A stretch of 54,686 nucleotides of DNA, filler included, from Sphacelaria rigidula (Eukaryota), in the NCBI GenBank assembly GCA_964200075.2. It is 5 parts of 5 records of this genome, joined end to end, with 100 filler letters (N's around TTAATTAATTAA, not from the genome) between each part and the next. Parts side by side here need not be neighbours in the genome. Positions count along the whole stretch, not along the records: positions 32,875 to 43,730 come from CAXNAA020005783.1; 4 more parts are not named here. The stretch is one strand, 5' to 3'. Position 1 is the first letter of the stretch, and the number at the start of each line of letters is the position of its first letter. This document shows positions 1 to 54,686 of this stretch, one piece after another. Below the pieces are notes generated by a model. That model did not search any database. It had not been told where the DNA came from and worked only from the letters and a program-made list of their open reading frames with translations. A program made the translations under genes and the position numbers.

Positions 1-786
1 TTGTTCTGGGTAGTTCTCCGCGAAGGAGAACAGCTGCCTATACACAACAAGTTCGTTACCGTCTATTACATACGGCCTCACCGCCGCTTGAACCGCTTCG
101 ACAAAGGGGTAGGCAGAAGTCATGCCTCTAGCTCCGTCTCTAGTCCCACAGCGTTGCCAGATTCAGTCGCCTTGTGAACATGACCACGGCTATATACCTT
201 TATTCCCGAATTTCCCCCGAGCACTACGTGTTAGTGTCATCGACTAGAGTTTCTATACGATCGTGACCTAAAACAAAATCCGGGGATGGGAGATCGGGTC
301 CACATAAAATGCAAGTAAATGATAAAATAATCGGGAAACCGAGCCCCGACCACTTGGGCTTTCTTTTGCTTTGAAGGCTTCTTCGTGGGCCAGGGCCAGG
401 GTACACCAACTTTGCAGTGACATCACTTCCGGCGACAGCCTCCCCACATTGGTCGTTCTGATGTGGTCGATAAATTTCGCCTCGCCCTGAGTGGACAGGT
501 CGCTCCCAGACTTGTTCATTATTATTTTGTCAACACATGATGAACCCCTTGTTAGTGAGCTTCAGTCCCAAAAGGGTTGAGGATGTTCGACTTATTATTC
601 CGTGTGTGCATGTCGTGTTACACATGTTGCGTGAATCAACAAATTGTGTACAACATTTCAACAGCAGCCCTGCTACTTTTCCCGACCAGTTCTGCGCATA
701 TTCCCCTCTGATTGCTGCGTGGAGAAAATTCTCTCTGAAATAGCACCGTTAATCCGATGGACTTAGATTCCATTTGCGATAAATAG

Positions 787-1083
787 GCCGCCACATGCTC
801 TCATCGATACGTTACGTTCGCACGTTACACCTGTCACTGATATATGGTATTAGATTTTCCACGTGACATTGGAACGTTTCTCCTCACGTTACATGCAACA
901 GAATATAACATTACATATTTCTCATATCACCAACACATGGTGAAGTGACCGTTCACTTTTCACATGGAACATTCACGTAACGTTACGCAAAAATAACGTT
1001 CCACACGAAACGTTACATGAACATCACATTATACAGCCGTGATCAACGTCACATAACCGTGAACATGCAACGTTCAAACCCTG
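787..1083. mobile_element. Right terminus of a diverged copy of the 15950-18544 element family (family B)
   Basis: ACGTTAC/ACGTGAC motif array colinear with 18329-18544 (gccgccacatgc~gccgcgacatgc; acattcacgtaacgtta shared), ending ...aacgttcaaaccctg like the family-B right TIR. Confidence 0.7.
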
Positions 1084-1525
1084 CGTTATATCCTCAATCG
1101 TCACAACAATGTTCATTCAGTTCTGTTCAGTTTAGTTTCAGATCATATTACTCCGCCTGACCATCTGTTCGAATCCGGACAACACTCGTATTCTGAGCAT
1201 CACGGTCGACTGACTTATCCGACGGCACCCATAAATCTTCCTTGGGGAACATTCTCGGAACTTTGCCCGAAGCATGAACATTCTTTGAAACAAGCGGAGA
1301 GATCCGTGAATGTTCCCCAAACAATGTCCAACAGCAACTTCACCACATGTTTTTGCGCCTGTCATGTATATCTTTATGCTTCACTCAGCACAACACATCA
1401 CATTGCAGTATATCACGTCACCGAATCACACGTTTCATCACTCCCGTGTTTTCGACAATGATCCTGGTGGTACCTATAAACATTCGAATATTCACTACAG
1501 TGTATTTTCGGGTCGCGTCATTTTC

Positions 1526-1550
1526 CACACACACACACACACACACACAC
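1526..1550. repeat. (CA)n microsatellite
   Basis: About 12 CA units seen directly. Confidence 0.95.
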
Positions 1551-1587
1551 GCCCCCGTCCTTCTTTTCCCACGCCCACATCATTTAC

Positions 1588-1776
1588 CTCATCGTACACC
1601 GCGTAGTCGAAGTCGAAGCCTCCCTTCATCTGTGTGTAGTCCAGCTTGCCCATTACTTCATCCCCTACGGGTCCCCTGAGTTTGGTCAGTGCCGTCTCGA
1701 GAGCCATGGGAGTGCCCACAATTGTCCGCAGCTCAATGTCGGGTCGATAGTAGATTTGGTCCATGCAGATAGCCAC
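1588..1776 (-). CDS. Internal exon (third of three found) of a DDX60/Ski2-like DExH helicase, motif Ib to motif II
   Basis: AG acceptor at 1778-1777 and GAG|GTAAAT donor; 63 codons VAICMDQIYYRPDIELRTIVGTP...FDYAVYDE; phase 0 matches the preceding exon; ends in the DE of DExH. Confidence 0.85.
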
Positions 1777-2613
1777 CTTTATTTTCCAGGTTGCAGTGTG
1801 GGTAAAGAAGGGGGATCAATACAGCAGCCAGTAACCCGTTGACCGCGAGGGTAGGTCATCCAAGTGATATCGATGCTGATTCAACAGATGACCTCTGCTC
1901 GTGGTCAAAAACTAAAAAAAAGAAAGGCTCGACACCCAAGACGAAGGACTTACATCTAGTGCATATAGTTATACTTCGTATACGTTTTGATCGATCGATT
2001 GAGCGATTGTCGTACATCAAGTGATCCCCGATATATCCAGCGGTGGTCATTATCCACAGAATAGACGTACGTACGAAAGGTGAACAACGCAAAACTCAAG
2101 AACGAGAGTACCTCATCCCTTTATATGTCTGTATTCAAGATATATATCCCGCTTTGTACCCGACTAGGGATGGGTAGGGAAAGTCAGTTCAACACGGACA
2201 TGGAAGTGTCCCTGTTTTGTCGTATCGGTTGCTGCTTCTGCCATTGATATCAGTCGGGCATCTTACGGTGTTTCCTAGTAATGCATTTGTATCTGCTTTT
2301 CTGTACTGTATCCTTGGGCTTCATCACTTCCGCACTTTCCTTCTTCTCTGTTCTCTCTCCATCCCTTTCTCCCTCTCCCTCTTCATGTATGTGTGTGTGT
2401 CATCCTGGTGTTTGCAAGTCGCATTGTGGTGCCTCACTTCCGTCGGGTTCATCAGTGAGAGCTTACACCCAAAAAAGTGTAGCCAAGGTAGCTGAGCCGC
2501 AATCTGTTACTACGTTGTTGTTTTTTTCATCATCACGATTGGGTAGACGTGAATGTATTTTTGCGCAAGACCTTTTTCCAACATGAAACCATGTCGCAGA
2601 GGCCGACCACTTC

Positions 2614-2985
2614 TGTGCTGTTGTGTTTTCATCCCATATATTTTGGACATCAGTCTACACCGTCCGGTATATGTGGGCGCATCAGCCGGAGTCACACAGA
2701 TGGTCAATACCCAGGTTTTTTCTTCAGTTCCTTTAGTTCTCCTCTCGTTTTAATTAGTACTCTGCCTTCCTTATGCGGTGCTTGACTCATCGTGAGAGGA
2801 GTCCAGCAGTCCCTTTCCGTCATCGACCGTGAAGTCGAACTTCGTGTACCCACGACATAGTCGCTCTCCACTGTTGGGCATCCTGTGAGAAAAAATCCAT
2901 GATCATGTTGACTGCACCGAGATTCGAGTATACGACCCAACCGTCAGGAGGTTTCGAGGTTACCAACAGAGCCACCGGGGATACC
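2614..2985 (-). mobile_element. tRNA-derived SINE, family S1
   Basis: Minus-strand head with A-box-like TGGCTCTGTTGG and degenerate B-box ACTCGAATCTC; body and tail recur at 9985-10218 and 21917-21989. Confidence 0.7.
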
Positions 2986-3642
2986 ACTCCTGCTTTTTTT
3001 TCTTTTCTTGCCCTAGTTCGGTTCGTTTGTTCTTGGTCTACTCTGTTCGTTTCACCCTCCTGTTCTCCTCACTTTTCTTCGGCGAACGTATCCGTTTTGT
3101 CTATCTAATGATCACGGTTCTATCCCTCGGAGATCAGTCCATGTGTGACAGTATTACCAATCAATCAAAATCAATCACACCCTGGATGATGCCAGTACAT
3201 AACGTTGTCGACAAGTGTACTGCATACATTATCGATCATTGCGTCTATTATAATTGAACAACAGATTTCATACTGTACGCAGTACACATCTTGACGAGGC
3301 AGCCTTTCGCCCAGGATTTGAGACTAAAAATCACTCGAAGTCATGGCACCGACCAATAGGTGAAGTGCTGAACTGGTTACTCGGGGATGGGTTAATGTGC
3401 CAGATGATGTGCGACAACCCATCAATCGTCGTTGCACATTTCATTTTTCCACACCCCGAAACATACGCAGTGCATTTTCTCATCGCAGCCATTGACCACA
3501 TCTTGTCCAAATTGTACTGCGTGAAGTACCGGACAATTGCAACCATTGCCGGTTCGACAATAGTTGCAACAAGCCTATACTTCACGCAGTACATTTTCTA
3601 TTACAAAGATCGACCACAACTCGTCCTGGATGTGCACTATTC

Positions 3643-3901
3643 CAAGGGTCGGATAAATTAATGATTCGTCTGGAAGTTACTTGGTTTTAGTGTGTTTGAT
3701 TCGAATCGTCCGAATCATTCCCTAGGCCTTGTTTTCAGCGTTACAACCCAGGCACACGCAGCCCAGACGCGTAGAATGGCGCAAAAGTTGCGTCGATACC
3801 CCTTGGACCAGCGGTCGACTTCTTTCCTCGCTTTTGGGCAATCAGGCCGAAGAAACCGTGGATATGGTGATTCGAACCCGTGACGATTCGTCCTAACCGT
3901 G
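3643..3901. mobile_element. 259-bp MITE, family A, uninterrupted copy
   Basis: Imperfect TIRs CAAGGGTCGGATAAAT / ATTCGTCCTAACCGTG; perfect 8-bp TSD CACTATTC (3635-3642, 3902-3909); homologous interrupted copy at 15912-18772. Confidence 0.9.
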
Positions 3902-4854
3902 CACTATTCTACCAACACACGCCGGCGGTCCGACCAGTAAATCACAAGGGCCATTCTCAACGTCAAAACTTTCGAATGCCCAACTTCTTTTGCCCTCATG
4001 CTAGAATGCGCGCCTTGTGAGGGGGATACTGCCACAACGCCACAGAAAGGACGAAAATAAGGCACATGACGCGCGCCTGATTTGCGTCGAAAGAGCTAGA
4101 AAGATGAAAAAGCTTACAAAAAGAAGTACAAGAGCTCAATCGCGGGGAAAAACGCGCACACGGAACTAAAGCCTACTAAACACATGAACCAACCCTGAGC
4201 CAGTCAGAGACTTTCAAAATACTATTCCGAAATTCGATCGACCCGGGGCTGAATGGCCCGTTCTCACCTCAATTGTGAGAGTTGGGCTCTAAATTCTGGT
4301 GCGGAGAATGCATAGGGCATAATGATAATGAAAGAAACTCTGGAAATTGAGTGCTTTTTCTTCTCAACGATTTGAAGACAAAATCAGTTTTCAGTTTTTC
4401 AGTAAAATGCCGTTGACTCACGAAGAAAGAAAACAAAACTACCGTCCGGATGTTTTTGATGATTGTGCCCTTTTTATTCTCCGTACCAAATTTCAAGGTC
4501 CAATTCTGAAGGTTGACGTGAGGCATGGCCTGGAGACTACAAATTTGCATCTAGGCTAGACCAGTTCGTGTAATCGGTGGAAATCTGACGATGCGAATTC
4601 CCCACTTCACCGAAATGGTACGTTTCGGGGTATAACTCGATCCCATACAAATCGATTAAAAAAATATTGCGTTGGATCCCCTCGCTGATGGCAGCTACCA
4701 AGGCTTGATTTGGGATAGTATTGGGTATAAAGTGAGCCGGATTTTCACATTTTTATTTCAGAACCATTTCAAGGCCCCTGATTATCCGAGAACCATACTC
4801 ACTGCAAGCGCCACGGCAAAGGGCACAAGAAAATATCTGGCCATGTCACACCGC

Positions 4855-5164
4855 GCCCCGGTGGTGTTATGGTCCGACTGTCGTCATTAGGGTGAAGGGA
4901 ACAAGGGTTCGATTCCCGATGCGTTGGGATTTTTTTTCGTAATGTATGACTTTCACCGTGGAAAGCGTGAGGACGTGAGTAAATAAAGTAGTTGGCTGAG
5001 TTCGGGTGACGTGAGTTGACGCGGTGCGGGGGTGCTGACCCAATCCGCGAGACCAAAATGTAAGGCGCGTACCGGGGAGAGATGGGTTAATCCCTTGAGA
5101 CCACGGACTCATCCCGAGGAAGGGGGAGGGGTTCAAAGTACGAACAAACGAAACAAAACAAAAC
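4855..5164 (+). mobile_element. tRNA-derived SINE, family S2
   Basis: A-box-like TGGTGTTATGG, B-box GGTTCGATTCC at 4906-4916, A-rich (AAAC)n tail; 3' ~70 nt shared with 11871-11940. Confidence 0.75.
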
Positions 5165-5411
5165 TGCTCGCATGCTCGTGGGGGTCACCGTGATACCAAA
5201 TATGTTTCCATCGGCTCAGTTTCGTGTTCAGTATCTAGCGGGGAATAGATCTCGGGCTCTCACCCTGACACACCCTCTATATCTTCCGGGGTACCTCGAC
5301 AACAGAAAAATCATTCTGAGAAGGGGGTGTGGGGGTGGTAGGGGCGAGACAAGCGCGAACACTGGAGAATGACACTGCAAACGTCAAGTACTACACACTC
5401 GAGAAGCCAAC

Positions 5412-6955
5412 CACACGTCGGACAGACCACCATCTTTGTCACTCGGGTCATAGAGGTAGAATGTAAACAAATTTGTGAACACGGTTCGAATGACACAGTA
5501 CAACTAGTTATGGAACGGCCCTCGTGTTCCGGGTATCATCGATCGCGACGGATATTTCAAACGAGTTGTGGGGTACACAGGTTGTTGTTGGAGCTTCCAG
5601 TACACCTGATTCGGATTACACAAGCGTGCCTAAGAAGGCGATGTACGGAAAAAAAAGAGTATACAAATCACCTATGGAGACCCTGGTACGAATACTCGGG
5701 TTATACAGATCACAATAAATCGGCCTGGTACGAATCACAGGGCCATACAGATCCTTCACTAGCCCATGTGTATAGAGCAAGCGGGTTTTTCAGGTCACCA
5801 ACCGAGAAAATTTGTATAGCTTAAACGGGCCATACGGATACAGATCAATCGCAGATCGCAAAGGTCATACGCTTGATCATCTGGCAGGCTTGTGAGGGCC
5901 ACCCGTGCTCCCTCATCGCCGGCAACGTATACGTCGATGACCCTTCCCTGAAAAGTTTTGTCCGATGCTGACCGAACAGCGTCGTGATGAGTCAATTGAG
6001 GATATAGCTATATCTTGTTTCTTCCTTTTAACGCGGCGCATGAGCGCGCGCCCTGAACGAGAAATACGAAAACAGTCGGCCATACTTTCGCCGGCACAAC
6101 TGAATATGCGTCTCATCTACGCGAATCACAACCATCATTCCTCACCACTTCTGCTACTGCTACCGGAGGAAAGAAGTCCAAGTGACGTTTTGCCATGACG
6201 TTTAGCGCTAAGAGCACACTAAAAAAATGCCACCACGTGAAGTCAACGCGGATGCTCGGAGGCCACTGCTGTACTAATTATTTGAGTGTGAACTGGTTGA
6301 GTATTGCCATCAGCGAAGCGATGCGTGTTGTGCGACATCACCTCGCTTCTTATGCTCTTGACATATCTGCACTGTGTTGAGCATGCGAGCAGATCAAAGC
6401 ATCACAGTGATACTCGTACACTTCACCAATCAGTCCTGCAAATAAATATACGTACTTCATGTTTCATGTGCCCGGGCGGCTACAGTCAACCTACGCACTT
6501 GTCAACATGCACAATGTACCCGGGCCATGCCGGTTAGCAGTTGAGGAATACTGGATACTATTTCTTGCATACTTTATCTGGATCTTACAGAGCGGGAAAC
6601 TGTTCATTGTATGCTAGATTCGGATTCCAAGAGTAACGGGTAGCTTTTGATACACATGAGATTCAAATCACGCGGGTCGATGAGAAGCTGCTGCGTTTGC
6701 CTGAGCCGAGATACATAGATGACAACGATATGATGTTGTACAGATGACACAGTTCTGCAGATCAGCTGTACACGAAAGTGCGCGTGAAGCGGGTCGTACA
6801 GCTCGTCGCCCGGCAAAACTGTACGGGTCAAGTGGGTCCTACAGATCATCGTCGGACAAGCGTGCACGGGTAACAGCACACCTCGGACAGATCACCATCT
6901 ATGCCCCCAAATGAACCGACCCGCATCTGTCACGAGCTGATCTGTCCGACGTGTG
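5412..6955. mobile_element. 1544-bp non-autonomous TIR DNA transposon, family C
   Basis: Perfect 15-bp TIR CACACGTCGGACAGA; TSD AAGCCAAC / AACCCAAC (7/8); internal ACAGATC motifs; no transposase ORF seen. Confidence 0.85.
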
Positions 6956-7319
6956 AACCCAACCAAAACGTGGAAAAACAACGACTGACTGCTGCACGTG
7001 AAACACATGCCATTCATGACAAGAAAACAACATGTTCGCACATGCAAACATGTTTACCATGGGAAGTCTGGGATTGGTTACTCATACTCTCGCATGCTTT
7101 AGTTACTGGACCATTAATCTCGCATCTCTACAAGTCCGGGACGGAGCACGCCGGGTTTTCGCCGGACCAGGGGATTAGTGGGGTGGGGTAAGGTGGGGGG
7201 AGTACGGTGCACTTACACCAGAAAAAACACCAGACTTATAATCGCCTGACATATGAATCATCACCATTTCCAAAACAATGATCGACGCACGGGAAAATGA
7301 CTGTCAAAAACACACGCAC

Positions 7320-7428
7320 CTGTCCTCGGAGGAGCTTGTTGAACAGCGCGGCAACCTGCCAAACCAGCGGCTCGGTCGGCACCACGAACAAAATCTTACC
7401 CGATGCTCCCGCCGCCACAGTTACGTAC
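7320..7428 (-). CDS. Internal exon (second) of the DDX60/Ski2-like helicase, motif Ia
   Basis: tacAG acceptor and CAG|GTGCGT donor; YVTVAAGASGKILFVVPTEPLVWQVAALFNKLLRGQ resembles the Ski2-family motif Ia (PTxALVxQ); phases match both neighbouring exons. Confidence 0.9.
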
Positions 7429-7692
7429 CTGTACCAAAGAAAGCGCCGATTAGAAAATACACAAAAAGGGGGCAAAAGAGTGATCGTTACCCGTATTATT
7501 TACGAAGTGCTGGACAAACAAGCAAAACAATAATTGTCTTCACATGAATACCTCACCCCGGGGCACAAGAACTTCGATTTCCGCACGAAGGTCGGAGCGA
7601 ACGCACAGGTATGTGAAAAAAAAAATCAAAATGGTGCGCAAGGTAGTGCCCTGACCAACAATATTCATCGACACATACAAAGCTGTGCTCAC

Positions 7693-7827
7693 GTGGAAAT
7701 GATAGTCTTGCCCGATGATGTGGGCGCGCAGACGATCGCCGAGTGCTTCTTGTCCACCTCCCTCAGCACGCGCTTCTGCCACTCGTCCAGCTTCCAGCCG
7801 GACGTGAACCGCGACAGTGGGGGAAGG
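7693..7827 (-). CDS. Internal exon (first found) of the DDX60/Ski2-like helicase, Q-motif region and Walker A
   Basis: cacAG acceptor and AC|GTGAGC donor; LPPLSRFTSGWKLDEWQKRVLREVDKKHSAIVCAPTSSGKTIIS, where APTSSGKT is the DDX60-type motif I; this frame is absent from the ORF track. Confidence 0.92.
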
Positions 7828-8046
7828 CTGTGCTCCCAACCCGACATGGCACGCACAAAAAGAGGTGGATGGGGGGGGGGTTGGGACGGAAAGTAGGCAT
7901 GAGACGATCACGTTAATATTTTGCCACTGAATATCCGAGAACAAATCGACAAATGGTTGTTGTATTTACGAGGATACATTTGTATTATAAGCTGTACACG
8001 CAAGAATCCCGGCTGGGGGTTGGCAGCAACTCCTCATGCCATTTCT

Positions 8047-9092
8047 CACACCGTGGACAACAGATTATGATATGACGCTGTCAAACAGTGTACAACGGTT
8101 TCCAGCCGGAAGAGGGAAATTTTGTACTTTGTCCGTAGCCGGCGATTTTCATTAGTTTTTCACATTCCACCGCCCATCCTAGTGGACGCTTACTCCCGTC
8201 GTTGAGAAATCGTGAGATACTGGGCATCCGCTCCACATTCCGAAACGAAATTAATATTTGCGCTCAACATTGAACGACCCTCGGCCTGAATTGAAAGGGG
8301 GGTGTTGTTGGCTGTTTTTGGTCCGAAACACATTTCTTTTCGGCTTGAGCGCAATGAACAGGTAAAAATAATGTATAAGAGTCTTTCCAAGCAATCTCGA
8401 CACCGATCAAGATGTTTCATCCCCCCTCTGTGCTCTTCATTCTGGGCAATTTTCGTTTGTGAGTACTGATTTTTTTTATATAGTATTTTTCCTCAGCACT
8501 CGAAAGTCCTGGCGTCGATAGATATTAGGAAAAGAAGCACGTCGTGCTCAGGACAAGATGCTCAATTGGCATTGTCAGGTTGATACGGAAGTGAGTACCT
8601 CGTTCGTCGGGGGGTGTTATCGACCATCAAGGGTTGAAAAAACATACTTTTTTGGGTGCAATGACCAGGTGAAAATTCAAAACAACATTGTTCTTCATTG
8701 TTCACGAAAATTATCACGTCTGCTTCAATCGAGCAAAAATACCCGAGGGTCAGAACCTGGAGTTGGGTAATCGCAGGACCCCCTGGAAACCGTCAGTCCG
8801 AAAGTCGCTCAATATTGAGTTCGGAGATTGATTCCTCTAGGAATGTGGAGCGAATGTCTGGTGTCTCCCGATTACCAAACTTTGAGATCAAACTTTTTCT
8901 GGGATGAGTGGTGGCACGCGAGAAAACTTGACGAAAATCACCGACTACGAAAGAGTTACAAAATCCCTTATTTCAGCCCAAAAACACTGTACCGCGTACA
9001 GTGTCGACTCTTGCGTCTGTTGACAGTAGACAAAATATTCAGTACTGTACGCAGTACACCTTACAATAATGTAATATTTTGTTCAGGGTGAG
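8047..9092. mobile_element. Possible old TIR element with family-D-like termini
   Basis: CACACCGTGGACAACAGATTA vs reverse complement of right end CTCACCCTGAACAAAATATTA (16/21); flanks only partly match as a TSD. Confidence 0.35.
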
Positions 9093-9984
9093 CATTTTTC
9101 AGAGTAACGAGACCAAATTTTACCTACGTACGTTGGAGGGGCAGTCCGAGGCCGCCCGTAGTGGCGTCATTGCGTCCCGGTTGGTTCTAACGGTTTCTTG
9201 GGGTACCCAGTTTCCAGGCCGTGTCGTAGATTTGTTAGGGGAAACTTCACAGACGTGAATCGTACAGGAAGACCCGAGGTGGTCCACATGGGGTTCTGTC
9301 ATCCCCGTGTCTGTTTCATCGGTTTCTCGCGGGTTCCCAGTCGTTTTTCGTGAACGGGGACCCCAAGAAATCACCACGATGGAGCAAGGTAATGACTCGA
9401 TGATGGCACACGAGCGACGCCGGACTGTCCTTGTCCTTCAGCGATACAGCGTATGTTACATTTTATGTTGCAATTTCACAGAACGGCCTGAGGAAAAAAG
9501 CCAAATTCTTGTTCCGGGAATACTGTTCCGAGAATATGATACACTCTGGTCCACCAGAACCTCTGAAAAATTGCACTTCGCCCACTCCTCACGTCACTCC
9601 CAGGGGTCAGGGGGATACAATGTTACGCACATAAAACTCGACCGAATTCCGAGGCCCCTCGTGACCGTAAAAGACAATTTTGGCTAGGTTCAACCTGATT
9701 TTAAAGGGTTCTCAGCCCCGCCTCCAACCCGCCGAGGGCGGTGCCCCACCTAAACTTTACAGAATCCGTGAACAAAAAAGAGGGTAAAAACAGCTGGAAC
9801 GAAGGGGGAGACTTGAGGCTTCGCTCGAAGACCGCGCGTGCAAAACTTCTCGTCTCAAATATATTTTTACGCAGCCTCGGAAGCAGAGCATAAGCCAAAA
9901 CTGCTGGGAGAATGTGCGTACACGCAGTGATCGGAGCCCCCAACATACCACTTACACCGTGCGAAAATCACGTTTCATAAACGC

Positions 9985-10218
9985 GGGCACACGAAGTTCG
10001 ACTTCACGTTCGACACGAGATAGGGACCGCTATACTCTTCTCGCAACCAAAAGTGAGGCAAGCACATCGTACAAGTAAGGTGGAGTGTCAAGACAAGAAG
10101 ATAAAAAGAACTTGCAAAACTTCTGTGGTGACCTCTATCCTGTGACCCAGCTGATGCGCTCTCCTATATACCGAAAGGCGTAGACTGATGAGCAGACTAC
10201 ATAAGGATGGCAAACACA
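9985..10218 (+). mobile_element. 5'-truncated SINE S1 copy
   Basis: cacgaagttcgacttcacg and tataccgaaaggcgtagactg match the reverse complement of 2614-2850. Confidence 0.7.
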
Positions 10219-10496
10219 TGAACGCGAGCAACTCGAGGCTTCATGCGGAAACACACGATCCAAACGTTTGTCTCGTAACTCTCGACAACGTACTGACAAA
10301 TGACGCAAGCGAGAATATGTTTCGAAATTAGGAAGGGTGGAGGTGGGGGGGGGGGGGGGGGGGGGGAGGGGCCCCCCCCCCCCAAGATTTTCCCAATTTT
10401 TTGTGGGAAAGCCCCGTTGTTTGGTATGTCCTTTTTTTTTAATGNNNNNNNNNNGTCGGGTGGTTCTCCCACCACCGCGAGGAGAAAATTTTGTGG

Positions 10497-10535
<39 letters not shown>

Positions 10536-10639
10536 TACGGCCGCACCACCACAAGAATCTCGCAAATCTTCGACGGTAAGCCACAGTATGTGATGAGACC
10601 TCATTTTTGAACGCTTGTGGGGACGTCTGCGACATTTTG

Positions 10640-10765
10640 CAAGGGTTGGACTAATAATGTTTTCATCTGAAAATTACACAGGCACCGTAGGTAAGGTACC
10701 GTACCGAGCGTCCCCACGGTATTTATTGGGGTATCCCGTACCGTGGTGATACTTTCTACGATACC
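10640..10765 (+). mobile_element. 5' 38 bp of MITE family A followed by the start of a different TACCG/CGGTA-motif element at 10679
   Basis: CAAGGGTTGGACTAATAATGTTTTCATCTGAAAATTAC aligns to 3643-3680 and 15912-15949, then switches to CAGGCACCGTAGGTAAGGTACCGTACCG; lies near a low-quality contig end. Confidence 0.5.
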
Positions 10766-10858
10766 CCCCCCCCCAAAAAAAAAACCAAGGCGTATGGCCC
10801 GGCTCGGAGGGGGAGGGGGGGGAAAGGGCAGCGGGGTAAGGAAAACAAAAAAAGAGAA

Positions 10859-10958
10859 NNNNNNNNNNNNNNNNNNNNNNNNNNNNNNNNNNNNNNNNNN
10901 NNTTAATTAATTAANNNNNNNNNNNNNNNNNNNNNNNNNNNNNNNNNNNNNNNNNNNN
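10859..10958. other. Artificial contig linker
   Basis: N44-TTAATTAATTAA-N44 (stops in all six frames). Confidence 0.99.
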
Positions 10959-11396
10959 CCTAGGGCAAGCAGTATCATGACTACACCCCCCCCCCCCTCC
11001 CTGTTCTCCCCCTTATGCAGGTATAATCGTAGAGAATATACGACTAATTTTATTTTGAGATGAATTGCGTAGAGAGCGCGAAGGCTTCAAGAGCAAAACT
11101 CCCCCACCTCCTCTGTGGCAGGATAGAGGGTAGGTGGATACAACAGTTGAAATCATTGCACCGTGTTTGCGAGAAGCTTGTGAGTGATACCTATGATTTG
11201 CTGTATGGTTAAAACGTTAATGACAGAGCTCCCTCTGTCCCCCCCTTCCCCTTCCCCCTTCCCCGTTGCCCCCCCCCCCGAGAGTTGGCGTCGGTTGGGA
11301 ACGACGCTGGAAAACACGGCACTCACTGCGTAATCTAGGCAATCAAGTCACCCTTCCTTTTTCTTTCCGCTCACGTTTTGATCGCGGTAACCATTA

Positions 11397-11975
11397 TGGT
11401 GGCCGAGTTAGATCATTTTGTGCGGGATGAAGAACCTGAACTCCACGCAAAGGGGGTGGTCGTACTACGTAGTGTTCACATGGTGACATACCCAAGAGGC
11501 AGTGTGCAACCCGTGGCTGTCTCTAGAGGCGGAGATACCAGAATATGACACAATTAATCCATATGCAAGATAATCAGTACCCTTGGGGTGGAACAGTCTT
11601 GGCAGGATGCAGGTCACCCTTCATGCGACTCGCCAAACACATCACGGTGCTTTGCGCTTGGTGGTTGATTGCGGGCATGGTTCGGCGAAAACTTGGCGTG
11701 CTCCGTCCCGGCTTTGTTGGGATGCGAGGTCAATGGTCGTTTGGCTACGGCATGCGAGATCACAAGTACCCCCCCTCCCCCCCCCTCCCTCCCTCTTCCT
11801 CTGCCGCTCACTTGTTTTAGGTGCAGTGGGGATTCCACCATAGTGCGATCAAAATCACTACTGACAAGCCCGGGGAGAGATTGCTTGATCCCTTGACACC
11901 ATGTACTCGTTCCAAAGAAGGGGGGGGTTTCAAAGTGCGACCAGTAAAACAATAGTGTAACAAAAACAGCAATAA
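11397..11975 (+). mobile_element. SINE-like or LINE-tail element sharing its 3' end with SINE S2
   Basis: 11871-11940 aligns with 5073-5142 and is followed by an A-rich tail; A-box-like TGGCCGAGTT near 11400; 5' boundary uncertain. Confidence 0.45.
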
Positions 11976-13672
11976 TAATAATATAGTGCATAATACATAA
12001 CACATAATAACTAGTGGAAAGCCACGGCTGACGCGCGTGGCAGCAGTGCCGAACGTATCGGGGCCACGGGTCTTGCACGCGTGAAGGTTTGAGCGTAGTG
12101 GCAAAAAACAAAATGAGCCTGACATTAATCATGATTGATCGTTTGAGCAGATGAGGATTTCCTGTCGCACGGCTAAACGTAATCACTGTAAACAAGAAAG
12201 GAAGCCTCACCGTTAGGGACGCTAATAACGGGGTGGGGAGGGGGGGGGATGTTGAACACCGAAAAGTGTCCCAGCTGTTCGACGACATTTCACCGACCAC
12301 ATATCACTTTTTGTTTGTTTCCTTGGATACACTTGATCATAGAAAACGTCCTCAACATGAAGAAGTCGTTAGTTATAGCGACGCTCTTCCCATTCGGACT
12401 CTGCATATACCTACACGACGCTGGCACATCACGGCGTTGGACTTTTTTTTTCAAGTTTTTCAAGCTCGCCCTCGGAACTTGCAAGGAAAGATGAGTGATT
12501 TTCCAGAGTTTTTTGCTGAGCGCGGGATGTGCCCTGTAAAGGAGGTGACGGCCCGATGCATTCAGATCGTAGCACAGACCGCGGAAAAGAGCGCTCCAAT
12601 CGCACACGTCGCCAAGGAGGACTGGGGTAGTGAACTCGGCCCCTCATAGTACTCCCCCGACCAACCCGCCGTCTTCGACGAAAGCAAATGAGAAATGAGC
12701 ACAGACAGGGAACCAACATGCACGGTCGTGTCCACCGGGTCGCCAGCTTCACCGACTCGGAACCGGTGACAGACAGTTGCGTTCGGACAAGATAGGCACC
12801 ATGTCATGGGCTATGAAGCCGGGCCGTCAGAATCAAGATGCGTGGCTTGTTCAGGCTTTAGTTCCGTATATGCCCGCATAACGTTCTTCTTCTTTTAAGC
12901 TCAAATATATTTGCGATAATTCTTTATGCGCCTCCTGCAGCCACTCTAGCAGCTGCACGCAAGTGCTCCATGTGGCGTGACTCGTCACCAGACAGGTCGA
13001 CAGGCTTCAGGCTTCAATAGTTAAAACTTCGATAGTCGTGTCTGGTCTTCCTATCTTGTTGTCGGTCTGATCAGAAAAGCGTACGACTTGATATTATATA
13101 TACGTGGTACTACGATGCTGTCAAGAATGTAATTGACTGCACGTTGTCCAAGTCCTTTTCACGTCGCATCGTAACTCAAGCAGAGATAACAGATAGTCCC
13201 GCGCTGTCTGAAGTGCACTTCGTCTGGTTCTATTTCACATCCTACTGTACGAAACACGCACACACACATCCAGACACCCTGCATGGAAACAGTGCAGACA
13301 GTACAGACTGTACTGTTCACGAGCGACCAAGTGTCGCTTCACGAGTTTCACTTGCTTTTTTCGATCGAGAACCTCAAAGTTCGCCTTGACCCAACTCTAG
13401 AAATATGAGTGCATTTCGCTCAAATCAAAATTCCACCGCTCCTTTTCTTCGATCGAAAAAAATGCCTCCCATGAATCAAGAATCATGGTTTGAAAAGCGC
13501 CGCCGCTTGTGTACCCAGTCGGACGGGGAACCCAAGGTAGACAGAGCGCGGCGCGCACCGGAACGGACAACATCTAGGTGTCTGTTTTATGCTCTTTTGT
13601 TTGTTAGTTGTTTTGTACTCTGTAAATACTACTTTACCCTGCATGCTTTACCACCTTCGTACTGCACTGTTA

Positions 13673-13742
13673 TACTGTACTGTACTGTACTGTACTGTAC
13701 TGTACTGTACTGTACTGTACTGTACTGTACTGTACTGTACTG
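13673..13742. repeat. (TACTG)n microsatellite
   Basis: About 14 perfect pentamer units. Confidence 0.97.
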
Positions 13743-14140
13743 TGTACCGTCTACCACAATTTTGTCTGGGGCTCAACCCTTCAGTCTGTGTGTAGTGCCC
13801 TATGCATCTGCATGTAACATCTACGCTTTTTTTTTCATGTACAGTCACGACGGTGTGAAACAGACAGTGCTGACAACACCGCCGCGAAATATACGACTTC
13901 GGTACTGTACTGTGCTGTACTACATGCACTGTTGCATTGACCACCGTTCGAGCCAGCCGTGAAGTCTGCATCTCAACCAGCTGCACTGTACTGTGTGTAC
14001 CAGCTACCGCAATCTTTTTTCTGGGGCTTGTTCTTTCAGTTTGTATGCCGTGTCCCCGAATGTACCATACACAAAGTCCTTGAATCCTACAGTCACAGCG
14101 GTGTAGAACCACGGACAGGGCCGATAATACCGCCGCGACA
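13735..14140. repeat. Diverged tandem duplication, period about 250 bp
   Basis: tgtgtacc..ctacc.caat...tctggggct...tacagtcac..cggtgt...accgccgcga occurs at about 13741-13890 and 13994-14140. Confidence 0.7.
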
Positions 14141-14956
14141 TGAGAGGCTGCCTACCCGACCCGCCTACAAACGTCTGCATACTCCGTACTGTGTGAGCAA
14201 AGTGCAGCCTGTACTCGTACCGTAGTACAGCGGGTTCTTTCCGTTGTGTTTCACAACAACAGCACCCGTAGCTGGCTGGACTTCGGCTGGAACGGTGGTC
14301 AGTACAACAGTACAGTCAGTACCGCATAGTGCCGAGATTACAGCAGGATAACCACAAAAATGACTTTCTGGGAACACGGGTGATGGTTCCGCAGTCGGAG
14401 ACACGTCTGGAGATGTCAACAGGCGTTACTGAATAGGATGAACGAACGACGTTGAGCCTTCACAAACTAACCCTAGCGAACACGCAGAGACATCCACAGC
14501 ACAATTGCAGCAAACAGAACCGCATATTACAGTCGCCATCATGATGTCTGCTCTAGTACACATCACGCCCTTTACCTCGGCTTCCGAGTGGCTGGGTACA
14601 CAAGCGCCAGCGTTTTCTCTTCATAATTTGTCAGAGTGCCTCATACATGATGCATGGAGACACGCACAAAAGTTACACCCCCACGGTTCTTGGAACCTCG
14701 CAGCGAACGGCTGAACTCAACGGAACCAACAAACAGAAGGGCATAATACAGTCTTCATCATATGTAGTCTGTTTCAGCAAAAACCACGCCGTCCACCTTG
14801 GGTTCACTGCACAGCTGGGTACACAAGCGTCATTGTTTGTCTCTTCGTGATATTTGTGTTTAATTTTGAGGGTGCATCCGGAGCACGTCACATACGGGAA
14901 ATGGATGTTTGCTGCAGTGAACTTCACCACTTGGTATGGGTTTGTTGTGTGGATTC

Positions 14957-15855
14957 CAAGGGTAGGTCGAGTAGAGTATTTACTTTTTTTGAGTACTCGA
15001 GTAAAATACTCAATTATTTACTCTACTCGACGTTTGAGTAGGTCGAGTACAGCCTCAAATACTCAAATCAAATATTGAGTAAGCACTCTCAGTATCACTT
15101 GAGTATGACCTCAATACTCGACTCAAAATTCGAGTAGACTGAGTATGATCTTGAATACTTTACTCGAACTATTGAGTAGATCGAGTATGAGCTCAAACAC
15201 TCTACTCAAATTGTGAGTAAGCACTCTCAGTAATACTTGAGTATAAAGTACCCCTTGGGTATGGTGAGTATCCCCGACAGTCGGCGACTTCGTGACGTCA
15301 CTTCAGACTCTGTTGAATACATGGGCGAAAGATGGCCATGAATTAGATGGGCGGCGTTACATCACAGCCAACAAGGAGTATGAGCGAAAGATGACCATAT
15401 ATTTTTTTCAAAAGCGTCCAATGCCCTTCGACGAAACCCCAACATTCATCCTACGCTAGTTTTCTATCATTTGGTTCTAGTCCGAATGTTTGCTGAAGTT
15501 TGACCTCGAATCAAAACTCATCAATGGTGGGCAACTCCAGGAATACCTCGATATTTCCTCTACCCGAGTTTGAGTATCTTGCGTACGAACTTGATTATTG
15601 AGGTTGAAGTTATAAGTTTTCGGTAAATCGGATCCGGCCTCAGATACTCAGCTCAAATTTTGAGTAGGTCGAGTACGGCCTCAACGGTCCTAATCAAATA
15701 TTGAGTACATTGAGTACGGCCTCCAATCAAATACTCCACTCAAATTTTGAGGAGATCGAGTACGACCTCTAATACTCAACTCAAACTTCGAGTAGTCAAA
15801 GTATGACTCTTCAAAAGTAGGAAGTATTGAGTATACTCTACTCGACCAACCCTTG
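14957..15855. mobile_element. 899-bp non-autonomous TIR element, family E
   Basis: 23-bp TIR CAAGGGT(A/T)GGTCGAGTAGAGTAT (1 mismatch); TSD GTGGATTC / GTGGATCC (7/8); dense subterminal TACTC/GAGTA motifs. Confidence 0.9.
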
Positions 15856-15949
15856 GTGGATCCCAAAAACCGGTTTGTGAGGCACATATGCATAAATTGT
15901 GTTCAACCCTTCAGGGGTCGGACGAATTAATGATTCGTCTGAAAATTAC

Positions 15950-18544
15950 CAGGGGTCTACACGTTACACGTACCACAGCGTTACACGTAACGTGAACGTC
16001 AAAACAAAATTACATGATGAACGTAACGTTAAATTTTCGAATGGAACGTTGAAGAAACGGTAACAAATTTTAACGTGTCATACGTAACGTAACGTAAACG
16101 TGGATTTTGCCCAAACGTTCATATCACGTAATATGAAACGTTCCATGTAACGTGTAACGTCTATTACACGTTACACGTGACGTTAGATGTTGCGTTACAC
16201 GTTACATGAAACATCATGAACACGTCGCATGAGGTGGTCATTCTTCAAGGTTGCAATGAACTTTGAAATCCTGGAAGAGGGTGCTTCAATAAACACGAGT
16301 GAGTTTTAATGACCATGGTATACGTATGGTACTATTGCAGAAATTTCGCGCTCTCCCCAGCACACGTCACATTCCAAGTTACCGTTGCAGCATTACATCG
16401 TAACATCATAATCATCTCGACCACATTCAAGGCTACTTCTTATGTATAAAAAAAACACATTGTCAGAAAAGCCGTTTTTCAACAGCGCGATTTTCCACAT
16501 AATTTCTCAAAGTAGCCCATCTTACGTGATCGACGCACTGTCAAAATTTGAAACGTAGTGTTCATCGTTTTCTATGAGGTGTGCAGGGATAATCTCAAAT
16601 TCTGGGGCACGCGAGAGAGGCGTGGCACTCTGCTGTCGTGTTGTAGTGTACGGTCCGCGCTGACTGTCTGTACTACTGTGATACATTGCCTGAGCAATAC
16701 ATGGTGGGCTGCGTGTCGCCAGACGATAATACGAACACCGCCTCCCTGTACTAACTGAATGTAGAAGTAAAACGCCAGACATCCAGAATTGACCGCGCCC
16801 TATGGACCTCAGCAGCAAATAAGGAGGGGGGGTGCCGTGGCGCGCGGGGGTGCTGCAGGGAGCGGAGAGGTTCATGACCTCATGTCACATAAATGCAGAG
16901 GAGGCCAGCCGACTGCGTGCGATTACACGGGAGACCAACAAAGCCCAAATAACACAGCAATGACGACGGTCTAGAGAAGGGTGTGTGTGGAGTGAACCCC
17001 CCCATAAGGGGTGTCGTTATGTCATGCAGTGCTTGTCTTGATACACCTGGTATGCTTGTACGTATGGCTGTCCCTCGAGAGGTCGAAAGATGGAACCTTC
17101 GATTTTTACTTCTTTGGTTGGCGGTATTTGGGGCCTTGAGTCTCGCCCGTAGCGGACGCTGTGTTCATTTCTACTTAGCGTCGCGCGTCGAGTTGAAACG
17201 CCGGGTGCCACCCCCTGAAGTTCGAATGGCCACCTGCGGCACCGGATCTTCTGAGGTTAGCCATATGCATTCTCTTTCTTCTTTATTATTTATCCCTGTT
17301 TTGCTAGCCTGTGACCACAGAAGGCGTCCGCATCAGATGCCCAGTATGAATGTACCGCGTAGATATCGGGACGGTTTTCAATGTGAAGACAGTATCAACA
17401 ACAAGTGACGGTTGTGCTTTTTCACTCCACGGTAGTACTTGACTGAAAGGACAACTTGGACAACGGTACACACAGCAGTACTGTATTGTATGCATTGGCT
17501 GTAGTGATGGCTTGGCTGCCATCACCACCGCTACCGCTGGTGCTCGCGAGCAGTCAGCGTGTTGCTTTGTTGTCCTTTGCTAGCCAGTAGCGTGATGGCC
17601 CTTACCCCCATGCGAACAGAACAGGGCAGGGGCGATGACGAGTGCTGCGCAGACACGCTGCAGGTAGTTCGCACAGTAATGTAGCTCAGTTGAGGTCTGT
17701 GCATGCAGTGTGTTGCAAACAAAACTCGAATACAATGCAGACTGCCCAAGCACCCAAGCCCTGTGAACACTACAGCAGTAGCATTGCTTATACTGTGGTC
17801 TTGTGTGTACAGTCAGTGCGGTCCTGTCTCTCCAACTGTTGGGTGCGTGGGCAGTCTGTACTGCATTGCGAGTGCTGGTCGCAACACGCTGCATGCAGAC
17901 CTGAAATGCGAGTTACAATACTGTTGTCTGTGCAAACTACATGCAGAGTGTTTGCTACAGTACTCGTCATCGACCCTGCTGTGTGCTGTTCTCATGGGGT
18001 AAAGAGCCGCCACCATGATACTAACGAGCGAAGGACAACAAAGCAACACGCTGACTGCCCCCGAGCACCAGCGACAACAGTGGTAATGGCAGCCAAGCCA
18101 CGATGGCTGCTGTCGTGGGCGGGAGGGTGTGTTGGCGTGCGGCAGGATTTCAAATGCGTTTTCTGATCACAAAAGAAGTGGGTTTTTGGTCATTCATGAG
18201 GAAACGCGTTTTTTAATAGTTGTTTCTTTGAACATAGGAAGTAGCCGACGGATCACCGTCACCATCACGTACGCGGTAACATCACGCGTTACACGACACG
18301 TTCCAACGCCTTAAACACTGGTGAATCAGCCGCGACATGCACAGAATAAAACGTTACATTCGAACGTTACACGTGGCATTGAAACGTTTCATATTACGTG
18401 ACATGTAACGAAACGTAACGTTAATTTTTTTTCAAGTGATGAACATGACGTTATATTTCCAAATGAAACATTCACGTAACGTTAAAAATGATTTCACGTG
18501 ATGAACGTAACGTGAACGTGTAACGTGTAACGTGTAGACCCCCG
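15950..18544. mobile_element. 2595-bp non-autonomous hAT-like TIR element, family B, nested in MITE A
   Basis: 21-bp TIR CAGGGGTCTACACGTTACACG (1 mismatch); TSD AAAATTAC / GAAATTAC; about 250-bp subterminal ACGTTAC/GTAACGT arrays at both ends; empty site visible at 3673-3680. Confidence 0.92.
17508..18100. repeat. Long imperfect inverted repeat (foldback) inside element B
   Basis: Arms about 17508-17757 and 17839-18100 are reverse complements (e.g. cagtcagcgtgttgctttgttgtcctt / aaggacaacaaagcaacacgctgactg); loop about 80 nt. Confidence 0.9.
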
Positions 18545-18896
18545 GAAATTACTTGACTTAAGTGTATTTGGTTCATAAGGTACAAATCAATCCTTGGGCT
18601 TTGGTTTCAGCGATGCAACCTAGGTGCGCGCAGCCCAGACACGTGAAATGGCGCAAAAATTGCGTGTAGACTTTTTTGACCAGCGGTCAACCTTTTTCTC
18701 TCTTTCGAGACATCAAGCCTAGGAGATCGTGGATTTGGTGATTCGAACCGGCGAATATCCGTCCGAACCGTGCAACCCTTGCTGATCGTCGAGGTGGGAC
18801 ATCTGTCATCTGCAGAGCATCATATTCACTTAAACAGCGAACATGCGAATCAGATCGCCAAGCCTCGCGGTCACGGAAGGGGTCAGAAGCACTTAC

Positions 18897-19004
18897 AGAT
18901 GGAGGTATCGGCTCGGGTTATATCAGTGGTGTGAAAATGAATGCAGCCCAGATAGTGTTTGAAGTTCAACACTGGTCCTGAGGGCTGTACAATGTGCTTC
19001 AATC
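18897..19004 (-). CDS. Candidate isolated internal exon, product unknown
   Basis: tttcctttccAG acceptor and T|GTAAGT donor; 108 bp with an open frame (LKHIVQPSGPVLNFKHYLGCIHFHTTDITRADTSI); no partner exons identified. Confidence 0.3.
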
Positions 19005-21606
19005 CTGGAAAGGAAAGTGACCTCCTTTCAAGGGAACGTCCGGCGCTCAACACACAATACACGGAACACTTTCAAACCCAAGGCGGGAGCAAGCACCCCA
19101 CAGTAAGATTACAGAGCGTTCGACAGCAGCGCACTACGCTTTTTCGTCACATTGTTAGAGATGGAGTTTTGGTGTACCAGCGTACATCGCAGTGCGTTCG
19201 GCTGCGTTCTAGCAACGCACGTACGTCGGACCCCCCGTTATTCGCCTGTTGGTGTCCAGGCTAGGTGACGGTAGTTTGTGATGCTGACAAAAAACACTGA
19301 ATTGCTGTGCATGGGTGCAGTGCGTTGTGTCGGTAGTGTCCAGACTACGAGGTTTTCAGATTCTATCGGTAGACACAACGTGACCGTTCGTCAGGGATCA
19401 TCTTTCGGCCTGCTTCCGCTGGACGATAGAGAAGAGTGACAGTTTCCTTCTCCTCAGTTCGAGCGTCTAGTATAGAATATTGTTCCAAAGAAAATCATTT
19501 TTGAGTTGGATATAGTGTGGAAAACCGGACTCGATTGTACTGGTTTCAGTGTGCAGCGGAGAGACATTTCGCTGATAGTGAATAGGATAAGGAGAAGAAT
19601 AGAAAGAAAACAAAATAAAATCCGATCTGCTATACATCCATCAAGTAATTACACTATACCAGCCAGGTGTAGGTTCTCAGTATAGTGCAGTCATTCCTTG
19701 CCGGGCTTTCGACCCACCGCGCTGTGCTGGGACCCTCTGTACACGTTTTTTTTTGTCATCAAATCACCCGGAAAATCAAGCAACCCCTCGCCCGCCCGCC
19801 CTCTTCATGGATCGCCGCCGTTTTCCTTCCTCTTTTTCGCTTGCAACGCGAACGAAAAACATAGCCTCAAGTCGCCGGGACGATCAGGGATGCAACACAC
19901 GATATCGAATGGATCCTTGGGGGGAGGAAGGCAGGAGTCAGAGCGTTCGATTAACTCTTTCTGCTAGGACCAAGGAATGAGAGGAGAGGACATTCTCCAC
20001 GGAGCGGTAGTCGCGATCGTGGCCGTCGCGAAGCCAGAACTGTCGGAGAAATGCTAATAGGAAGTACCTGAGGTCGTCGTTCCGGGGGATGAGCCATGCC
20101 TTCACTCAACCGTCCGCGGGCCAATATGGAGCGTTCCACGGGTTATTTCGGAACATCGACAGTGTGGAGCAAGCACGGCGGAATGGGGGGGGCAGAGGGA
20201 TCCCGAGGTTAGCAACATGACCGCAACAAAGGGAATGAAAGATGCCCGGATCGATAAAAGCTCGAATGACGCACGAGGTTCATGGGAAAGCTTGCGCGTT
20301 GAATACCAACGCGTTGCCCAAGAACCCTGCAGCTGGATGAGAACCCCGACACTCGTAGCTGACACTGCCTTGGCCCAAGACCCGAGGATAGCGTGACCCC
20401 TAATTATTCGCGGGGGTAAGGTTGGGACGTACCGCGGGTTGATATGTAACGTTCCGCGGATTGCGGGACATTCCGCGTGTGCTACGCCACGGAACGTTCC
20501 TCACATTCGGTGGAACCTGATAACGGAATGCTACTGATTTGAACGGGTTTTTTTTTAATGTAAATGTCGAAACGCTCGGTAGCCGTTATTTTCATGTATT
20601 CGTATTTCGCAGCTGTTGGGGAAAGCCGGTAAGGGAAGGCTACGAATTCAGCTGTTGCCTGGAAGGCGGCACTGCGTAACATGGGGATATGAAGATCGGG
20701 GGGAGGGGGGAAGGGGGGGGCTGAGCGTTGGTGCGCTGCAGTGTATTTATATGGATCTGGAATTGCACTGCTTGTGCGCTTTGAAAAACCAAGGAGTCGT
20801 GAAACACTTATCGTTATTTACTGCCCCGTTTTGAGAAACCCAACAGTAACCGATTATCTTCTCTGGCGAACAGTCCTGAATGTATACACAATATATATAT
20901 ATAGATATATAGATGTCTCTGTGAATCCTTTATATCTCTACACCATCGCGAGATATGAAGCTTGAACCGCGCGTCACATGACTCCTCGCGCTATGAAGCG
21001 AGGGGGGAAGGGGGTGAGGAGGCTTACACATTTGACGCAACAAGGAACATCGAATCGGAGGCATCATGCATACAGGCAACGTTAACGATGCGCGCACTGT
21101 CTGCATTGAAATGAGTTCTCACAACCTGGAAAACACGAACTTGGTCTGACTATTCTTGGCTCCACGAGAGCTATGTAGGCGTAGTACTCGACTTAAGTTA
21201 GGTATGCTGTTCAATTCTGACATCTCTCGTGCGCCCGATCGAAAGTTCCGTGGATTTTCTGGGCCTGGGGTCGTCGTCCCCGAGCGGCAAGGGCGACGAA
21301 CGCACAATGCATTCCGTAGGGAACGCCGGCATCTATCTCTGTGGAGAAACATGAGATGCGGAATGAGTTACTTGTCGTTGACCTTCGCTCAATCTCTGCA
21401 CGAGCCCGACTAGATTCTTGACGGTGGAGCACATGTTTTTTGTGGAGATGGAACATGCTTGAGCAGCAGCACGAGTTGGTCGGGGGTTGATGAGGGGTTT
21501 CCTTTTGTAGTTTTGTTCCGCGTGTTTCTGTGCCGCGATGGAAAACACGGGATCTTACAAATTGGGGATAAGAAACCCGGTGAATTAAAATCTTCGTATC
21601 CACACC

Positions 21607-21816
21607 AAATCCTCGAAATATGGTCCTATTTCTCCACCTACTGATGGCTAGTGACAACTGCTACACGCCATAGAAGAATTGGATTTCGATCACCGAATTG
21701 TAGGGGTCCTAGGTGAGAAACCAATTCTGGAACAATTTCGGCGTCCGTTGTATGGCGTGTAGCAGTTGTCAATAGCGATCAGTAGGTGAAGAAATGGAAC
21801 CATATTTCGAAGATTT
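21607..21816. repeat. Inverted repeat running off the contig end
   Basis: 21607-21672 is the near reverse complement of 21751-21816 (about 66-bp arms, 78-bp spacer). Confidence 0.85.
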
Positions 21817-21916
21817 NNNNNNNNNNNNNNNNNNNNNNNNNNNNNNNNNNNNNNNNNNNNTTAATTAATTAANNNNNNNNNNNNNNNNNNNNNNNNNNNN
21901 NNNNNNNNNNNNNNNN
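21817..21916. other. Artificial contig linker
   Basis: N44-TTAATTAATTAA-N44. Confidence 0.99.
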
Positions 21917-21989
21917 CTGAGCGCCCACATATACCGAAAGGTGTAGACTGGTGCCCAGAATAAATGGGACGACAACACACAACACACAC
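21917..21989 (+). mobile_element. 3' tail of SINE S1 at contig start
   Basis: gcgcccacatataccgaaaggtgtagactg...atgggacgacaacacacaac matches the reverse complement of 2614-2680. Confidence 0.75.
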
Positions 21990-22707
21990 GCTCGCTGCAT
22001 CTTGATAGTCATCGGTGGAGGGTGCGACGTCTTCGGTCCTGATCATCGCCAGACCCCGCGAGAGTTATATGATACCTCCGCAACAAAGTTCGCAATACCT
22101 TGGGCGGTATCACCTAAGGCCAAATCACTCCCGCCACGGAAACACAAGTACAGATTTGTGGCCCAAACATTTCGACGAACCATCTGATTCCCGGAGACTG
22201 GACCAGTACTTTTTTGGACAGATCTGCACTTGACACAATCCAGGCCATGTCGATATCTATGAAACGAGCAAGACAAAAAATGGAGGAGAGAGGATGACTT
22301 TCAGAAAACCACGACGGCGCGACAGCTAAAAAAACACGGAAGCATATTTTCGTTTGTTTTAATCCTGTGCTCCGCATTGGTCACCGCTGTAGTGGCATCC
22401 TACTTGAAGCGCATGTACGCGCAGCGATTTTCAACCGTGCTCGGTCTGTACGTGTGGAGCTCGAGCACAGAAATTCCCACACCTGAAGAATTGAAGAACC
22501 CGGTGGCTGATCACACGAGCATGGTACTTTGGAATTTACCAATACAGTACCACCTCTTGTACCAAGAAGAGGTGCAGCGACAGATTCAAGCACATCCGTC
22601 TTCCGCTAAGTCCACCATGGGGAACAAGCGCAATGCACTTATCGGCACACGTCTTGGGATGCATGCGGTCTCGTGAAAGGCACCGGGGTAGGTTTCTGCC
22701 CTGACCC

Positions 22708-22941
22708 TCAGTCAATATGCCCTGAAGCCACCTCACCTGTTCGGTGTGCGGCATCTCCTCCGGTAGGGGAGGCGAGGCTGGCGCCGCAACTCTTGCTTCG
22801 GCGCAATGCCGGGTTGTAGACAAATTGCTCGTCTCTCACCAGCAGTAATTCTTCTGAGAGCGCTTTCTCGGCTACCTTGTCTTCTTCCGCCTGGGCTGCC
22901 TTCAACTTGGCGATCAGCGACAAGGTTTTCGCCTCTCGGGC
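22708..22941 (-). CDS. Terminal exon of the ~1900-aa low-complexity protein gene
   Basis: Pyrimidine tract and ctcAG acceptor; phase 0; AREAKTLSLIAKLKAAQAEEDKVAEK...GHID then stop. Confidence 0.75.
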   Translation of the reverse strand, partial: AREAKTLSLIAKLKAAQAEEDKVAEKALSEELLLVRDEQFVYNPALRRSKSCGASLASPTGGDAAHRTGEVASGHID

Positions 22942-23529
22942 CTGAGTGAGTCAGGGAGGGGAGAGAGGGGGGGGGATGGTCAAGGACTTTTTAATGGAGG
23001 GATGGCAGGGGAGATTCGTTTCCGAGTTTGAATTGTGTAAGAACTCTATCAGGTGTGAACAGTTGGGCATATTGGAAAGGAATCATTGAGCTTGAAGTTG
23101 TGTTGGGTCGCGAGAAATGGGGGTAAGCATGCAAAAACGCGTTGACGCATGAAACAGGCGAAGGATACTGACCCTCGGGTTGTGCACACATGAGAGTGCA
23201 CTCAAATACCTACAGCAAAAGGTTTTGGCTATCAAAGCGAGCTGGACATTTGTCTGGCGACGCCTTGCGCGTTCACTCGGTATCTTCCCGAGACCCGTGC
23301 ATGTTCTCGGCGGACGGCAGCCCAAATATGAAAACAATGAAGCGGTATGTACAGAGGAGCGCAAAGCCGCCCGATCAGAGGTAAACGGCATTGGTTGCCT
23401 TCGCCGAGCACATCATGACAGCAATCGTACGGGGGAACGAAGAAGAAAACCGCCATGATGAGTACAGCAGCCAGCTGCGGCCAAACCCACTGGTGCACGA
23501 GGCAAGCAACACCAGCATGATGCACTCAC

Positions 23530-24290
23530 CGCGCTCCATCGATGCCACGCAGCCATTTTCGAAGCCCGCTCCCGTCGGGAAAGATCGGCAGCTCGTCGTG
23601 CCGCCGGTGAGTCATCCACATTTGCCGCTTCTCCTTTTCGCCCGGCACATTTATTTTTCATCTCCGCAGGCCGGCTCGCAGTGTAACCAGCACTCGGCAT
23701 GGTATCTGCACCCTTGGCTTTCACGTCCGCTACGGACTCACCAGCGTTAGTCCTTGCTCCATCATGGTAATCGGCGACCGCCGGTTGTTTGTCGCCGGCG
23801 ATCGGCTCCTCCGCGTCAATCTGCAGCAACGGGCCCGCTGGTGGCGGCGCTGCAGACTCCTCGCTGTCATCAAACGCCGTCTTCTCTTTTGTGACTTCAG
23901 CCGCCGGCCGTACTCCACCGGTGTCCCGATTGCTGCCATTATCGTCGCCATCCCTAACACCAGAAGTCGGTTCTGTAGTTCGACTGCCCGTCATATCGCG
24001 AATGCCCTGAATATGCCTGCCGCTGGTAGCCGCTGGGTGCGGGATAGGATCACATTGTGCCCCCTTTGCCACGTCTACGTCCCCCGTTCCCTCGGCCGCA
24101 GCAGCTGGGTCTATTGTGGTCGACGAATCAGCCTCCCACTCCTCCGTATCTGCTTCCTCGCGCTGTTTGGTGGAGGCCCTATTTTCTTGCACAAGTTTTC
24201 GCGCTTTGAGTCGCTTCTTCTTGGTGCACGTGGGTGGCGTCGCTTCTATTTCATCGCCCGAGTCAGGCGCTTTGCTGAGAGGGGGCATAC
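23530..24290 (-). CDS. Exon 4 of the low-complexity protein gene
   Basis: Long pyrimidine tract and gtcgtAG acceptor (phase 1); GCG|GTGAGT donor (phase 0) matches the terminal exon; lies within ORF 23413-24381. Confidence 0.75.
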
Positions 24291-24641
24291 CTACGACACA
24301 AAGCACGAAACGCAGGGAAAACAGGGATACGGCAAAAAAAGCACAATTCAAGGGTATGGGCAACTTTTCCGGCGAGAGCATTCCATCGCCAAAAATAAAC
24401 AGACGGGGCTACAGTAGCACGCTTCTTCACCCCATCGGCAAGCGACACGTCATCGAATGTTTTCTGTACTGACTCGGTCAGAGTGCTTCTTCTGGTCGTA
24501 TTCTCTTGACCCTCTATATTATCCCGCTCGTCAGAGGCACCTCCGAACACATCTGGGCTACATCTCCGTACCGCTCTTTCCCTCCACCCGAAGGACCCAC
24601 AGAGTTCTCACCAAGGCTCGTATCGCGGCCGCAACTCTTAC

Positions 24642-27143
24642 CTTCCGCCTTCTGCAACTTTTGGGCTTTCTTAGCTGAAGCAGGAGTGCCAACGCTATGA
24701 CGTCCACGCTTGGCGTTTCCCCCTCCTTCTCCGCTTTTTTGGGGTCGTGTGTGAAACCACCCGACCAATAGCATAGGCGTTTCTATCGCACCCCCACTCT
24801 CCGCTACCGCTACCATTGTCGTCGTCGTCGCTGCCGCCGCGGCATCAGCAGCGGGAGATGCTACAATCGCTGGGTTTCCGGTGTCACACGCGTTTGCTCC
24901 AGCTTCGTCTACTCCCTCGTCTGCGGTCTGGAGACGAGAAGCACCAGCATCGGCAGCAGTGGCGGCGGTTGCACAAGTGGAGGACGCGGTGGCGGCGTCT
25001 TCGCCCTGTGACCTCTCAACATCCGCAGCAGCAGCAGTTGTAGTAGTAGTAGCAGGAGCAGCAGCGGCGGCGGCAGCAGCAGCAGCGCGGGACGCAAGAA
25101 ACTCTTCTGGACTGAGGGTTTCAGCATCAGCTAAATCAAGGCTAGCTGTTTCACTTTCCGGCGTTGGGGTCGGGGGCATCGGTCGTCGATTTGAGAGCCA
25201 AGCCCCTGCAGCAACAGCAGCAGGCCGGGACGAAGGTCGGGCGATGGCCAGCTCTTTTTTCGCTGGGGTTTGTTGAGGCGGGATCAGGCTCGAGGCTTTG
25301 GGAAGATTGGCTTCTTCAGGGGAACGCGCCTTTGTTGGGGTCTTCTTCAATGAAGAGTCGCTGCTGACAGCGGCAACGTCCTGGGTCGAGTCCTTCGGGC
25401 GCCGGCCCTTCAAGTCGGCACCAGGCAGACGTTCGGGTTCAATCGGCAATCCGGCCCTTCCCCGCCCTTCTGAATCTGGTTTACTGACACGTTGCCCGAC
25501 CCCCGGGAGGTGTTTTGGCAGCTCTGTTATGTCCGGCGCACCACAGCTCCCTTCGGCATGCGCGCCCCGAACAGCACCTTCCTCACCCACCCCACCTTCC
25601 CCACCCACTTTACCCCTACTTTCTGTACGAGTGCAGCCCCCTTCTCCTTCATATGAAACAATATCGCCTCGACCACAAACACCAGCGCCCCAATTGGTTT
25701 TTCCCCTCGCTGCAGCGCCGTCTGTGAAGTATTCGGTTTCGGGGGTGGCGCAGTTGCTGGCAGGCCGTATCCTGCTTTGGCAGTTCACCTTATTATCGGT
25801 AGAGACGACCTTTTCGCCAGCAGGAGGAGCGCAGACGTCCGACCCACCAACCCCATCGACGGAGCTGCACTTACCACCATCTATCATCGTCCTCGAAACG
25901 GTTGTCCCTTGCTGCCTCGATGGTAGTGTGCTTTCCGCACGTAACTCTGGACAGTTCGCCTGTTCGGCGGCCTGCGGTGTCAATGCTCCGTGCACCTCCG
26001 GTGTTGCTGCTCCGGGAGCCCGGTTTGAACATTCGGACTGACCGGTCGATTCAGTCGGCTTAAAGGCTGCGGACTCGACTGCCCCCGACACCACAGCCCC
26101 AGTGTTCTGTGGGACACGCGAGTAGCTCCGTCGCTCCTCGCTTGTCCGTCCAGTATTCCCATCATCTTCCGCAAGACATACTTGGGGTAACCCCCTGCTA
26201 TTTGGCGGAAGTGTGGGCAAGCGGGACACCTTCTGCGTAGACTCATCCGCTGCAACGTGCTCGTTCTCGGTACGTGCCTCGGAATGCACACCTGCAATCT
26301 GATTCGCTTGAATTCCCTTGTTACATGCTCCCTCATCGGCAGGCGCATTTTGCATGCACCTAATTCCGTCAGACTGGTTGGCCCGCACAGTGTCCATTCG
26401 TGTTGGTGAAGATTCAGCTTCAGATTCCTCAGGTTCTTCCTCAACACCAACCAACGGCACGGGCACCATCGGCAAGACTTCTTCCACTTCCGTTTCGTAT
26501 CCATCCACATCCTCATCCGAACTCGCTGATCCTTCAACGTCCTTTTCAGGTTCCATCACTTCTCCTTCCTGCCCATGCTCCCCAGGCTCCGCATCAAGGC
26601 CGGCCTTGCTGGCAGTCTCGAGATAGGCACTGGGGGCTAACACATCTCCTCGAGCTGCGATACCCCGTGTGTCCTCACAATCCCCTACCTTTTGCTGATC
26701 CGCAGCATCATCGCGATTGTCGTGGACCTCCTCTATCTGTGTGTCACTCGTTTGATCCTCCGCTTCCAGTAAGACCTCGCAGTCTGTTTCTATGCCATCG
26801 TCGTAGCCGTCACTCTCCACCCTCTCTTCGACCCCCTCTTGTTCTAATTGTTGCTTCTCGGGTAGCACCGTCCCTTCCTCCTGCTCAACATTCGATTCTT
26901 CCTCCCATCTCGGACCACAGGCCTCATATACACCATCATCTCTCGTGTTACGCACGGACGCTCTTCGCGGAGAGTTTTCACCGCAGACGATGTCCTGCAG
27001 GTTGTCCCTAGTGTCCCTGCCGGCTACCGGAGAAGCGCGCACGGGCGAAGGCGCCGGTCCTGGAGCTCGGGCGGTGCACGTTCCTTCCAACGTCGATTCG
27101 GGCGTTTTGCCGTTACGAGCCAATGCAACCGGAGAAGGAGGAG

Positions 27144-27174
<31 letters not shown>

Positions 27175-27642
27175 GGGAGGAGGAGGTGCAGAAGCAGGAC
27201 TATCGTTCCCAATATAAGGGCCCTGCGCCCCTTCTCCTTTTGGGGGGTCTCGTTCCGGGGTATGTTCTCGGCGAGGGCTAGCCGAAAGAGAGTTTGATAA
27301 TTTGAGAGACCAGGGACTCCCGTTGTTGCTGTTGTTCTCGCTTCGGCCGTCGATACTTGGAGGTTTCCATCCGGGAGAAAATCCCGGTTTACTCACACTC
27401 CCGCGGCTACTGCGTGCCGGCGCAAGGAATTTTGGAGTATCTTTACCCGTGCCACTGCCGCTGAGCTGCCCGCTTGGGGACAAGGCTAGACATAGACTTG
27501 ATTGGAAGGACTCGTTGCTCTCTCTGCCTTGAGTCCCACGATGGCTATTGCTGCTAGGCAGCTGCTGCCGATCACGATGGCCTGCGGTCTTTCCAGGGGT
27601 TGAAACGCTTGCTGCCAATGCCGATAAATTTGTCCCGTGCTC
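24642..27642 (-). CDS. Exon 3 (3.0 kb) of the low-complexity protein gene
   Basis: tatAG acceptor in frame with ORF 24514-27618; GAAG|GTAAGA donor (phase 1; an alternative donor lies at about 24611); rich in S/A/E/G/P with poly-Pro and poly-Ala runs. Confidence 0.8.
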
Positions 27643-28320
27643 CTATATTTGTGATGAGAAAGGGAGAGCGGTCCGGTCGGGAGTTGTTGTTTGTGCTAGG
27701 GAGACACTGCAGTTCTGTTCGAAAATTCAAGTCTCAGGAGCAATATAGTAAGTGCAGGCAGCACAGTACAGAGCACAAAGGTAGGTTCTCCTACGTCCGC
27801 CCCCTTTCCTCATCTCTCAACACGACGGCCTTCCTCGTCAGCAACAGGCGTTTTCGGGGGGTAAACACCCAGCTGTTACTTTCTCATGGGTGTTGATTTT
27901 CTATGCCAACCTGTCAACACACTGCTACTGCTAGTATTAACTGGTGTATGCAATCCACCCGATGACATGTTTGACTAATACGTCCAATGCCGACTGCATG
28001 AACATTACCGTTCGAATTGTCTCTTTTTGTGGCGCGGCACCGCAGTACGGTTACAAAAAATACCCCTACGGCAGGCTGTAGATTAGAATCGCATTCGTGG
28101 GCATCATTGCGTGCATTTTATTGGCCAAGATATATACAATTACATACACGAACACAAATATCACGAGCAGCAGCGAACCATCACCCTTGAAATGGCGCCA
28201 AGATACTGCCAACGACAGTTCTCACCATCAAGTTTAAATAGTTGAACGTCATCAGCCAAGGTAAGCACGAAGGTTCTTGCACCTCGGTGTACTCCGAAAA
28301 ACTTGAACACTGCTTCTTAC

Positions 28321-29651
28321 CTCTGAGGCTACTGTCAACGACAAGCTCAAGTGTAGCGAGGACGAAGATCCCGCAGGACTGTGCTCTCGACCGCCAGAGC
28401 CAGGAGCCACGTTCCGTTCGTCCATTGCTATTGAGGATGGCGCGTATCTCCGCTCCTGACCAGGGCGGTCGGAGAGAGTAGGGGATGCTCCCAGTCCACC
28501 ACATTTAGCAGTGGGCAGCGCCAATGTCGTGAGTGATGACACAGCGGCCTCCCTTCTCGCGTCGCCATCTGAAACTCGGGTCATTTGATTGACAGTCTCA
28601 ACAACAATCGTTTTATCCTCCAGCTGCTGCGTCGATCTCGGAGCAATGGCCGTAGGAGTCGCACCACTTACCGCCGCCTCACTCCGTAATGCCTCAGTTT
28701 CGATAGCAGCCGTGATACTGGCACTTTCAGGCGTCGCCGAGCACTTTTCGCAATGCGTGCTGCCGCCGCCGACGTCCCGCTGTGGCAACTCAGGCCGCTC
28801 ATCATTGTGTGGTGGTTTCGGTTTCGCAGAAAACAAACTGGCCGGATTTATATCGTGAGGACTACAAGCAGTCCGCGGCGTGTTGTGACAAACGTTACCA
28901 GCATAATCTTCCTTGGAGCAAGGAGGCCGAGATGATTGCTGTGGGTCATATTCTTGTGATGCTAGCGCCAGACTGCTGGCGAGGCCCACCCCGGCCTTGC
29001 TCCAAATCCCACCACAATTTGACGCGGTTTCAACCTGCGGCTTCACCAATGTTCCCGGTGCTTCCAGTGGATATTGTTTCGCGGATGGTGGCGTAAAAAA
29101 ACCACTTCCCAGGACATCCGACTTATCGCCGTCATCTCTGCCATCACACACAGCGGAAGGGCGCTTCGATACGTCAGGTATTTTCCCTCCAGCGCTAGCA
29201 GCACTAGCTGCACTAGCTGCACTAGCTACACCACCACCACTAACACGTGGGCGTTTCCAACGATCATCTCCCGGCGGCTCCACGTTAAGAACACCCTCTC
29301 GCGCACCCACGTTACTTTTGTCTACTACTTGGCTGGTAAAAGATGAAACGCCGGCTGCAGTGGGATTATTTCTCTCATCAGTGACGCTTGCCTCGACACC
29401 CTCCTGCGTCCCTTGTGATGGCATCTGCGAGAGACTGATATTGTCGAGCAGGGTCGCGAACAGCCCAGGCCGCGCCATATTGTTCTGTTCTGGGCGATGC
29501 GGTGGATAAGGTTGTGCCGCCGCCGCCGCTAATCCAACGTCCTGCTGCACAACAATTTGTTCCTGATACCGAGAAGTAGCCGGTGGCGATTCCGGCTTCT
29601 GAGCCTCCGTAGGGGCAGGGGGGCGTCTCTCCGCAATAGTTGCGTCTTCAC
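28321..29651 (-). CDS. Exon 2 of the low-complexity protein gene
   Basis: atgcAG acceptor (phase 1) and GAG|GTAAGA donor (phase 0); same frame as ORF 28252-29550. Confidence 0.8.
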
Positions 29652-29829
29652 CTGCATATATGATTGCCCAAAGTGTACGTTGTACGTCTTATAGATGGCA
29701 CAAAAAGGGCCATGTCAGACTAGCAGCTGCGGTGTTAAGTTCAAGGGTTTGGCCTATTACTGTTGCAGCGGATAATCTGCAGTAGCAGCCAGAAAAAACA
29801 GCAAGTAGACCTCGGGTACCGTGTCGTAC

Positions 29830-30205
29830 CTGCTGCAGATTGCCCCGCGTCTCCGGTGATGTCAGCACCCGCCGCCGCCGGTGCAAAGTCCAGCCTACCG
29901 CGGCCAATGAACCCCCTCATCCCTGCCCGGCTTCCTGGCAATCCGTCCAGTTCAGTTGAGGGGACATCGTCAACAACAGGCCCAGTGCCAGCTGGGCTGA
30001 GCCTTAGAGATGTACGAGGTGGTGTTGGCGTTGGGGACGGTACGGTGTACAGGAAGGCTACAGTACTGCCAGGGCTACCGTTGAGCGGTAGGCCTGACGG
30101 GGAATCTGCCATACCGCTTGGTGTTGGTGCTGACGGTGAGAATCTGACAGCGTCACCACCGCCAACAGCGTCATTTTTTGCTTCCCGTGGGCTTGGGGAA
30201 GGCAT
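29830..30205 (-). CDS. First identified exon of the low-complexity protein gene (true start uncertain)
   Basis: ORF 29741-30205, CAG|GTACGA donor phase 1 matching exon 2; the frame stays open to a TAG at about 30239, so upstream exons may exist. Confidence 0.65.
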
Positions 30206-32774
30206 GGGAAAGGAACCAGCTGGCGGTGTAGGGGGCCGCTACCGCAACCCAGTTGGCAAGCGACACAGTAGTCGCCAGTTTGAAGTCGAAATCGAGTATG
30301 ACCAATTGTACGCGTTACAAAGGTCTAGCCCGGCCTTTGCAGCGCGGGCTTGGGCGTGTTGTCATTTCGCTATCGCCTATCCGGGAATGCTGAGTTTGTT
30401 CGCTCTGGTCCGCTGTAGATCTACCCTACAGAAATACAGCATAGACAGTACTAGTCGTCACTAATCGACGGGACGCAGGGGGTGAGATGGCGCAGCAGAT
30501 GCCTGCCGGCGGGGGGGGGGCGCCGCAACAGCGCAAGCTGAATATTGTGATAGAGGGATGCTGCCATGGCGAGCTGCCCAACATTTATGCCTCAGTGAAG
30601 CGGACGGAGCAGGTGATACACTCATATACTTCTGTATAGCCAAGTCATTGCGGTGCCGTATGGTGCAAGACAGACGCACAGTGTACAACACCTTGCCGTA
30701 GTACATGACCTTGCCGCAGTACATGCGGCACGGTGGGTGACGAGGTATAACACCCCCCCCCCCCTATAGACAGGTTTTTCGGCGCGGATTGTTCTCCAGA
30801 CGTAAAACACAGCACTCCCGAGATGATGAAAAAAATCTACGATGTTTGTAAAGAACGCATGTGCAGACCGGAGGACGTCCCAATTTCCGATAAAGATGAA
30901 AAATTGGCAGTCGGACAACCCAGGGGAAGCTACACTATGTGATCAACGGTTCGTGAGGTCTACAAGCCCTCTTGTCGGTACCGGAGTCTGCATGTCTGCG
31001 AGTACTAGCCAGATGTTGACTATAAAGGAATCACCTGTGAAGCCCGCGAATTGTGTTTGATTGTATATCCTTGAAAAAATGGGCCCCGGACATCTGGAAA
31101 GGTGTTTGTGAGATCCGGGTAAATGAGCTCATATCCGTGCTCTTCAACACGAGAGCGCCTGGACCTTTTTTTTACGTCCTCCCCCGAAATCGGAGCGCGG
31201 TTAAGTTCACGGGCTGCAAAAAGTAGCTACTTGTAACACACATCGCTACTTACTGGTGCACAGTCATAGAAAAACTCTCAGCTACACTCCAGAAGAAGTT
31301 CTATCCAATTGTATCCAGTACAGCACATGAACAGGTGATCGGTATTTAGAATAACAGCTCACTAGCCGGTAATGCCTCGCGCTGGCTAATCCTGCTCCCC
31401 GGGCCTCGTGTCGAACCCATTGTATTTTTTCCTGATCATGCTTGGACAAGAGTTACTTGGACAAACTTGTCAAATAGTTGTATTAACGTCGCAGCCTTCT
31501 CTTCTTGTTTCAGCTCGATGGTACAGCTGTCACCGACAGTACAGCCGTTGGTCGGTGTGCTGAATACGGTCAAGATACAGTCACCCTAAAGGCAAGGTGA
31601 AATATTTCGCAGGGTCAGCAACTCAAAATCCTTCCGGAATTCCTATCGAGACCGTGAAGATCTGAGGGGTATCAACTAGCGTCAAATCCTTTATGAGGAA
31701 ACCTTGCAAACCTTGATGCTAGCGTGCCGCTCGCGTTTTCCGAATGTGAAGGCGGCGCAACGGCTCCCGAGAGCGTAGGTGCCGAGGCACACTTGTTCCT
31801 CAAGTCAAGTCAACTCCGCGACAGTACTGAGTTCTCAAGCTGGAAGAGGTTTCCAACCTCTATCGAACCGTGTAGAGAAATGAGAACCATCGCGTGATGT
31901 GCAACCTTTGGCAGTGAGACGCCGTGTTGTCTCTACACCGCATTGATCTCTTCACTGTGTTGGTACGTTGCGTAGCGCCAGGCGGTGGTCTCTCGCAGCA
32001 GCATGACACCCAGCTCGGCTGAGCAAAGGTGGTATATCCCGAAACGGTGACAGCATCCGGCCTCGTTTGCCGTACGTTGGCTCATATCGACCTCAAATAT
32101 CGTCAGCAATGACCTTAAGAGCATCGCGTGCTGCCTGATAAATGTCGTAGGCGACGGAGTATAGTATCCATCTACGCCTACAAAAACAGTACCCCAGAAT
32201 TATCGATGGCCGTAACCATCGCATGCCGCATGATGAATTTCATAGTCAACGGAGTATCCGTTGGACGCCTACAAAACCATGCTCCAAAATTTACCGGAAC
32301 ATCGGCGGGCAAACTCTTGCATCGTTAGCCATGGGTATTCAAAGGGTTACCGGTCAAGTCTTTGGCGCAAAGGCTCTGTCATTCTTCAATGAAATATCTG
32401 GGGTTAAAATATACCAAAAACAAACGAAAAATTGAAGATGATCCAATGCCTTTCGGATCAAGGCGCATTGGTATAGCACATTGGTACAATACACAAGACA
32501 TGATGTAACCCCTACCCCCCTAGTATACCATCTCATATTACAGTCTTGTGGGGGAAATAATGGACGAATCCACACTAGACAGTGTTATTCCTTTTCAATA
32601 TTATGGAGGCGGTATTTTTGAAGATTAGGCCCCCCAACACAGTACACGAGGCGTCTGATGATACTAAAACTTGACTTATGTGTGGACTGAAGCCGCGGGT
32701 AGGTGTTGACGCAGCAGTTTCCGTGAACCATGGCGTTTTGTGCGCTGCGTAGCTTGAAAGGATGATTATGCACG

Positions 32775-32874
32775 NNNNNNNNNNNNNNNNNNNNNNNNNN
32801 NNNNNNNNNNNNNNNNNNTTAATTAATTAANNNNNNNNNNNNNNNNNNNNNNNNNNNNNNNNNNNNNNNNNNNN
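32775..32874. other. Artificial contig linker
   Basis: N44-TTAATTAATTAA-N44. Confidence 0.99.
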
Positions 32875-33798
32875 GTGGGGTCGTTTGTTTCTTGTCGTGT
32901 TGGCTGGGGTAAAGTACGTTCGCATGCTTGGTAGGCCTGGAATCGGCGCGCATTGCAGAGTGACATCGACTCTGTCGCTGCTAGTCTCAAGCTGGAGCTT
33001 CTCGACTAAATTGGTTTCCCAGAATTTCGAAATGATGTAACACGACGTCCTCTTGCACACTTGACCTTTCCCCGTACCAAGTGTGCGGTCGTTTGTTTCT
33101 TGCCGTGTTGATGGGGGTGAAGTACGTTCGCATGCTTGGTAGGCCTGGAATCGGCGCGCATTGCATGGCGACATCGATTCTGTCACTGCTAGTCTCAAGC
33201 TGGCGCTGCTCGACTCAATTTGTTTCCGAGAATTTCGAAATGATGTAACACGACGTCCTCTTGCACACTTGACCTTGCCCCCGTACCAAGTGTGCGGTCG
33301 TTTGTTTCTTGTCGTGTTGATGGGGGTAAAGTACGTTCGCATGCTTGGTAGGCCTGGAATCGGCGCGCATTGCAGGGCGACATCGATTATGTCACTGCTT
33401 GTCTCAAGCTGGAGCTGCTCGACTCAATTTGTTTCTAAAAAGTTTGAAATGATGTAACACGACGTCCTCTTGCACACTTGACCTTACCCCCGTACCAAGT
33501 GTGCGATCGTTCGTTTCTTGTCGTGTTGATGGGGGTAAAGTACGTTCGCATGCTTGGTAGGCCTAAAATCGACGCGCATTGGAGGGTGATATCGATTATG
33601 TCACTGCGAACACAGGCTCGAGCTGCTTGGCTCAATTTGTGTCCAAGGATTTCGGAATGTAGTTTCGGAACGTCAACTATGCGTCGTGGCTGATGTAACA
33701 CGACGTCCTCTTGCACACTTGATCTTGCCCCCTACCAAGTGTGCGGTCGTTTGTTTCTTGTCGCGTTGATGGGGGTAAAGTACGTTCGCATGCTTGGT
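32875..33798. repeat. Tandem array of ~209-bp units (at least 4.3 copies, truncated by contig start)
   Basis: Unit start gtgtgcg(g/a)tcgtt at 33081, 33290, 33499, 33739 (periods 209, 209, 240). Confidence 0.95.
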
Positions 33799-33850
33799 GG
33801 GCATAGATTCGTGTTTGAATTGGACTTTATATTTCATGTGTTATTTGTAA

Positions 33851-34699
33851 ATGATGATTTCGCACACCAAAATCAAGTTTCTTGTCGACACAGAACGCGT
33901 GGACGCAGGCAGTGTCCACGAGGCTATTAAGGAAAGATACCCCCTTATCCCCTACTGCGGCTTCTACGAGCTGCATAAGGAGATTCGTCTCTACGTTCAA
34001 CCCAAGCAACGGCGATCGGGAGCACAACTTTCGTACATTCTGTCTACACTCCGACCTCCAATCAAGATAAAGGAAATGTCTAAGTATTCCAAAATTGAAG
34101 GGGTATTGTTGGATGAATCCGGAGTTCGGACAGTACATGGTGGAAGACGAGTTTATTCCGAAGCGAGAGTTGGAGGTGCCGTGGCCACTGACAGCACTGG
34201 CCACCAGGGCATCTCTCCAACCAAGAAGAAAACCGTCACCGTGAACCCGTTCGGCCAAGCATCCTTGGGACACATTACTCTGGAGTTGGTCATGGACTTA
34301 GCGACCCGACCCACGTCTTGGGATCGAGTAAATGACTTTGCAAAATAATTGTACAGTGAAGAGGAGAACATGAATTTACGTCTACGGGCCAAGGAGGGCT
34401 ACGTGAAAGTACGCGTTGACGACGGTGAATGGGAGACGAAACCCAAGATACGCGAGTACGACGGGATCACAAAAAACCTTTTGCGGCAATATCGCGAGGT
34501 ATTGAATACTTTCAAAGACAGCATTTCGGAGGATGGTGTGGAGAGGTGTGAGAGGGTTTTAGCCAGCATCGAGTTTGATATGAGCAGCACTGACCCCGAA
34601 TACAGGGAGACTTACGAAATTTTCCGTGAAAACACTGCCACTGTAATCGGGGAAAACATTTTGGAAAAGGTTCGACGAAAGAAGTTAAACCTTGTTTGA
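33851..34699 (+). pseudogene. Intronless ~282-codon gene with one in-frame stop; resembles NCLDV (giant virus) hypothetical proteins
   Basis: ORFs 33851-34348 and 34349-34699 are in the same frame, split by TAA 34346-34348. The pattern NPFGQASLGHIT...LYSEEENMNLR...KEGYVKV...W recalls the NxFGxExLSHI...PENxNI...W domain common in NCLDV proteins (recognised by eye). Confidence 0.6.
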
Positions 34700-34789
34700 A
34701 GATGTGTAGTTGGGGGAGCAAAAATCTGCGGCTTGTGTAACTCTATAGCTTTCGTTTCCTCTCCACCTCATCTTCGCTAATCTCTAGTA

Positions 34790-36122
34790 CATGATCAAAC
34801 CACCGTACTCGTTTGTAGCAAGGCACGGGACAACACGTTCCTGCCATCATTTCTCTAGAGGAGTCGCTATCGCTCGGCGGCGTGCACCATAACACCAGGG
34901 ACTCGTCGAGAGGTATTTGCCTTCTGAACAGAGTATATGTGGGTCCAACAGAAAGTGGGGGTGGGCGGACATCTGGTCCGGCATCTTGAGATCAGTATAG
35001 AAAAGTGGCTTGCTCAGCACGCTCTCGCGGCCGGGTGAGAACAGGTCGGCGTGGTCTAAACATTTGTGAGCATCACATTTTCTCCCGGTACGCGTCGAAG
35101 AGCCTCGGCGATAGGCTCTGGTTGTTGTTGGTTTTGTGGAATGTACCAAATTCGGGCATGCCACTCTCTACTTTCTGGCGTGCTTGCGGCGAGATGAAAA
35201 GGATTGCCATGTGCAAAGTTATCTGTGCTGCATCCGCAAAAAATGCGCGGACAGCTCTAATTCCATCCGTCAGTTGTGAGGCGGAGAACGAAACACTACG
35301 TGCTGTATGGTATCTGAATCAACACCCTCGAGCAGTTGCCCGCGGCACAGGAAGCCGCGGAATGATTCTGCGAGCTGTTTGTTTCTCGCCATCATCATGG
35401 TAGACACAAACATGGTGGATTTGGAAAAGCAAAACATCGCGGTCGTCGCCGCTGACAGCGACGTAATATCGAGGACGTTTGATTCTTTTAGGTTATTCCG
35501 CAGCTGGCTAGCCACATCCTCGTTCCCCGCAAACAGATCCTCGCGCGACACGCGGCAAATGGACTCAATCAAACACTCTAAAACACTCGCTACGCACGAA
35601 TTCTCGCCACTTATTTCCCTTCGCCTCTCAAGAAAACGTAGGCACGCTCTGGTATCAACGGGAAACTTGCGTACCGCACATAACTGATCGCGTCAGATAA
35701 CTTTCCCCGCATCAACCAACAACTCTTGCAACGACGGAGACATAAGTATAAAACTGCACAACATACAAACAAGGACAAATCAGGCAGGGTCGTTGTGGTC
35801 CTCGAGGCACCGACTAACCAGCCTGCCCGACATGGCCGGGGAGAGGTGGTCGCTCAGCCGCTTGATTTTCTTGGCCCGTGAAAGAGTGAGGGGGCCGACG
35901 GGACCGCCGTTGCTGTTGCGGCGGCGGCGGCGGTCAGTCTGTGCCACCTCCGCATCGGGTGCGTGGAAGGCGGGCACCGGTTCCTCCATTTCTGTGTCTG
36001 TGTCACTGTCGGAGATGTCGTGGACGACGGGAGCCGGTTCCGTTACTGCTTCAGTCATCCGATATCTCCGTATCGGAGTTGGTTAGGTCGATGACCTCAC
36101 CGCCAGCGATATTGTCTGCCAT
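34790..36122 (-). pseudogene. Frameshifted, stop-interrupted gene of unknown function
   Basis: ATG at 36122 (MADNIAGGEVIDLTNSDTE); coding-like segments continue in shifting frames through ORFs 35780-36058, 35270-35572 and 34847-35164; a possible acceptor lies near 35755; boundaries approximate. Confidence 0.45.
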
Positions 36123-38070
36123 CCTGAATTGATGGGGATGAGTTTGATTTGTACAGGGAGTGGTGTGTTAAGATCCTGAGTGGCTCTTCGCTGTTGGATA
36201 TCTGCTGTGCATACAGACAAGATGTCACTGCCACACCATGAAAGAGGCGGAGTCAGGGTTGTTTTCCAAACCCACACATTGATCATTCCAAAAGAAAAAA
36301 AGAGCCATGCACGTACAATGAAATGTTTTCTGCTTTGCCGCCAAAACTGCAACTTGGGTATTTGATTTTGCCATGAAAATGTATGCATCGTGTAAACACG
36401 TGAACATAATGCTTCTCTGTGAGCCGGAAACAATGGGGCCGATGAAACAAGCCAGACCAATCTGCTCATGGATTCTATGTTCTCAACTCACGGATTCCAC
36501 ACACAACGCAGTCACGATAGGTGAAGATGAGAGAGGGATAACAATTGCAATCAGGAACAAAGGAACTCGAGTGTTTGAACGAAACGGCATGTTTGTGGCG
36601 TTTTGTTGTGTGCCCACCGGTAGGAGCACATGCAGTAGGATAGATCAGCAACAGAAACAGGATAAAGGTCTTCTTACACGCACGAAAAACAAAGCCGAGT
36701 ACACATATGCTCGTCAAAGCTCCGCTGTGCGTGTGTGTGTCCGGGACTTGTTCACCGTCTTTCTGTTGTTCTGTTTTCAGTTGTATTCTCACCGTAAGGT
36801 TCTGTGGCCCATGTAGGGGAAGGGGCAATTGCCGCCACCTCTCGCACCCAATCCTTGGCATCCCGGTGGCTCTTGGTCCATATATCCCCAAGCTGCAAGG
36901 CCCGCCCACCACACACACACACGCATTCACATCCACGTCGATCCAAGAGCCCAGCCGAAGGCGAGGATGGGTCTAGAGTGCGGGAAATGGCGAGGCGCAT
37001 AAAAAGGAGAATTCACAGGCAAAGAAAGTAAAGGACGATGTGCGCGGTTACGCTACATGAGGGGGTGCGTGCGGGACGCGATGGGATACCTGGGGGGCGG
37101 GCGTTCGCATGACTTACGAAAATCGAGGCAAAAAAAGACAATCTACACCGCTCTTCGCATGGTTTATGGGCATATTGCACATACATTCGAGAGTGTCGAG
37201 GTGGAAAAGTGCCGCGGAAGTTGTTCTGTATGGAGCAAGGCAAGACACGAATATCATTTGATCTAATGCATGCACACACGTGCAACAGCCACGTGCATCA
37301 AGCCAAAGCTTTCCGTGCCATATGGGTATTACATGCGTGGCGCATGAAATCTAAACCGCACGCGACCGGAACCTCACCTACTTAAGACACACACAAAGGT
37401 CTTCTGCCCGTGAAGAAACGGCTCTGTGCTGATCGACAGATGGATTCGGCAAAATCCAAGGACGCGACACAGTAGTGCCGAAAAGGGGCACGGGTGAAGA
37501 GCGCGTAGGGTGCTTCATATCACTGGCCTGCGATGGTAGAGCACAAGTGAAAGAGCGTGGTGAGATTACGGGGCGAAAGGGCGCAAGCACTGGATAAACA
37601 TGGAAAGGGGCGCGTTTACGCTACAGCTGGTCACATGATTGAATCTTGCGCAAAACATGACGGGCGTTTGCGGGACGAAGCGAAGCTTTGTTTCCGGTAG
37701 GTGTGATGGGGTAGAGAGAGGCTAGATACCAGGCAATAGGAGCGCCCGCGCGACTGGGGTTAGGGTAAACAATTTTGAGCATATTTCGGTGAACCATGCC
37801 TACGAGAGATTCTCGAGGTGGCAAAAAGTGAGCGGGTTTTGTTTTAAACTTTGAATTGCAAGACAGTGACACAAATCGTTTGATATGATGCACGCACGCC
37901 CGTGTAACACGCAAGCCAAACCTGAAACCAGGCGACGGCGATAGGATCGAAGAACGCAGTACGCTTCCTCTTCGCCTACTCTACTCCCTCTCGTTGATTG
38001 ACATAGACATCTCTCTCTCTGTGTCCTCTTGAAAAAAACACAGTAGACACACCGCAAAGCACTTGCTCAC

Positions 38071-38214
38071 CAGTTGACCACTCAGCAGGAAATCCCGTGC
38101 CGCCGCTTGCCCCTCCCGACTCTCACCCGCTATGCTTCTCACTGACACTGGTCCCTCATTTCCCCTCCGCCGATCGGTAGCAGACGAATCCCATCGTCCA
38201 AGCTCGTGAATCAC
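38071..38214 (-). CDS. Candidate isolated exon, product unknown
   Basis: tttttctgcgcAG acceptor and CTG|GTGAGC donor; 48 open codons VIHELGRWDSSATDRRR...LLSGQL. Confidence 0.3.
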
Positions 38215-39900
38215 CTGCGCAGAAAAAGGGAGGTGATGGGTGTAGGTAGTTGCGCGTGGCGTGCTTTCGGACTACCTGTGTGCGAGAGAGTGTGAGGAGG
38301 TAAGGGGAGTTGGCCTCACGTACAGCCAACAAGAATGTCTCTGCCCGTCTGATCTCTCTGGTCTCTCTCGCTTATAGCCCGACAAATACAGTTCGTTAAA
38401 CCCCGCGACAGGCATGATCAAGAACGATGCCACTTGAGTATCAAGTGTCGTTGGTCTTTTTTTTCTCTGCCCTTCAGCCACACGCATGGTCCAAAAACAA
38501 AAGGGGGGAGGGCTCTCACCGTTTTCGGTAGATCCAGCCGTCCGACTAGCAGCAACAACAACGAGAGGGTACGGGCGCTGTCCGTGGCGCGTGTCTGCTG
38601 GGGCACCTAAGAAAAGACAACGAGAGAAACGAGAGGCAGAGGTTCATCAATGAGAGCAGGAACATACATGCTAAAACGCATGACAAAAAAAGCGATCGCG
38701 CATGAAGTATTAGCCCAATAACAGGCCTTCAAGCAAGATTCAAAGAGGCGAGGAGTACGCAAAAGGGACATCAAGAGTAAGCTACGCTTCGCCACACTTG
38801 GGGTGTTCTATTTTGTCTCGCCTCTCTCTGGGTTGGGAACAGTCGGCCTCAGAGGAAGTTCGGTGGGTAAATCAAACCACCTTTGGAATGGTCATATCTT
38901 AACGGCAAACGGAGAGAACCCCATGTTCTTTGGTTGCAACAGTACTCAGACAATTTGCACAACGATTCGAACTGCTTTCGAGGAACATTCATTCATACAC
39001 ACATGCAAAATCTACAAATGTAACGGTCAAGAGTAGGAAAAGCGCATATGCCTACCAGACCAAGACGTTAATAAGCATTTTGACAGTGATAGCGCGCGTA
39101 CAATCTTCCATCCATAGTCAGCATTGCTGGTACTTGCAAAAACGCGTGTGAACGCTGACACTGGGCAATCTGGGCACGAAGAACACAACTAGTAATGCCG
39201 TTGCTGCAAGTACTAGTACTGCTGATGCTAACGCGAGAGCGGTGGGAGCAGAAAAAACAATCCAAGCTCGAGGCATTTGGTAGAAAGCTTTCCGAGGACA
39301 ACATAAGTCGAGTTGTAATGAAGGTGCGTATCGTGCCACATGCGTGACACGATAAAAAATGAAGCAACGGAATTCGAAGCTCCCCTGCGGTGCTTTTACC
39401 ACAAGAGATGCTTCGGCGAAAAGAAGGACCACCGCCGCGGCACAAGATAGATCCTCGGAGGATCCAAACGCGCAACCTAGCCGCACCAAAAACAGGGCAC
39501 GCGTGAAGAGTACGGGTAGTCGCGCGTGGCGTGCTTCGTCAACACCTGTGCAGGAAGGGTGTGCGTACAAGCAAAGGGAAAGGGCCGGAAACTGGTCTCA
39601 CAGACAAAGAACTACCTACCTCCCAAAGCCAGGAAAATGAAACAGCAATCCAAAAACAACGCACGCACACATTTCGTAAGACACCGCGACATGGCGATCA
39701 CTGACCAAGGCGATGGATTTTCTGTCGGCGAGATTGATCTTTTTCTCCGCTCTCAAACGATACACGGTTGACAAACATTAATGCAAGTGCGTACCGACCT
39801 CAACGGATTCAACCGTTGATCAGCAGCAACTACAATAATACTGCCCGCTCTCCGTGGCGCGTATCCCGTGAGTCACGTGAACACAGAGACCAAAGAGAAA

Positions 39901-39935
39901 GAGGGAGGGAGGGAGGGAGGGAGGGAGGGAGGGAG
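39901..39935. repeat. (GAGG)n microsatellite
   Basis: About 8 units seen directly. Confidence 0.9.
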
Positions 39936-40137
39936 AGCAGTGTTCATACAACAGGTGGTGGCGGGGGTAGCCGTAGCAGTGGTGACGACTCCGACAACAA
40001 TTCAGACCAGAGCACGGTACCGGAAACCACAGGAACCAAGCGATGCGCTCCGGATTTCAAACCTTCCCCACCGTCTTCGGATTATTAGCACGTAACTTTG
40101 GTGTGGCACGAAGCGCACCCCAGCCTCATTCTAAGCC

Positions 40138-42519
40138 ATGGCCTCTTCTCGTGCCAACAAGCGCGTGAAAGTTTCGTCGTCAACTAAATAATCCGTGACG
40201 ACGCTCAACAACACGGCATTCGACGAGAAAGACGTGGCCGAATCGAAAACGCACACGAAAATGAATTTCCGGTGCCCGGTCACAATCGACAATGTCTTCA
40301 GCGCGCCGACGTCCACGCAGGTCAAGGTGTTCTACGAGTCTAGGAGCAGCACAGGAAAACCTTTTGATCACTTGCCCAACGGCGAAGATCTTGCCTGGAC
40401 CGAGTCTTTCCACGACAACAAGACGTTGATGGGATTCATTGTGTACGCCCAGCTTTTTCCCAAGCTGTTGCAGAACAGAATCAAGCTCAATGCCGCAACG
40501 TACCACTGGGCGCATTTGGACAACTCCTCGGAAAAGGGGAGGACCAAACTCGAGCAACGTCGCCGCGCCGTAGACAGGCTCAAGAGAAATGGGTTCACGC
40601 GCTCGATCTTTATGGGACTTCCGTACAGGGTGGACACCTCGGCAAACATACTGACCTTCATGAAGATGGACGTGGAGGAAGAGGACGAGAGGTTCAGGTT
40701 TTTTACCAAGCGCGAGTTTTCCATGATTTTTTCGAAGCGGGGACAAGTCGGCAGTTCGTCTGTGTACGCCTCGTGCTCCATGGCGCTGTCCCTACTCTGG
40801 TTTGCAACGGCGGTTTTGGCCCGGCCGTGCTGCCTCGAGTCTATCATCCTTCCACTCTCCGTGATGGAAAGGCGAACGATGGAGCAGAGATTCAAGTGCC
40901 CGCCGCAATTTTTCGACGGGCCCATCCGAAGCTTTCAAACCAACTGGAAAGACGTGTTCGCCGCCATCGACACGCAGCATCGGAACATCAACTACACGTT
41001 GCTCGAGAAAGCGTGCGAACACAAGTACATAGAGGGTGTGCACATTGCCGATGTCTATGCCGTATTTCGAGCAACCATGACGGCCCCAGATGACATGAAC
41101 AGCATCGCGGCTTTGGTGCGATCCTACAAACAACATTCGAAGCACGGGGTCGAATCCGGGGCTATTGTCGGCGTCATTGATGTCATCAGGGACAAACCGG
41201 TCGACGCCATTGGTAAAATCGACGGCGGGGTTCTAGGCACCATATTTTCTACCTATGGAGAGAGGGCGTGCCTCAAGGTCCACGCGGAGTGCAAAAGGCT
41301 GGAAGGAGGGTCGTCTCTGTTTGACGACAGTGTCAGCAACAAGCTAAATGAGATTTTGGCGCACTTCGATTGCGAGCTGTGGAAGGCACGGAAGAAGGAC
41401 AAGGTGGAGCGTGTCGTTGCCGCTAACATGGACCCCGCCGGCATGAACAAAAAGATTGAGGGAGGGAAGATGCTCGACCCCACCGACCCGAAATCAATTG
41501 AGCTCATGCACACAATGCTAAAGTCCATCTCGGGGCAGGTTTGGAAACCCCTCAAGAAATTGATTGGGAAAGTGCTGGGGGCAAGCCTCGAGTACCCGGC
41601 CGCCTTCCTGAGCATTACACGGGAAGAGGGAGAACAGCTGTACAAGCACATGATAACTGCGGGCGTTACTTACACCGATATCGCCAACCTCTGCACGCTT
41701 CTTCTCCTGAGCTTCTCTTTCCAGCGCTCCCAGGTGCTGCGAGAATCAACTATCGACGAGTTTGTACTCGCGCCAGACGCGACGCACTACAAGTTTTCCT
41801 TCAAGGGTAGGAAGTTCAAAACTGCATCTTCGGGAGGGGCCTCGTCCGCACCGCCTGTGTCACACTTTATGCTATCGCCAGATCAGTCCATGATCACAAG
41901 GTTCATAGCTACTGTGGGGCACATGTATTGCGGTATACAGTGCTTGGACAATGAAGCAAGGAGGCTGTTTGTTCATTCAGAGGGTCAAAGCTGGACTCAG
42001 AAAGACATATCGTCGGGCTTCAAGAGGATTGGTATGCATTGGTTGGGCATCTCCAATTTTGGACCCCATGTCTGTCGAACCTTTTGGTCCACGCATGCCC
42101 TTAACTCTGGACAAATCAGTGGCTCTAATTTGGAGGACTTCAGTAGCTTTCTACGAGTTTCGAGCACCACTCTGAGAAACAGCTGCATGTCGGCAGCAGC
42201 GAATACCGCCGCGCACACCGTGGGTAACGAAATGTTGGGGGCGGTAGTGAACTCCGCTTGCACGGGAGAAACGACAGAGAAGGGCGCTCGGCCGTAAGGG
42301 AAGAAACTGAGCGCTAGGAGGCTTGGATTTGCGGGAAACATTCGAGCCTCTCTGGCAAAGCACAGCGGTAGCGGTGGACTCCTGTTCCGTGCTTTTTTGC
42401 AGAAGAGGAATGCTTCTCAGCTTGTAGAGGGAGAAACATGGTTTCGTTGGGAGAACGCGTTTTTCAGTCAGAGCGATGAAAGACTGTTTCAACGGTTTGT
42501 GGACAAGGTGAACGCTTAA
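40138..42519 (+). pseudogene. Tyrosine recombinase/integrase with a ~500-aa N-terminal extension, inactivated
   Basis: Single intronless frame from ATG 40138 to TAA 42519 with premature TAA at 40189-40191 and 42295-42297. Motifs FQRSQVLRE (Arg, 41725), FKT (Lys, 41818), GPHVCR (HxxR, 42067-42078) and FLRVSSTTLRNSC, where the expected catalytic Tyr reads TGC/Cys (42184-42186). Confidence 0.82.
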
Positions 42520-43730
42520 ATATATTTATGGAACTTGTCAGTGTAGAAAAGCCCCGCCATTTGGGGCGAGTGTCAAAAAACATTATGTCACAGCAACACT
42601 TGGATGGGTGGCAGGGAGGAGTCACTACTGCTGGTTCGACCGTGCTCAAGGCAGAAATGGGGGTTGTGCAGCTGCTGATACACAACTGTTCCTCACACAT
42701 CGATTTTCAGTCATTTTTCTATCCGACAGGAGGATCTCAAAAGCTTCACAAACGTAAAGCACGCGAAGAGCACTTGTGCCGTTCGCGCATGAGAACATGT
42801 AACCCTTCTTTCCTGATGCTGCCACCGCTGCCGACGCAGACAAAATAATACGATCACGCACGCACACACCTCAATTCTGCACGCAGCTCACCTCTCATAT
42901 TGGTTTCCAGGTTACATAAAGGCCTGAGTCATAGCCACAGCAAAAGGACCATCCCCATCAACCGACCCTGCACTCCATCCCTCCAGCACGTTCGAGATGG
43001 CACGCCCGTTGGCTCCCTCAGCGGCCCGGTAGGCGTATGCGCGTAGTGTTGGCAAAGCGACACCCACCGTGCTACATCGATCGTTCGCAGGCTGCCACGT
43101 ATGAAGAGGACGGCCAGTCGGCCGAAGGTCCTTTTGGCGGCTTTGTCCAGCTGCGTGGTGTAGAATTGAAGAAGAGCGAAAGTGCACGTTGTATTGAAAA
43201 ATAATACTAAATGAAAACACCACTTCTCTCCACCCCTTCGCGTCTCACCGACAGGTACAACAGCAAGCAAGACGGCGCGTTCCTCGGGTACGACAAGGAG
43301 AACAAAAGGGGGAAATCTGAAAGAAAACATCAAAGCGCAGGAAATACTCAGGAGAACCACGGGATCGTGATCGGTCGGCAAGTCGGGATGGTGACCGGTA
43401 CTCATAAATTGAACCAGGTGAAGGCGGGTAGATAGGATGTCGGCCATCGGCTCGGCCATGTTGTTTCACATTCTTTTGAAAGAGAGATCAAGTAGAGCTG
43501 GCATCTCAAAACCTGACCATCAGATTTCAAAATCTGGCTTTCGCAAAACTAAATTGAGTTTTCCAAAATCTGTGAAACTGGTTTCTTGGTACTGAGTGAT
43601 GCTATGGTAGGGGTACACAAATATTTTCTGAGATTAGAATTGTTAGGAGCCCTTTATCTCACCTGAAACACGACTTATGAAAATATGCGAGAGTACACCA
43701 GGATTACTATCACAACGTGCTGGGGATATC

Positions 43731-43830
43731 NNNNNNNNNNNNNNNNNNNNNNNNNNNNNNNNNNNNNNNNNNNNTTAATTAATTAANNNNNNNNNNNNNN
43801 NNNNNNNNNNNNNNNNNNNNNNNNNNNNNN
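43731..43830. other. Artificial contig linker
   Basis: N44-TTAATTAATTAA-N44. Confidence 0.99.
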
Positions 43831-44849
43831 ATGAACGGTCGCAGGGGTAACAGCTACCGCGCCAAAAGGTGATCGTGCTTCGGGTGCGGGAGGTATTACG
43901 CTACATGACTGCCGATCCCGCGAGGAGAAGGGATCCAACTAGCCATGATTAATACCACTTGGAGATGAAACTAGGTGATCAGCTCCGGAATTTAAACACT
44001 GGGGTTGGTCATTGCGCAATTGGGAGTCATGCAAAGATGAACGGGATTCTGCTGCCGTGGAATCTACCATGACAGTCTGATCGAACCCAGTGTACCCGCA
44101 CCACGAACCTGAACCTGTGCCGGCCGATATTGATTCAGTTCTGTGATGTGTCTACTGGCCGAGCGAAAGGCAAGGGGGGGGCACTTCCGCGGCGTGTTGA
44201 CGTCAATCGTTGGTTCCCTAATGTGGGCCTGTGGCAGACAATGGGGAATGAACGCGAAGTGTAATCAGAACGTTCAGAGGGCGACAGCTCACTTACGGGA
44301 GCAGTCGCACTTTCGGGGTTGTCCCACTTTATGCTATTCGGAAACCCGGAGTTTTGTACATTTCCAAAACATCGTCAGATGGTGCGTTTAACATCAGTGG
44401 AGGAGCGGGAATCAATTAGGCGGGGCTTAGCCGTCGTGCAAGGTCCTATCGCGAGGGGATGTTCGCCGTCTCATGATGGCTCCTTTGCATGCGGATAAAG
44501 GGCGCCAGAATGGTATATGGGCAGGCGTGGACAGAAAGCATCAGCGTCCGAGCCTGAAAATACGACTGATTGTACTGTGGTTGAGATTGTTGTGATCACT
44601 ACCGTAGTTACAATATCAAATAGGGGGTGGTCGTTTGAACCGCGCGAATCGCGATGTTGAGGGCGACGGTTTGAACACATACGCACTTGCCAGGTATGCC
44701 AGCATTGTGAGGATTTGGTTCAAAGATAATAATTTGAGCACACCGGACGCGTTTGTGGAAGGGTTATCACAGGTGCGCATCAAATATGTGGGTACGCAAT
44801 CGGTCGCGGTATACCCAGTATGTTCGTGAAACCAAACGCCACAACATTG

Positions 44850-46495
44850 CACACCCTGGACAATACAATATGTTTCCAATATATATAAGTCGATCATATT
44901 GGAATTTTGCGATTTATTGCTGGTGTAATATATATTAGTACCCTTAGACTGCACATGTATTGCGCGCCCAATATATATTGATGTCGTGGGACTGCATACA
45001 TATTGCCCGCCAAATATATATTGGTACTATTGGGTTGAACACATGTTGTCCCATCAGTATATATTGGGGCAGCGTGGGCGACAACACATTGCACGACCAA
45101 TATATATTAGGGTCGCATTGATGAGAACATGTTGACCGATCAATATATATTGGGTCTGCGTGGGTGACAATGTATTGGCCGGTCAATATATATTAGATAT
45201 TAGAAGTATCGTGTACGCCCTAGGAGAGATCCAGACGCGATGGATGCCGGAACCCGTGCAGATGGAGAAAAGCTTTAAAGGGAGCCGCAGAAGTTCGCCT
45301 GCATTTCTGCGGAAAGTTGTCGAATGCGTTCGATATATATATATATATATATGTATACTGGTTAGAAAATATGGTGACAGAAGAGGCGACCTGGTATATA
45401 TGCCTCCTGATACCTATCTGGTCACCGGTGCGGGGCCGCCCATCCCCTTTCCAGCATGTAATGCAAATATCTTGGCTAAACATCACGACGACAGAAAACG
45501 CGGGTCGATATGCGCCTTTTGGTACCCCTGTGGTCACCAGGGCTGTGTTGCTTATACCCTGGACAATCTAATACGTTCCAATATGATACCAATACTTTGT
45601 ATTGGGGCCAGCGCAAATATCCTTTAAATACATATTGTGTTGAGATGTCCTCGGAGGTATTGAAGCAACAACATATATTGCTCGTGTCATGATCATGAAG
45701 TAATATATGTCAACATGTATTGGACGTGCAGTTACTCCGAGAATAAAACATTCAATATATATTGTGCATGCCGGCCGTGTGTGTACTGAAGTGTCTATGT
45801 ATATTGAGTCGAGGCGATGCGTAGCATATTGTTAGCATAGCATATATTGAACGCAAACCATGCAGAATTATTTGTTTTTCCAATATATATTGCGCACGCT
45901 GATCTGATAGCTATTGTGCAGCTACTATATTTTGAACACGCTTGCGGAGGAATACATTGAGCATTTTCGGCTTGTAAAATACGTCTGTGAATGGCGCCCG
46001 CGAACAAAGAACTGCCCACAATACTAATTCCAATACACTTTCCAATCTATATGTTGAAGATCAATGTATTTTGCTACATCAACATGTATTGTGACCATCG
46101 GTTCCCTCGTGTATTGTCCACCCAACATATATTGGACGCAATGACGCACGACATATTGGGGCGGCAATATATATTGGCGCTTCGGGTGTCGAGTATATTG
46201 AATCGTGAATATATTTTGACCTCGGGTGGCAGCAAATATATTATTCGATAAATATATATTGGTGCCTTCTCGCACCAACATATTACTCGGCCAATATATA
46301 TTGAGGTGGCGCGTGTCGTGATATATTGTTCCGTCGATATATATTGCATGTTGCGAGCCTTGATAAATTGACGGCACAGTATATATTGACCCTCTCTCGC
46401 GCCATCATATTGCTCGCCCAATATATATTGACCACCCGACGCCTCCATATATTGAGCGGGCGATATATATTACATATTGTATTATCTAGGGTGTG
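44850..46495. mobile_element. 1646-bp non-autonomous TIR element, family D
   Basis: 24-bp TIR CACACCCT(G/A)GA(C/T)AATACAATATGT; TSD CAACATTG / TAACATTG (7/8); dozens of CAATATAT/ATATATTG motifs. Confidence 0.9.
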
Positions 46496-47609
46496 TAACA
46501 TTGACATGTATCCTCACAGGGGCGGATCGAGTCAGTCCAAATAGTGGGGTCAACGTCACGGTTCCATATCGGTGTTTCCGAAAGTGTCCGTCGACGTGCT
46601 GATTTGGTTTGCTTATCGCCAATGTTTTGGCGCGAAAAGCAAAGGAGAGAATCGACTGGAAAATCCCGACACTCTGATTTCCAGTTCAACTGACGGTATC
46701 GGTCGGCAGAATCGTGAGATCCGCTGCAATTAGCTGCGGTGGAAGCGGGGTGGCATGCAGCACGAGCGGGCAAGCGAAATACACTTGCAACCCAAAACAG
46801 TGCTATATTTATAGTGCAGTACAGACCACGTAGCACAGACAGGATGACCCAGTACAGTGCGGTATCGTGTCGACACACGATATGATACCGGACAGGAAAG
46901 TCACGTGTACTGTGGGATACAATTTATAGGGGCTATAGAGCACAGTTAGTTTAAAGCACGGCCCAGTACGACGCTGCGCAGTACAATCGAGTAGATATAC
47001 ACCGTACATGGCCGCTGTTGTAGGCGAACAGTGCCGTAATTTTCAGTGCCTACAATACGGCACAGATTTTCGACAACGCAGGATAGTCCAGACTGCGTGC
47101 TTGAAGATGCAGCATGTAGTACACTGTTTTACGAACGATAGTTGTCCCGCTTGTGAAGCAACAATCGCAAGCAGTGCAGTGTACAGGAAAAACTGTGAAA
47201 AAAATCGAAACGTAAAACAAAAAAAAAAACGACCTTTGAAAGTTGCGTAATGGCCCATAGCACATTTGTGCAAAATCCCAGGGTTGAACTCCTTGAAACG
47301 GCGTGAAGTTTTGCCGATGATTGTTTTTGGGGTATTTTCCGTGAATCATCTTGTATCTCGACATGTTCCCACTAATTGGAAACGCCCGTCCCTTAAGGTC
47401 AACTGATGTTCTGGGGACTGCGACTTCAGCAGCACTACCCAATGATTTGATGCCGTTGTTGTCGATGGTACTGTCGTGCTGACTAGGCTCGACATCGTGA
47501 AGATGTGCGGCGTAGAAACGGCGAATTCATTTCTTAACCTTCCCCTGCGGGTCCTAACCGGGGCATTTCATGGCACATGTTTATTGTACATTTTACGGTA
47601 CATCCGCAG

Positions 47610-47879
47610 GTGCTTGAGTCACAAAGAACCTCCTACGCAAGCGATGTCTACAGCTTTGGGATCGTGGTTTGGGAGGTGTTCTCCAGGGAATTGCCTTGGG
47701 CGAACAAGACGCGTGCTCGCGATATACTGACCGCCGTACTGAGGGGTATTCGACCTTCGTTCCATGCGGACGCTCCTACGGACATCGTGGACATGGCCAG
47801 GAGCTGCTGGGGTGACGAGCCCGAGGAACGTACTACATTCAGAGCCATCTTGGAGGGCATCAAGGCAAGGGATGGGTGA
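47610..47879 (+). CDS. Terminal exon of a tyrosine-kinase-like (TKL) protein kinase, subdomains IX-XI
   Basis: ccgcAG acceptor; VLESQRTSYASDVYSFGIVVWEVFSRELPW...CWGDEPEERTTF then stop; DVYSFG and CW..P..R motifs; upstream exons not found in this contig. Confidence 0.88.
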   Translation: MLESQRTSYASDVYSFGIVVWEVFSRELPWANKTRARDILTAVLRGIRPSFHADAPTDIVDMARSCWGDEPEERTTFRAILEGIKARDG

Positions 47880-49224
47880 CGGATGATGCTCAACACCGGG
47901 CCCGTTCGCTGAGAGCCGTGCCGTGCGGAGTGTCGATGAAGGGTATTAGACCGAGCTGAGCCGATGTTTTATGCACACAGCAGCCGAACGGGTTACCTCC
48001 TGCATTTTGTTGATTATATGCGAGTGAAGTTCTGACTCGTTTTTCAAGGTGAAGTGTAGGCCTTGATATGGCACCAGAAAAGCACTGTGCCTGTAGAGAG
48101 GGCGTCAAAGATGTAGTATTTTGTGGGTGACCCCGGGTACCTGCTTCACCAACAACGCGTCAGCCCCGCGAAGTGCTGAGGTCTCATGGGGTGTGCTTGC
48201 ATGTCGTGCCTTCAAGACCCCTACTGCTTTTTCCGGCGATGTAACGAAAAGTCGTCCTTTGTCTGTCTGTTATTTCTTCCGTGTTTATGATGTTTGTCTC
48301 CAAATTTTCGATAGTGTCAGCCAGTATGAGTTATCCTTGTATTCTTCATAGCATGTTTCCCCCCGCGAAGTCAAGGCCGCCGGACAAATTATTTTCGGAC
48401 GCTTGATGACATTCTTCGATGGAGGCCAATATAGCTCGACCGCCGACCGCCTCCGAAGTCATGAAGAAGCGCTGTTTTATTATATCTAAGCACACGGTTC
48501 TCTTCGCCCCTTCGAGGCTCTCTACTTGTGTTTATACCCCCCACTTTTTGGACTTTCCAGTATAGGTTTGCTTGACGTATCCGCTGGGGTCAAAACCGGA
48601 GGTAGAATTATTGCTTTGCATATTTCTTTCATATTGGTGTTGGGTGTGCCTCTGTTACTTCGCTTTCTATTTTCATGGATCGTTGTAGCCAAAATAGTAT
48701 ATTGTCCTGTCACCTCTTTCCCAACTTGTGTTTTCATAGGTTCGTTTTCGATCAGATGTCCTTGTCCCCTCTCCGTGATGCACTTAAACGTTTTTCGTTC
48801 CTTCAGTGTGTGAGCGTGCATGCTTTTCGTGTGATTCTTCCCAATCTGTTCTGGGGCACCAAGTGGTATATGTTTCGGCCTTAACGAGAGCACCACCAGC
48901 CTCTGGTTCTGACTCAGTACGTTGATATGCTTCGCTGGGTGATGAAGATGTCTTCTTGCTGTATCGAATCTCGAAAACCACGATGATCGGAAAGCGCGGT
49001 TTCCGATCTAGGGCAGAGGTACCGACAATGATACGTATATATTTTTAGTCTGTGCTTTGAAGATTTCTTGTTCACCAAACAGTGCATCAATAACCATCCC
49101 ACCGATTGCCACTTGGATAAATTCCACATACTAACGACTTCTCCAACTTCTACACGGATCTTTGACCCTCACATCTATTCATATCATCCATTCACACGCG
49201 GCGATTTGGTCCCCCCCTCCGTCT

Positions 49225-49875
49225 CTCCAGAGGGTGTCCACGGAGTCACTCTAGGAAGATGCCACGGATACGGCCGCCCTCCAGTTGGGTACGTTTTGAT
49301 GTCCTAAAGAGGGAAGGTATCACGTCCTGTCCCCTCCAGGAGCATCCATGGAGTCACTCTGGAGAGATGTCACGGATACGGCCGTCCTCTAGTTGGGTAC
49401 ATTTTGCTGTCCTCAAGGGGGAGAGCATCACCTCCTGTTCCCTCCGGAGGGCATCCACGGAGTCACTCTGGAGGGATTCATGGAAAAGGTCGTCTTTCAG
49501 CTGAGTACATTTCGGATCCGACGAAGAGAGGACATCGCCTCCTGACCTCTCGAGAGGGACAGAGCATGCATACCTCTAAGGGAGAAGGGGGTGGACAAGA
49601 CTCTAGAAGCGAAAAGGAAGCCAACCGTGCAGAGGGATCTCGACCCCCTGCATGCCTCCTGACGGCATCCACGGAGCCACTCTAGAGGAATGCCATGGAA
49701 AAGGTCGCCCTCTAGCTGAGTACGTTTTGGATCTCATGGAGGGAGGATATCACCTCCTGCCCGCTCCTGAGGGACCGAACAAGCATTCCTCTAGAGGAGA
49801 AGGGCGTGGACAAGACTCTAGAGGTGGACGACGAGTCAAGGCTCTGGCAGGATATCGACCTCCTACATCCCGTAG
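49225..49875 (+). repeat. Diverged ~108-bp tandem repeat, about 6 units
   Basis: tcca(c/t)ggag(t/c)cactct at 49237, 49345, 49454, 49668; the last four units alternate A-B-A-B. Confidence 0.8.
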
Positions 49876-49936
49876 GAAGGAGAGGGCACCAGCGAACCTT
49901 CTACAGGGATCGAGGGTGCCCCACAGAGGCCAATAG

Positions 49937-50235
49937 CAACAATGATTTCGTGAAATTTAGAGTCCAGGGTACGATGAAGAGTCAGGAGTGATCAGCTGAT
50001 GAATGCAATGTCCAAGTTTCGAAATGCACCTCCACGAGACCCGATCCACTTTCTGCAGTAGCCTACCACTGAGGCCTTTGATATTCCTGAAAAGGATATC
50101 GACGTGTAGCTGTAAGCACACGGCAGTTACAGGCAAAACAAAGCACACACAAAATGGAAACCTGGCGAAGTTAGAGCGTTAACAGAACTCGCTCTCAATC
50201 AACGCTGAACTCTCAATTTCACGAACACATCGTTG
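49937..50235. mobile_element. 299-bp MITE, family F
   Basis: Imperfect TIR CAACAATGATTTCGTGAAATTTAGAGT vs CAACGATGTGTTCGTGAAATTGAGAGT; possible 2-bp TSD AG; same terminus at 54635. Confidence 0.7.
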
Positions 50236-50710
50236 AGCGTGGTATTGGATCCGCTGGGGGCTTCTGTGACCCCCCGACACAACAGAGGGGACAAATCGAC
50301 ATTCACGGGCTGGCTACGTGGGCACGAGACCGTGGGCTCGAGAGCCCTCTACACGATGGAATGCGGTGCCATCCAACCACAATTCGACGATTTGCTGTCT
50401 ACACAGAGAGACAAGAAGCAACCTGAGCAATACAAGAATATACACGACTCGCTGACGAAAAAAACAGCTTCAATAGAACAACTGCTGCTGTGCAACGTTG
50501 GCAAACAAAGGATACACCCCCCAAGACCAGGGCCACCCACAAAATGACCCGAACATATTCACTTCCCTCTCCCGACAACAATCAAACCGGAACCTGCTGG
50601 CTACTTCTATTTCCTTTGCTATTATGTTTTTTTCCCTTTCTTCTTGGTAATTTTATTCGTATTTCTTCTTCTCTACGTTTCTCCCTTATCCTTTTTTTTT
50701 CTCCGATACC

Positions 50711-53700
50711 CATATCACAGCCCGGACATAAACATGAAATAGGGAAGCTAACCCTCCTTTTCTTAAGCCTACCACAACACAGCCCGGACATGGACATGAA
50801 ATAAAGGAGGTAACCCTCCTTTCACTTCACGTACCATAATACAGCCCGGACATAGACATGGAACTCGTTTTCCCTTAACTTGCCATAACAGAGCCTGGAT
50901 ATAGACATTAAATAAAGGAGCCAACCCTCCTTCATACCACCTACCCTAACACAGCCATGAACATGAAACTCCTTTACCCCTAACATGCCATAACACAGCC
51001 CGGACATAGACATGGAACAAAGAGGCTAACCCTCCTTTTCCTTGAAGCTACCATGACACAGTCCGGACATAGACATGAAAAAGATAAGCTGACCCTACTT
51101 CTTCTCCAACCTATCATAACGCAGCCCGGACATAGACATGGAACAAGAAGGCTGACCCTCCTTTTCTTTAGCCTACCATAACACAGCCCGGTCATGGACA
51201 TGAAAAAAAGAAGATATGCCCCCTCCCCTTTCTCTTCTTCAAGACAACATCACACAGCCCGGACACAGACGTGAAATGAAAAAGCTAACCCTCATTTTAC
51301 TTCACGTACCATAATACAGCCCGAACATAGACATGAAACTCATTTTTCTCCAAGATAACATCATACAGCCCGGACATAGACATGGAGCAAAGAAGACAAC
51401 CCTCCTTTTATATCACCTACCGTAACACAGCCAGGACATAGGCATGAAACTCCTCTACCTCTAACATGCCCTAACACGGCCCGGACATGGACATGGAGTA
51501 GAGAAGCTAACCATCCTTTTACTTCAACCTACCATAGCGCAGCCCGGACATAGACATGGAGTAGAGAAGATAACCATCGTTTTCTTTTAACCGACCCTAA
51601 CACAGCCCGGACATAGACATGAAATAAAAAAGTCAACCCTCCTTTTACTTCACGTACCATAATACAGCCAGGACATAGACATGGAACAGAAAGCCTAACC
51701 CTCCTTTTCTTTAGCCTACCATAACACAGCCCGATCATGGACATGAAATAGAGAAGATAACCCCTTTTATTTTTTTCTTCAACATAACATCACACAACCC
51801 GGACATAGACATGAATAACATGAAGAAGCCAACCCTCCTTTTACTTCACGTACCATAATACAGCCAGGACATAGACATGGAACAGGAAGACTAACCCTGC
51901 TTTTCTTCAGCCTACCATAACACAGCCCGGTCATGGACATGACATAGAGAAGATAACCCCTTTTTTTTTTTCATCAACATAACATCACACAACCCCGACA
52001 TAGACATGAAATGAAGAAGCCAACCCTCCTTTTACTTCACGTACCATAACACAGCCCGGACATAGACATGGAGTAGAGAAGCTAACCATCGTTTTCTTTC
52101 AACCGACCCTAACACAGCCCGGACATAGACATGAAATAAAAACGTCAACCCTCCTTTTACTTCACGCACAATAATACAGCCAGGACATAGACATGGAACA
52201 GGAAAGCTAACCCTCCTCTTCTTTAGCCTACCATAACACAGCCCGATCATGGACATGAAATAGAGAAGATAACCCCTTTTTTTCTTTTCTTCAACATAAC
52301 ATCACACAACCCGGACATAGACATGAATAACATGAAGAAGCCAACCCTCCTTTTACTTCACGTACCATAACACAGCCCGGACATAGACATGGAGTAGAAT
52401 AGCTAACCATCGTTTCTTTCAACCGACCCTAGCACCGGCCGGACATAGACATGAAATGAAAACGTCAACCCTTCTTTCAATTCACGCACCATAATACAGA
52501 TAGGACATAGACATGGAACAGGAAGACTAACCCTGCTTTTCTTTAGCCTACCATCACACAGCCCGATCATGGACATGAAATAGAGAAGATAACCCCTTTT
52601 TTTCTGTTCTTTAACATAACATCACACAACCCGGACATAGGCATGAAATGAAGAAGCCAACCCTCCTTTTCTTTAGCCCAACACAACACGGCCCGGATAT
52701 AGACATGAAATAAAGAAGGCTAACCCTCCTTTCACTTCACGTACCATAATACAGCCAGGACATAGACATGGAACTCGTTTTCCCTTAACTTGCCATAACA
52801 CAGCCCGGATATAGACATGGAATACAAAAGCCAACCCTCCTTCATACCACCTACCCTAACACAGCCATGGTCATGAAACTCCTGTACCCCTAACATGCCA
52901 TAACACAGCCCGGACATAGACATGGAACAAAGAGGCTAACCCTCGTTTTCCTTGAAAATACCATGACACAGTCCGGACATAGACATACAAAAGATAAGCT
53001 GACCCTACTTCTTCTCCAAGCTATCATAACGCAGCCAGGACATAGACATGGAACAAGAAGGCTGACCCTCCTTTTCTTTAGCCTACCATAACACAGCCCG
53101 GTCATGGACATGAAATAGAGAAGATATGCCCCCTCCCCTTTCTCTTCTTCAAGACAACATCACACAGCCCGGACACAGACGTGAAATGAAAAAGCTAACC
53201 CTCATTTTACTTCACGTACCATAATACAGCCCGGACATAGACATGAAACTCATTTTTCTCCAAGATAACATCATACAGCCCGGACATAGACATGGAGCAC
53301 AGAAGACAACCCTCCTTTTATATCACCTACCGTAACACAGCCAGGACATAGGCATGAAACTCCTCTACCTCTAACATGCCATAACACAGCCCGGACATGG
53401 ACATGGAGTAGAGAAGCTAACCATCCTTTTACTTCAACCTACCATAGCGCAGCCCGGACATAGACATGGAGTAGGGAAGCTAACCATCGTTTTCTTTTAC
53501 CCGACCCTAACACAGCCCGGACATGAACATGAAATCAAAAAGTCAACCCTCCTTTTACTTCACGCACCATGATACAGCCAGGACATAGACATGGAACAGA
53601 ATGCCTAACCCTCCTTTTCTTTAGCCTACCACAACACAGCCCGATCATGGACATGAAATAGAGAAGATAACCCCTTTTTTTTTTCTTTAACATAACATCA

Positions 53701-54634
53701 CACAACCCGGACATAGACAAGGATAAAATGAAGAAGCCAACCCTCCTTTTACTTCACGGACCATAATACAGATAGGACATAGACATAGAACAGGAAGACT
53801 TACCCTCCTTTTCTTCAGTCTACCATAACACAGCCCGATCATGGACATGACATAGAGAAGATAACCCCTTTTTTTCTTTTCTTCAACATAACATCACACA
53901 ACCCCGACATAGACATGAAATGAAGAAGCCAACCCTCCTTTTACTTCACGTACCAAAATACAGCCCGGACATAGACATGGAGTAGAGAAGCTAACCATCG
54001 TTTTTTTTCAACCGACCCTAACACCGGCCGGACATAGACATGAAATAAAAACGTCAACCCTCCTTTTACTTCACGCACCATAATACAGATAGGACATAGA
54101 CATGGAACAGGAAGACTAACCCTGCTTTTCTTTAGCCTACCATCACACAGCCCGATCATGGACATGAAATAGAGAAGATAACCCCTTTTTTTCTTTTCTT
54201 CAACATAACATCACACAACCCGGACATAAACATGAAATGAAGAAGCCAACCCTCCTTTTCTTTAGCCCAACACAACACGGCCCGGACATAGACATGAAAT
54301 AAAGAAGGTAACCCTCCTTTCACTTCACGTACCATAATACAGCCAGGACATAGACATGGAACTCGTTTTCCCTTAACTTGCCATAACAGAGCCCGGATAT
54401 AGACATGGAATACAAAAGCCAACCCTCCTTCATACCACCTACCCTAACACAGCCATGGACATGAAACTCCTGTACCCCTAACATGCCATAACACAGCCCG
54501 GACATAGACATGGAACAAAGAGGCTAACCCTCCTTTTCCTTGAAGCTGCCATGACACAGTCCGGACATAGACATGAAAAAGATAAGCTGACCCTACTTCT
54601 TCTCCAACCTCTCATAACGCAGCCCGGACATAGA
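50711..54634. repeat. Satellite array, ~60-bp monomers with higher-order repeat
   Basis: Core CACAGCCCGGACATAGACATG repeated roughly 60 times; diagnostic variant gaactcgttttcccttaacttgcc at 50861, 52771, 54359. Confidence 0.97.
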
Positions 54635-54686
54635 CAACAGTGTTTTCGTGAGATTGAGAGTAGATGATACGATTGAGAGTGGCTTT
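54635..54686. mobile_element. Terminus of a second family-F element abutting or inserted into the satellite
   Basis: CAACAGTGTTTTCGTGAGATTGAGAG matches the family-F TIR; it cuts a satellite monomer at ...catagA. Confidence 0.7.

Follow-up and report, generated by a model that had tools for sequence, protein, structure and literature searches.

According to the literature, phaeovirus genomes form circles and enter the host DNA by means of a recombinase whose targets are attP/attB sites with CC as their core, and most of the insertions are left only as silent fragments. In EsV-1, genes are reported to make up only 70% of the genome and to lie in islands, with repeats and non-coding DNA between them (PMC2373305). 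A survey of brown algae describes the genes of viral regions as mostly monoexonic and silent, and counts 792 viral regions in 72 genomes, 81% of them 2-50 kb in length (bioRxiv 10.1101/2024.02.19.579948). The Ectocarpus EVEs have a GC content of 51.5-52.5% (PMC13236599), and EVE recombinase genes of 2343-2424 bp are located 0.5-17 kb from the EVE ends (PMC13236599, Supplementary Table S4 and Table 1). For the recombinase family itself, FirrV-1-B4 (689 aa) is named as the homologue of EsV-1-213 (786 aa), and the Ectocarpus 213-homologues are stated to be 25-27% identical to FirrV-1-B4 (PMC2373305). The same account describes one 51-kb region of an integrated Ectocarpus fragment that contains part of ORF 231, terminal repeats, ORF 1 and two 213-homologues.

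The locus analysed here, contig 4 of a Sphacelaria rigidula sequence, resembles the endogenous phaeovirus elements portrayed in these papers (the EsV-1 provirus; Ectocarpus EVEa-i, PMC13236599; the Porterinema EVEs, PMC11890097) in its brown-alga host, its monoexonic genes, its large tyrosine-recombinase integrase, a GC content near 51-52% and a size in the common 2-50 kb class. It differs from the other EVEs in having neither a hallmark gene nor a defined end. Degenerate integrase genes are known from other EVEs as well, and examples with frameshifts have been described; that of contig 4 has instead an altered nucleophile and two stops. Region A of Ectocarpus NZVic14, as described in PMC2373305, likewise holds a 231-like gene, a repeat block and 213-like recombinase genes, there in tandem, within a short integrated region. 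Contig 4 departs from that description in order and distances: its recombinase is single, and it includes a PRTase-CE gene as well as a spacer of 4 kb. Contig 4 most probably represents part of an endogenous phaeovirus (Nucleocytoviricota, genus Phaeovirus), now decayed, in the genome of a brown alga akin to Ectocarpus.

Layout and composition of the fragment

The window, that is, the whole 54,686-nt stretch of S. rigidula DNA analysed (GCA_964200075.2), is made up of five contigs with N runs between them; contig 4 occupies 32875-43730 (10.9 kb). Its features are as follows.

32875-33811, no strand: tandem array with a period of 209 bp (TRF, self-BLAST and unit alignment)
33851-34699, plus strand: ORF A, an intronless pseudogene of a ~280-aa family (homologue search, alignment, model of a relative)
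35743-34746, minus strand: gene B, a probable PRTase-CE family pseudogene convergent with ORF A (search, tblastn, frameshift-aware alignment)
35780-36058, minus strand: small acidic ORF (92 aa) that lies just upstream of gene B in the same orientation (translation)
36100-40137, no strand: spacer of 4 kb without a recognisable gene (0 Pfam families in frames of at least 45 aa)
40138-42519, plus strand: large tyrosine recombinase pseudogene, an integrase of the EsV-1-213/FirrV-1-B4 type (homologues, alignment, model of a relative)
42517-42528, no strand: AT palindrome of 12 nt, without mismatch, that overlaps the stop codon of the recombinase gene (script scan)
42520-43730, no strand: tail of 1.2 kb

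A preliminary description of the sequence had proposed a 209-bp tandem array followed after about 50 bp by an intronless, stop-split ORF, a convergent frameshifted gene and a recombinase pseudogene, and each of these was recovered. The array was detected by TRF at 32875-33659 (period 209, 3.8 copies, 90% matches, score 1248), and self-BLAST extended it to 33811 (731-bp alignments, 87.3%). Unit alignment resolved four full units, with a 33-nt insertion in the fourth, and a partial fifth. The array begins at the first base of contig 4 and is cut by its left end, making the unit count a lower bound. Folding of a single unit as single-stranded DNA gave no unusual structure (z = +1.5).

The GC content of contig 4 was 51.2%. 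In keeping with the earlier remark that the SINE/MITE families of the other contigs were not seen here, self-BLAST returned 0 HSPs between contig 4 and any other contig, compared with five between contigs 1 and 2 and one between contigs 1 and 3 (E ≤ 1e-5). This absence discriminates contig 4 only weakly, because contig 5 also shares none.

A Pfam scan of 98 of the 152 stop-to-stop frames of at least 45 aa, outside the array/ORF A region and the recombinase, returned 0 families at E ≤ 0.01, and the 10 longest frames gave sub-threshold matches only. The NCLDV hallmarks (MCP/capsid, PolB, A32 ATPase, D5 helicase/primase, VLTF3, SFII) were not found in the contig 4 frames so scanned, in agreement with the earlier remark that no capsid, polB, packaging ATPase or primase was visible. 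The lack of a hallmark gene counts against a phaeovirus origin, but a piece of 10.9 kb out of a genome of 290-410 kb need not include one. Contig 4 also yielded no gene or repeat of the host and no host-virus junction, and no terminal inverted or direct repeats bounding a unit were seen on it.

The spacer has a positive AT skew over most of its length, carries a 48-nt motif twice (38233-38280 and 39503-39550, 75% identical) and contains a (GAGG)n microsatellite (39901-39935, TRF). These 4 kb without recognisable content were counted against a phaeovirus origin. The tail has a GC content of 49%, which drops to 43% over its final 350 nt, shows no similarity to the other contigs and includes a 178-aa frame (42929-43465, minus strand) with no Pfam family; its source may be the non-coding part of the virus or the flanking host DNA. 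The palindrome at the recombinase stop codon was the sole AT-rich palindrome on contig 4 with arms of at least 6.

The recombinase and its relatives

The recombinase gene, whose 2382 bp fall within the size range given for EVE recombinase genes, was colinear with ~790-aa proteins of Ectocarpales, among them the homologue P0002 (793 aa) at 91.3% identity, without frameshift or intron. In-frame stops were located at codon 18 (40189-40191) and codon 720 (42295-42297). The Arg, His-x-x-Arg, Tyr catalytic set was incomplete in this copy, Cys replacing the catalytic Tyr at 42184-42186, with a stop 37 codons on. Three of 95 invariant columns were broken, all of them in the catalytic domain. It was on these lesions and this colinearity that the earlier identification of a recombinase pseudogene was upheld.

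At E ≤ 0.001 the search gave 64 proteins; leaving aside a partial outlier and the protein of the window itself, 62 relatives remained. Matches at 80-92% identity came from Ectocarpus spp., with further ones from Pylaiella, Scytosiphon, Sphacelaria and Hapterophycus, and several paralogues bore names from one Ectocarpus strain. The R, H, R and Y residues were invariant across 41 family members, 15 of which matched Phage_integrase (PF00589) at E ≤ 0.01 (best 2.2e-5); the contig 4 copy matched it at E 0.098 with 12.9 bits (cut-off 27.1). A profile search of PDB sequences gave 0 matches at E ≤ 1. For the nearest relative with an intact gene, the predicted model (pLDDT 80.5) matched FirrV-1-B4 in BFVD with E 5.5e-23 and 26% identity over 768 columns, the identity level published for the 213-homologues of Ectocarpus, and a protein of Feldmannia species virus (FsV) with E 1.3e-6. 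The fold matches of this model to phage integrases had E values of 0.03-0.3, with probabilities of 0.97-1.00 for those at E 0.03-0.1.

By its invariant catalytic residues the family is one of tyrosine recombinases, and the contig 4 copy is a dead member of it. Likeness to the EsV-1-213/FirrV-1-B4 family, as Delaroque and Boland (2008, PMC2373305) describe it, extends to the length (~790 aa), to a domain with R-H-R-Y at the C-terminus, to an N-terminal portion that is large and has no recognised relatives, and to the ~26% identity to FirrV-1-B4. The likeness was measured via FirrV-1-B4, EsV-1-213 not being among the BFVD matches, and the contig 4 copy differs in being inactive.

Tyrosine recombinases also serve as the presumed mobility enzymes of Cryptons, DIRS/Ngaro elements and Starships, the last of which carry other genes too. 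Unlike these, contig 4 has a recombinase whose nearest relatives are viral; no terminal repeats were seen on it that would bound a short element as in a Crypton, and it has no DUF3435-type captain protein as in Starships. A DIRS/Ngaro retrotransposon was considered and rejected, as no reverse transcriptase or RNase H family was present in any contig 4 frame scanned against Pfam.

ORF A and its convergent neighbour

The ATG of ORF A (33851/33854) lies 39 nt past the last repeat remnant. From there to 34699 the reading frame is interrupted by a single in-frame TAA (34346-34348), in a column occupied by a sense residue in all 12 homologues. These homologues were 34-94% identical to ORF A, and colinearity with one of 281 aa at 94% identity indicates that ORF A has no intron. 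P0065 is the intact relative nearest to ORF A, and its predicted model (pLDDT 74.8) had as its best BFVD matches EsV-1-231 (E 2.8e-17) and FirrV-1-C6 (E 9.1e-5); identity to EsV-1-231 was only 24% over 275 columns, with a TM score of 0.44. Judged by this predicted structure, the ORF A family is related to both viral proteins. The three nearest language-model clusters were all Nucleocytoviricota (scores 0.87-0.88), a tie that was treated as a lead only.

Gene B ends 43 nt from the ORF A stop, stop codon to stop codon. The representative search with gene B found 16 proteins at E ≤ 0.001, and P0078 (345 aa) was 61% identical to it across a 140-aa piece. In frameshift-aware alignment, 223 of 330 positions were identical to P0078 and 226 of 327 to P0094; gene B was colinear with its relatives over ~330 residues and intronless. 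Alignment of this kind to three intact homologues showed that gene B has a single in-frame stop (35693-35695) together with five to six frameshifts, near 35475, 35432, 35292, 35149, 35075 and 34914. At 35292 four codons have been lost, and with them part of the acidic PRTase motif.

The convergent gene had been called an orphan, which proved wrong, as it has both homologues and a Pfam family. PRTase-CE (PF24390) was found in all four relatives scanned; the gathering score was exceeded by P0088 (33.9 bits, cut-off 27), with P0078 (26.1), P0092 (24.3) and P0090 (20.7) below it. Precomputed annotation placed PF24390 in six of 12 relatives, and the pieces of gene B itself gave no PRTase-CE match in Pfam. 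One of its three nearest language-model clusters was 91% viral, with Nucleocytoviricota the commonest phylum. Gene B probably encodes a PRTase-CE protein, of a kind also present in giant viruses. Its relatives share the domain with the PRTase effectors of bacterial conflict systems (PF24390; retron III-A PRTase, PADLOC; NF053875). Their matches to the retron III-A PRTase and to a PRTase-like anti-phage protein were weak, far below the model cut-offs, and gene B differs from the bacterial effectors in its eukaryotic-virus setting and in the destruction of the contig 4 copy. The small acidic ORF appears intact and matched no Pfam family; P0082, from another source, has a like acidic segment ahead of a gene-B-like segment.

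The two convergent genes are apparently linked at other loci too, to judge from their homologues. In two cases the longest contig of an ORF A homologue was equal in size to that of a gene B homologue, 3210 bp for P0066 (ORF A) and P0093 (gene B) and 2325 bp for P0073 and P0100, which suggests that they are the same contigs. This bears on whether unrelated host genes and a satellite have come together by chance. In favour of chance, the recombinase is seen beside the other two genes at one locus, contig 4. Against chance, the three genes are intronless, two have phaeovirus relatives, ORF A and gene B apparently travel together, and a neighbourhood of 231, repeats and a 213-homologue is already described (PMC2373305). 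We consider such a coincidence extremely improbable.

Origin and decay of the fragment

Protein-to-DNA alignments were colinear over 793, 281 and ~330 residues for the recombinase, ORF A and gene B, respectively. Host genes of Ectocarpus are intron-rich. Phaeovirus relatives, recognised through models of intact homologues, were obtained for two of the three genes only, the recombinase and ORF A. A virus is favoured because of the recombinase type, the EsV-1-231-like ORF A, the PRTase-CE gene with its viral cluster, the intronless genes and the GC content. The preliminary description had treated the parts as one element, either a giant-virus region or a recombinase-mobilised cargo transposon; the former alternative is supported, the latter less likely.

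The transposon alternative sees in the locus an element of non-viral origin that a recombinase mobilises, or else a lone algal EsV-1-213-like gene and its cargo, self-moving like Cryptons or Starships and holding genes merely common with phaeoviruses. EsV-1-213-like genes do occur in algal DNA outside EVEs according to two accounts (PMC11890097; PMC2373305), the family is highly multicopy, with its 62 relatives and several paralogues in one Ectocarpus strain, and the Pfam scans found no hallmark viral gene on contig 4. Yet the algal 213-like genes are described as lacking the catalytic site (PMC11890097), whereas the R, H, R and Y residues were invariant in the 41 relatives examined here. Moreover, the best matches of ORF A are proteins of two sequenced phaeoviruses, no terminal repeats bound a unit, and the curated Ectocarpus transposable element library, as presented in PMC12477816, contains no Crypton and only DIRS among tyrosine-recombinase elements. 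On balance this alternative is unlikely.

All three genes carry lesions, as had been claimed: four in-frame stops, six frameshifts, a deleted motif and the Cys at the catalytic Tyr. They tell against a free or replicating virus co-sequenced with the alga, a reading under which they would reflect faulty assembly or real polymorphism in a live virus. In favour of a free virus, contig 4 has no host flank and ends in a repeat array, a typical assembly break point. The frameshift sites of gene B, however, lie outside long homopolymers, and none of the nine recombinase homopolymers of at least 5 nt has a frameshift. A free virus is very improbable. In the endogenous phaeovirus interpretation, integration is read from this decay, contig 4 offering no flank. 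The 209-bp array and the 4-kb spacer would then represent the repeat and non-coding component of the virus, and the fragment would derive from a region near a viral end. It would no longer be self-mobile, because its integrase is truncated and has no nucleophile.

By itself the fragment matters little, as phaeovirus remains are known to litter brown algal genomes and the integrase already serves to mark them. Hundreds of fragments of decayed phaeoviruses, 2-50 kb long, have been catalogued in these genomes, and contig 4, so read, is an ordinary new instance. ORF 231 is treated in PMC2373305 as doubtful as a real gene; the EsV-1-231-like protein now emerges as a conserved ~280-aa family with 12 relatives. 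It is adjoined, in what is apparently a conserved pair, by a PRTase-CE gene, whose domain is otherwise tied to bacterial conflict systems. A bolder proposal, to which we give little credence, is that the array, the EsV-1-231-like gene, the acidic ORF/PRTase-CE gene and the integrase form a conserved phaeovirus "end module" that persists or spreads semi-autonomously in algal genomes. A module protein would act on the adjoining repeats and the recombinase on nearby att sites; if true, this would explain the many solitary 213-like genes of brown algae.

Decay within the fragment is uneven, with six frameshifts in the 1 kb of gene B and none in the 2.4-kb recombinase; one simple neutral clock running since one integration does not account for this, a point against the phaeovirus interpretation. 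Such different rates of decay among three genes in one fragment bear on how long selection on single viral genes lasted before or after endogenisation.

Recombinase gene and its phaeoviral relatives

Contig 4 spans 32875–43730 and is one of five contigs which runs of N join into the window; the main finding concerns all of it. Its features, to which the analyses below refer, are listed by window coordinate.

32875–33811: 209-bp tandem array, starting at the first base of contig 4 (period 209, 90% matches, TRF score 1248; end taken from self-comparison)
33851–34699, + strand: ORF A, with its ATG 39 bases past the array and a single TAA at 34346–34348
35743 to 34746, − strand: gene B, convergent with ORF A, the two stop codons lying 43 nt apart
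36058–35780, − strand: intact acidic ORF of 92 aa, directly upstream of gene B
40138–42519, + strand: recombinase gene, 2382 bp, aligned end-to-end with a relative of 793 aa (91.3% identity)

The recombinase gene had no frameshifts; two of its codons, 18 and 720, were stops in frame. Its family is approximately 790 aa in length, and all 41 members compared keep the residues R, H, R and Y. Compared with these 41 relatives, the window copy broke 3 of 95 invariant columns, all in the catalytic domain; one of the three is the catalytic tyrosine, replaced here by cysteine. When each relative was left out in turn as a control, it broke 0–7 such columns. Because it is truncated twice and is without its nucleophile, the window integrase presumably cannot work. 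Protein searches point to a brown alga as the source: the highest identities, 80–92%, were to proteins of several Ectocarpus species, with more distant relatives in Pylaiella, Scytosiphon, Sphacelaria and Hapterophycus. Across the recombinase stop codon lies a perfect AT palindrome of 12 nt (42517–42528), the sole AT-rich palindrome on contig 4 with arms of at least 6; a terminator or a site of protein binding are possible roles for it.

The Pfam family Phage_integrase was matched at E ≤ 0.01 by 15 of the 41 family members (best E 2.2e-5) and by the window recombinase at E 0.098 only. Sequence searches of the PDB gave only chance matches with the single recombinase (E 0.69) and none at E ≤ 1 with the family profile, and a tblastn search of the phage collection returned zero matches. 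An AlphaFold structure predicted for the nearest intact relative (mean pLDDT 80.5) matched two predicted viral structures at E ≤ 0.001, FirrV-1-B4 from Feldmannia irregularis virus (E 5.5e-23, 26% identity, 768 columns) and a protein of Feldmannia species virus (E 1.3e-6), followed by phage integrases (E 0.03–0.3).

FirrV-1-B4 (689 aa) is described as a homologue of the EsV-1 integrase EsV-1-213 (786 aa), and the Ectocarpus 213-homologues are given as 25–27% identical to FirrV-1-B4 and 56% to EsV-1-213 (Delaroque and Boland 2008, PMC2373305). A 2026 study of endogenous viral elements (EVEs) of Ectocarpus in Nature Microbiology models the recombinase as residues 69–860 of the EVEc protein and proposes that attP and attB are joined at a CC core on integration; its Supplementary Table S4 lists, for five EVEs, recombinase genes of 2343–2424 bp that lie 0.5–17 kb from an EVE end (PMC13236599). 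The window gene measures 2382 bp.

That contig 4 instead carries a recombinase-mobilised element able to move by itself, or an isolated 213-like locus of the alga, is improbable. Genes resembling 213 are indeed reported outside EVEs, but those so reported are without the catalytic site (PMC11890097), whereas the family of the window recombinase keeps it. Membership of the contig 4 unit in DIRS or Crypton elements was not supported, as there was no RT/RNase H family in the scanned frames and no terminal repeats were seen on the contig.

ORF A, gene B and their unequal decay

ORF A aligned colinearly with a protein of 281 aa (94% identity). Where ORF A has its stop codon, all 12 of its relatives (34–94% identity) have an amino acid. 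Scanning of three intact relatives revealed no Pfam domain in the family. Pfam matches of window fragments to Transposase_29 (E 0.017), RPN7 and Ku were all below cut-offs and were dismissed as noise, Transposase_29 also because it was absent from the three intact ORF A relatives. With the family model (pLDDT 74.8), two entries of the viral structure library were matched at E ≤ 0.001, EsV-1-231 (E 2.8e-17, 24% identity, 275 columns, TM 0.44) and FirrV-1-C6 (E 9.1e-5), and a fold search of the PDB gave none at that threshold. In the same PDB search the modelled N-terminal domain showed a weak likeness (E 0.03–0.1) to the SV40 T-antigen origin-binding domain and to circovirus Rep domains, which counts as no more than a lead. 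The three nearest language-model clusters of ORF A were all giant-virus clusters, at scores (0.87–0.88) that likewise give a lead at most.

A protein-representative search with the longest open piece of gene B recovered 16 proteins at E ≤ 0.001, including the window's own fragment and intact proteins of 345–371 aa. Frameshift-aware alignment to three intact relatives mapped one in-frame stop (35693–35695), five to six frameshifts (near 35475, 35432, 35292, 35149, 35075 and 34914) and the loss of four codons from the acidic PRTase motif; identity to the two best relatives was 223/330 and 226/327 residues. The frameshift sites were not long homopolymers, and the nine homopolymers of at least 5 bases in the recombinase gene were unshifted, which makes it unlikely that the frameshifts arose from assembly errors.

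Gene B had been called an orphan in the preliminary description, and this label was wrong. The Pfam family PRTase-CE was matched in 4 of 4 relatives scanned, in one of them above the gathering score, and the nearest clusters of the relatives were also PRTase-CE, one of these clusters being 91% viral with Nucleocytoviricota as the commonest phylum. No phaeoviral homologue of gene B was identified. Against bacterial retron PRTase and PRTase-like anti-phage models the relatives scored far below cut-offs. The acidic ORF upstream matched no Pfam family; the same segment also precedes a gene-B-like sequence in P0082, a protein predicted from another source.

Lesions were present in all three genes, as the preliminary description had claimed, and its stop-split intronless ORF just past the array, its convergent frameshifted gene and its recombinase pseudogene were each recovered here. 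Decay was markedly uneven. Six frameshifts fell within 1 kb of gene B, which additionally carries the stop and the motif deletion, versus zero in 3.2 kb of recombinase (2.4 kb) and ORF A (0.85 kb). P0083, a copy of gene B from another source (~90% identical), stays in frame across three of the positions at which the window copy is shifted and is broken at another point, indicating that the lesions of gene B are recent and lineage-specific. Selection on gene B may have been lost earlier than selection on the integrase. The lesions of the three genes make it unlikely that contig 4 is free viral DNA.

Repeats and non-coding sequence

The 209-bp array, which the preliminary description had identified correctly, consists of four full units and a partial fifth, with a 33-nt insertion in unit four by unit alignment. 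Contig 4 begins inside the array, whose true length may be greater. Folding of one unit as single-stranded DNA gave no structure beyond that of shuffles (z = +1.5). A 48-nt motif occurred in the spacer as a direct pair 1270 nt apart (38233–38280 and 39503–39550, 75% identical), with a 22-nt core 95% identical between copies. No Pfam family was found in frames of at least 45 aa in the 4-kb gene-free spacer, and Rfam (gathering scores) and tRNA scans found no RNA genes in the whole window.

Short dispersed repeats (38–232 bp, 68–87% identical) occurred on contigs 1, 2 and 3 as the pair 3643–3903/18544–18774 and smaller pairs, and are presumably the SINE/MITE-like families of the preliminary description. 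Their reported absence from contig 4 held: contigs 1 and 2 shared five HSPs and contigs 1 and 3 one, and contig 4 shared none with the others. Contig 5 also had none, and the absence therefore discriminates weakly. The GC-rich contig 3 contained a 1042-aa open frame (24514–27642, − strand) with Pro/Ala/Glu/Ser runs and no Pfam family, which resembles a long, disordered host-gene exon. Contig 5 carried a satellite of ~4 kb (50716–54636) with a 62–63-bp basic unit, higher-order periods of 105–320 bp and a strong skew of C over G (about −0.31).

Contig 4 as probable part of one viral element

Homologues of ORF A and gene B twice had a longest source contig of the same size, 3210 bp (JGI/Logan for both) and 2325 bp (Logan for both). 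This speaks, indirectly, for conservation of the convergent pair. No recombinase homologue had a contig size matching theirs; those contigs are shorter than the 5.4-kb gene separation here, and the comparison is therefore powerless for the recombinase. The literature closes this gap with a viral fragment integrated in Ectocarpus, in which one 51-kb region contains part of ORF 231, the terminal repeats of the virus, ORF 1 and a tandem pair of 213-homologues (PMC2373305). The same paper states that genes make up only 70% of the EsV-1 genome, in islands split by repeats and non-coding DNA, a layout that the array and 4-kb spacer of contig 4 fit. The GC content of contig 4 (51.2%) compares with 51.5–52.5% in nine Ectocarpus EVEs (PMC13236599).

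Pfam scans of 98 of the 152 frames of at least 45 aa, and of the 10 longest frames, detected no hallmark viral genes on contig 4, in agreement with the preliminary description, which had seen no capsid, polB or similar gene. No host flank or junction was identifiable: the search for element ends turned up inverted pairs that were all short and imperfect, and a scan for ATACC and AT palindromes yielded no convincing junction. As described in the Phaeoexplorer preprint, 72 genomes yielded 792 viral regions, 81% of them 2–50 kb and mostly on short contigs, with monoexonic, silent genes and the integrase recombinase serving as a marker (bioRxiv 10.1101/2024.02.19.579948).

Chance juxtaposition of host genes is an unlikely explanation of contig 4, as their intronless structure and viral relatives speak against it. 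The preliminary description had left open a giant virus or a transposon; the giant-virus alternative is supported by the intronless genes, the phaeovirus relatives of the recombinase and ORF A, and the largely viral PRTase-CE cluster among those nearest to the gene B relatives. Most probably, a phaeovirus would have integrated by means of its own tyrosine recombinase, as is described for EsV-1-type viruses, and the piece on contig 4 would then have decayed; with its integrase dead, the fragment would be immobile unless acted on in trans. Contig 4 would be a fresh instance of an already well-known kind.

Follow-up and report, generated by a model that had tools for sequence, protein, structure and literature searches.

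The closest described relatives of the gene studied here are the integrases of brown-alga giant viruses (phaeoviruses such as EsV-1, in full Ectocarpus siliculosus virus 1), which use such an enzyme to enter host chromosomes. According to the literature, a CC dinucleotide between AT-rich inverted repeats is the place at which the enzyme recombines the viral genome, a circle, into the chromosome of the host, and the same enzyme excises the viral genome again. One study describes CC-CC junctions between host and virus, with conserved end sequences on the left and the right (attL/attR), for integrated phaeoviruses and handles the EsV-1-213 family as the conserved phaeovirus integrase (PMC13236599). 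In the 2008 description, EsV-1-213 is a 786-aa "large putative integrase" in which only the C-terminal tyrosine-recombinase domain was noted and the N-terminal part went unrecognised (PMC2373305). This and a second paper give Arg, His, Arg, and Tyr as the four invariant catalytic residues of the family (PMC2373305; PMC11890097). In the same papers, EsV-1-213 homologues occur in algal DNA (PMC2373305), and 213h1, 213h2, and other EsV-1-213-like genes are found solitary or in tandem in algal DNA outside viral insertions (Delaroque and Boland, 2008, PMC2373305; PMC11890097). The 213h2 gene encodes 788 aa, and the 213h-type algal genes are about 56% identical to EsV-1-213 (PMC2373305). Some EsV-1-213-like algal genes are truncated or lack the catalytic site, Porterinema fluviatile being named in this connection, and such genes outside EVEs and without a catalytic site are in print (PMC11890097).

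We analysed a window of 54,686 nt from Sphacelaria rigidula (the whole stretch of DNA, along which all positions are counted). Translation and alignment with ~790-aa homologues bore out the original prediction of one intronless frame of about 793 codons split by two TAA codons. The frame is closed by its terminal TAA at 42517-42519, the two TAA codons are the only in-frame stops inside it, and it is collinear with the homologues without introns or frameshifts (Table 1). The uninterrupted ORF spans 40195-42297 and encodes 700 aa. In intact members of the family the tyrosine-recombinase catalytic domain follows a helical N-terminal module that has about 415 residues and is specific to the family, and the 690-800 aa architecture with a big family-specific N-terminal part and a C-terminal tyrosine-recombinase domain is also found here. 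The first stop takes away the first 18 codons and the second the conserved last 73 residues; the tail beyond the second stop shares 55-77% identity with the tails in four related loci (L001-L004). We concluded that the locus is a broken stand-alone integrase copy; very probably it is a solitary, recently decayed phaeovirus integrase gene (EsV-1-213 / FirrV-1-B4 family) situated in ordinary chromosomal DNA of a brown alga.

Table 1. Features of the integrase pseudogene, in window coordinates.
Feature	Position	Strand	Basis or remark
Whole pseudogene frame	40138..42519	+	EsV-1-213-like phaeovirus-type integrase, 793 codons plus terminal TAA (translation)
First in-frame TAA, codon 18	40189..40191	+	Sense codon in homologues (alignment)
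N-terminal family-specific module, ~415 residues, mostly helical	40195..41439	+	AF2 model
Tyrosine-recombinase catalytic domain	41440..42294	+	ORF residues about 415-700; structure match plus weak PF00589
Arg of F-Q-R-S-Q motif, putative catalytic Arg I	41725..41727	+	R in 37/37 homologues
Lys of F-K-T motif, putative catalytic Lys	41818..41820	+	K in 37/37 homologues
Private His	41974..41976	+	Asn in all 27 other aligned sequences (invariant column)
H-V-C-R (HxxR motif)	42067..42078	+	H in 36/37, R in 37/37 homologues
Private Arg (CGA) within invariant L-Q-V-S motif	42154..42156	+	Q in 37/37 homologues
TGC, Cys replacing family-invariant Tyr (putative nucleophile)	42184..42186	+	Y in 37/37 homologues
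Second in-frame TAA	42295..42297	+	Sense codon in homologues; severs conserved last 73 residues
Conserved C-terminal tail, 73 codons, plus the family's normal stop	42298..42519	+	Tails aligned in homologues

The R...K...HxxR motifs are present in the predicted order, with catalytic roles putatively assigned from motif order and the literature. Within the invariant set of four residues, Arg, His, and Arg are kept and Tyr is replaced by Cys, so that the nucleophilic Tyr expected of tyrosine recombinases is missing. This Cys (ORF residue 664, 36 codons before the stop) occurs in none of the 37 aligned homologues, and the proposed Tyr-to-Cys loss is real. It had also been proposed that the usual L-G-H is damaged to L-R-V, which holds only in part. 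In the L-Q-V-S region, which we take to be the place of the His/Trp of other recombinases, the family has Gln-Val where bacterial and phage tyrosine recombinases usually have His or Trp; the missing His/Trp is therefore a family trait (L-Q-V in all 37 homologues) and only the Arg for Gln is private to this copy. The three point lesions first noted (two stops and the Cys) are all present, but the copy carries two more private changes at invariant columns, namely this Arg and the upstream His. Since two stops, a Cys for the invariant Tyr, and changes at two further family-invariant positions of the catalytic domain are combined in one gene, the copy cannot work: it is a member of the family by descent and not a working one.

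The predicted structure agrees with an integrase of the tyrosine-recombinase type. In the VIA-align comparison of the whole model, the best match was XerH (5jjv_A, Z 9.3, 317 aligned, rmsd 6.7), with the integrase of S. aureus (3nkh) next at Z 9.1, then Cre (1kbu) at Z 8.8, and with Z values of 7-8 for XerA, Tn1549 Int, and type IB topoisomerases; each of the first 23 rows is a recombinase, a type IB topoisomerase, or a phage repressor of recombinase fold. We concluded that the C-terminal ~280 residues have a predicted tyrosine-recombinase fold. XerH 5jjv is likewise given as the best structural match of the EVEc integrase in PMC13236599. Foldseek of the whole model against the PDB returned no row at E≤0.001, the Cre rows having a probability of 0.95 but an E of 0.35. 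A PDB sequence search with the single protein found nothing relevant (best E 0.71, a nitrite reductase), a search of PDB sequences with the family profile found nothing, and the best PHROGs match was phrog_1 integrase at only E 0.3. The Pfam match to PF00589 (residues 587-639, enclosing the HxxR motif) reached E 0.098 and 12.9 bits vs. a gathering score of 27.1. In the family, PF00589 was detected at E≤0.1 in 16 of 28 members (best 2.2e-5), and FirrV-1-B4 scores 23.9 bits. With XerH, Cre, and lambda Int (PF00589) the family shares the catalytic fold (Z 8-9), the R, K, HxxR, Y order, and a weak PF00589 match, whereas the core-binding domain of these enzymes has about 100-130 residues as compared to about 415 in the N-terminal part of the family.

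This N-terminal half had been described as unrecognised. It has no PDB or Pfam match, but it is not new, being a constant part of the phaeoviral integrase family. The module modelled alone by AF2 gave a pLDDT of 85.0 and a pTM of 0.85. With this model, the wide VIA-align search reached a best Z of 4.4 (none ≥5) and Foldseek against the PDB gave no row at E≤0.001; Pfam has no match in the module, and the best ESM Atlas score for residues 1-415 (0.86) is below the level often reached by shuffled proteins. A likeness to core-binding domains is doubtful, as the N-domains of XerH, Brujita Int, and Ndc10 (Z 3.7) were tied with spectrin-like bundles. A phmmer search of the module against 1.84 billion cluster representatives found only 34 at E≤0.001; six of them were looked up and are phaeoviral integrases, one Tribonema protein, or unnamed.

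The suggestion of a possibly undescribed family was not sustained, as the protein is a full-length member of the described phaeoviral integrase family. An IMG/VR scan matched only an EsV-1-type contig, a viral one of 335,593 bp, whose integrase ORF is 57% identical to the protein over its residues 1-700. In the tree this ORF and P0039 are nearest neighbours (branches about 0.01-0.02), and the 90%-identity cluster of P0039 includes EsV-1-213 [Ectocarpus siliculosus virus 1] (786 aa, 335,593-bp contig). EsV-1-213 (AAK14627) and its EVE orthologues have the same length as the S. rigidula protein, align with it collinearly over the full length at 57% identity, and have the same N-terminal module and C-terminal tyrosine-recombinase domain. 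The motifs F-Q-R-S-Q, F-K-T, H-x-x-R, L-Q-V-S, and S-Y are common to both, with the copy studied here altered at the last two; it differs from EsV-1-213 also in its clade, in its position outside a viral genome, and in its two stops and the private His. The more distant sequence matches are FirrV-1-B4 and the Feldmannia species virus (FsV) putative integrase. Foldseek of the whole model against BFVD matched FirrV-1-B4 over its full length (E 3.9e-18 over 696 columns) and an FsV protein at E 3.7e-6. By sequence, FirrV-1-B4 and the FsV integrase are matched as far as into the N-terminal module, at 32-39% identity, and a search with just the N-terminal 415 aa also finds FirrV-1-B4 (E 8.7e-16) and the FsV integrase (E 3.9e-15). 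All motif residues are conserved in these two proteins, which are shorter (689 and 703 aa), much more divergent, intact, and virus-borne.

A quick IQ-TREE analysis (leaving out proteins <650 or >950 aa, the window's own P0001, P0069, and P0071) grouped the copy in a 7-row clade with a support of 100, the EsV-1-type sequence falling in a separate clade of 9 rows. Among the sequences compared, no member of the 7-row clade was found in a viral genome. Many homologues are intact copies of ~793 aa that keep all motif residues. Proteins at least 90% identical are recorded under several genera (Ectocarpus, Pylaiella, Hapterophycus, and Laminaria), with several copies per genome and some of them on 270-580 kb contigs; filamentous brown algae living as endophytes may account for the Laminaria label. 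The gene family is already described and the locus is one more instance of it, the same phenomenon as the EsV-1-213-like algal genes to which we liken it by their descriptions.

The decay of the copy is recent because it has no indel relative to the 92%-identical P0002 and its terminal branch, at 0.039, does not exceed in length the branches of the nearest intact relatives. This agrees with the original prediction that point changes have recently inactivated the integrase of a DNA element or virus. The locus is also solitary, since the integrase ORF is the only part in common with L001-L004 and the flanks are nearly without long frames and gave no Pfam match to viral hallmark genes. Homology to these loci spans about 40.19-42.52 kb and otherwise consists of a single stray tblastx segment, which extends to 42866. 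Frames ≥200 aa cover 0.05 of 30001-40137 and 0.00 of 42520-54686, as compared to 0.63 of L001 and 0.74 of L002, which are viral-type loci. In 21 frames searched with Pfam (16 of ≥150 aa across the window and five nearby), none had a match at the gathering threshold; the few weak matches do not include viral hallmark genes, and no RT or RNase H was found beside the gene, as had been noted. Open frames, Pfam, and 22 kb and 13 kb of viral-type DNA thus revealed no viral neighbours, in a comparison that could miss badly decayed viral genes. The usual place of the family, inside an integrated viral genome near one end, is not what is seen here, though decayed remnants are possible. Long frames at 23.4-29.7 kb were considered as viral genes and rejected; they are low-complexity and look like host disordered exons, and the 1042-aa frame at 24517-27642 (-) had no homologue among proteins of 573-1824 aa. 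A CAATATATATTG array lies 2.4 kb downstream of the gene, is absent from L001-L004, and is taken for a separate element. The copy itself probably arrived with a virus or virus-derived DNA.

Cryptons are tyrosine-recombinase DNA transposons with short direct repeats at their ends. Like them, the clade of the S. rigidula copy has a single recombinase gene without RT, shows no terminal inverted repeats, and is present more than once in a stramenopile genome. By contrast, the protein has no Pfam match to any Crypton-associated DNA-binding domain, and giant-virus integrases are closest to it in both sequence and structure (Cryptons being compared by description). DIRS/Ngaro elements carry RT and RNase H beside the recombinase, and the S. 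rigidula locus has neither. It is nonetheless conceivable, if unlikely, that a compact, Crypton-like single-gene element of about 3 kb has its recombinase in this clade and moves by itself in brown-alga genomes, the locus being a dead insertion. On this reading the clade would be related to the giant-virus integrase but not carried by viruses, and would spread within and between brown-alga genera. We compared sequencing runs as Logan contigs (not raw reads; the best-supported differences from the window were listed): X1, which may be the source sample of the window, X2 (another sample of the same study), X4 (another study), and X6 (another organism label). In X2 and X4 a second copy, roughly 87-90% similar, aligns only from about 40080, upstream of which 58 nt of its contig do not fit; it extends at least to about 42840, and the summed depth is back to single-copy by about 43050. 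Such a unit, the lack of detected viral neighbours, the near-identical proteins across genera with several copies per genome, and the abundance of intact copies are as expected of a mobile element. Solitary copies in algal DNA are reported in PMC2373305 and PMC11890097, and a curated Ectocarpus TE paper names no such element ("Crypton" occurs 0 times, and the sole mention of "recombinase" concerns DIRS elements). Against self-movement, the locus yielded neither termini nor a target-site duplication or an empty site; around the ORF there is no credible inverted or direct repeat, the best inverted repeat being 21 nt at 76%. One X4 contig joining 39096 to 43594 (21 letters on the short side) was rejected as an empty site because its right side abuts a repeat that starts at 43594 and has a summed depth >100,000. 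The limits of the unit rest on few short Logan contigs, which break at repeats, and the Laminaria record may stem from endophytes. A metagenome contig with a 74%-identical integrase has a RING-finger ORF close by in a dense ORF context, as does the EsV-1-type locus, which points to viral carriage of related clades, and a decaying viral insertion likewise leaves solitary genes.

Less probable still, and hard to credit, is a host-domesticated, recombinase-derived gene at a fixed algal locus that was lost only lately in this lineage. The X6 contigs cover most of 37.2-43.5 kb at ≥85% likeness, including the downstream flank to 43386 and the ORF, which is about 89-97% alike and has a sense codon in place of the first stop; such a pattern would be expected if the locus is orthologous and already existed before the two organisms diverged. 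The orthology is, however, inferred from short contigs, and a multi-copy family with near-identical proteins across genera argues for mobility rather than a fixed host gene. The S. rigidula copy, moreover, has two stops and three private changes at invariant columns of the catalytic domain.

The lesions are not private to the assembly. X1 contigs are identical to the window over 39947-42736, the Cys codon region being covered by a contig identical over 41892-42736. X2 contigs are identical over 39943-40488 and 42258-42764 and cover both stops with 0 differences. An X4 contig across the second stop (42258-42736) has 1 difference, and at 40189 the window's letter is the minor one in X4 (depth about 27/105, among the best-supported differences listed); the first stop is absent in the second related copy of X2 and X4 and in the sole copy of X6. 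It is highly improbable that the organism has an intact gene and that both stops and the Cys come from errors of assembly or sequencing: each is a single-base difference from a sense or Tyr codon and X1 may be the sample behind the assembly, but the X2 contigs match independently across both stops, X4 keeps the window's letter at 40189 and differs once around the second stop, and five separate private changes within one gene are unlikely as errors.

Read as a solitary, decayed phaeovirus integrase, the locus adds one more remnant to the long history that brown algae and phaeoviruses share, and EsV-1-213-like integrase pseudogene is a suitable annotation for it. Should the solitary copies outside viral insertions move on their own, they would constitute a new transposon type among the tyrosine-recombinase DNA transposons of stramenopiles, in which the 415-residue N-terminal module would serve to target DNA. 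The phaeoviral integrase would then either derive from such an element or have given rise to it by escape.

The integrase frame in the Sphacelaria rigidula window is a pseudogene of an EsV-1-213-like, phaeovirus-type integrase. A word-indexed search at E<=0.001 returned 70 homologous proteins, many of them full-length with 49-92% identity; nearly all of the named ones are brown algal (Ectocarpus spp., Pylaiella, Scytosiphon, Sphacelaria, Hapterophycus). When IMG/VR was scanned once with the family alignment, the sole locus recovered lay on a contig of 335,593 bp; its viral ORF shares 57% identity with residues 1-700 of the window protein. This viral ORF and homologue P0039 pair as nearest neighbours (branches ~0.01-0.02) in a quick maximum-likelihood tree (51 rows), and the 90%-identity cluster of P0039 includes "EsV-1-213 [Ectocarpus siliculosus virus 1]" (786 aa, 335,593-bp contig). 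Farther matches were "FirrV-1-B4 [Feldmannia irregularis virus a]", "putative integrase [Feldmannia species virus]" and a Tribonema minus protein. The 700-aa ORF, modelled with AlphaFold2 (mean pLDDT 78.5), matched FirrV-1-B4 (E 3.9e-18, 696 columns) and a Feldmannia species virus protein (E 3.7e-6) in BFVD, with no further BFVD match at E<=0.001. Among solved structures, VIA-align placed XerH (5jjv_A) at the top (Z 9.3, 317 residues aligned, rmsd 6.7), followed in rows 2-23 (22 rows) by tyrosine recombinases, type IB topoisomerases and recombinase-fold phage repressors, which align to model residues ~415-690. Pfam PF00589 is sub-threshold in the window copy (E 0.098) and appears at E<=0.1 in 16 of 28 family members. 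Going by these matches in sequence, tree and modelled fold to viral integrases, the gene belongs over its full length to the phaeoviral integrases as a family.

The N-terminal region had been called unrecognised, a fair description: residues 1-415 have no Pfam family, and their model has no Foldseek match in PDB. Modelled alone, this part is predicted with confidence to be mostly helical (pLDDT 85.0, pTM 0.85), with a best VIA-align Z of 4.4. The N-terminal domains of XerH, Brujita integrase and Ndc10 reach Z 3.7, level with spectrin-like bundles, and in whole-model comparison the XerH, IntI4 and lambda Int alignments begin at residues 76-81; a much-expanded core-binding domain is thus possible but unproven. 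Phmmer with residues 1-415 against 1.84 billion cluster representatives gave just 34 proteins at E<=0.001, and the six looked up comprised phaeoviral integrases, one protein from Tribonema and unnamed entries. We concluded that the N-terminal region is a constant, previously noted part of the phaeoviral integrase family and gives no sign of a new one.

As the original prediction had it, one intronless frame is split by two TAA codons, which are its only internal in-frame stops; homologues have sense codons at both positions, and the frame aligns collinearly with homologues of ~780-800 aa, with no frameshift or intron-like gap (see the table). In an alignment of 37 homologues, viral members included, the Arg of F-Q-R-S-Q, the Lys of F-K-T, the Arg of H-x-x-R and Q-V-S are present in 37/37, and the His of H-x-x-R in 36/37. 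The Tyr at the position of the window Cys is also found in all 37 and Cys in none; the Cys thus occurs in the window copy alone, and the Tyr-to-Cys loss survives the comparison with homologues that had been proposed along with it. The oddity seen at "LRV" stands in part: the Arg for Gln is private, and the missing His/Trp ahead of the Tyr is, judged from the alignment, shared by the entire family (L-Q-V). The window copy has 3 private changes at columns that do not vary among the other 27 rows of alignment A1, all three in the catalytic domain; such changes number 0-1 in the eight nearest relatives and up to 6 in more divergent rows. In all, the window copy carries five inactivating or suspect changes.

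Features of the integrase pseudogene and its surroundings (window coordinates unless another locus is named)
Feature	Position	Strand	Remark
Pseudogene frame	40138-42519	+	793 codons, terminal TAA 42517-19
First in-frame TAA	40189-91	+	codon 18
Open stretch between the two stops	40195-42297	+	700-aa ORF
"LRV"	42151-59	+	
TGC (Cys)	42184-86	+	motif S-Y-M elsewhere in family
Second in-frame TAA	42295-97	+	
Private Asn to His	ORF residue 594		column invariant in 27 other rows of A1
Private Gln to Arg	ORF residue 654		column invariant in 27 other rows of A1
Private Tyr to Cys	ORF residue 664		column invariant in 27 other rows of A1
G+C-rich block (0.54-0.58)	23413-29688	-	long low-complexity Ala/Pro/Ser/Gly-rich frames of 331, 1042, 478 aa
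Tandem repeat, 209 nt	32875-33659		3.8 copies, 90% alike, directly past N block
282-codon frame	33851-34699	+	one stop at 34346-48; second part protein-like
Very high-copy repeat	43594-43700		starts exactly at 43594, reaches N block at 43731
Block between inverted repeats	44842-46503		1.66 kb; 32-nt repeats 44842-44873 / 46472-46503, 84% complementary
Satellite	50716-54636		~3.9 kb; 62-63-nt unit; higher-order periods 125, 192-196, 317-320; strong C-over-G skew
N runs	10859-10958, 21817-21916, 32775-32874, 43731-43830		four pairs of 44-N runs, recurring every ~10.96 kb
Short N run	10445-10454		10 N
RING-finger ORF (PF13639, E 2e-6)	L003 1705-2349	-	metagenome contig, few kb from 74%-identical integrase
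RING-finger ORF (PF13639, E 3.3e-7)	L001 3128-4204	+	few kb from EsV-1-type integrase

Together with homologues P0002, P0020, P0003, P0012, P0004 and P0005, the window copy makes up a 7-row clade (support 100); the EsV-1-type sequence belongs to a separate 9-row clade (support 100). At a length of 0.039, the terminal branch of the window copy does not exceed those of intact neighbours (0.046, 0.083), and the copy is 92% identical to P0002 with 0 indels, so that its decay is, on these comparisons, recent. The 90%-identity clusters around P0002 and P0003, labelled Pylaiella, Ectocarpus spp., Hapterophycus and Laminaria digitata, often hold several proteins per genome, which fits a recently mobile agent, with the proviso that the Laminaria label could be endophyte mislabelling. 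The original interpretation, a recently inactivated tyrosine-recombinase-type integrase possibly of an undescribed family, was right in kind and wrong on novelty, the full-length protein being placed among phaeoviral integrases, a family described before, which is the outcome named beforehand as refuting it.

Outside the ORF, the window has no likeness to the 22 kb surrounding the integrase of EsV-1 type (L001), to its 12.8-kb metagenome relative L002, or to two short metagenome contigs whose integrases are 74-80% identical. Stop-to-stop frames of at least 200 aa cover 0.05 of 30001-40137 and 0.00 of 42520-54686, as against 0.63 of L001 and 0.74 of L002, and 21 flanking frames gave 0 Pfam matches at gathering score. 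The integrase gene is therefore solitary in host-type DNA, although badly decayed viral remnants could escape the frame, Pfam and L001-L004 comparisons.

The frames of the G+C-rich block, at 22-30 kb, probably represent disordered exons belonging to one host gene; for the 1042-aa frame, neither a Pfam match nor a homologue of similar length was obtained. The 282-codon frame lies ~6 kb upstream of the integrase; its first part has a weak sub-threshold match to Transposase_29 (PF21804, E 0.017), and the frame may be what is left of a transposase. The block between inverted repeats, absent from L001-L004, contains 16 copies (<=1 mismatch) of the palindrome CAATATATATTG at a period of 42-43 nt (chance expectation 0.07 copies) and resembles a non-autonomous element of the foldback or MITE-like kind. 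At the start of the high-copy repeat, summed contig depth in runs X1, X2 and X4 rises from ~17-47 to 160,000-470,000, and hundreds of unlike loose ends lie ahead of 43593/43594. The paired N runs look like masks or joins between pieces, not biology; the longest contig recorded for the window protein measures 10,856 nt.

The most interesting alternative, that the window clade is a compact self-moving single-gene element of ~3 kb, is improbable. Solitary copies and near-identity across genera hint at it, and in Logan contigs of X2 (another sample, with organism label and study common with X1) and X4 (an algal metagenome from another study) a second copy, ~87-90% similar and without the stop at codon 18, resembles the window from ~40080 to ~42850-43050. 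However, ends, target-site marks and empty sites were not found around the ORF, and the contig of a related clade is viral-looking: it has a RING-finger ORF close by, as does the EsV-1-type locus. A domesticated host gene, lately lost, is a good deal less probable again; its sole suggestion is run X6, of another organism label, which covers the ORF and flanks and whose only form is likewise not stopped at codon 18. An assembly error behind the lesions is extremely unlikely, as judged from contigs and not raw reads: X2 contigs have 0 differences over 39943-40488 and 42258-42764, across both stops, X4 keeps the window letter at 40189 (~1/4 of depth) and has 1 difference over 42258-42736, and X1, which may be the source sample, has 0 differences over 39947-42736.

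We thus retain the reading of a phaeovirus-type integrase pseudogene. Delaroque & Boland (2008, PMC2373305) describe EsV-1-213, 786 aa long, as a [quoted passage not shown], with phage-integrase likeness only in the C-terminal Tyr-recombinase domain, and two homologues in algal DNA, 213h1 and 213h2, 56% identical. In Ectocarpus endogenous viral elements, according to PMC13236599, a tyrosine recombinase is universal, usually close to one end, and its model resembles XerH; integration of a circular virus at CC dinucleotides, with AT-rich inverted repeats flanking, is proposed there. From this literature and the motif order, the invariant Tyr of an intact enzyme would cleave DNA with the R-K-H-R set assisting, and a circular viral genome would be recombined with host DNA at the CC core. 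The window copy cannot perform such recombination, because the nucleophile, the first 18 codons and the conserved 73-residue tail are lacking. EsV-1-213-like genes also occur outside viral elements in algal genomes, those in Porterinema without the catalytic site, as stated in PMC11890097, and the window locus is the same phenomenon. Both the integrase family and dead solitary copies in algal DNA are thus already in print.
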